Notes: generated by a model from the letters alone, not told the origin. Positions 1 through 42,341 are shown, counted from the stretch's first letter. The stretch is 42,341 nt of DNA from Promethearchaeota archaeon (GCA_048939995.1 JBHLOY010000015.1:1-42341); one strand, 5' to 3'. Numbers and translations are program-made.

Positions 1-756
1 CCTCTTCACATGGACCCTATTGGTCTGATGATTCCTTCAATACTTACGAAAAAATTATCTCTTGGAGTTAAAAACTTGGTTTTAGATATTCCTGTTGGGA
101 CTGGGACAAAATTTCCAACTATAGATGCCGGAAAGAAGTTTGCTTACCTTTTTAAAGAAATTGCTAAAAATGTTGGAATAGATGCAGAATGCGCTTTAAC
201 CCTTGCTCATCAACCCATTGGACATGCAATTGGTCCTTCAATGGAAGCAAAAGAAGCTTTAACTTTATTAATGGATTATACAGCAGGTCCAAACTCATTG
301 ATTGAAAAGTCGACCGAGTTGGCCGGTATTTTACTTGAAATGGGAGGCAAAGCGCAAAAAGGAAAAGGACAAACATTAGCTAAAGAAATTTTAAGGTCTG
401 GGAAAGCCTATAAAAAAATGCAGAGAATAATTGAGGCACAAGGAGGAAATCCGAATATAAAACCAGAAGAGATAAAACTTGGACCTTATACTAAGGATTT
501 TTTTGCTACAAAAGCAGGGCATATCACAGAGGTTAATAATGCAATAATAAATCAAATTGCAAAAGCGGCTGGCTGTCCCCATTCTAAAAGTTCGGGTGTA
601 GAACTCTTTAAAAAACAAGGAGCCAGAATTAAAGAAGGAGATCTTGTTTTTAGAATTCATTCTGAAAGTAAATCGAAATTAAGTAAAGCAGAAAAGATAT
701 ACAATTCAACTGGTGGGCCTATAATATTGGGTGGCATGATGATTGAAAGGATATAA
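1..756 (+). CDS. AMP phosphorylase (thymidine phosphorylase family), C-terminal part; gene starts before the window
   Basis: Frame is open from base 1 (PLHMDPIGLMIPSILTKK). Motifs VLDIPVGTGTK, QPIGHAIGPSMEA and MQRIIEAQGG, plus a C-terminal IAKAAGCP..K..GV domain, are typical of archaeal AMP phosphorylase. Confidence 0.9.
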   Translation, partial: PLHMDPIGLMIPSILTKKLSLGVKNLVLDIPVGTGTKFPTIDAGKKFAYLFKEIAKNVGIDAECALTLAHQPIGHAIGPSMEAKEALTLLMDYTAGPNSLIEKSTELAGILLEMGGKAQKGKGQTLAKEILRSGKAYKKMQRIIEAQGGNPNIKPEEIKLGPYTKDFFATKAGHITEVNNAIINQIAKAAGCPHSKSSGVELFKKQGARIKEGDLVFRIHSESKSKLSKAEKIYNSTGGPIILGGMMIERI

Positions 757-986
757 GCTGAAAAACTTGTCTAACTATGCCTTTAATTCCTCAAAAAATT
801 TATAATGGTTTAAAGAATAACACTTTAACTCAAGGTCAATTTCTAAATTTTTAAGGAATCTTATAAAAGAAGTATGCTGAATCTAAAGGATTACATCTAA
901 TATTAAATGTATGATTAAATTCTCTTAAATATAATTTAATATCTTTAAATTAAAAATTTAAAAAATAATTCAAATTTCAAATCTTA

Positions 987-2486
987 ATGGAAGAATCTCC
1001 TAAGAAAATATATTCAAAATTACAGAATAAAGTTTTAGATAAACCTACAGCATTAATTCAATTATTGTCATTAATTGAAAATAGCGAAAGTTTGACTGAA
1101 AGAGTTAAAAGTATAAAAATTTTAGGAAAAATTTCAGCTAATAATCCTCGAGTTTATAATCTTCTAGAAAATTTATCAATCTCAGACAATCATGAAGAGG
1201 TTAGATTTAATGCTTTAAGAGTACTAACTGGTGTTTTTAAAGACAAAGCTTTAGAACCTATGAGGTGGTCTCTTGATCATGAAAAATCTTTACGATGTTT
1301 AATCACTATAATCAATACATTGGGCGAAATCGGAAGCCCTCAATCAAAAGCACTATTAATGAATAAATTAGAAATGACGGAACATGACGTTTTTAAAAGA
1401 CATTATAATACGCTATTTAAAAGGAAAGAAATAAGAAAATTTAATAGTTTTCAACTGGTCGAGGTCCTAAAGAATTATTTAATTATAAACGATTTAGAAG
1501 AAAAACTTGGTAAAATTAACTTCGAATTAAAAAAGGGGGTTATTACAGAATTAGATTTATCTGATATAAGTAGTCGTGTATATGGATGGAATATTCTTAA
1601 AAAAATTCCACAATATGTATTTAGATTAAGAAATTTGAAGCGTCTTGATTTAAAGTTTAATCGCTTATCAGTAATTCCAAAGTCTATTAAAAATTTGAAA
1701 TTTTTATCCTATCTAGATTTAAGTTATAACAAAATAAAAGAACTGCCAGAAAGTACAGGTGCCTTAAAATCCCTTAAATATCTCAATTTGCGTTATAATC
1801 AATTAAATAATATCCCAAATACCATAGGAGATATTATTTCTCTTAAAATCTTAGATTTGAGATCAAACAAATTAATCTCATTACCAAAAACATTAAATCA
1901 TCTTCATAATCTTGAGATTTTAGATTTATATGGAAATAAGTTAAATAATATTAAAATCACTTTAAAAGGGTTATCATCCCTAAAATATTTAGAGCTTGGT
2001 TTAAATCATTTAGAGACATTACCAAGATGGATAAAACATTTAGAATCAATTCAAACAATTGGGTTAGGTGGAAATAAGTTAAAGAAACTGCCAAAGTGGA
2101 TAACCTCATTAGAATCATTAGAAAACCTTCATTTATATGATAATGAGTTAACAAAGCTTCCTAAATCTATTGGATTATTAACAAATCTGAAAGAACTCAC
2201 ATTATGGAATAATAGATTAAGTTTATTACCCAAATCATTTATTTCACTAAAATCGCTTAAAAAATTAAACTTAAGTTGGAATAACTTTGAAAAATTACCT
2301 GAATGGTTTGGTCAACTGAAATCTTTAGAATTGTTAAGCTTATGGGGAAATAAGCTAAAAACACTCCCCAAGTCACTATCAGAGTTATCTTCTCTTAGAA
2401 TATTAGATCTAAACTTCAATTACATAGTCGAAATTCCCGAATTCTTAAAACATTTAGAGAAAGGTGGATTAATTATTTTTAAATAA
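987..2486 (+). CDS. HEAT-like N-terminal domain + leucine-rich repeat protein
   Basis: About a dozen 23-aa LxxLxLxxNxLxxLP repeats. N-terminal helical ENLSISD...EVRFNA...PMRWSL..E block is shared with two paralogues in the window. Confidence 0.9.
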   Translation: MEESPKKIYSKLQNKVLDKPTALIQLLSLIENSESLTERVKSIKILGKISANNPRVYNLLENLSISDNHEEVRFNALRVLTGVFKDKALEPMRWSLDHEKSLRCLITIINTLGEIGSPQSKALLMNKLEMTEHDVFKRHYNTLFKRKEIRKFNSFQLVEVLKNYLIINDLEEKLGKINFELKKGVITELDLSDISSRVYGWNILKKIPQYVFRLRNLKRLDLKFNRLSVIPKSIKNLKFLSYLDLSYNKIKELPESTGALKSLKYLNLRYNQLNNIPNTIGDIISLKILDLRSNKLISLPKTLNHLHNLEILDLYGNKLNNIKITLKGLSSLKYLELGLNHLETLPRWIKHLESIQTIGLGGNKLKKLPKWITSLESLENLHLYDNELTKLPKSIGLLTNLKELTLWNNRLSLLPKSFISLKSLKKLNLSWNNFEKLPEWFGQLKSLELLSLWGNKLKTLPKSLSELSSLRILDLNFNYIVEIPEFLKHLEKGGLIIFK

Positions 2487-2504
2487 TTATATTAAAATAT
2501 TAAA

Positions 2505-3884
2505 ATGATAGAATTAGATCCGAGTAAGATATACGAAGATTTTACACAAAATTTAATAGATAAATCTTCAGCAATTGAAAAATTAATAGTCTTAATAGAG
2601 AACAGTAATAATGTTCAAGTTAGGCTTAATAGTATAAAATTTTTGGAAAAAGTGGGAGGAGATTTCAAAAACCATGCTACGATGAGAGAAAAAGTTTTCA
2701 AGTTATTTGAAAATTTATTGATCTCTGATTCTAACGAAAAAATAAGGAATATTGCAGCGAAAGTTTTAGGGGAGAAATTTGTAGAAATTTCCATTAATCC
2801 ATTGAGATGGGCTTTGTTACACGAGCAATCTAAGCTCTGTTTAAATACAATTTTTAAATTTATTATTAAACTTGTAATAGATCTTGTACAGGTAAATGAT
2901 CGGGTCGCAAAATTTATTCTTCTTAATGAATTAAAACAAATGGTTAATAACGAATTCAAAATTGGATTTGAGCAACTAATCGATAAAGGACATGTTAATA
3001 GAATCCCCAACCAAGAACTTAGTTTAATTCTAATAAATTATTTTACACTTATCTATTTAGAAAAATCTTTTTGGCGATTAAAATATAAAGTAGAGGACTG
3101 TAAAGTCATCGAATTAGAGTTTCAATTCAAAGGTTTAATAGAAATTCCAAAAGCAGTTCAATATTTAGAGTCCTTAAGAAAACTAATCCTTAGATATAAT
3201 CAAATAACAACAGTTTCTAAATGGATAAAAAATTTAAAGCAACTAGAAATCCTTAATTTAAATGTTAATTCCTTGACTGGATTACCAGAATCAATTGGAT
3301 CACTTTCCCACTTAAAAGTTCTATCATTATGGAAAAATGAAATTGAGAGACTTCCAGATTCTTTTTCAAATCTCAATAATCTAGAAACCTTAAACTTAAG
3401 ATTAAATCAATTGAAAGAGTTACCCCATGATATAGGATATTTAAAAAGCCTTAAGGAACTAGATCTTCACGATAACAAACTTAAAGCTCTTCCTACCTCA
3501 GTTACACAGCTTAGTAGTTTAGAAAAGCTGAATTTAAGTTGGAATCAACTTCAATCAGTACCTATTTCAATCAATTTTCTTTCCAATTTAAAAATCCTTG
3601 ATTTAGAAAGAAATGAATTATCTTATATTCCAGCGACGATAGGCGAATTAAAGAGTTTAGAAAATTTAAATTTACGAGATAATAAATTACTAAAAATTCC
3701 AAATACATTTGGCTCACTAAAAAATTTAAAATATCTTAATTTGTCAAGAAACATGCTTGATAGAATACCTGATACTTTGAATTCTCTCTCATCTTTATTA
3801 GAATTAAATTTAACAGATAATCAATTACAAAATGCTCATTCGCTGAAAAATTTAGAAGAAAAGGGAGTAATAATATATTATTAA
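2505..3884 (+). CDS. HEAT-like + leucine-rich repeat protein (tandem paralogue)
   Basis: Same architecture as 987..2486 and only 18 bp downstream. Similar C-terminus (LKNLEEKGVIIYY vs LKHLEKGGLIIFK). Confidence 0.9.
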   Translation: MIELDPSKIYEDFTQNLIDKSSAIEKLIVLIENSNNVQVRLNSIKFLEKVGGDFKNHATMREKVFKLFENLLISDSNEKIRNIAAKVLGEKFVEISINPLRWALLHEQSKLCLNTIFKFIIKLVIDLVQVNDRVAKFILLNELKQMVNNEFKIGFEQLIDKGHVNRIPNQELSLILINYFTLIYLEKSFWRLKYKVEDCKVIELEFQFKGLIEIPKAVQYLESLRKLILRYNQITTVSKWIKNLKQLEILNLNVNSLTGLPESIGSLSHLKVLSLWKNEIERLPDSFSNLNNLETLNLRLNQLKELPHDIGYLKSLKELDLHDNKLKALPTSVTQLSSLEKLNLSWNQLQSVPISINFLSNLKILDLERNELSYIPATIGELKSLENLNLRDNKLLKIPNTFGSLKNLKYLNLSRNMLDRIPDTLNSLSSLLELNLTDNQLQNAHSLKNLEEKGVIIYY

Positions 3885-3892
3885 GATTCAGA

Positions 3893-5650
3893 TTATTGTG
3901 TTTCATACAATTGTTTAATTTCTTCAACAGTTGTTATATCCTTTGGACCTTTTTCTGGGCGAATTCTTTGAAATACAGGAAATCTCATAGAATATCCTAA
4001 TGAAGAAAATTTATCACTAATAGTAATTTCATCACCTATTATTTCAATTACTATTTCAGGTAATAACCATTGATCTGGTTCATCATCACATACAACATTA
4101 CTAGCTTTTTTATCTACTTCATACTTCTTCACCTCATTTTTTAACCTATCCATTATCTCATCAGTCCATCCAGAAGCTATACGTGTAAAAGCCTCAAATT
4201 TATCATTTTTGGGGTCATAAACGGCTCCTATATAAGTTCCATACCAACCTTTCCTCCTCCCTCTTCCATAAAAGGCTCCAACCAAAACCACATCAATAGT
4301 ATCTGCTAATTTTCCTCCTTCCAATCCTTTTAACTTAATCCATAGAAATCCACGATTCCCTGCTTGATATAGTGAATCAGATCGTATTGATTTAGCGATT
4401 ATTCCTTCAGTACCTGCGTTCCGGGCATCATTAAAAAAGTCTAATAATTCTTCAGTTGAATTAATTTCCTTTGCCTTAACCAAACGAATCTCGTCTTTTG
4501 GTTGTACAATTTCTTCAAGCTTTTTCCGACGTATAGGATATGCTTCATCTAAAAATGATTCATCTTCAATTAAAAGTAAATCAAATAAAAATAAACTAAC
4601 CGGAATTTCTTTAGAGATATCATTAATATCATATTTCCTACGTCTTCTACTCAACACTTGAAAGGGAAGCATTTTTTCATAAAAATGATCCATAGCGACT
4701 ACTTCTCCCTCAAGAATGGCTTTTTCAACTTTAATATTTGTACGTATTACTTCACATACATCAGGGTATTGTTCTGAGATTTCCAGTAATCTCCTAGAAA
4801 ATAAAAGAATTTTATTACCTATTTTATGAATTTGCAATCGTTCGCCATCTAATTTATATTCAGCGACACAAGGCACTCCCAATTTATCAGTAATTTCCGA
4901 ATAAGGAACACGAGAAGCTAACATATTTCTTATGGGTGTACCATATGTTATTTTGACTTTCTTAACAGCCTCTAGTCCCTCATTTGCTAATATTAAACTA
5001 ATATCCCCTAGGTCAGGATGTTGATTATAAGCCTTCTCTATAAAACCCTTTGATTTTTTATCTCCAGTAAATCCTTGAGCAAGGCCATCTATGATTGTCA
5101 GTGTTGATACTCCTACTCTCAAGGTAGAAGTTATTATTCTTAAAATATATTTTGTCTCAAGCGGAGAACTCTTTCTCATAAGGCTACGCAGGACTCCTAA
5201 TTTAACATCTTGAGAACCAGCTCCCTCAGCTGTTGCTATTTTTTGTAATGCAGAGTACAATTCAGAAATCTCTAAGGATGATTCTGCTTCTTCTAACCCC
5301 TCGTCGAAATCAAATAACGAGGTTTGTTTCCTTTTTTTAGAGAGAATTAATTCTGCTGTAGCACCTATATCTCCTTCTTTTAATAGAATGCTTTTTATTT
5401 CTTTTCCATTAATCCCTGAATGTAATGATAATGCTTCAATTATCATTTTTTCAGCAAGGCCCAATTTCGGGAATTGTTTAATATTCGAGACTAATTGCCC
5501 CTGTAATAGATAAATTATCTTATCTAAATCATTAAAATCGCCTGTATTTTTTATTTCAAGAAAAAATCTTGACAAAAAGTCAATCATTTCTAATCTTTTT
5601 GAAGTATTTTCTAATTTGGAGAACAATTCCGCTAAGTTTTTAAATTTCAT
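3893..5650 (-). CDS. lig: ATP-dependent DNA ligase
   Basis: Motif I EYKLDGER, III LEGEVV, IIIa LFLFDLL, IV EGIIAK, V WIKLK, VI RFPVF, plus N-terminal DNA-binding domain. Confidence 0.97.
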   Translation of the reverse strand: MKFKNLAELFSKLENTSKRLEMIDFLSRFFLEIKNTGDFNDLDKIIYLLQGQLVSNIKQFPKLGLAEKMIIEALSLHSGINGKEIKSILLKEGDIGATAELILSKKRKQTSLFDFDEGLEEAESSLEISELYSALQKIATAEGAGSQDVKLGVLRSLMRKSSPLETKYILRIITSTLRVGVSTLTIIDGLAQGFTGDKKSKGFIEKAYNQHPDLGDISLILANEGLEAVKKVKITYGTPIRNMLASRVPYSEITDKLGVPCVAEYKLDGERLQIHKIGNKILLFSRRLLEISEQYPDVCEVIRTNIKVEKAILEGEVVAMDHFYEKMLPFQVLSRRRRKYDINDISKEIPVSLFLFDLLLIEDESFLDEAYPIRRKKLEEIVQPKDEIRLVKAKEINSTEELLDFFNDARNAGTEGIIAKSIRSDSLYQAGNRGFLWIKLKGLEGGKLADTIDVVLVGAFYGRGRRKGWYGTYIGAVYDPKNDKFEAFTRIASGWTDEIMDRLKNEVKKYEVDKKASNVVCDDEPDQWLLPEIVIEIIGDEITISDKFSSLGYSMRFPVFQRIRPEKGPKDITTVEEIKQLYETQ

Positions 5651-5764
5651 GATTAGTTTTTACTTTTTTTGCATCAAGATTATATAAGTTATATATATAA
5701 CCGTATTTAAATAACAATACTAATAAAAGTTAGAAAAAAAGAATAAATAAAATTGTTTAACCAA

Positions 5765-6640
5765 CTATTTTAATAATTTGGAAAGTTCTATAAATCTCTT
5801 CTGAATTTCAATTTTAATATTGGATGAGATTCCTTTAAATGAATCTGCTGTAAATGTGATTTTTAAGCCCTCTATCTTAAATGAACATACAAAACCATCC
5901 ATTTGTTCAACAGAAAATGACCCATCTTCTTTTTTAGAAACCCAAATATCATCATAATGTTCTAAGATCGCTATTAATACAAATCCTACTTTAGCTTGGA
6001 CATCTAGATCTAACGTTATTTCTTCTTCAATAATTTTTTCAGGAGTTGGTTCAGTCTCAATTGGAATATCTAAATTATATTCAGAGGCAGGTTTTATCGC
6101 AGGTTCGGAGTGTATTGGCGAGGTTTTATTAATTGGAGCAGATACTACTTTCTCTTCTTGAGTAGCTACAATTTGAGGTTTTGGTTTAGAATCCAGAGGG
6201 GTAGGTTCAGTTACTGGTTTTGGCACTGCTTTAGCTGGTGCTGTGAAAGGAATTTTTTTTGCCCCTTCAGTATCAAATGTTATGATACAATTATCTAATT
6301 CCTTAAAATCTCGATTAAGTATATTTTGGAGTTCTTCATTGTATTTATCGGTTTCAATATCCCTCCCAATTTTTCTTTGGTCAACTTCTTTTAAGAATTT
6401 TATATCTCGTCCAATGATACTCTTCCCTGCTACATAACCATGCCCTTTTAAAGATTCTGCTTGGCGAAGTGCCGTTCGTCTAGCAACTAAACCTTGTTTA
6501 CTGCCGTGCCATAAATATATTGAAGAACTGCCTTCATCTAATATCAGTATATTTTTATCAGATGAAAGATTATCTGCATTCCATTTAATAGGTTCACTGA
6601 CGCCTCCTTCTAAAACTTGAAACATGAGTGCGAAATCCAT
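5765..6640 (-). CDS. Gelsolin-domain protein with Pro-rich linker and C-terminal alpha/beta domain
   Basis: NLSSDKNILILDEGSSSIYLWHGSK...RRTALRQAESL matches the gelsolin repeat core (LxSxDxxILD..IYxWxG). Followed by a P/E/T/K-rich linker. Confidence 0.7.
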   Translation of the reverse strand: MDFALMFQVLEGGVSEPIKWNADNLSSDKNILILDEGSSSIYLWHGSKQGLVARRTALRQAESLKGHGYVAGKSIIGRDIKFLKEVDQRKIGRDIETDKYNEELQNILNRDFKELDNCIITFDTEGAKKIPFTAPAKAVPKPVTEPTPLDSKPKPQIVATQEEKVVSAPINKTSPIHSEPAIKPASEYNLDIPIETEPTPEKIIEEEITLDLDVQAKVGFVLIAILEHYDDIWVSKKEDGSFSVEQMDGFVCSFKIEGLKITFTADSFKGISSNIKIEIQKRFIELSKLLK

Positions 6641-6857
6641 TGTTAATTCTCCACATAAATTAATTATATGTTAGCTAGCAATTATATTATAAATTTAATA
6701 GTTTTTATAAATTTAAAAATTGAGTTTTTCGAAAAGATTATTCTAAGATAAATATCCTTCCTACTATTCTAAAAGAAAAAAATTAAAAAATATGAAGAAA
6801 TTACATATTTGATTAACGCTTTATTCTATTATTTAATTATTAGGAAAGGTAAAAATT

Positions 6858-7949
6858 ATGGAATTAGATAACTTATTTCGAGAAAGCTTAAAAAAGTATA
6901 GCCCCTATGAACCAGAAGAACAAATAGATGAAGATGGATGGTTAAAATTAAATATAAATCAAAATGCGTACCCTCCTATACCAGAAATAGTTGAAGAAGT
7001 AAAAGATGCTATTGGGGATGGTAGCATCTTAAGAGAATACCCCGATTCCCTAGCACTTGAAGTTCGGAAAGCAATACTTAACCAACTATTACGAGATAAA
7101 GATACTTTAACAAATCGAAATAGTATTTTCATTAGTAATGGATCAGATGAAATATTTGATACTATATTTAAGGTTTTTATCAATCCAGGCGATGAAATAG
7201 TGATATTTTACCCGACATATGGAATCTATAAAGTCTTAGCTAATCTATATGACGCTAAAATAAACGAGATAAAACTTAGCGATGATTTTAGTATTCCAGA
7301 ATCAGTGTTTAGTGTCCAAGGAAAATTATTACTTATTAGTTCTCCAAATAATCCCAATGGTAAATCATTTGGAAATTTCATTATTTCTAAAATATGCAAA
7401 AATTTCTCTGGAATTATAGTTGTAGACGAAGCTTATGCTGATTTTTCAGATAATACTTGTCTACCATTGTTAAAGACTTTTAATAATCTAATTGTATGCA
7501 GAACTTTCTCACAAACCTTTTCTGTTGCTTCTATGAGAATTGGTTATGCATTGGCAGATCCGAATATAATAAAAGAAATGAATAGAGTTAAACTACCTTA
7601 TAACACAAGTGCTCTAGCCCAAATCACAGCATTAGCGTGCATAAAACATCGAAATAAAATTTTTAAGCAAAATGAAGAAATTGTAACAGAAAGAGTAAGA
7701 TTAACTGCTGAATTAAAAAAATTTAATGGAATTGATGTCCTTCCTTCCGACGCAAATTTTATTTTTATAAAATTTGATGATAAGTCAACAACATTAAAGT
7801 TTTTGTGGGATTTGAAAGAAATGAAAATTTTAGTGCGTCATTTCAGTCAACCTGGTTTATATAACTATTTGAGGATGACAATTGGATCAGAGGACCAAAA
7901 TGATAAATTTTTGTCTGCTTTTCAAAAAATTGCTAAAAAGTATCTATAG
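6858..7949 (+). CDS. hisC: Histidinol-phosphate aminotransferase (HisC)-like protein; PLP lysine replaced by Gln
   Basis: YPD, SNGSDE, SPNNPNG, VVDEAY, RIGY and PSDANF motifs present. RTFSQ replaces RTFSK. Confidence 0.75.
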   Translation: MELDNLFRESLKKYSPYEPEEQIDEDGWLKLNINQNAYPPIPEIVEEVKDAIGDGSILREYPDSLALEVRKAILNQLLRDKDTLTNRNSIFISNGSDEIFDTIFKVFINPGDEIVIFYPTYGIYKVLANLYDAKINEIKLSDDFSIPESVFSVQGKLLLISSPNNPNGKSFGNFIISKICKNFSGIIVVDEAYADFSDNTCLPLLKTFNNLIVCRTFSQTFSVASMRIGYALADPNIIKEMNRVKLPYNTSALAQITALACIKHRNKIFKQNEEIVTERVRLTAELKKFNGIDVLPSDANFIFIKFDDKSTTLKFLWDLKEMKILVRHFSQPGLYNYLRMTIGSEDQNDKFLSAFQKIAKKYL

Positions 7950-8033
7950 TTCTATTAAAGCAAAAAATTTTATATTTTGAAAATATATAGTATTAAACTA
8001 AAAATTTACTAACTTTAACAGAGTTGAATAGAA

Positions 8034-9245
8034 ATCTCTAATCCATTATTTACAGGTGGCAGAGATAAAGTTCAATGCCAACATTGTGGTTATAGAATTG
8101 TACGTCCTTACCCTAAAGATAAACTCTGTCCTAAATGTAGAAAATTCCTTTCAGAATTATTTCAATATCAAGACGATCAAATAATAGTAGAGAAACCCAA
8201 ACAATTTGAAAAAAAAACTTCTACACCTTCCAAAAAATTACCCGGAATTAAAGTTAAAGAAAAAGAATTCTCATTTTTAACGACCGAGGATGAATTCATA
8301 AGTTTAAAAAAAGGAGAGAGGAATTTGGGAGAAACTGATGAAAAAGAAGATATAGAGGAATATGTTAAATTCATAGGAATTACCTCAATAGAAAGAACCA
8401 AATTATTTGCTAATAATGAAAAATATAAATATCTATTGGAATTAAGTAATAATCTAGATTTCATAGCTACGAGTATTTTAGGGGGGGAATTAGATAAAAT
8501 GCTCCTTATTACTGATGGTAATATTAATGAAAAGTGTCAGTTTTACGTGAAAGATAACATCATATATTTGGTATATGGTATTTTTCCAGACAAAAAAGGA
8601 AAATGGATCCTAGAACAAATGGCAAAAAACTATTTTGAGTTAGTTCAAAATAAAGATGTTGATAATTTAGAAAAGTTTGAAAAAAATCAGATTAATTTTA
8701 ATTTTAAGCGGCGTCTTAATTACATTTTAAAAGAATATCTTACCTTGCAAGATGTCTTTACGGATCAAGAACTTCCCTATTTAGAGGATTGGATTAGAAT
8801 TGATTATCTCGGTTTATCTTCAATGTCAATTGGAGTTATATCTCTGTTTTTAGATGAAGAAAACAACTTAAATGTTGAGGTTCCTGGTCAGTATGATAAT
8901 CCCGCTGAAGAGATAGAGATGAAAGAATCATTGTTAACAGCTAAAATTGAAGCGATAGCGGCAAATACTCTAGGTAATACCGGATTCTATCCACGGTGGA
9001 TTGCTGTAAAACTAGGTTTTCAACATTATCGCTTTTTAACTTTTAAAAGATTTAAGAATGATTATTTCCTCTCGTTATTATCCGAAGGTAATCTAAAGAA
9101 AATTGAACTTGTTGAAAAAGAAATGGATCCTTATTTACATCATGGTATTGACAATCGTTTTGATGGAAATTTACGCCCCTTTAATAAATTAAAGGCAACA
9201 TTAAAGGATTTAATTAAAATCGCCCCAGGAAGGAAATTTTCTTAG
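8034..9245 (+). CDS. Zinc-ribbon protein with probable longin/roadblock-like C-terminal domains; non-canonical start (ATC 8034 or ATA 8028)
   Basis: The ORF-track frame (8325) stays open back to a TGA at 8025 and adds SNPLFTGGRDKVQCQHCGYRIVRPYPKDKLCPKCRK (CxxC-x13-CxxC). The fold of the C-terminal part is a pattern-based guess. Confidence 0.65.
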   Translation: MSNPLFTGGRDKVQCQHCGYRIVRPYPKDKLCPKCRKFLSELFQYQDDQIIVEKPKQFEKKTSTPSKKLPGIKVKEKEFSFLTTEDEFISLKKGERNLGETDEKEDIEEYVKFIGITSIERTKLFANNEKYKYLLELSNNLDFIATSILGGELDKMLLITDGNINEKCQFYVKDNIIYLVYGIFPDKKGKWILEQMAKNYFELVQNKDVDNLEKFEKNQINFNFKRRLNYILKEYLTLQDVFTDQELPYLEDWIRIDYLGLSSMSIGVISLFLDEENNLNVEVPGQYDNPAEEIEMKESLLTAKIEAIAANTLGNTGFYPRWIAVKLGFQHYRFLTFKRFKNDYFLSLLSEGNLKKIELVEKEMDPYLHHGIDNRFDGNLRPFNKLKATLKDLIKIAPGRKFS

Positions 9246-9284
9246 TTCTATAATTTAATTGTAGATTACTCTTTAAGGATCTTT

Positions 9285-11747
9285 ATGATTATACAAGATA
9301 ATGAAAATAAAATCGAAATTGATAACAGTATAGTCTCACTAATTTTCATTAAGAAAGGTAAAGATCATGGAACCTTTGAAATTAATCATCATCATCAATA
9401 CACACTGAAACATTGTTATAGTGCAATAAATATACTAAATGAAAATTCTGAATCAATTTGGGAGATTCCGTCAAAAGGTTTAGATTTCAATCACCAAATT
9501 GAAGAAATCAAGGATAATATAGGAAGTGGTATAAAAGTTATATTAAAACCCCAGAATAATAAAGAAAATGATATCAAATTTCATATTCAATTCAGAGTTT
9601 ATGAGAATCAATCGTTTATTCTAATTAAAATCACTGATATAGCGGTTACAAAAAACGATTTTCAAAAACGAATTCATAGTATATCACCATTAACTATTAA
9701 AAATGAAAATTTGTGGATCTCTGGTACATCGACTCCCACTGATTTAGAAAAGATATCTTGGTTTAAGAATGGGTGGCAAAGTTGGAGCCCCTGCAAAATA
9801 ATTTATGGTAACGAGGAAGATAATGAGGGACCAGTATTAGATGTTTTTAAACGCACTTTTGATAATCAGGATTATATCATTAAAGGAAGGTTTTATAGCG
9901 AAGATTGTACAGCTATAACTGATTTGACATCAAATGTCTCTCTAATTCTAGGTTTTATAACATTAAATACACAATTCACTCGAATCCTATTAGATTATAA
10001 AGAAACAGAATTTTTTACGGTTTTAGCTGCCTTTGGATGTATGGATGGAATTCAATTTGATAAATCCTCAATAGATTGTTCTGAAGAGTTATTTGTATGT
10101 TTTAAGAGTGATAATTTAGGTTACTATGGTTTAATTGAATATGCAAAATTAATTAAGTTAAACCATAAAGTAAAAGATAAAATTCCAACTGGTTGGTGTA
10201 GTTGGTATTATTACTTTACGAATGTAAGTGAGAATGATATCATTAAAAACTTAGTATTTTTCCAAAACGATAAAAACTTAATACCTATTGATTTCTTCCA
10301 GTTAGATGATGGATATTTTACTCATATAGGTGATTTTAATGATGTAAACTCAAAGTTCCCAAGCGGGCTATACTCTTTATTTAAGCGCATTAATAACTCA
10401 GGCTTTAAAGGAGGTATTTGGACAGCTCCATTTTTTGCTGAAAAAAAAGCCATGCTATTTAAACAACATCGAGATTGGTTTTTAAAGTATAAGGATTTAA
10501 ATAAGTTGATTAAAGTCCATTTTGGAGCTAGCTGGAATGTCTATTTATATGGTTTGGATTTGTCTAATCCCCAAGTTTTAGATTATTTATCCCATTTCTA
10601 TGGGAACTTAATAGATTTGAAGGATTCCTCCCCAAACAATAATTCTAGCCTTATAACATTCTTTAAAATTGATTTTTTACATGCTGCTGTTCCTATTGAA
10701 GCAAAATTCTTTAATCCTAATCTTACCAGAGCGCAAATTTTGTATAATGGTGTTAAAACTATTCGAGATGCTATTAGTGTTGATAGCTTTTTGTTAGGAT
10801 GTGGTGCCCCACTTGGCCCTTGTGTTGGCTTGGTTGATGCAATGCGAATTGGAGAGGACACTGCTCCAAGATGGGAAGAAAGAAATCAACAACTTATAGA
10901 ATCTGGTATTCAAACACCTGGATTGAAGGTTTCGTTAATTAATATAATTTATCGATCCTTTATGCATAGAAAGTTTTGGATAAATGATCCTGATTGTTTA
11001 ATGATAAGAAGAACTGATACAGAATTGACAATAGAAGAAATTAGATTGCAGTTAACAATAATGGGTTTGTCTTGTGGACAAATTTTAATATCGGATGATA
11101 TAACACAATTGTCCGAAGAAGAAATAAAAGATGCTAAATTATTAATTCCTCCTTATAATCCAAATAACTTTCACCCCATCGCAGTTGATGCCTTTACCTC
11201 CAAATTACCCACCATTTTCATGTTGGAGACGAATCAAGTTATTGGAAAAAGATTTTTAGTGGCAATAATAAATTGGGAAAATAATTTTGTGAACAAGAAA
11301 GTAAATATTAAGAAAATCACCTTATATGAAAAAAATGAAACTAACTTCCTAATATTTGATTACTGGAACAAGAAATTTTTAGGTTTATTTAAGACTCATC
11401 AAGATCTGTTGTTACATAAATTAGCACCTCATTCATGTAGATATTTAGCTATTATTCCAATCGATGATATAGAGATTGCTGAACCAGTCTTGCTCTCAAC
11501 AACTTTACATATTACGCAAGGTTGCATTGAAATAAAGCAATATGAATTTAAAGAAGAAGAAGGCAAATTATTGATTGAATTTGAGTTAATTGGTAAGCGT
11601 GATGGGAACTTTTATTTGAAGCTACCTCATGGAAGGCAAATAATAGATCATGATGACGAAGTTCATATAATTGATAAAAATAATAATATTTGGGAATTAT
11701 ATATTAAATTTGAGAACAAAAAAATCATTCAAATACAATTATCTTAA
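9285..11747 (+). CDS. Glycoside hydrolase family 36 alpha-galactosidase
   Basis: PTGWCSWYYY, QLDDGY, GIWTAPF, KIDFL (nucleophile), RIGEDT (acid/base) and INDPD. Confidence 0.9.
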   Translation: MIIQDNENKIEIDNSIVSLIFIKKGKDHGTFEINHHHQYTLKHCYSAINILNENSESIWEIPSKGLDFNHQIEEIKDNIGSGIKVILKPQNNKENDIKFHIQFRVYENQSFILIKITDIAVTKNDFQKRIHSISPLTIKNENLWISGTSTPTDLEKISWFKNGWQSWSPCKIIYGNEEDNEGPVLDVFKRTFDNQDYIIKGRFYSEDCTAITDLTSNVSLILGFITLNTQFTRILLDYKETEFFTVLAAFGCMDGIQFDKSSIDCSEELFVCFKSDNLGYYGLIEYAKLIKLNHKVKDKIPTGWCSWYYYFTNVSENDIIKNLVFFQNDKNLIPIDFFQLDDGYFTHIGDFNDVNSKFPSGLYSLFKRINNSGFKGGIWTAPFFAEKKAMLFKQHRDWFLKYKDLNKLIKVHFGASWNVYLYGLDLSNPQVLDYLSHFYGNLIDLKDSSPNNNSSLITFFKIDFLHAAVPIEAKFFNPNLTRAQILYNGVKTIRDAISVDSFLLGCGAPLGPCVGLVDAMRIGEDTAPRWEERNQQLIESGIQTPGLKVSLINIIYRSFMHRKFWINDPDCLMIRRTDTELTIEEIRLQLTIMGLSCGQILISDDITQLSEEEIKDAKLLIPPYNPNNFHPIAVDAFTSKLPTIFMLETNQVIGKRFLVAIINWENNFVNKKVNIKKITLYEKNETNFLIFDYWNKKFLGLFKTHQDLLLHKLAPHSCRYLAIIPIDDIEIAEPVLLSTTLHITQGCIEIKQYEFKEEEGKLLIEFELIGKRDGNFYLKLPHGRQIIDHDDEVHIIDKNNNIWELYIKFENKKIIQIQLS

Positions 11748-11752
11748 TAAAT

Positions 11753-12739
11753 ATGTTTAGCCCCAATAAAATTTTTGAAAAATTTTGTCAAAATGAATTA
11801 GATAAAACATCAACTATTGAGTTATTATTATCTATAATAGAAAACTCTTCTGCGGATCATTTAAGACTAGAATCTATAGATATTTTAAATAAAATTGGAG
11901 TTAATGGTGATACTGTTTTTAGAGTAATAGAAAATTTAATGATTTCAGATTTAAATCCTGAATTACGGATATCTTCGTTAAACTTATTATTTACAAATTA
12001 TCAAGAAAAAGTCTTAAATCCAATTAAATGGATGATTAATTACGAAACCTCTTTTAAAGTTTTAATAATTATCATCAAAACTCTAGCTAAAATTGAAAGT
12101 GATAATTCTAAAAATCTTTTACTCACTGAATTAAAAAAAATAGGGTCCGTGAAATATCTTAATCTTGAACGGAATTATAAAAATAAAAAATATAAGAAAC
12201 TTGTAAAAAAATTGTTAAAATCAAATAAAATAGAGAAATTTTCCCATAAACAGATTTCAGAAATAATAGTTAATTTTCTCATAGTGAAACATTTATCTGA
12301 AAAATTTCCTAACGTATTTTTTGAATTAAATCCCCAAACCCTATTAGTGGAGAGCCTAGATCTGTCAGATTACTTGGAGTATGAAGTAAAAGGAACACCT
12401 TGGGGTTGGAGAAATAATATATCAAATTTATCTGAGATTGAGGGTTTAGAAAATTTAGAAGCTCTATATACGTTAGATCTTTCAAATAATCAAATTCGGT
12501 GCATCAAAGATTTAAATAGACTGAAATCGCTTACTCATTTAAATTTATCAAATAATAAAATTAAAGATCCCGATAATTTATCTTATCTTAATGATTTACC
12601 TAACTTAGAATATTTAAACTTATGTGATAATGAAGTTAGTAATTTTTTGACGCCATCTTCATTAAATCCAAAAATAAGGATTATTTCAAAAAGACAATTA
12701 GAAGAAATAGAGGCAAAATTGCAAGCTAAGCTTGAATAA
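11753..12739 (+). CDS. HEAT-like + short LRR protein (third family member)
   Basis: Same N-terminal block (PNKIFE...IIENS...ENLMISD...LR...PIKW) followed by 3-4 SDS22-like LRRs. Confidence 0.85.
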   Translation: MFSPNKIFEKFCQNELDKTSTIELLLSIIENSSADHLRLESIDILNKIGVNGDTVFRVIENLMISDLNPELRISSLNLLFTNYQEKVLNPIKWMINYETSFKVLIIIIKTLAKIESDNSKNLLLTELKKIGSVKYLNLERNYKNKKYKKLVKKLLKSNKIEKFSHKQISEIIVNFLIVKHLSEKFPNVFFELNPQTLLVESLDLSDYLEYEVKGTPWGWRNNISNLSEIEGLENLEALYTLDLSNNQIRCIKDLNRLKSLTHLNLSNNKIKDPDNLSYLNDLPNLEYLNLCDNEVSNFLTPSSLNPKIRIISKRQLEEIEAKLQAKLE

Positions 12740-12767
12740 AAGAAAAAATAAAGAATAAATTTATATT

Positions 12768-14138
12768 TTAAACAGACGTAAATTCAGTTTTCTTTCCAAC
12801 ACCAAATAAACCAAGAGCTACTCCTAATTCTTTATGGTCTTTACCGTAATCTCTTACAGGTACTCCTTTCATTACAGCGTCAATAGCTTGTCTGAATGCT
12901 TTGGCTCCTGCAATGGGGCCTTCAGGGTGAGCATGAATCCCACCACCACTTCCAATCATTATGTTAGTACCTAGATCTTGGACACATTTTTCCACTAAGC
13001 TAGGTGTGATTCCGCCAGAGGGCATTGGTAATGTTCTTTTTATATGTGGTGCATTGCGCATTGGCATCACCATTTGTCTTGCCGTCTCTTTGAATCTATC
13101 TGCACTTGTAGGAGCTTTACCATAAGGTGCTGGATGTACAATAGTATCACAACCAGCTAATCTCCCAAACTTTCCAAGAATTAATGGACTTGAAATCCCG
13201 CTTAAAGGATCTTGATAGAGAGCACCCGCAAGATCCATGTGTCCTAAAATAGGGACTTTTACAGACGGGTCTTCGGCTAGTTTCCTCATTGCTGAGTAGC
13301 CTGTTGAAATATGGTTTACCATTAATGCATTCGCTCCATGCTCCTGCACAATGTCGGCTAATTCAAACATCCTATCTACTCTGTCAGTAATATTCACAGT
13401 ATATAATGTCTTCTCACCTTTTTCAGAATCAGCTTTATCTAATGCTTCCATAAATGCCGTTACTCTCTCAGTAATAGGATTAAACTCAACATCAGCAATT
13501 AATTCATCATCTTTAATTATGTCACACCCTCCTACAGCTGCTTGATAAGCTAGATCAGCTCCAATCTTAGGATCTGAATAGACACATGGCTTTATCATAT
13601 TATTTAATAAAGGACGTTCCTTAACTCCTAAAATTTTTCGAATACCAACATCTCCAAACTTAGGACCCTTGAACTCCTTTAGGAAAGCCTTTGGAAACCT
13701 TACGTCAACCATTTTGAGTGGCCCTCCCATAGATATATTTCCATAGATCGTTGTAAAAAGCATTGGAAATTGAGGTTTAAAGTTTAAGGGGAAAGCTATT
13801 TGTACTACGTATTGATGCATTTTAGGATTTCCAAAAAAGTCTTCGGCCCCTTCGTATTCAAAATCTGGGATTCTCCACAATCCAATTACTTTTGCTACAT
13901 GCTTTCTTCTCTGCTCTGGGGTTTCAGCAGGAACTGGAACAAATGTGCCTGTTGATTGTTCAATACAAACAGCTTGCATCATATAAAAAGCATCCATTTT
14001 TCGATGAAGCATTGCATTATAAGTAGCAATAATATGAGTCTCATAATCAATATCTTCTGGAAGTGCATTTGGTTTAGAAAGATTTTCTAAATCAAAATCA
14101 TCAAATTCTGGAAGATTTTTTCCGTTCAATTCTATCAC
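12768..14138 (-). CDS. RuBisCO-like protein (form IV RLP)
   Basis: EQSTGT, GNIS, IKP, DIIKDDE, PYGK, PSGG and GGGIHAHP present. Carboxylase residues K177, R295 and H327 (spinach numbering) appear substituted. Confidence 0.85.
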   Translation of the reverse strand: MIELNGKNLPEFDDFDLENLSKPNALPEDIDYETHIIATYNAMLHRKMDAFYMMQAVCIEQSTGTFVPVPAETPEQRRKHVAKVIGLWRIPDFEYEGAEDFFGNPKMHQYVVQIAFPLNFKPQFPMLFTTIYGNISMGGPLKMVDVRFPKAFLKEFKGPKFGDVGIRKILGVKERPLLNNMIKPCVYSDPKIGADLAYQAAVGGCDIIKDDELIADVEFNPITERVTAFMEALDKADSEKGEKTLYTVNITDRVDRMFELADIVQEHGANALMVNHISTGYSAMRKLAEDPSVKVPILGHMDLAGALYQDPLSGISSPLILGKFGRLAGCDTIVHPAPYGKAPTSADRFKETARQMVMPMRNAPHIKRTLPMPSGGITPSLVEKCVQDLGTNIMIGSGGGIHAHPEGPIAGAKAFRQAIDAVMKGVPVRDYGKDHKELGVALGLFGVGKKTEFTSV

Positions 14139-14225
14139 AATTTCAAATTGTTATTATGCATAGTTATTAGCGGAAAAATAATATTACGCTAAATAACTTA
14201 AGAAAAAAAAAAACCTAAAATTAAT

Positions 14226-15329
14226 TTAGTCTTTAGATTTCAATGCAGTTTTTAAATTAAGATAAGAATTCTCAAGTACGGTTAAATATTCAATTAAAAC
14301 TTGATTAGCTTTTGATTTCTTCTCGTACTCTGCTTTAATAATATTTATTAAATATTTAGGAAAGATTATATCGACATAAAAATCACAAAGCAACGCATAA
14401 TATTCGTTATTTCGATCATCTTGAAACACCTGAATCATTTTACTTTCCCAAAGCATCTTTAATACCTCATCAACATCCTCAACACCCTTCTTTTTAAGTT
14501 TTTCAAGATCATTTCTTGTTACTATAGCTGTTCGTAATAAGCGTAGAGTTTCATAAACTTGAGGGTTTATTATAACATCTATTACTGTAAGGTTATCTTG
14601 TTCAGAAGGGCGATAAGTTTGAAAGAATTTTTTAGACTCTGTGCGATAATCTTCTGCAAGTTGAATTGGTAAGCCTTTATCAGCAGGATTTTTTAATAAC
14701 TGAATTGGTGGAACTCTCATCATTATAGGATCATTTATTAAGAAAATAAGTTCTGATGGCATTCCTTTTACAGATGCTTCTTTAATGATATCTTTTTTTA
14801 TCATTTCAATTAATACTCCTTCTAAATCAAAGAATCCCTGTCTATACTTATCTTTCAGCCAGACCATGAGCTCTGACTTAGAAACTACTCCTTCCTCTCT
14901 CAAGCGATTTATGATCATTCTCTTTATTTCGTCTTGATAGGTAATTGCTAGCCGTTGTTCATCATTCAATGTTGGATACACAGATAATCTTCGAAATAAT
15001 GAAGCAATTAGTTCCAAATAAGCTTCTTCATCAATATTCTGCAAAATTATTCTAGATATATCTATTAATCCGCTTTCATAAGCATCAGGATCGTCATCTA
15101 AATTTAATAATAGCATAACATAGTACCCTTTGTCTGGACCGGTATAGTAGGAGGCGATATTGAGAGAACCAACCATTAAACTAATCATGCCTGGATCTCC
15201 ACTATACTCATGCGTACTATAAACCTGCATTAAAGTCTTCTCAGAAATGTTAATTTCTGCTGGAAATTTGGCTAGAATTTCGGTTCCTACTCTCTCATCC
15301 CATTTCATCAGTACTAATCCAACTGGCAT
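14226..15329 (-). CDS. Longin/uDENN-like N-terminal domain + two winged-helix-like domains (367 aa), copy A
   Basis: Start corrected to ATG 15329 (MPVGL), 1 bp after the upstream stop and giving the same length as the paralogue. WDERVGTEILAKFP resembles the uDENN/NPRL2 F-D-x-x-x-G-P-x5-P start. CDS is secure; the fold is inferred. Confidence 0.65.
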   Translation of the reverse strand: MPVGLVLMKWDERVGTEILAKFPAEINISEKTLMQVYSTHEYSGDPGMISLMVGSLNIASYYTGPDKGYYVMLLLNLDDDPDAYESGLIDISRIILQNIDEEAYLELIASLFRRLSVYPTLNDEQRLAITYQDEIKRMIINRLREEGVVSKSELMVWLKDKYRQGFFDLEGVLIEMIKKDIIKEASVKGMPSELIFLINDPIMMRVPPIQLLKNPADKGLPIQLAEDYRTESKKFFQTYRPSEQDNLTVIDVIINPQVYETLRLLRTAIVTRNDLEKLKKKGVEDVDEVLKMLWESKMIQVFQDDRNNEYYALLCDFYVDIIFPKYLINIIKAEYEKKSKANQVLIEYLTVLENSYLNLKTALKSKD

Positions 15330-15330
15330 T

Positions 15331-18300
15331 TTAGGCAGCACCTCCTTCAAATTCACTTGGTTCAATTCTTTTTCCCTTCTTCCTCTCAACTCCTAAAATA
15401 TCTGCTAATGATAACCCAAGAGTTTCCCATTTATCTCCTACTCTTTTCACAATATATTCTTCTTTTGAGGGATAGAGTAAGGATTCTGACACTGACTTTT
15501 TACTTTTTATTATACTCTTCATTTCTTTAACTCTTTTAACGAATGTAGGGATTCTTGCGCTTTGTATAGCTCGATAAGCTAATAAACTACCTACAACAGC
15601 TACTAAAGCAGCAATAATCATAAAAAAGTAGAATAACGGGAAGCCAGGAAATATCTCAATCATCTTGACGTCAATAAAAATAATTCTAGTTGTATCACTA
15701 TAATTAGTTTTTCTAATGATAATAGTTGCGGTCAATCTTTCATTATAAAAGAATGCATCAGGCAAAATTGAATCTGGAACGACAACTGTATACGTACCAT
15801 CTCCATTATCAGTGAAGTTAAAGTAATTACTTCCAACACTTAAACTAACTTCAGCATTCATTACAGGGTTATTGTATAAACGATCATTAAGACTAATATC
15901 AAAGGTTAAGGCTTGTCCCGATATAACCGAAACAATATCACTTACATCTATCTCAAATTCTCTTGGGATAATATTTAAGAATATAATAGCGGTTCTTTCT
16001 ATATAATTTGTTTCACTAAGCGTTATGACTAAGCTATACATTGCTATTTCCAGAGATTCTGTAGTAAGATCCAATTCAAATAACCCATTGCCTAAATCAT
16101 TTAATTCAATGATCCCTTGATCAACGACAACTCCACCTATATCTTTTTCCCATGCACATTTTTTTATGTCAATATTTGATAAACCTGTTCCAGTAGTCTC
16201 TACAATATATTCGAAATAGAATATTTGTTGAGTCCCTACAAAAACATCAAAAGTTTCATATAAAGCCGCAGAATCATTTATTCTTGTATTTATTTCAAAT
16301 ATTTCTAATGGAATTATAACCGATTTAGTTTCATAATTTTGCTTAGAAGCACTGATTTGTATATTATATTCTCCGTATTTAGGAAAGGCTGAACTATTTA
16401 ATTCTAGCCGATACAAACCTCCTACACCATACGGAGTTAAACTTCCAGTAATTCCAGTGACACCGAGTTCATAATATTGAACAATAGCACCATTCAGGTT
16501 TTCATCAGGATCAGCATAAATATCAGTATATTGAACATCTAGAGTTATAATATCATTCCAATATCCCTCTACTTGACTCATATTTGGACTAAGACTTGTG
16601 GGTCTATCTAAAAGAGTAAAGGTTATTGAACTTGCATTTGTAATATATCCTGGTTTTGTAGCATAGATATCCATAATATAATTTACTCCTGATAACCAAT
16701 TTGCTCCTCCTAGTTCGATAGGAATAGTTGTATCTATTAGGAGACTATATCTTCCATTCCCAGACTCTGAAAAATATAAATTACCTGTATTAATTTTTGT
16801 GGTGCCTATTTTGATATCATATCTTACAGTTCCATCTACAATTGGGTTACCGTAAAGAGGTAAACCGTTTTTCGTGTAGGTATAGTTGACCCAGATATTC
16901 AAAGTATCACCCAAGATAACAGCATCTACACCAGAAGCATTTACATATAGGAATGACTTAAAAGTATCTCCAGTGGTTACTTCGATTATTGTTTCAAGGT
17001 ATTGATCAAAAGAAAGTGTCACCATTCCATCATTAGGTGTCGGATCTAAATCATCGACACAAACTAAATTTGAATATTGAGTACCATGCCATGTGACTGT
17101 CAAACTAACATTACCACTTATTGAAATATTATTCCAGTGAAACATAACATTTCCAATAGAGTTTGTATATTCAGAGCCTAATAGTGCAGGTCCTGAACCA
17201 TCATCAATAGTAAAGGTAATATTGGCTCCAACAACATATTCTTGGAAAAATCCTCCATCAAATCTTTGGAATGATAAATTCAGTGAAGTTAAACCGACAT
17301 TTATAAATTTTAACCTATAAATACCATAATTGTCTACTACAGAATCATTAAGTTCTATAATCTGAGGACTAGTTATTGTTAATATCTGACTATAGCGTTC
17401 ATATGATGCATTCACGATATATGTTCCGTTTGATAATCGATCAAAAACCGTCCTTCCATTCTCATCTGTTCGTTGAATCCAGCTTATCGCGGGATTTGAA
17501 GCATTTAAAACCGTTATTGTTGCCTCAGGTACTAATCGATTATCAATGTCGGTAACATTTACCTCTAATGTATAAAAGAAACTATCCTCCTCATAAATAT
17601 AAATATTAAGGTCTGTTCTCAATGTTTCTAAGGTGTCATCAAAATATTGGACCATTCCAGTATTATCTAGAGTTCCAGTTATGTTTACTCCATTAAGATA
17701 TTCCCAGAAATATACAAATAACTTATAAGGCTCTCCACCTCCACTATTATCTAAGTCATTAATCGAGCCAGGCACAAATTCTACCATACCTTCATCATAA
17801 AGGATATCTCCTTGCAAATAAGTGATATCCATTTGAACTGGATCTGATATTTCAAAACCTTCAATAAATACCCCTAGAGCATCCTTAGAGGCATCAGGAG
17901 CATTGTGAATAATGGTATAATTTTCAGAAATAAAACCAGCAGTAGTTATATCTTTCTGTAAGTTTCCATCAAAAAGATATAAGAATCGATCATGATCATT
18001 TAAATTTGAAAGATCGTAATGAGTATTTAAAGCAAACATACGATCTAGTGTATAGTTGAAGTCATTATCAAAATAAATACTCCGATTAATAGCCCATAAG
18101 TTGTAATCTGAGTAAAATGTACAAATATCTTGGATATGCATATCAAATGTGGTTGCCCATTCAATTTTATATCGAGAAAATATTTTCCCATTCTCCAATT
18201 CAGTGATAGATTGAATAGTTGATGGCATAGAACCATACTTATAATCTTCGACCTCTTGATTAGTTAAGTATTTATTATATACAGCAACCTCATCAATCTG

Positions 18301-19611
18301 ACCTTTGAAATACTGATTTATATGTTCTGATGCTCCTATAGTAAATGGGCTTCCAACTGCTTCGTCTAAATCTGTTGCCCCTTGCCATGTCGTAGCATCT
18401 GGATACCATGTATCTTTAAGAAAAACTTCTACAAGCCCATTTATATAACGTACTGCAACAAAAAACCAACCACCTGCTGTAGTTATTTTTCCAGCAGGTC
18501 CAAAATCAGCGTATCTATCGTCAGTTTCAGTATCGATATAAACATGAATGTTACCCTCGTTATTTACCCCTATTTCAAAATTATCATTATATGAATCACT
18601 TGCTTTTGCCAAAAAAACGTTTTCAGTTTGATGATTTGTAGCATCACCTGAAATTGAGCTTGGATTTATCCAAGCACAAGCTGTGAACTCAGTACTTGCT
18701 CCATTAAATGGGTCTCCAACAGCTTCTAATCCATTAGCGTAGCTGACAAAATCATTACCATCGAAATCCATGCCATATTGCACTCTTCCATCTACATAAA
18801 AGGGGTCTCCACTAATAACACCATCAGGCTCATTTCCAGTTGAGTCAGAAACAGTATTCTCGAAATGAGCTAAGAACTTTAAGCTTGGCACTGATAGTTG
18901 TTTTTCTGGAGATAATGAACTATTTGAATGAAAATTATATCCTAACCTTTCAAATTTGGTGACTGATAACCCTTGTTCGATCTCTATTTCATAGTTTGTA
19001 CCGACGTTTATTGTTAATTTTCCAGAAGATAAATGACTAGAAAAGCCGGTATTGTAAACAATTTGATTGATATCGTTTAAATTTTCGTTATAATATAGAA
19101 AATAAGTTCTATTTGAGCTCGCTGGAACATCAGCAATAAAGGTTATTGTGCATGACTTAATAAAATTTGTTGCATCGTATTTAGTAATATTCCACATCTG
19201 CATTGGGATAAGATCACTCCATTCATTATTACCTGTGGCATTAAAACTCACAAGGCGTTCAGTATTTTCATAATGTTCATTCTCTCGAAATCTAAGAAAA
19301 ATATCTAGCGGTTGATGCCTGTTAATATTCTCAGTTTCTTCTAAAATAAAACCAACTCTATATCGAAAAGTTTTATTCCACCATAATAGTAAATCGATCT
19401 TCTCACTCATATAAATAACATCAGAACTTTTTGGATAAAAGAAATGATCCTCAAGCTCTTCTTTCTCACCGGATATTTCATTTATAAATGATTTCTCCTC
19501 TTTTTCTTTACTGTAAGAGTTTATTAAAAAATTAGCTATGAAAGCTGGTGTTAAAAGTATTAATAAAAAGAAAAGCGGATATACAAATTTACGCTTTAAT
19601 TTGATATTCAT
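15331..19611 (-). CDS. Large single-pass cell-surface protein A (DUF2341-like, LamG/concanavalin-like, Ig-like stalk, C-terminal TM + cytoplasmic tail)
   Basis: N-terminal hydrophobic signal; WWNKTFRYR; LamG motifs GMDFDGND, FTACAWINP and FKGQIDEVAVYN; repeated beta-sandwich segments; many NxS/T; TM near the C-terminus followed by an ~80-aa basic tail. Confidence 0.85.
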   Translation of the reverse strand: MNIKLKRKFVYPLFFLLILLTPAFIANFLINSYSKEKEEKSFINEISGEKEELEDHFFYPKSSDVIYMSEKIDLLLWWNKTFRYRVGFILEETENINRHQPLDIFLRFRENEHYENTERLVSFNATGNNEWSDLIPMQMWNITKYDATNFIKSCTITFIADVPASSNRTYFLYYNENLNDINQIVYNTGFSSHLSSGKLTINVGTNYEIEIEQGLSVTKFERLGYNFHSNSSLSPEKQLSVPSLKFLAHFENTVSDSTGNEPDGVISGDPFYVDGRVQYGMDFDGNDFVSYANGLEAVGDPFNGASTEFTACAWINPSSISGDATNHQTENVFLAKASDSYNDNFEIGVNNEGNIHVYIDTETDDRYADFGPAGKITTAGGWFFVAVRYINGLVEVFLKDTWYPDATTWQGATDLDEAVGSPFTIGASEHINQYFKGQIDEVAVYNKYLTNQEVEDYKYGSMPSTIQSITELENGKIFSRYKIEWATTFDMHIQDICTFYSDYNLWAINRSIYFDNDFNYTLDRMFALNTHYDLSNLNDHDRFLYLFDGNLQKDITTAGFISENYTIIHNAPDASKDALGVFIEGFEISDPVQMDITYLQGDILYDEGMVEFVPGSINDLDNSGGGEPYKLFVYFWEYLNGVNITGTLDNTGMVQYFDDTLETLRTDLNIYIYEEDSFFYTLEVNVTDIDNRLVPEATITVLNASNPAISWIQRTDENGRTVFDRLSNGTYIVNASYERYSQILTITSPQIIELNDSVVDNYGIYRLKFINVGLTSLNLSFQRFDGGFFQEYVVGANITFTIDDGSGPALLGSEYTNSIGNVMFHWNNISISGNVSLTVTWHGTQYSNLVCVDDLDPTPNDGMVTLSFDQYLETIIEVTTGDTFKSFLYVNASGVDAVILGDTLNIWVNYTYTKNGLPLYGNPIVDGTVRYDIKIGTTKINTGNLYFSESGNGRYSLLIDTTIPIELGGANWLSGVNYIMDIYATKPGYITNASSITFTLLDRPTSLSPNMSQVEGYWNDIITLDVQYTDIYADPDENLNGAIVQYYELGVTGITGSLTPYGVGGLYRLELNSSAFPKYGEYNIQISASKQNYETKSVIIPLEIFEINTRINDSAALYETFDVFVGTQQIFYFEYIVETTGTGLSNIDIKKCAWEKDIGGVVVDQGIIELNDLGNGLFELDLTTESLEIAMYSLVITLSETNYIERTAIIFLNIIPREFEIDVSDIVSVISGQALTFDISLNDRLYNNPVMNAEVSLSVGSNYFNFTDNGDGTYTVVVPDSILPDAFFYNERLTATIIIRKTNYSDTTRIIFIDVKMIEIFPGFPLFYFFMIIAALVAVVGSLLAYRAIQSARIPTFVKRVKEMKSIIKSKKSVSESLLYPSKEEYIVKRVGDKWETLGLSLADILGVERKKGKRIEPSEFEGGAA

Positions 19612-19924
19612 TTATTCACTACCCATTTTTCGAATTTTATCTTTAAATTTAAAGTAAATTAATGTTTTTAACATTATTAATGCCAACGTTAATATTTAAC
19701 TTTTTATCATACTAACAAATATTTACTTTAAAAGCATTTAAAATAAAAATCAAAAAATTTATTGCTATTATATTCGATGATTTTGTCCTTGTTTTCTTTT
19801 GAATAAATTTAAATATAAAAATTTAGATTGGAGGATCAAGGAACGTATCGGAAAATAAGTCCTCTATTAAATAAGAATAAAAAAAGGTATTTTTAAATTA
19901 AAATCACGAATTATTTGTGAAACA

Positions 19925-20959
19925 ATGTTAAGACAAATTTACATTTTTAAAGACGGTAATATTTTATATGAAAAGAATTTTGGAAAAGCTTTAACTCAAG
20001 AAAAGTTAAGAGATATCTATCTAGAGATTACTAAAGAAGCATTTCGAGGAATTGGAACTGATTTTGGGAGTTATTCCTTTTTCAAATATAAAATAGTTTA
20101 TTCCTCAGAAAGTGATTCAAGACTACTTTTTATGTTTATTGCTGGATTAAATGATGGTGATCAACAGTTAAAGAGTGATTTAAAAAAGTTTCAAAAAGAA
20201 TTTTCAGAAACTTTTGGAGATAGTATTGAAAATCTTGACCCCTCTTTACTACAAGTATTAGATCCTGTCATTGATTCAATATACAGAAATATAAAAACAA
20301 AAATCTCTTTAATTGGATTTTCTGGTGTTGGTAAGACTACCATAACAAAATTAATTCGTTCCGAAGAAATCCCCGATGTTCATGTTCCTACTATTACCGG
20401 AAAAGTCTCAACAATCAAAATGGGTAAATTATATTTTCACTTATGGGATTTTGCTGGCCAAGAACAATTCAGCTATTTATGGAATGACTTCATTTTTGGA
20501 AGTGATGCCGTTCTATTGATTTCAGATTCAAGTTTAGAAAATGTGGAAAAAAGTAGATTTTTTGTTGAACTAATAAGGGAGCAAGTACCTTATGCCCATT
20601 CAGCAGTTATTGGAAATAAGCAAGATTTACCCGATGCTTTAAAAATTGAAAAAATTGAAAAGATTTTAGGATTAAAAACATATTCAATGGTGGCAATTGA
20701 TCCAAATAATCGTGATAAAATGATTCAAATTATTGCTGATATTTTAGAAGTTAACACTGAAATCTCTCCATTGTTAAAACCTCTTTTTGAACGAGATCAG
20801 TTAATTGAAAAGGCAAAAAAATCTTTAGAAAGCGGAGATATTTTACAAACAGCAGAATATTTTGATAAGATTTCTGAACTATGTTATGATATGGGTGATT
20901 TTAGTCTTTATCGAGAGTTTTATGAAAAAGCAGAAAAATTAAAATCAAATCTGATTTAA
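19925..20959 (+). CDS. Small GTPase with N-terminal longin-like domain and C-terminal helical domain
   Basis: G1 GFSGVGKTT, G2 PT, G3 WDFAGQ, G4 NKQD. The N-terminal ~120 aa (QIYIFKDGNILYEKNF...LLFMFIAG) has a longin pattern. Confidence 0.88.
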   Translation: MLRQIYIFKDGNILYEKNFGKALTQEKLRDIYLEITKEAFRGIGTDFGSYSFFKYKIVYSSESDSRLLFMFIAGLNDGDQQLKSDLKKFQKEFSETFGDSIENLDPSLLQVLDPVIDSIYRNIKTKISLIGFSGVGKTTITKLIRSEEIPDVHVPTITGKVSTIKMGKLYFHLWDFAGQEQFSYLWNDFIFGSDAVLLISDSSLENVEKSRFFVELIREQVPYAHSAVIGNKQDLPDALKIEKIEKILGLKTYSMVAIDPNNRDKMIQIIADILEVNTEISPLLKPLFERDQLIEKAKKSLESGDILQTAEYFDKISELCYDMGDFSLYREFYEKAEKLKSNLI

Positions 20960-20994
20960 AAGTTCTAAAAAATTAAAAAAAAGAGAAAAAATAT

Positions 20995-22098
20995 TTAATC
21001 TTCTGATTTTTGGATTGATTTTGGATTATAATAAGAATCTTCTAGTACTTTAAGATATTCAATTAATACAGACTCTGATTTTGATTTCACTTCATATTGA
21101 TGTATAATTGTATTCAGAATAAATTTAGGATACACTCTTGTTATTTGGAAATCTGTTAAAAGACAATAATATTCTGCTCCGTGATCGTCTCGAAATGTAT
21201 GAATCATTTTATGTTCCCATAATTTTTTTAATGCACCATCAATATCATCTACTCCTTTTTTTCTTAGTTTCTCAAGAGCGCTCCTTGTCACAATTGCAAT
21301 CCGTAATAACTTTAATATTTCATATGTTTGTGGATCACTCAATATATCTAGCGAATTCAAGTTATCTTGTTCAGAGATATGATAATTTTGGAAAAATTTT
21401 TTAACTTCTATTTTATACTCTTGAATGTATTTCTCTGGAAGTCCTGCTTCCTCAGGATTTTGAAGAAGTTTTACAGGTGGTTTGCGAAGCATGAACAAAT
21501 CGCTTATTAGAAAAATTAGTTCAGAGGGCATTCCTTTAACTGATGTCTCTTTTATCAATTCCTTTTTGATAAGTTCATTAAGAGTTGCATCTATATCAAA
21601 AAAACCTCTTCGATATTTATCTTTTAACCAAACACTTAATTCAGATTTTGATACTACACCTTCTTCTCTAAGCCTGTTTATAATTAATCTATTAACTTCA
21701 TCTTGATAAGTAATAGCAAGGGTTTGCTCAAGGTTTAAATGTGGATAAACAGATAAGCGTTGAAATAAGAATGGTATCATATCCAGGTATAAATTATCTT
21801 CTAAGTTCTGAATTATGATTCTTGAAATATCTGACAATCCACCTTCATATGAATCTGGATCATCTTCTAAATTTAAGAGAGAAATTATATATAATGCTTT
21901 ATCTCTTCCCGTGTAAAAAGAAGCAATATTTAGATGTCCTACCAATAGACTTATCATTCCTGGTTCTCCAGTATATTCATGAGCAGCGTATACTTGCATT
22001 AAAGTTTCATCAGAAACTATAATTTCTTCTGGATATCGTGTTACAATTTCAGTCCCTACTTTTGGATCCCATCTCATAATAAGCAATCCAATTGGCAT
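20995..22098 (-). CDS. Longin/uDENN-like + winged-helix protein (367 aa), copy B
   Basis: Colinear with 14226..15329, with identical blocks INRLREEGVVSKSEL and SVKGMPSELIFLI. Start overlaps the upstream stop (TAATG). Confidence 0.65.
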   Translation of the reverse strand: MPIGLLIMRWDPKVGTEIVTRYPEEIIVSDETLMQVYAAHEYTGEPGMISLLVGHLNIASFYTGRDKALYIISLLNLEDDPDSYEGGLSDISRIIIQNLEDNLYLDMIPFLFQRLSVYPHLNLEQTLAITYQDEVNRLIINRLREEGVVSKSELSVWLKDKYRRGFFDIDATLNELIKKELIKETSVKGMPSELIFLISDLFMLRKPPVKLLQNPEEAGLPEKYIQEYKIEVKKFFQNYHISEQDNLNSLDILSDPQTYEILKLLRIAIVTRSALEKLRKKGVDDIDGALKKLWEHKMIHTFRDDHGAEYYCLLTDFQITRVYPKFILNTIIHQYEVKSKSESVLIEYLKVLEDSYYNPKSIQKSED

Positions 22099-25000
22099 TA
22101 GTCATTTTCCCCTCCATTCTTTGTAATTTTATTAGCAAATTGACCGAATCTTGACTTTAAATCCTTAGCACTAATAATGTCTTCAAGCGAAAGTCCTATT
22201 GATTTCCACTCTTCACCATATAATTCAGACATCAATTCTTCCTTGTTTGGGATAGACATTTCAGTGATCTTTTTCTTTGACTTAATGGCTCCTTTGACTT
22301 TTCTAATCTTTTTCACAAACTTCGGAATTTTTGCTTGTTGAATAGCCCTGTAACCTATTGCTGTAATCGCTATTGCGGCTACAGAAGCTGTAATTAGAAT
22401 GAAATAGAAAGTTGGCATTCCAGGGAAAATCTCCTCCATTAGAATATTAAAAGTGATATCTACCTCTTGACTAGTAAAATTATCTTTTTGTATGATTATC
22501 CTTCCACCAAATATATTTGATACAAAAAAAGCATCAATATTTTCGGTATTGAATGTCATCGTATAATAACCAGGAGTATCTTCCGTAAAACTATAATCAG
22601 ATCCTTGAGTTCTAAGTACTAATGAAGCGTTGGTTAATATTGAGTTTCTTGTAGTATCTGTTAGATTTATTTCTAGAAAGATATCAGATCCTTGAACAAC
22701 ACTTACTTGATTTCCGCTCTTACCTGTCGCTTCCCATTCTACACTAAATTCTCTTAGTTTTATTTCAAGATCTAATAGAGCAAATCTGGCATCATAGCTT
22801 TCTTTTTGTAAAGTTATAAATAGTCTGTAATCTCCAATTGGTTTTTTCGCTGTATTGAAATCTAATGAATAAGATTTATTTGCTAGTTCAATTAATGTCC
22901 CCGCTCCCTCCATACCCGGTATTGGATCACGATTCTCATCTAATTGCTGCCAACTGTAAACGGCTAAATCCAAATCTCCCAAAGTCTTAGCTGTTAAAGC
23001 ATCTGAATATATAAAATTGAATAACTCACCATCTTCTGCCCAAATTTTGGGGTAGGATGAAAAATGAACCTCACCATTAACATAAGTGGGTCTTGGATCG
23101 ACATCTAGAAATATATTAAAATTACTTTGAGTAGTAAAATTCTCAAGAGAAGCGCTAATTGATATGACCTTTATTCCTGTACTTAATGCACTTGAAGTAT
23201 TTAATTGAAGAGTGTAATATCCAATATTAATTGGATCTGGTTGAATAGTGAAAGGTCCTATTCCAATCCAACTATATCTGACTTGTGCTCCAAGAAGATT
23301 ATTAAGAATATCAGAACGATAGTATCTAATTGTTAAATTCACAAGTTCACCATAATAGGCATTAATCGTACTATCTGGGATTTCTATGAGAGAATCATGA
23401 TCATATAATCTAATTGTTGTTGGAATTGCTCTCACCCTTACAAAAAAAGTCTCAGTGTTTGGTTGAGGATATCCCGGTTTATTTCCCGTTATTTTAAAAG
23501 AATAATATATGTAAGAACCTCCAGCAGATAATAGATTAGAATTAAGGGTAATTGAAAAATTTCCACTTCCAAGAAAATTCATTTCTTTCACAAATAATAC
23601 TGAACTCGAACCTACTTCAGTTATAATCAAACTGCATGATGAAGATAAACCAGTTGGAGTCCAAGAACCTCCTCCGTCTTGAGTATAATAAAAATTCACA
23701 GAATAAGTCATATTATTACCCCAAAGCACATCAGTAGTACCCGTTGCATTAAAGAATGCTGTATCATAATTTGTTGTATTTAACTCCGATGGGAGGATAA
23801 GATTAAATGTTATAGAAGCACTACCATAAAAAGTATAGTTATAATAAGTTGTTCCGGTATTAGATGTAGGATACCATTGATTTTCCGGATCAAGTTCAGT
23901 AATATTAAACGCAATATCAATATTATCAAGATAATTTATTGAAAAATTATAAGTTCTATCAATGAAAAACCAGAATGGCAATTCAAAACCATTTTTTGGT
24001 CCATAAGATGAACCATTTCTTTCCCAGAATGAAGTCAAATTTATTAATGGTTGTCCGGCATCATCTCTTACTTTAATTAAAGAAGAAACAGGCATACCTT
24101 CAGGTGAAATATCTTTACTTATTACTCTAATATGCAATTTAGATAATTTTGTCCTATTATAAGTGTTTGCTGTTTCAATTAAATCCACAGTAATAACCCC
24201 ATTACATTGAGTGCTATTCAATCCGTTTATTTCAATGAATAAACCATAAACTTGATGGTTCTCACTATTCAATTTTGAATTAGTTATTCTAATCATATCT
24301 AAGCTTATGAAATCGTTGTCATCCCCAAATCCATAATCGTCATCGAAATAAATAAGATTTTCCTCCCCAACACCTTTAGAATTGTCTCTATCGATATAAT
24401 AGATAGAGATATCTTGAATCTGATCATTCATATTCGTTAATGTGATATTAGCTTTTACAATTTTTTTATTTCCAAACGTTATTCTTGAACCATTTGTATA
24501 AATATATTCACTTACATTATATCTGCTTTCAATGCTTGGAGCTTGATTAACTTCATCTACATCTATAATATGGGTTTGAAACTTTGAAATCTCATAATCA
24601 GAGCGATTTATATATCCATAGCTTACCAAGAAGGGATAACTATCATAGTCTTCATTATTATAATAGACCTCATAATAATAATAGGAAGCAGATGTCCACC
24701 GAAAAGTTGTTTTTCCTTGAGAACTTAACGTTATCGTACTTAAAACAGTACCTGCTTTTTGATCACTTACATTTATATATGCATATTTTAATGGTAGTCT
24801 CTCCCAGTCAACAATTTCAAAATCAATTGTCCATAAATCCAATTTTAGATCAACTATAAAAGATTTTCCAGTGAAATTATGAGTTATTGAATTAAATTTA
24901 GTGCTATTATATACTTCTACTTCTTCAGATCCAAGGGTGTAATTCGCTGTAATATTGTACACACCATTTAATACATTATTAAACACAATTGAACCATTTA

Positions 25001-26498
25001 AACTTGAACTTACTCCTGATTGAACTATAAAGTTATCTGTACCTTTAGCAGAGTTATTAACAATTGCAACCTTGGCATTTGGAACTATTCTACCGTCAAT
25101 ATCTCTTGTAATTATTGTAATATCGGATCTTCTCTTTTGAGCCTCATTAACTACAGCTGTTAATGTATAATTAAAACTTAATGCGTCTACTTGGAAAAAA
25201 GCTGATTTCTGCTTAAATTGGGCGCTAGATTCATCACCCCATACTCCAAATTCAAAAAAGACTTCTTTACCCATGTATTGTGTTAAATCTATACCAACAA
25301 ATCCAGTTAATTCCCCATCACTAGAAGTATCTGATACTGTGTCTTTTATTTCTTGTGTACTTGTGTGAGTATCAAAGTTAATTAATTTTGTCTGATCTTC
25401 CAATGGTAACCACTTTTTAGAACTTGGATTGTATTCAGAATATCCATCATATATTTCTCCATAATTATCATAATTATTATTATAGATATCAGAATCATCA
25501 TGGAGATCAGGATCAGTATTATAATGAGATGATGACCCATTTAAAATTCTTAAAAAATACCCATCTACATTCAGATCTGCATCCATGGTTTTTGGCTTTT
25601 CAAATCTCCATGTCCTAATATTCCGAAACAAATCTAAAGAAATAGCTCCCCCTTCAACTATAGGAACTTTAAATGGATAAGTAAATAAAGTTCCTGCATA
25701 ATCATTTATCGTATCAGTGGGTAAAACTACTCCCGAAGTACCCCATTTATATGCATAAGATCCATCACCAACTCTCTCTCCAGATTGTGGATTACTTATT
25801 AACTTATTTACAAATAATTCAATACCTGGACTATTATATTCGGCTGAGCTTGGATTGGTTTGACCCTTAATAGTATTAACTGGGTTATGTGAAAAATTCC
25901 ATCCATATGGCTCATAATTTGAGTCCGTAGATATATCTAGTTCAAAATTACCATTTTTAATCCATCCAAAGCTCTCAGAAATATCTCGCGCTTCAAAATT
26001 TATAGCTATCTCATTACCAAAATATAAATATGTATCTCTTTCAGTTCGACTCGCTGAGACATTAGTGTCAAACCAAATAGTTGCTAAATTTTGACTAGGA
26101 TAATCTTTTTGCACATAATAGTTTCTTAAAATCCCATTTTCAACAATTCTTAAATCGTCTAGATCCGATTGTAATTTGCCTTCTTGTACCAAATTAACAT
26201 AATTGAATGATAAACTCACTCCAAAATCAACGAAATTATAAGAATAAGGGTTTGTAATATTAATAAGCATTCTATATTCGAAAGAATGATCCCACCAAGG
26301 AGCATTGCCAAATAAACTCGATTTGGGAAAATGTAATATATTATTCTCATAATCATTATAATGATTGTTAAAATTACTAAAATCAGGAGAATTAGTTGAT
26401 ATATTCATCAAAAAGACTGAATAAGCACCAGTTAAAAGAATAAATGATAAAATAAAGAGTCCCATTAGTCTATTGCGACGTAATCTTTTATTTTTCAT
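22098..26498 (-). CDS. Large single-pass cell-surface protein B (DUF2341-like, carbohydrate-binding-like, Ig-like stalk, C-terminal TM + tail)
   Basis: Signal segment; WWDHSFEYRMLINITN...DLDDLRIV...YLYFGN (DUF2341-like); IKNGNFE; C-terminal EIFPGMPTFYF-TM-YRAIQQAKIPKFVK shared with protein A. Confidence 0.85.
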   Translation of the reverse strand: MKNKRLRRNRLMGLFILSFILLTGAYSVFLMNISTNSPDFSNFNNHYNDYENNILHFPKSSLFGNAPWWDHSFEYRMLINITNPYSYNFVDFGVSLSFNYVNLVQEGKLQSDLDDLRIVENGILRNYYVQKDYPSQNLATIWFDTNVSASRTERDTYLYFGNEIAINFEARDISESFGWIKNGNFELDISTDSNYEPYGWNFSHNPVNTIKGQTNPSSAEYNSPGIELFVNKLISNPQSGERVGDGSYAYKWGTSGVVLPTDTINDYAGTLFTYPFKVPIVEGGAISLDLFRNIRTWRFEKPKTMDADLNVDGYFLRILNGSSSHYNTDPDLHDDSDIYNNNYDNYGEIYDGYSEYNPSSKKWLPLEDQTKLINFDTHTSTQEIKDTVSDTSSDGELTGFVGIDLTQYMGKEVFFEFGVWGDESSAQFKQKSAFFQVDALSFNYTLTAVVNEAQKRRSDITIITRDIDGRIVPNAKVAIVNNSAKGTDNFIVQSGVSSSLNGSIVFNNVLNGVYNITANYTLGSEEVEVYNSTKFNSITHNFTGKSFIVDLKLDLWTIDFEIVDWERLPLKYAYINVSDQKAGTVLSTITLSSQGKTTFRWTSASYYYYEVYYNNEDYDSYPFLVSYGYINRSDYEISKFQTHIIDVDEVNQAPSIESRYNVSEYIYTNGSRITFGNKKIVKANITLTNMNDQIQDISIYYIDRDNSKGVGEENLIYFDDDYGFGDDNDFISLDMIRITNSKLNSENHQVYGLFIEINGLNSTQCNGVITVDLIETANTYNRTKLSKLHIRVISKDISPEGMPVSSLIKVRDDAGQPLINLTSFWERNGSSYGPKNGFELPFWFFIDRTYNFSINYLDNIDIAFNITELDPENQWYPTSNTGTTYYNYTFYGSASITFNLILPSELNTTNYDTAFFNATGTTDVLWGNNMTYSVNFYYTQDGGGSWTPTGLSSSCSLIITEVGSSSVLFVKEMNFLGSGNFSITLNSNLLSAGGSYIYYSFKITGNKPGYPQPNTETFFVRVRAIPTTIRLYDHDSLIEIPDSTINAYYGELVNLTIRYYRSDILNNLLGAQVRYSWIGIGPFTIQPDPINIGYYTLQLNTSSALSTGIKVISISASLENFTTQSNFNIFLDVDPRPTYVNGEVHFSSYPKIWAEDGELFNFIYSDALTAKTLGDLDLAVYSWQQLDENRDPIPGMEGAGTLIELANKSYSLDFNTAKKPIGDYRLFITLQKESYDARFALLDLEIKLREFSVEWEATGKSGNQVSVVQGSDIFLEINLTDTTRNSILTNASLVLRTQGSDYSFTEDTPGYYTMTFNTENIDAFFVSNIFGGRIIIQKDNFTSQEVDITFNILMEEIFPGMPTFYFILITASVAAIAITAIGYRAIQQAKIPKFVKKIRKVKGAIKSKKKITEMSIPNKEELMSELYGEEWKSIGLSLEDIISAKDLKSRFGQFANKITKNGGEND

Positions 26499-26626
26499 TG
26501 ATTCATCAATTCTTTATGTGTTTTTTAAAGATTAATTTTAAAAAAATGATAAAAGAACCTAAATATAATATTTTGTTATAACATAATGATTTCTATAAAA
26601 AATTAGAAAAAATGAACTAAATTTTC

Positions 26627-27274
26627 CTACAATCTTTTTTTAAGCAATAGAAATATTTTCCTTCTTTTTGGATTATTTGGATTATCAATTATGAAATTTC
26701 CTTCAAATTTAGTATTTTCAACGAATATTTTCCCAATTCTCTCCATAATTTCATTGCTTTTAGGATAAAATTGAAATATTGCTTTGCAATTTGGTCTTAA
26801 CACATTAAAGAAAGACTTACTAAGTGCGATAACTAAGGATTCCATCCTTTGATTACTTATATCTCTAAATATCCATTGTAAGGCAGATATTGAAATAATA
26901 GCATCAAATCTCTCAGGTTTAAAAGGAAGAAAACACATATCTGCTCTTATAGGATTGAGATCTTGTAAATCGTAGAACTTTAAGAATTCCAAGATAATAT
27001 CAAGTGCCACAACTTTAAATCCAAGTTCTTTTAAGTATGATGCAGCAAATCCAGGTCCACAACCTGCATCTAAGATACTCAATTTCGATGGAGTTATTTC
27101 TAATAACTCTAATGCTCTGCTCGTTATTTTTTCTTGGATTCTCATCATACTTTTGGATTTTGCATATCTCTTAATATTTTCACTGTCATAATAATCCCAA
27201 ACATGCTTAAAAACTTCTTCAGGTCTCTTTGTTTTTATATTGAAAGTTAATCTGTCGTTCAAATCAAATAACAC
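26627..27274 (-). CDS. Class I SAM methyltransferase, Bud23/WBSCR22-like
   Basis: RPEE, IQ..IT.RALELL, ILDAGCGPG, FDAIISISALQW, QFYPK and IIDNP...KRRKIFL appear in the same order as in yeast Bud23 (compared from memory). Confidence 0.8.
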   Translation of the reverse strand: MLFDLNDRLTFNIKTKRPEEVFKHVWDYYDSENIKRYAKSKSMMRIQEKITSRALELLEITPSKLSILDAGCGPGFAASYLKELGFKVVALDIILEFLKFYDLQDLNPIRADMCFLPFKPERFDAIISISALQWIFRDISNQRMESLVIALSKSFFNVLRPNCKAIFQFYPKSNEIMERIGKIFVENTKFEGNFIIDNPNNPKRRKIFLLLKKRL

Positions 27275-27389
27275 TAATAAATATTAATATGATATGAGGA
27301 AAATCCAAATATTCACAATTAAAACAAAAATTTTATTTAATTTTAAGTATTTCATATCATACTAGAAACAATTTCTCAAGTGATACTAA

Positions 27390-27689
27390 TTGGCTGAAAA
27401 AGACGAGAAGACTTTAGTTAGAAAAGCCACCTTAAATTTAAGAAGAAAATACGGAAGAACAAAACAACTTGATATCGTAGAAAGAGACGCATTCATCCCT
27501 AGTTCATTAGAGAAAGAAATAAAAGAATCTCTACAAAAGAAAAAAGCAATTTTAGCTTCGGATATCGCTCTAAAATACGATATTAGATTATCTACTGTCC
27601 AATTGTTATTAAAACAATACGAAGAAGAAGGGATAATCGAATTATATGATCCTTCACTAAAATTGAAAATATACGTTCCCAAATCTTAA
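27390..27689 (+). CDS. rps25e: 30S ribosomal protein S25e (eS25)
   Basis: 99-aa basic winged-helix protein (AILASDIALKYDIRLSTVQLLLKQYEEEGII...KIYVP). TTG start. Confidence 0.8.
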   Translation: MAEKDEKTLVRKATLNLRRKYGRTKQLDIVERDAFIPSSLEKEIKESLQKKKAILASDIALKYDIRLSTVQLLLKQYEEEGIIELYDPSLKLKIYVPKS

Positions 27690-27810
27690 GTTATAAACCT
27701 GTTTACTCGATTTCCATCTTCCTAATTGGAAACAAATTTATACTTTTTCACATTAGTTCATATTAAATATATACACTATAACTTATCCATTCAAACACTT
27801 ATTTAATAAA

Positions 27811-27911
27811 GCAGATGTAGCCTAGCTGGTAAGACGCCGGCCTCGAGGGGTTAATTTACTGAGAGAGCCGGTGCGCATAAGCGCTCGAGGGTTCGAGTCC
27901 CTCCATCTGCG
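27811..27911 (+). tRNA. tRNA-Ser(CGA) with 18-nt intron (27848..27865) at canonical position 37/38
   Basis: Acceptor stem GCAGATG/CATCTGC with discriminator G; anticodon stem CCGGC/GCCGG; anticodon CGA at 27844-27846; long variable arm GCGC-ATAA-GCGC; T arm GAGGG-TTCGAGT-CCCTC. CUCG/UGAG forms the central helix of a BHB-like motif. CCA not fully encoded. Confidence 0.93.
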
Positions 27912-27931
27912 CCTAAACTATCTTAGAAAGG

Positions 27932-29008
27932 GTGAATCAAATAGAAACTAAAAAGATAGTAATTATTGGTGAATTGCATCAAGATTTATATTATGAAAGT
28001 GAATTTTATGAACAAATCGTAGATGAGATTGTAAAAAATTTGGTAAATCTTATTAGATATAATCCTGATGATTTAAACAAGTCTATTTTAGAGAGATTTG
28101 TAAAAAAAGGAATTAATGATACTCCTAAAAAAGTAATGGGCTTATGTTACTTCAAAAGAGGAGGAAATGGTAATAATTCTGCAGAGTATCTCGCTAATTT
28201 AGGTATTCCTACTAAATTGGTTAGTGTAATTGGGAGAGGAAGCGAATGGATGATCGAAGAATTAATGGAAATTGGGATTGATACTGAATCAATTTTTCAA
28301 ATTAATGAAATTACCCCCGTCAGTACGATTATTAAATCAAACTTTACAACTAAAATACACCTAGCTCCAAACTTAAAGGATAAGATGAACTTTAATGGAA
28401 TTAACATTGAAGATAAGATTTTCAACAATGGTAAAATAATATTTTCTACCCCTCTCGCTGAAAAATTTATTGATATATTTGAAAGAGGCTCAAATTTTGG
28501 CTTAATTACAGCTTTTAACATAGAAAGACAAAAAATTCAAAGTATTGATCAATTATCTAACCTCATTAGAAATCGAAAAGATTTACTATTTTTAAATTTA
28601 AAAGATGCCTACTTGATTATGGAACGAAAAGCTAATATAGAAGAAGTAGATCAATGTTTCCAGAAGTTTGCTTATATTAGAGTTTACACCGCGGGAAAGG
28701 AAGGATCATATGTAAAGACTGACTATTTTACTCTCAACTTCCCTGGAATAGAGGTAGATGCAGTTGTTGATAGAACTGGGGCAGGAGATTGTTATGCCGC
28801 GGGGTTTTTAACGAAGTTATATGAATATATTAAAGATAAAGAGGTATTAGTTGAGTTAATGCATCATAAAAATGTAAATAAATTAAAGGAAATTTTAAAT
28901 GCATGTATTAAATTCGCTACATTTACAGCCATCTATAAAGTAACAAAACAGATGGCCCCATCCAAAGAAGAACTAGAATTATTTATAAAAAATTTCCAAT
29001 TTAAATAA
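27932..29008 (+). CDS. PfkB-family carbohydrate kinase
   Basis: GGNGNNSA and DRTGAGDCYAAGFL signatures. Start could alternatively be ATA 27941. Confidence 0.88.
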   Translation: MNQIETKKIVIIGELHQDLYYESEFYEQIVDEIVKNLVNLIRYNPDDLNKSILERFVKKGINDTPKKVMGLCYFKRGGNGNNSAEYLANLGIPTKLVSVIGRGSEWMIEELMEIGIDTESIFQINEITPVSTIIKSNFTTKIHLAPNLKDKMNFNGINIEDKIFNNGKIIFSTPLAEKFIDIFERGSNFGLITAFNIERQKIQSIDQLSNLIRNRKDLLFLNLKDAYLIMERKANIEEVDQCFQKFAYIRVYTAGKEGSYVKTDYFTLNFPGIEVDAVVDRTGAGDCYAAGFLTKLYEYIKDKEVLVELMHHKNVNKLKEILNACIKFATFTAIYKVTKQMAPSKEELELFIKNFQFK

Positions 29009-29010
29009 CT

Positions 29011-29943
29011 TTATTGGATAATCTGTAAGATTATGTTTTCCATTTGAGGTTTTGCTGATTCAATTTTATCTAAAATTTCTATGGTTTTTTGTAAATTAGT
29101 TTCATCTTCTTCAAGAATGAATAATAGATAAAAATCTAAATTATCAAATTTTAACACCTCTATAATTCCAGTGTAGCGATCACCATTATCAAACTTGTCA
29201 GAGAATTCTAGTAATGACTTATTTTCTGACATAATTCTCTTTTGTACTTCAAGATACTTATCATATATTCTAACTTTTTCTACTAAATGTAAGTGAGGCC
29301 GATAATACTCTCCAATGGTTATTCCTTTAACATCGAATAATGCAATAAGTATTGCATTATAATTTTTACTTAGTTCAGCAAATAATTTTGAAACCAATTC
29401 CAGCTTCTCAAATAATAATGAAAGACCACTTGAGAAAGCATCCATTACTGACTTTATATCAAAAATAGTTGTTTCAAAAAAGAAAATATCAAAATCATGG
29501 CTATATCTAATCAGTGCTTGCTTAATTGGCAACGTCTTTTTATTCAAATTCTTATCTTTTTTAAGTAAGGGATCAAATTTATGAAATAAGACACAGATAG
29601 GAGGATATTCTTGTTCTTCTTTAAAAAAGAGCAGAATTTGATCAAGATAATCAATTGCTTTTACATATCTTTCATAATCTTGAACATCAATTACATAGAA
29701 TATTAAATCCATTCCAGAAAGATATTTATGGGGATAATTTAAGTATTCGTCCCTATATTGAGCTTGTCCTCCAAAATCCATTCTAATAAATTCAATACCT
29801 AAGAATCTAAAAGCATCCCGAACAACTTTGCGAGTTGGCATTAACTTAAAAACTTCATCCTCGAATCCAAATCGCTTCGTTATAGCTTTAATAATACTGG
29901 TTTTACCAGCGTTATCAAGCCCGACATATGCAATCTTCCGGAT
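29011..29943 (-). CDS. Rag/Gtr-like small GTPase with C-terminal roadblock-like domain; ATC start
   Basis: Frame extends upstream of the ORF-track start to (M)RKIAYVGLDNAGKTS (G1). G3 DFGGQ, YVIDVQD, G4 HKFD, G5 ETTIFD. C-terminal ILIALFDVKGITIGEY roadblock-like segment. Confidence 0.85.
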   Translation of the reverse strand: MRKIAYVGLDNAGKTSIIKAITKRFGFEDEVFKLMPTRKVVRDAFRFLGIEFIRMDFGGQAQYRDEYLNYPHKYLSGMDLIFYVIDVQDYERYVKAIDYLDQILLFFKEEQEYPPICVLFHKFDPLLKKDKNLNKKTLPIKQALIRYSHDFDIFFFETTIFDIKSVMDAFSSGLSLLFEKLELVSKLFAELSKNYNAILIALFDVKGITIGEYYRPHLHLVEKVRIYDKYLEVQKRIMSENKSLLEFSDKFDNGDRYTGIIEVLKFDNLDFYLLFILEEDETNLQKTIEILDKIESAKPQMENIILQIIQ

Positions 29944-30070
29944 TCTATAATCACCTTATTAAATCTTACAAATTATTAATTGCACTATATCCTAATAAAT
30001 CCTTACTTTTTTCATTTTAAAAATGAGAATAATACTTAATTCTATAGCAAAGAGTACATATTTAAAAGTC

Positions 30071-30352
30071 TTATCCACCAGAAATAGGGAAGGAGATATA
30101 AAGTTTGTCACCATCTGTTAACTTAGTCTTGTAATTTTTCATATAGGTAATATTTCTGCCATTTAGAAGAACGACCATTAGTGGACTAAGTTTTTTTTTA
30201 TTTTTACTTAAAGTGTTTTCATCTAATTTATCTCTATATTCATCAAGAAATTGAGAAATTACATCCCCAACATTTTTCCCATTATATATTATTGAATTCT
30301 TTTTAATCTTTAAGGCAAAAATATTCAATAAATGTAATTCAACTTCAGCCAT
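30071..30352 (-). CDS. MoaD/ThiS/SAMP-family ubiquitin-like protein
   Basis: 93 aa; VLLNGRNI...TKLTDGDKLYISFPISGG with C-terminal diglycine. Confidence 0.9.
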   Translation of the reverse strand: MAEVELHLLNIFALKIKKNSIIYNGKNVGDVISQFLDEYRDKLDENTLSKNKKKLSPLMVVLLNGRNITYMKNYKTKLTDGDKLYISFPISGG

Positions 30353-30460
30353 AGTCTCTCTTTTAATAATATTTTCAAGAAATACTCATTTTCTATTAAG
30401 TTATTCTATTTCTTATTAAATTTAACTCACTTTTAAGCCTTTTTCTAATAAAAAGTAATC

Positions 30461-31690
30461 TTATTCTAAAATTTTAATTTCTTCTATTTTTTGGATTGCT
30501 TGTTGAATTTTTTCATCCAATTCTAAAGACTCGTACAATTCTTTCAAAATTTTAAGATTAAAGTCTTGTTCCTTTGGCTTTAATTCACAATAATCAAATT
30601 CTTTTAAATTCACTGAAATGCTTTTGATTAAATCATTAAATTCATCCAAATCTAAACCTATAATTGGAGTAAAAATTGGAAAATTTGAAAAGAGGTAGTT
30701 TAATGCTATTGAATTTAATTCAACTTGATCTGGGCAGAAGGTTGAATTGTTTAAGCTTATACCCTCCGTAATAGCTCTAACTTTTATATCCGAACTTATA
30801 TACAGACTTTCTATTATTCTTGATAAAATATCAAACCTGATCAACGAACAAATTCCACAAATATACTTTTTGTTGTCGATTTTTTTGATTACAAATTTTA
30901 AAATTTCTAATAAATTAACTCTTTTTAATATAAATTGATAAAAGGGAATGAATTTTGTCAGCTCTTTCCAATTTGATAACCAAATATTAAATAGTTCAGG
31001 TTTTTCAGTCATTTGAAATAAAATAGGGTAAATCATACTTCCTCTTTTCATTAAAAGAAATCCAGAGACTAAATCATTTAACCTTCCAATATCAATTACT
31101 ATAATTTTTTTCTGAGTTTCAATTGGTAAACCCCCCCAATTGCTTTTGATAATTTCAGAAAAAATATAAGAAAAATTATCACGAATCTCTATGAAGATAA
31201 CTTTTTTAGGAGAACTCAAATTGACTTTAATATCTAAATTCTTAAAATTATCAAGAATTGTCTTTCCGACTATTTTAGCAACATCCATGGAAGTATAATC
31301 ATGCTTGCCAGATCTCTTAACTCGAATCGCAAATGTGTCTTTTTCTTTTAGAATATAATTTCCCACTTCAATTACTCTTTGAGATATATGTTCTATCCTA
31401 TTCGAGGTTCTTAGAGCAGGACTTACAGAATATACGCCAAAAACGTTATTTAATACTTCTAAGGCTTTAGATATGTCCTCATTCTTGAAGAAAAATAGAA
31501 TACGAGAAGAATCTTTACTCAATTGATATTTGTGAAATGAAATCTTTGCTTTTTTCAACATTTTTTTAATATTATTTATGAGAACTCTTAGCATCCTCAT
31601 CTTAACTTTCTGAGACTTTAACCAGACCTCTCCATAACGTATTAGAATTAAAGTATATTCTGGTAAAATATGAGGTTGTTCTATATTCAT
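30461..31690 (-). CDS. ThiI-like THUMP-domain protein with degenerate PP-loop
   Basis: LIRYGEVWLKS, TFAIRVKRSGKH, VNLSSP, GGLP and LMKRG all match ThiI. SGGxDS is replaced by DIGRLND. Confidence 0.85.
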   Translation of the reverse strand: MNIEQPHILPEYTLILIRYGEVWLKSQKVKMRMLRVLINNIKKMLKKAKISFHKYQLSKDSSRILFFFKNEDISKALEVLNNVFGVYSVSPALRTSNRIEHISQRVIEVGNYILKEKDTFAIRVKRSGKHDYTSMDVAKIVGKTILDNFKNLDIKVNLSSPKKVIFIEIRDNFSYIFSEIIKSNWGGLPIETQKKIIVIDIGRLNDLVSGFLLMKRGSMIYPILFQMTEKPELFNIWLSNWKELTKFIPFYQFILKRVNLLEILKFVIKKIDNKKYICGICSLIRFDILSRIIESLYISSDIKVRAITEGISLNNSTFCPDQVELNSIALNYLFSNFPIFTPIIGLDLDEFNDLIKSISVNLKEFDYCELKPKEQDFNLKILKELYESLELDEKIQQAIQKIEEIKILE

Positions 31691-31715
31691 TATAACAACT
31701 CCTTCTAATTCAAAA

Positions 31716-33311
31716 TTATCTTAAGACAGAAATATAGTAGTTTCCAATAATCTTTATTTCTCCAGATCTTATATTATGTTCTTTTAATATAACTAAACCC
31801 TTCTTATAGATCTCTATTTCAATAAGAACGGGATCAAAATGTTTTGAGCCAATATTTCCACCGTTTGAAACTATTGTATTTTCTATTTTAACATTAAATG
31901 AAATACTTGGTGAACTATTTAAAACCAAATCAATTTGTGAAAGAGCAAACTGAGATAGTACATCTCCTGAATCAATTAATTCAGTCCTCCAAACACTCAA
32001 TGGTGTAGGAATTAAGCTATGAAAACAGCAAACGCCAAAAATCTTCTTATGACTAAGTGATAGAACTTTATCGATAAAATTATTTAATCTTTTTCGTCCA
32101 ATAAAACCAATTGGAGAATCTAAAGTAGTAGAATTAATTCCTTGAAAGTATAATTTTTCATTTTCATATAATGGATTAGCGTCACCAATATATTGATGCC
32201 AGTATTCCCATGCCGGAGGTTTTGCATCCGTATATCCGGGAACGACAAGATATGGGTAATTTAGTTGTCTTAATTTCTCAATAGCCATTTCAAATTCTTC
32301 TTTATAACTATTTTTAGTTAAATTTCCCGCATGAATTACCAAATCAACGTTATCTAATTGATTAATGATTTTAATAGCTAGCTCAAAAAAATCTTTATTT
32401 CCCTGAGTTTCCTCAGAAACCAAGGAGTTAGATATTTGAATAAATCTACAAATTGGACTTTTAAGCTTTTCACGATGTAATGGAACATAATAATTAATAT
32501 CACGGAAGATAACTTTTTTTGAATTTGTATCTAAAACAGGTAAGATCTTAAATTTTACGCGATTCTCTTCGATATCAATAATTGAATACGAAAATAAATC
32601 TCTATATCTCGTTTTGTTACAACAGAATGTTCCTGCATTAAAGATTAACAAATCTTTTTCACTACTACTTACAGTATACAAATTTGAGGTGTGTCGATGA
32701 CCGTTTAAAACTAAATCAGCTTTTGTCTCTAATAACATCTTTAGCATATCTCCTGAATCATCAATAGCTGAACGTTCTTTCCCTGTATTTGGTATAGGAA
32801 TAAGTTGATGATGAAAACAAACTATTTTAAATTTATCTTCTCTCTCTGGTTTCAATAATCTACTTCTAACAGTTTCTCGTACATTATGATGAATTACTCC
32901 TCCAGGTAAATCTGGTTTCGTACTGTCAATTCCAAGTACAAATAGATCGTCATCTTCATATTCATAATGTCTACTACCAATCATTTCCTCAAATAGGAGA
33001 TATCCTACGTTTAATGCATCATGATTTCCAATCAAAATCATCATTGGACTCTTAGAAACAGGGTTGAACTTTTTAAATTGCTCCATCGCATATTCATATT
33101 CTAAAAGGGTACCATTATGAGTAATATCACCTAAATGGAGGAAAAGAGTGACATTTGGAATTTTATTAATTTTTTTAATTCCTTCATTAAAAGCATGAAG
33201 GTTAAAGGCCCCTTCCCAACGAGTAATATGAGTGTCTGAAACAATTACTAGCCTTTTCTTTTTGTTAACTTCTTTTGTAGTATCTATTCCAAGGCTTTTT
33301 TCAGTAATCAT
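31716..33311 (-). CDS. Tandem calcineurin-like metallophosphoesterase; second domain degenerate
   Basis: Domain 1: SDTH, GDIT, GNHD, HH, GHRH. Domain 2 at the equivalent positions: SNSL, GNLT, GYTD, HS, SSPS. Confidence 0.88.
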   Translation of the reverse strand: MITEKSLGIDTTKEVNKKKRLVIVSDTHITRWEGAFNLHAFNEGIKKINKIPNVTLFLHLGDITHNGTLLEYEYAMEQFKKFNPVSKSPMMILIGNHDALNVGYLLFEEMIGSRHYEYEDDDLFVLGIDSTKPDLPGGVIHHNVRETVRSRLLKPEREDKFKIVCFHHQLIPIPNTGKERSAIDDSGDMLKMLLETKADLVLNGHRHTSNLYTVSSSEKDLLIFNAGTFCCNKTRYRDLFSYSIIDIEENRVKFKILPVLDTNSKKVIFRDINYYVPLHREKLKSPICRFIQISNSLVSEETQGNKDFFELAIKIINQLDNVDLVIHAGNLTKNSYKEEFEMAIEKLRQLNYPYLVVPGYTDAKPPAWEYWHQYIGDANPLYENEKLYFQGINSTTLDSPIGFIGRKRLNNFIDKVLSLSHKKIFGVCCFHSLIPTPLSVWRTELIDSGDVLSQFALSQIDLVLNSSPSISFNVKIENTIVSNGGNIGSKHFDPVLIEIEIYKKGLVILKEHNIRSGEIKIIGNYYISVLR

Positions 33312-34057
33312 GTTTCTTTATCTATTTTTATTTTTGCTGGATGTCCAGCATAGATTAAATTTTCCTCTAAAATATCGTTATAATTGGTGAAAGAATGTGC
33401 TGAAAGTTTAGCATTCTTCTTAACTAAAGTGCCGGGTAAGAGAACGCATTTAGCTCCGATAAGCGAATTATCCTCAATTATGATTTTTTTTAACATAAAA
33501 TTATCTTGTTCTATCCCAAAAGTTATAACTGTTGAATTCATACCAATAATCACGTTTTCTCCGATAGAAACAAACTCTGATGATATCCAACAATTATCAC
33601 AGATCGTCTTTTTTCCAATTTTTACTCCAAAAAATCTTAATGTAAACCTATTTTTACACCACGGAAAGGGATTTGTAGCAGTTACATACAGTGGCCACTT
33701 TTTGATGACATTTCTGATATTCCAATAAAGATAATCCTTATCCATTATATCTCTCTTAAATTGTCCTTCTTTTGGTAAGTATATTAAATTCACTACCCTT
33801 AAAATTAAGCTTGAAAACAATATAGCGCTAAATTGGAGTATATATATCAAACCTAAAAAGTTTAGTGGCAAAAGCAAAAAAAATAGGTATAAGGTCAAAC
33901 CTTCTCTCCAAAATAAAATAAGATAATAATATTCATAAATTGAACAAGGAAAAAAACTAGCAATGATTATTAAAATGTATAAAAATAGGTATTTGTTTCG
34001 GATTCTCTCATCAATCGGAGTAGGTGAATCCCCTTTCATACTTGCTGGTTGAAACAT
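33308..34057 (-). CDS. Membrane protein with hexapeptide-repeat (left-handed beta-helix) acyltransferase-like domain
   Basis: Two N-terminal TM segments, PKEG, RFFGVKIGK, hexapeptide repeats, C-terminal AGHPA. ATGA overlap with the next gene. Confidence 0.8.
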   Translation of the reverse strand: MFQPASMKGDSPTPIDERIRNKYLFLYILIIIASFFPCSIYEYYYLILFWREGLTLYLFFLLLPLNFLGLIYILQFSAILFSSLILRVVNLIYLPKEGQFKRDIMDKDYLYWNIRNVIKKWPLYVTATNPFPWCKNRFTLRFFGVKIGKKTICDNCWISSEFVSIGENVIIGMNSTVITFGIEQDNFMLKKIIIEDNSLIGAKCVLLPGTLVKKNAKLSAHSFTNYNDILEENLIYAGHPAKIKIDKET

Positions 34058-34063
34058 TTCTAC

Positions 34064-34894
34064 TTATCCTTCCTCCTCTGATTCTGTTTTTACTTTCTCT
34101 GCTTTCTTTAGTGATTCTTCTACACTTTGAATTGCTAATTTTAAACGCGCAGGGGTTCCAACATGAATTATATCACCTTCCAATTCTTGTCCTATCTGAG
34201 TATAGCTATTTACTCCTAATACAGCTCCTTCATGCATGACAGTCCCTGGAGCAACGATAGTGTGAGGCCCAACGATACATGCTTTTCCTATTTTCACTTT
34301 CTTTATGATTACTTTATCTTGATAAATAAGGTGTGAAAAAATGCAAATATTTAATGAAGTCATGGTAAAGTCTCCAATTTCTACAAAAATAGGGTCAATA
34401 TATCCTTCATACAACACCACATTCTTTCCAACTTTTATTCCAAAAAAACGATAACATATTATGTCCAACCAAGGTAAAGGTAAAGCTCTAGCTAACCAAA
34501 CTGGAAAGTAAGCAGTCCAAAACCTTCTATGCATATACTTCCAGTCTTTACTACCTCTTTCAAAAATACCTTCTTGAGGTGGAGATAACTTATTTATTAT
34601 TCTAAATATTACAGCTGAAAACGATATAATCGTAAATGTGAATAAGTATATATTCCCATATATATTTAAAGGAAGTAGCAACCAATAATACCATTCTGGT
34701 CTAACTGCCACTTGATAAAATTGATCCCCAGTTAGAAGAAAGTAAAGACTATTTATAAACCATAAATTTACTAATACAATAACAATTCCACCGACTAATA
34801 ATTGTAAGACAATAATTAAAGTAAATGCTGTTTTATATACTCCAGAACTTGATAAAAATTCGATGTCAAAACCAGTTTTAGGCTTTTCTACCAT
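34064..34894 (-). CDS. Membrane hexapeptide-repeat acyltransferase-like protein (paralogue)
   Basis: Two TM segments, PQEG, RFFGIKVGK, VGTPA. ATG 34894 follows an AGGTGA Shine-Dalgarno. Confidence 0.8.
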   Translation of the reverse strand: MVEKPKTGFDIEFLSSSGVYKTAFTLIIVLQLLVGGIVIVLVNLWFINSLYFLLTGDQFYQVAVRPEWYYWLLLPLNIYGNIYLFTFTIISFSAVIFRIINKLSPPQEGIFERGSKDWKYMHRRFWTAYFPVWLARALPLPWLDIICYRFFGIKVGKNVVLYEGYIDPIFVEIGDFTMTSLNICIFSHLIYQDKVIIKKVKIGKACIVGPHTIVAPGTVMHEGAVLGVNSYTQIGQELEGDIIHVGTPARLKLAIQSVEESLKKAEKVKTESEEEG

Positions 34895-35115
34895 CAAAGT
34901 CACCTAATTCTAAATAGATCTCTCAAGATATTAATGTTACAATAAGATAAATAATATTTTACTTTACTGTTATATTAAGTTTATAATTTTTCGATTTAGT
35001 ATTATTTAAATATATGATAACTCATAAAACAAATAAATAAAAAACAGATACCTTATATAATACTTAAAATCGAAAAAAATATTTTTAACAAAAAATTAGA
35101 ATTTGGTGAAATAGA

Positions 35116-35961
35116 GTGTCGATTGATTGGGCTAAAGCTGAGGAAAATCCCTCAAAAACCCAGAAAGTTGAGGGACGATTCTTATTGGACCTAAGATCTA
35201 AGGTAAATGATCTTGAAAAGCAATTAAGTGAAACAAAAAATGAGTTAAGCCGTGCTCAAAGCGATCTTAAATCAACTAAAACAGCTCTTGAAAAGACTGT
35301 AAATGATCTTAATTCTGCTAAATCTACATTAGACGCTACAAAATCAGAACTTAATAATGTTAGTTCAATGCTAGAGAAAACAAAAGCAGCCTTGGATGAA
35401 AAGGATCAAAAAATTTCAGATCTTAACACAAAAGTGGGTGAATTATCTAATTTAGAAAGTCTTCCTTCAGAATTAAACTCTGCTAATTCAAAGATTTCAG
35501 AATTAGAACAAAAACTGAGTGAAGCTCAAAATAGCGGAGTTTCAACTCAAGAACAGCTTAATAAACTGACATCTGAAATACAAGGTCTAAATACTAAACT
35601 TAACACACTTCAAGAAGAAAAAAATACCTTAAATGAGCAAATAAAAGAATTTAATGATTTGTTGGTTCAAAAAGATCGTCAAATTCAAGAATTGACCGCA
35701 GGTTTGGAAGAAAAAAGTAAATTAGTTCAAGCTCAAACAGCTCATATAGAGGAAGTAGAAGGCGAACTTCAAGAATTAAAACCACCTGAGATAGGTACGG
35801 GAGGTTTTTCTGCTGAAGAACGCATTACTTGCCCCATGTGCTCGGCGACGGGAACATCGATAAAAACAGTGGAAGATAGGAGCAAAGTCTTAAGCTATGT
35901 CGGACATATTCCTATGTACGCAAAAAAACACGTTTGTAAAAAGTGTGGTTATGAATTTTAG
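35116..35961 (+). CDS. Long coiled-coil protein with C-terminal zinc ribbon
   Basis: About 200 aa of heptad pattern, then CPMC...CKKCGYEF. GGTGA upstream of the GTG start. Confidence 0.8.
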   Translation: MSIDWAKAEENPSKTQKVEGRFLLDLRSKVNDLEKQLSETKNELSRAQSDLKSTKTALEKTVNDLNSAKSTLDATKSELNNVSSMLEKTKAALDEKDQKISDLNTKVGELSNLESLPSELNSANSKISELEQKLSEAQNSGVSTQEQLNKLTSEIQGLNTKLNTLQEEKNTLNEQIKEFNDLLVQKDRQIQELTAGLEEKSKLVQAQTAHIEEVEGELQELKPPEIGTGGFSAEERITCPMCSATGTSIKTVEDRSKVLSYVGHIPMYAKKHVCKKCGYEF

Positions 35962-36108
35962 GCGGTTCTGAAAACTTTTTTATTATTTATTTTTACTTAT
36001 ATTTATTTTTAGCAATTAAATTGAATTTTTTACCTCTCATATTTTTATTATTTCTCACTAATTACCAATTTTTAAAACAATTTAATATGACAATTTATTA
36101 ATACAATT

Positions 36109-37416
36109 ATGAGTAATAAGAAAAAATATATTGGTACCTTACCACAGAAAGAGTTGTTAAAACTATATACTAAATATGTTAACGCTCCAAAGACTCGGTT
36201 TTTTAAAAATGCTGGACTAGGTTTAATACCTGGTGAGCGTCATGGTATAATGCTAAAAACATTAGAAGGAGCAAGACCATCGGATCCACCCTTGGAATTA
36301 TACAATTGTCGTTCTTCAGGAGGGGTTTTTAATCTTGGTCACTGTAATCCAACTATCGTCACCACTCTTAAAGAAGCTTTAGATGCGGGATTAGATTTAG
36401 GTGATCATCAATTACTTTCAGAGCAAAGGGCACTTCTAGGTAAAAAGTTAGCAGAATTGATGCCTGGAGATATAAGTAAAACTACTTTTGGAGTAAGCGG
36501 AGGTGAAGCTATTGATTGTGCTATAAAGTTTTCAAGAGCATATACAAAAAGAAAAGGGTGTATTTCTGTAATCGGCGGATACCATGGTCATACGGGATTC
36601 GCTTTAGCTACTGGAGATCCTAGTTTTAAAGAAAATTTTTTATGGAATTTACCTGGATTTACCCAAATTCCTTTTGGAGATGTGGAAGTAATGAGAAGAG
36701 CAGTGACAAAAGAGACTGCTTGTGTTATTTTAGAAACAATCCCCGCGACAGCAGGAGTTTTGATTGCACCAGAAGGATATTTTTCAGAAGTAAGAGAAAT
36801 ATGCGATGATACCGGTGCTATGATGATTATTGATGAAGTTCAGGCGGGACTTGGAAGAACAGGACATATGTGGGCTATTTATGGGGGACTCTATTCCAAT
36901 GAAAAAGTAGTTCCCGATTTTATGGTTTTAAGTAAAGGTATGAGTGCTGGGATTTACCCTTTATCAACATGCAGCTATAAACCATTTATTGAAAAAGCAG
37001 TATTCAAGGATGACCCATTTATTCACATTTCAACAACAGGAGGGGCTGAATTAGGGTGTGTAGTGGCTTTAAAAATGCTGGAAATTCAATCAGACCCCAA
37101 ATTCTTAAACCATGTTAATAAAATGGGAATAATCTTTGGAGATGGCCTAGCTAAAATCGCTAATGAATATTCTGATTTGATTAAAGAAGTAAGAGGTCGT
37201 GGTTTAATGTGGGGTATTGAATTCTATAAAGAAGAAAGTAGTCTATTAGCGATGATTTCTATTATAAAAGAAGGGGTATTATTGAATTATTGTGGAAATA
37301 AAAAAGACACAATCATCATTATGCCCCCATTAATAGTAACTGAGGATGAGTTAAAAGAGATTTTAGTAAGGATAAATAAAGGAGTTTATAGAATAACAAA
37401 CTTAACATCAAAATAA
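36109..37416 (+). CDS. Class III PLP aminotransferase (acetylornithine/putrescine aminotransferase-like)
   Basis: NLGH, SGGEAID.AIK, YHGHT, IDEVQAGLGRTG, LSKG (PLP Lys) and VRGRGLM. Confidence 0.92.
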   Translation: MSNKKKYIGTLPQKELLKLYTKYVNAPKTRFFKNAGLGLIPGERHGIMLKTLEGARPSDPPLELYNCRSSGGVFNLGHCNPTIVTTLKEALDAGLDLGDHQLLSEQRALLGKKLAELMPGDISKTTFGVSGGEAIDCAIKFSRAYTKRKGCISVIGGYHGHTGFALATGDPSFKENFLWNLPGFTQIPFGDVEVMRRAVTKETACVILETIPATAGVLIAPEGYFSEVREICDDTGAMMIIDEVQAGLGRTGHMWAIYGGLYSNEKVVPDFMVLSKGMSAGIYPLSTCSYKPFIEKAVFKDDPFIHISTTGGAELGCVVALKMLEIQSDPKFLNHVNKMGIIFGDGLAKIANEYSDLIKEVRGRGLMWGIEFYKEESSLLAMISIIKEGVLLNYCGNKKDTIIIMPPLIVTEDELKEILVRINKGVYRITNLTSK

Positions 37417-37494
37417 ATTGAAATAAATTTTTCTTACAAAAGTATAAAAATTTAAATCTTTTGGTACAAATTTTTAAGATAAGGTGTAAATTCT

Positions 37495-37836
37495 ATGGCA
37501 AGAAATCTTTTAAAAAAAAAATATGTCTGGATCTTTCTATCATCTTTAGCTTTAATGATAGTTGGTTTTGTAATAACTAGCATAGCCAATTTTATTCCTC
37601 CAGTTTCGTTTGGTGACCCTGGTTATGATGAATATACGTTTCTAATGCAAATATTTTCAACTTCGGCAACGCTTTTTCAGAATATAGGTATCGTATTATT
37701 TTCTCTATCAATTTTTATTGGAGCTCTTGTTGATGAAACAATTTCACCAGAAGTTAAAAGAGGAATGATTATTGCTTCAGCTTTAGGAATAATTGCTTTG
37801 GTAATCTTTAATAGATTGATTCTTTATTTCATTTAA
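37495..37836 (+). CDS. Small 3-TM membrane protein
   Basis: Three hydrophobic segments; paralogue of the next gene. Confidence 0.8.
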   Translation: MARNLLKKKYVWIFLSSLALMIVGFVITSIANFIPPVSFGDPGYDEYTFLMQIFSTSATLFQNIGIVLFSLSIFIGALVDETISPEVKRGMIIASALGIIALVIFNRLILYFI

Positions 37837-37868
37837 ACAAGGTGAGGGTTATTTTCAGATCTAATTCA

Positions 37869-38225
37869 ATGGAGACTATTCATAAACCTCCTTTAAAGAG
37901 GCATTATGTTAGATTATTTATCTCATCGTTAGCTTTGATGATAATTGGATTTATAGTAACTAGTGTGGCTAATTATATTCCCCCAATCTCATTTGGTGAT
38001 CCTGGTTATGAAGCATATAGCTTTTTAATGGATATCCTATCGTCTTTGGCTATTATGTTTCAAAATATAGGCATAGTGCTATTTTCGTTGTCTTCTTTTA
38101 TGGGCTCATTTGTGGATGAACTATTATCAGTACAGGTTAAGAGAGGAATGCTTATGGCTTCGGTTTTAGGAATCGTAGCTCTGGTAATCTATAACTATGT
38201 ATTTTTTTATCTATTCTTACCTTAA
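37869..38225 (+). CDS. Small 3-TM membrane protein (tandem paralogue)
   Basis: Shares SSLALMI, IPP.SFGDPGY, FQNIGIVLFSLS and VKRGM with the previous gene. ATG 37869 preferred over GTG 37842. Confidence 0.75.
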   Translation: METIHKPPLKRHYVRLFISSLALMIIGFIVTSVANYIPPISFGDPGYEAYSFLMDILSSLAIMFQNIGIVLFSLSSFMGSFVDELLSVQVKRGMLMASVLGIVALVIYNYVFFYLFLP

Positions 38226-38239
38226 TTTTTTTTTCCTTT
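38226..38239 (+). terminator. Oligo-T archaeal terminator-like tract between convergent genes
   Basis: T-run immediately after the stop codon at 38225. Confidence 0.45.
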
Positions 38240-39004
38240 CTATTCTTTGTCATTACATATTTCTTTTATAGTTTCGATGATATAATCAACCAATTTCTCT
38301 ATATACTTCTTCCCTCTGTCAGCATCCGCTCGAGTTGGGTCGCCTATAACACCTATTTTTGATAAAGCAGTCATACCTTTTTCGAAAAGTAACTTCTGGG
38401 TATTTAAATCAATTGGTCCAACATAACCAGTTTTAAAGCGATCTTTAATTACCTGATCTTCTTTTATTGCTAACATCTGTGAAGTTTCTAGTTCTCCAGC
38501 ATGACCTCCCGCTTCTTCTTGATTTATCCCAAAATCCTGGGCAATTTTGAATAAGTAATTCATAAATTTTATTAGGTTGATACGTCCAATTAGTGTTATC
38601 TCAGGATATTCAGGTTGTATCTCGTTAAGTGCTTCTTTTAAAGGTTCGAAATTACCTCCATGACTAGGAATAAAGATAATTCTTTTGAAGCCAAAACGAG
38701 CGAGACTCCTAATATAATCGAATAAAATTGCTTTAAGTGTCTCTTTCTTTAACGATATTGTACCTGGAAATGATAAATGATGTTCTGAACAACCAATCCT
38801 AATCGTCTGAGCTTGTAATGCATTTCCTAATCTGATAGCTACTTTATTAGCCAAGATATCTGCAATTATAGCATCAGTTTGGGTCGGAAGATGTGGACCA
38901 TGTTGTTCTGTAGAACCAACACCAATTACAACATTGTTATATCCCTTCTGAACGGCTTCTCCTATGTCCACCCAATTCATTTCTTCCATACGGAGAGTTT
39001 TCAT
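38240..39004 (-). CDS. Creatininase / creatinine amidohydrolase family protein
   Basis: GSTEQHGPHLP..TD, SEHH..FPGT, SHGGN and HAGELETS. Confidence 0.92.
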   Translation of the reverse strand: MKTLRMEEMNWVDIGEAVQKGYNNVVIGVGSTEQHGPHLPTQTDAIIADILANKVAIRLGNALQAQTIRIGCSEHHLSFPGTISLKKETLKAILFDYIRSLARFGFKRIIFIPSHGGNFEPLKEALNEIQPEYPEITLIGRINLIKFMNYLFKIAQDFGINQEEAGGHAGELETSQMLAIKEDQVIKDRFKTGYVGPIDLNTQKLLFEKGMTALSKIGVIGDPTRADADRGKKYIEKLVDYIIETIKEICNDKE

Positions 39005-39056
39005 TAATTTCTACACTTTTTATATTAGGATTTAAAATTAAAATAAAAAAAAATTA

Positions 39057-40472
39057 TTATGTCTTTGATTTTTTCTCTTGATGAATCTTCTCTCTTTGTT
39101 CTTTTACCTGCTTTAATCTTTCCCCGTCTAAAGGATAAAAATATATTGCTATTATCGCAATTATTAAAGCGATTGCGGGGTATATAAACATCAAACTTCT
39201 AAGACCAAATTCAATTTCTGGAGTCATACTTCCAGTAAAATACGGATAATCAGCAACTAGAAATACGGGGCCAATAATTATAAAGACGAATACGGTAGCA
39301 AATCTTTGAAAGAATATATTGATCCCATAATATCCGCCTTCTCTTCGTATTCCGCTTTTAACTTCGTCCTCATCAATAATATCGGCAATAATTATATCAA
39401 TAATGTAGAGAGAGCCAGATAAGCCAATTCCTATCAAAAAGAACACAATAAATGCAATAACTTCTAAAAATGGGATACTTGAATTTAGGAAAAATAATGG
39501 CACTAGAGTCACAATCCAAATATTCATAGATAACAACCAAGATCTTCTTGGTCCCAATTTTTGAACAAGTGGTTTCCATAATAGCGTCATAAAAATTGCT
39601 GTTGACAAGAAGGTCGCCCCTAATAACAAAGAAATTATAATAGATGAAAATCCTAAAATGAATTCACCATATAATGGGACAATGACTGGTAACATGCCAT
39701 AAACAAACCAATTTGCGATTTCTGCAGGGATATACCGCATAAAACTCTTACTCTTAACACAAAACTTAAGAGTATTAAAAAAGTTTGGAGCAAGTTTATA
39801 TTCTTCACGAAATTCCAATCTTTCTTTTGGTGAGAACTTTAAGAATAACAAACCAGGGATTATGATAATAATAGCTACAATCATTCCATAAAAAGGATAT
39901 TCCCCTGGTTGGGGGCTTGTATAGCTAGAAATAAAAATTCCTGGTAAGATGAAAGCAGCAATCAAACCGACAATAGCAAAAAGTTGTCTTACATTATTCC
40001 CTTTTGTTCTCTCTTCTACAGTAATGAAGATCTCAGGATACAGTGCTGTAAAGTTGATATCATACATTGTAAAAAACAATTCAAAAATAATAATTATGAA
40101 TAGAAAATAGATGAAATTTGCAATAGTATTGCTAATTCCCCATGTAATCGGGGGTGTAAATAGTAAAATCAAAATCAGTGCTATAGGGAATAATGAAAGC
40201 ATTATCCAAGGAAATCTGCGACCCCATTTTGATTGTGTCCTATCTGAGAGGTATCCAATAATCGTATCATTAAAACTATTCCAAATAGACCATATTATAA
40301 ATCCAATACATATCCATAAAATATCAATCCCCACAACTGCAAAGTAAAATGTAAATGTTAGAAATGTAAAAGCCTGATAAGATGAGATATCCGCAATTTG
40401 ACCCACCCCATATGAAATCGCACGCTTATATGAGAACTTCTTTCCTTCACTATGCGAATTTTCCTTAATCAT
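39057..40472 (-). CDS. MFS transporter, glycoside-pentoside-hexuronide (GPH/MelB) family
   Basis: About 12 TM segments; ND.IIGYLSDRTQSKWGRRFPW and IADIIDEDE..SG.RREG.YYG. Confidence 0.92.
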   Translation of the reverse strand: MIKENSHSEGKKFSYKRAISYGVGQIADISSYQAFTFLTFTFYFAVVGIDILWICIGFIIWSIWNSFNDTIIGYLSDRTQSKWGRRFPWIMLSLFPIALILILLFTPPITWGISNTIANFIYFLFIIIIFELFFTMYDINFTALYPEIFITVEERTKGNNVRQLFAIVGLIAAFILPGIFISSYTSPQPGEYPFYGMIVAIIIIIPGLLFLKFSPKERLEFREEYKLAPNFFNTLKFCVKSKSFMRYIPAEIANWFVYGMLPVIVPLYGEFILGFSSIIISLLLGATFLSTAIFMTLLWKPLVQKLGPRRSWLLSMNIWIVTLVPLFFLNSSIPFLEVIAFIVFFLIGIGLSGSLYIIDIIIADIIDEDEVKSGIRREGGYYGINIFFQRFATVFVFIIIGPVFLVADYPYFTGSMTPEIEFGLRSLMFIYPAIALIIAIIAIYFYPLDGERLKQVKEQREKIHQEKKSKT

Positions 40473-40713
40473 AAAGAATCAAAGTATTTTTTTTATAAAT
40501 TGATCTTATTTCTTTTGACTCTTAATAAATCTTTATCTATGACTATCAAAATATCTGTTTAGCAAGAAAAAAGTCAATTAATTTCCAATTTAGAAATAAT
40601 TAAGAATGAGATGTTTTACTCATTTCTTAAAGGAATGATTTTAAATAAATGGTTCTACTTTATACCTGCCATTCCAAGATTTTTAAGGTGTGATAATTCA
40701 ATTATCCTCATTA

Positions 40714-40899
40714 TTAATCAGATTTCTCGATGATATAAATGGAAAATTCTAACTTAGCACTCTCTTTGATTTGATTTATCTTTTTTAGAATTTCAATTAA
40801 ATTTTTACTAAATACTCTTGGATCAAATTCGTATCTGCATAAATCTTGTATTTTATGGCAATAATCTATAAAATTCCCTCTTTTTTGGTATACTGCCAT
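40714..40899 (-). CDS. Possible small hypothetical protein (61 aa)
   Basis: ATG preceded by purine-rich AAGGAAGGG, co-oriented with neighbours, fills an intergenic gap. No recognisable motif. Confidence 0.35.
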   Translation of the reverse strand: MAVYQKRGNFIDYCHKIQDLCRYEFDPRVFSKNLIEILKKINQIKESAKLEFSIYIIEKSD

Positions 40900-40931
40900 T
40901 TATTTCCCTTCCTTAATTTTTATAAAATTAT

Positions 40932-42341
40932 TTAATTTTCATTATAATTTACATAAATCTTTTCAATACTAATATAACAAAAGTTAAGTGTATCTAACAA
41001 TGAAATTGCAACATCTTCAGAGATTTTATTATTCTCTAATAATTTATTTACTTCTTCCTTGGCACGGTCTATAAATTGTTGAACTAGTGACAATGTTGAA
41101 TCTGGGGCAATATCACGTGATAGCTTGATAATAGCGAGTTCTAGTTGCAGAGCACTCAATTTTATTAAGTGTTCTAAATATTTAGTGCCACAATCACCAA
41201 TGCTTTCATCAATAAAATCTAACAGGTTCAAAAACTCTACTTCAACCGAAGCAATATCGTATCCACAATTTATACCTTTAACATAATCGACAGTATTGCC
41301 GATTAGTAGTATAACAAAATTTCTAATTTGGCGTAGAGATAGAATTATTTCATCTCTTACTCCTTCAGATATCAAGTTAATTTTATTATAGAATTCTGTC
41401 TCAAATTCGACAAATTCTATTATTGCCTGTACTATGATTTCATTAAATAAACAAGAATTGAGATCTCCCGCTTCAACTAATAAATATGCATCTCTTAAAT
41501 CCTGTTGTGCTAAATACAATTTAAATCTTATATTATCTGCTAGTATGGAGCAGAGATTGTCATTAACATAATCTTTTAAATATTCAAGTAATTTATCTAG
41601 GCGTTGAAAACAATTTTCAAGATCTACATTAATGGAAAATGACTCAGTATGAAATTCCTCGTCGCCTTCCCAATCATTATCATTATTTGTTGAATAAACT
41701 TCTAAATTATAATTTCCTGGTTTTAATGGGATATTGATAGTATAATTAACATATTCCTGAGAAATGATACCTGATTGCAGAATTACACCTTCCTCATCAT
41801 ATAAGAAATACTCTCCAGTCGCTTGACTATCGACGGTACCATCATCATCAAGAATAAATATTTGATAATTGAAACCATCATAACAAAGATAAGCTTTTGG
41901 TGGTGTAGCATCATCATCGACAACTTCGAAAATAGAACTTATTTTAGTAGTTTGTTGATCTCCTTCTCGATCGTTATCAGCATCTATTGCAACAATAGTA
42001 AGGTTATACAGACACCCAGGAATCCCTAGATTTTCAATTAAAATTAGATTATCCCCGTCGTCATCATAAAACAGGACATCATTAAACTCAATAAATAATT
42101 CAGAAATCCCAGAATTATCTTCAACTAAAACCTCAATAATTAACAATCCATAATAATCATAAACAATATTGTTAATTATTTGAAAATTCTTAATTAATGG
42201 TCCTTCTTCATCATCATCGGTAATGTTAATCCATATTGTAATAGTTGAGTATAATACATCATCAGCTCTGTCGATATCACCATCACTCGCAGTGAACACA
42301 AATTTATAACTCCCTAAATTGTTAGGTACCTGATAAATTCC
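40932..42341 (-). CDS. Acidic repeat-containing, probably extracellular protein, C-terminal part (gene starts beyond the window)
   Basis: Frame is open to base 42341. Repeats ASDGDIDRADD / AIDADNDREGD / STNNDNDWEGD and DDDEEGP / DDDATPP, followed by a helical C-terminal domain. Confidence 0.75.
   Translation of the reverse strand, partial: GIYQVPNNLGSYKFVFTASDGDIDRADDVLYSTITIWINITDDDEEGPLIKNFQIINNIVYDYYGLLIIEVLVEDNSGISELFIEFNDVLFYDDDGDNLILIENLGIPGCLYNLTIVAIDADNDREGDQQTTKISSIFEVVDDDATPPKAYLCYDGFNYQIFILDDDGTVDSQATGEYFLYDEEGVILQSGIISQEYVNYTINIPLKPGNYNLEVYSTNNDNDWEGDEEFHTESFSINVDLENCFQRLDKLLEYLKDYVNDNLCSILADNIRFKLYLAQQDLRDAYLLVEAGDLNSCLFNEIIVQAIIEFVEFETEFYNKINLISEGVRDEIILSLRQIRNFVILLIGNTVDYVKGINCGYDIASVEVEFLNLLDFIDESIGDCGTKYLEHLIKLSALQLELAIIKLSRDIAPDSTLSLVQQFIDRAKEEVNKLLENNKISEDVAISLLDTLNFCYISIEKIYVNYNEN

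What the first reader, a model, noticed from the sequence alone, without database searches (positions are those of the whole stretch)
14226..26498. Duplicated 'surface protein + longin/DENN-like partner' modules flanking a longin-fused small GTPase: candidate archaeal receptor-to-GTPase signalling system
Seen: two copies of a two-gene unit. In each, a ~1450-aa single-pass surface protein is followed by a 367-aa cytoplasmic protein with a 1-bp gap (15331/15329) or a TAATG overlap (22098), which suggests translational coupling. Between the copies lies a small GTPase with an N-terminal longin-like domain. Established: longin/DENN domains act as GEF/GAP platforms for Rab/Rag GTPases and often heterodimerise. 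Inference: each surface protein senses a ligand or contact, recruits its coupled partner through its tail and regulates the GTPase, as a prokaryotic analogue of adhesion-receptor signalling. I do not know of a description of this system but cannot search to confirm novelty.
Basis: partly seen in the sequence, partly recalled or inferred. Interest (0 to 1): 0.9.

Follow-up and report, generated by a model that had tools for sequence, protein, structure and literature searches.

The report
Asgard surface-anchor, longin adaptor, GTPase module

Summary
Observation confirmed. This Lokiarchaeia-type window holds two R-P pairs (surface protein R, coupled 367-aa partner P) and a longin-Arf-like GTPase (G). 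P is not DENN-like: it folds as longin plus two winged helices (NPRL2/3-like) and has no conserved arginine finger. The R-P link is strong. Junctions are -1 to +2 nt in 31 loci, R and P are fused in three paralogs of this genome (one evolutionary event), and the tail motif reaches Odin-, Thor- and Atabeyarchaeia. The P-G link is phylum-wide: within 3.5 kb in 33 of 43 distant Asgard genomes (about 2% expected by chance), often with no surface gene nearby. A P2-G complex prediction gave only weak support (0.50 vs 0.00). Mini-R proteins with no ectodomain also couple to P, so anchoring is better supported than ligand sensing. Best reading: a membrane-tethered longin platform for a dedicated GTPase at the base of variable adhesins; outside-in signalling about 35%. 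I found no paper describing it, but this scan already reported the system on other DNA. All genes are present in cultured Promethearchaeum syntrophicum.

The parts
15331..19611 (-). R1, 1426-aa predicted surface glycoprotein: N-terminal hydrophobic segment (12-30), LamG (305-454), Ig/transthyretin-like stalk, TM (1326-1344), 80-aa basic conserved tail
   Evidence: 26 N-glycosylation sequons in the ectodomain, none in the tail
15334..15636 (-). R1 TM plus cytoplasmic tail with the conserved [RK]IPxF(V/I)K juxtamembrane motif; predicted docking site for P
14226..15329 (-). P1, 367-aa longin plus two winged helices; starts 1 nt after the R1 stop
   Evidence: fold inferred from P2 model, 63% identical
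19925..20959 (+). G, 344 aa: longin (1-124), Arf-like GTPase (124-276; G1, G2, WDFAGQ G3 with catalytic Gln and NKQD intact), helical hairpin (285-341); no membrane anchor; divergent from R1, convergent on P2 (35-nt gap)
20995..22098 (-). P2, 367 aa: longin (1-120), winged helix 1 (126-204), winged helix 2 (240-327), C-terminal helices; TAATG overlap with R2
   Evidence: (pLDDT 90.5)
22098..26498 (-). R2, 1466-aa predicted surface glycoprotein: weak DUF2341-like N-terminal domain, unassigned domain where R1 has LamG, Ig-like stalk, TM (1364-1382), 82-aa conserved tail
   Evidence: 34 sequons; no informative Atlas hit

Best explanation
A three-part, membrane-tethered small-GTPase module. (1) R is exported and anchored by its C-terminal TM helix, and its conserved basic tail binds P (inferred from coupling, fusion and tail conservation; binding not measured). 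(2) P is an NPRL2/3-like longin/winged-helix adaptor whose longin pairs with the longin of G and forms the two-longin platform on which the Arf-like domain sits (inferred from synteny, a weak complex prediction and known longin-dimer platforms). (3) G has no anchor of its own, so it is recruited to the base of the surface protein, where P localises it and probably tunes its nucleotide cycle allosterically rather than through an arginine finger (inferred). The soluble P-G pair looks like the old core; the TM-tail is the membrane adaptor; ectodomains are exchangeable and sometimes absent. The likely output is local control of membrane or cytoskeleton at adhesin sites, or placement and turnover of the adhesin (speculative).
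For: R-P gap of -1 to +2 nt in 31 loci of the order, more. Three R-P fusions in this genome and at least 9 further fusion representatives. The seven best tail-profile hits in this genome are all fused to, or in a run directly upstream of, a P gene. TM+tail identity 54-84% against ectodomain 24-73% within the genus. Tail motif recognisable in Odin-, Atabey- and Thorarchaeia. P fold: longin Z 12.3-12.4, rmsd 2.5-2.6 A over 118 residues to NPRL2, plus two winged helices. P within 3.5 kb of a G-family gene in 33 of 43 distant genomes, 8 of 13 families, 23 within 300 nt; about 2% expected by chance. R-P-G operon in Atabeyarchaeum and P-R-G in a Thorarchaeon. R2-P2-G occurs in five different flanking contexts. 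P2-G prediction: weak support, 0.50 vs best control 0.00, runs agree in at least 91% of contacts, partner pLDDT at least 80; the mark was reached by 58 of 80 solved and 2 of 110 mismatched pairs, but at 0.60 or under by only 7 solved and both mismatches.
Against: No experimental binding data. The fusions form one clade (100/98), so they count as one event. The complex score lies in the weak range and may reflect likeness to solved longin dimers. Most R1-P1 loci have no G nearby. In P. syntrophicum and its family the full R-P pairs are not next to G; only a ~125-aa longin-only P relative is. No P-G adjacency in Odinarchaeia or family f22. Related genomes are not independent samples.
Confidence: 0.7

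Rival explanations
1. True outside-in receptor signalling: ligand or cell contact at the ectodomain changes clustering or tail conformation and switches P's GEF/GAP action on G. This is an extension of the best explanation, not an alternative to the wiring.
For: Variable ectodomains (LamG or others) on a constant TM-tail-P unit; paralogue arrays; G keeps its catalytic Gln.
Against: Mini-R proteins of 134-147 aa without an ectodomain couple to P in four genomes, two of them in R1's position; P-G operons with no R in the fetched region in five families; no ligand or activity data.
Confidence: 0.35
2. Inside-out sorting or placement: P-G works as a cargo adaptor that reads the tail as a sorting signal and positions or removes surface proteins (protrusions, vesicles), like Arf with the longin subunits of adaptin complexes.
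For: G is Arf-like; adaptin sigma/mu and COPI zeta longins are among P's structural neighbours; the tail is shared by very different ectodomains.
Against: One dedicated P per R, and permanent R-P fusion, fit a stable stoichiometric unit better than a reusable cargo adaptor; no coat genes seen in the loci.
Confidence: 0.25
3. P is a membrane-tethered transcription regulator (longin sensor plus DNA-binding winged helices, ToxR/CadC-like logic), and the GTPase is upstream or incidental.
For: The winged helices resemble MarR/ArsR/heat-shock regulators; databases label some homologues ArsR-like; Levine et al. (PMC3747258) leave a DNA partner open for NPRL2's winged helices.
Against: P is acidic (pI 4.9-5.2); WH1 net charge 0 to -1, WH2 -2 to -6; the first recognition helix opens with conserved acidic residues (68% and 75% D/E) and the wing-2 tip is 78% acidic; the conserved neighbour is a GTPase.
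Confidence: 0.1
4. R-P is a structural anchor pair and the GTPase is an unrelated neighbour in a GTPase-rich genome (65 GTPase-domain hits here).
For: Many small GTPases per genome; G absent from most R1-P1 loci.
Against: The neighbour is the same longin-GTPase family, often the genome's best match to G, across eight distant families; the trio moves together.
Confidence: 0.1

Closest known systems
GATOR1 subunits NPRL2/NPRL3 (SEACIT Npr2/Npr3)
   Same: N-terminal longin followed by tandem winged helices (PMC3747258), similar size, best structural match of P's longin, link to a small GTPase.
   Different: No conserved arginine finger or GP motif; no Pfam NPR2 match; winged helices do not superpose as a whole (TM 0.2-0.38); partner is an Arf-like longin-GTPase rather than a Rag; tethered by a surface-protein tail.
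C9orf72-SMCR8 Arf-GAP and FLCN-FNIP2
   Same: Two-longin platform for an Arf-type GTPase; P has W10-D11 and G15 with the spacing of C9orf72 W33-D34 and G38, residues needed for Arf1 GAP activity.
   Different: No DENN core in P; no catalytic-subunit arginine; the second longin would be supplied by the GTPase itself.
Asgard longin-GTPase fusions and NPRL2-like longins (Liu et al. 10.1101/2020.10.19.343400; Tran et al. PMC10933270)
   Same: G's architecture is already reported; an Asgard family with NPRL2-like organisation is mentioned.
   Different: Neither text describes the P-G operon or the link to surface proteins; Tran et al. state that MK-D1 GTPases are generally not in operons with longins. 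Figures and supplements were not readable, so P may be the family Liu et al. listed.
Ragulator-Rag, MglA-MglB and SRX-SRbeta
   Same: A longin or roadblock platform recruits an unanchored GTPase to a membrane.
   Different: Here the anchor is the tail of a large, variable adhesin-like protein. The SRX-SRbeta comparison rests partly on my own knowledge.

Membership tests
DENN proteins | N-terminal uDENN/longin domain | tested here: met
   Z 10.3-10.8 to DENND1A/B longin, residues 1-120
DENN proteins | Central alpha/beta DENN core and dDENN domain | tested here: not met
   Confident model (pLDDT 90.5) shows two winged helices after the longin; DENN alignments stop at residue 120
NPRL2/NPRL3 | Longin plus tandem winged-helix architecture | tested here: met
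NPRL2/NPRL3 | Sequence-level homology (Pfam NPR2/NPR3, PDB sequences) | tested here: inconclusive
   No hit for 32 members at E<=1 or for the profile against PDB; deep divergence not excluded
Longin GAP catalytic subunits (NPRL2, FLCN, SMCR8) | Conserved arginine finger in a longin loop | tested here: not met
   No Arg column above 40% between strands 4 and 5; the only Arg-rich longin column is position 13 (55%), not kept in P2. Placing the finger in the strand 4-5 loop is my own knowledge.
Longin GAP catalytic subunits (NPRL2, FLCN, SMCR8) | GP motif before strand 2 | tested here: not met
   G15 in 107 of 114, Pro16 in only 11 of 115 (motif defined in PMC12290439)
C9orf72-type non-catalytic longin | WD motif after strand 1 | tested here: met
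   W10 89%, D11 80%
Longin GEF/GAP platforms | GEF or GAP activity on a cognate GTPase | not testable with these tools
   Needs biochemistry
Longin GEF/GAP platforms | Physical complex with the GTPase | tested here: inconclusive
   Weak support 0.50 vs 0.00; no interface given
Arf-like small GTPases | G1-G4 motifs with WDxxGQ | tested here: met
   Pfam Arf E 1e-19; motifs invariant in 30 homologues
Arf-like small GTPases | N-terminal amphipathic membrane helix | tested here: not met
   N-terminus is a longin domain, Z 13.9 to VAMP7 longin
Type I membrane receptor | Cleaved signal peptide, one TM, cytoplasmic C-tail | tested here: inconclusive
   Two hydrophobic segments, sequons only before the second, basic tail after it; cleavage not tested
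Type I membrane receptor | Ligand-dependent signal transfer across the membrane | not testable with these tools
   Mini-R forms show the ectodomain is not needed for coupling to P

The most novel reading that the evidence does not exclude
An Asgard-wide adhesion-receptor pathway in which interchangeable surface domains signal through a conserved tail and an NPRL2-like adaptor to a dedicated Arf-like GTPase: a prokaryotic surface-receptor-to-small-GTPase circuit built from relatives of the eukaryotic longin GAP platforms.
Probability: 0.3. Interest if true: 0.9.

Novelty: new variant of a known kind. Interest (0 to 1): 0.7.

Why it matters
Asgard genomes encode dozens of small GTPases and longins, and published work says they are hard to match to regulators from genome layout (PMC10933270). 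Here one GTPase family has a phylum-wide operon partner and a candidate membrane anchor, which ties the unexplained surface proteins of these cells (PMC9834061) to eukaryote-like switches. The genes exist in the cultured P. syntrophicum MK-D1 (P WP_147664720.1 behind LamG protein WP_147664721.1; second P DSAG12_02912; G family WP_147664160.1), and the soluble parts are small, so the open question of what Asgard GTPases do becomes directly testable.

Tried and rejected
Split R/P as a sequencing frameshift: rejected, since stop-start junctions with ribosome-binding motifs recur in 31 loci in all three frames and the fused forms are one derived clade. DENN assignment: rejected. P-GTPase fusion: none among 20 long P homologues scanned. 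Pfam and PDB sequence searches for P gave nothing significant; Foldseek gave no E<=0.001 match. Atlas search of the R2 N-terminal region was uninformative (0.77). Expression: one RNA run held the MK-D1 locus only as contigs that may be DNA and did not cover P or the junction, so no conclusion. Promoter and terminator scan was at chance level and is not built for archaea. Literature searches by terms and by MK-D1/Odin accessions found no description of the module; supplements were not held and subscription papers are not covered. P was not found with this query in 10 of 25 unnamed Asgard families; that is not proof of absence. Tail-P binding was not modelled, because the single complex job went to P-G.

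Full report
Setting. The window is contig C10 of a 3.75-Mb, ~29% GC genome. Named close homologues of P1 are mostly labelled Promethearchaeota or Lokiarchaeota, and same-order genomes include Promethearchaeum syntrophicum MK-D1, so this is a Lokiarchaeia-type Asgard archaeon.

Observation. All five genes, the 1-nt gap and the TAATG overlap are as reported. P1 and P2 are 63% identical; R1 and R2 share only the stalk, TM and tail (29% over 580 aa). R1 has LamG and Ig-like hits, R2 only weak Ig-like and DUF2341 hits. Each R has an N-terminal hydrophobic segment, 26 or 34 sequons, a TM about 80 residues from the end and a basic tail.

What P is. The AlphaFold model of P2 (pLDDT 90.5) has a longin (1-120), two winged helices (126-204, 240-327) and closing helices. 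The best structural match is the NPRL2 longin (Z 12.3, rmsd 2.5 A, 118 residues), 1.3 Z above VAMP7 and 2 above DENND1A. Foldseek ranks GATOR1/SEA chains near the top but none below E 0.001. NPRL2/3 are described as longin plus repeated winged helices (PMC3747258). So P resembles NPRL2/3 in architecture and is not a DENN protein. Across about 150 homologue rows W10, D11, G15, P23, H40, S60 and G64 are conserved, but there is no conserved arginine in the strand 4-5 loop and no GP motif. The W-D-x-x-x-G spacing equals that of C9orf72, the non-catalytic Arf-holding subunit. The winged helices are neutral to acidic with acidic recognition-helix starts, which argues against DNA binding.

What G is. 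Longin (Z 13.9 to VAMP7), Arf-like domain with intact G1-G4 and catalytic Gln, and a helical hairpin. It has no TM segment. It is a short paralogue of a longer GTPase (57% identical) found across the order.

R-P link. The pair is kept with gaps of -1 to +2 nt in 31 loci. The same genome has three proteins of 2651-3009 aa in which R and P are one chain, with the tail running straight into P; further fusions exist elsewhere. All 15 fused domains form one clade, so this is one event. The seven best tail-profile hits in this genome are all fused to P or lie in a run directly upstream of a P gene. TM+tail and P are usually much more conserved than ectodomains. The tail motif is visible beside P genes in Odin-, Atabey- and Thorarchaeia. 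Four genomes have 134-147-aa mini-R proteins (signal, TM, tail, no ectodomain) coupled to P; in two of them the mini-R takes R1's place in the same five-gene layout.

P-G link. In the window's family, G orthologues sit tail-to-tail with R2-P2 in five different flanking contexts, while most R1-P1 loci have no GTPase. P homologues occur in 83 of 121 Asgard genomes, 15 of 25 families. In 43 distant P-positive genomes a G-family gene lies within 3.5 kb in 33 and within 300 nt in 23, covering 8 and 7 of 13 families, against a rough 2% by chance. Kin are not independent, so the family count is the fair measure. Jordarchaeales, Freyarchaeum and Baldrarchaeia have P-G operons with no R in the region fetched; Atabeyarchaeum has R-P-G with gaps under 10 nt; a Thorarchaeon has P-R-G. 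In MK-D1's family only a ~125-aa longin-only P relative lies near G. Odinarchaeia and family f22 show no adjacency. The P2-G prediction scored 0.50 against 0.00 for the best control, with at least 91% contact agreement and partner pLDDT of at least 80. The tool calls this weak support: 58 of 80 solved and 2 of 110 mismatched pairs reached the mark, but at 0.60 or under only 7 solved pairs and both mismatches. Likeness to solved longin dimers may contribute.

Mechanism. Shown: gene anatomy, predicted folds, coupling, fusion, synteny. Inferred: the tail binds P (about 0.9); P partners G (about 0.8), probably longin to longin as in known platforms (PMC3747258, PMC8213707); G is thereby recruited to the base of the surface protein (overall 0.7). 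Open: GEF, GAP or scaffold, and the direction of information flow. The missing arginine makes a classical GAP role unlikely. Mini-R forms and R-less operons show that the ectodomain is optional, so outside-in signalling gets about 0.35.

Prior knowledge. Longin-GTPase fusions and NPRL2-like longins in Asgard archaea are published. The conserved operon of Liu et al. (roadblock, Rab-like GTPase, DENN) has different parts. I found no paper on the P-G operon or the surface-tail link, within the limits of the library. This scan has already reported the same system on other genomes; those notes were consulted after my first reading and are not independent support. The short notes I could see do not mention the phylum-wide count, the single origin of the fusions, the mini-R forms or the missing GAP motifs.

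Verdict. A real, conserved and apparently unpublished wiring of known kinds of parts: new variant of a known kind, interest 0.7.

Noticed in passing
window 12768-14138 (-): RuBisCO large-chain family gene directly downstream of P1; this neighbour and the upstream methyltransferase (26627-27274) are conserved around R1-P1 across the family.
   Followed up: partly
window 29011-33311 (-): Gtr1/RagA-like GTPase next to a ThiI/THUMP gene, a 93-aa ORF and a metallophosphoesterase; the run is syntenic in relatives, where the GTPase ORF is 304-311 aa, so the true start may lie further upstream.
   Followed up: no
G000 C28:260274-262319: Paralogue of G, divergent from two fused R-P genes, continues into a roadblock-like segment and a second, Rab-like GTPase domain (read from the sequence).
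   Followed up: partly
P0169, P0171, P0148: P homologues fused to SIR2-like plus TPR domains, or to a TIR domain: possible NADase-type outputs on the same scaffold.
   Followed up: no
L063:8441-18967, L064:3-9368: Proteins of 3100-3500 aa with about 55-60 hydrophobic segments, encoded divergently from a mini-R/P pair.
   Followed up: no
L110, L111, L113, L114, L115, L117; G000 C28:126951-127373: A ~125-aa longin-only relative of P lies within about 5 kb of the long G paralogue in two families, directly downstream of it in L115 and L117.
   Followed up: partly
G000 C28:327395-331351 and C17:46081-54437: Further tail-bearing membrane proteins (399 and 540 aa; weaker 538-1113 aa) beside divergent P homologues.
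   Followed up: partly
L034, L035: An extra P gene upstream of R, giving P-R-P in two genomes.
   Followed up: no
window 9285-11747 (+): 820-aa glycoside hydrolase (melibiase/GH31-like), followed by a HEAT/LRR protein.
   Followed up: no
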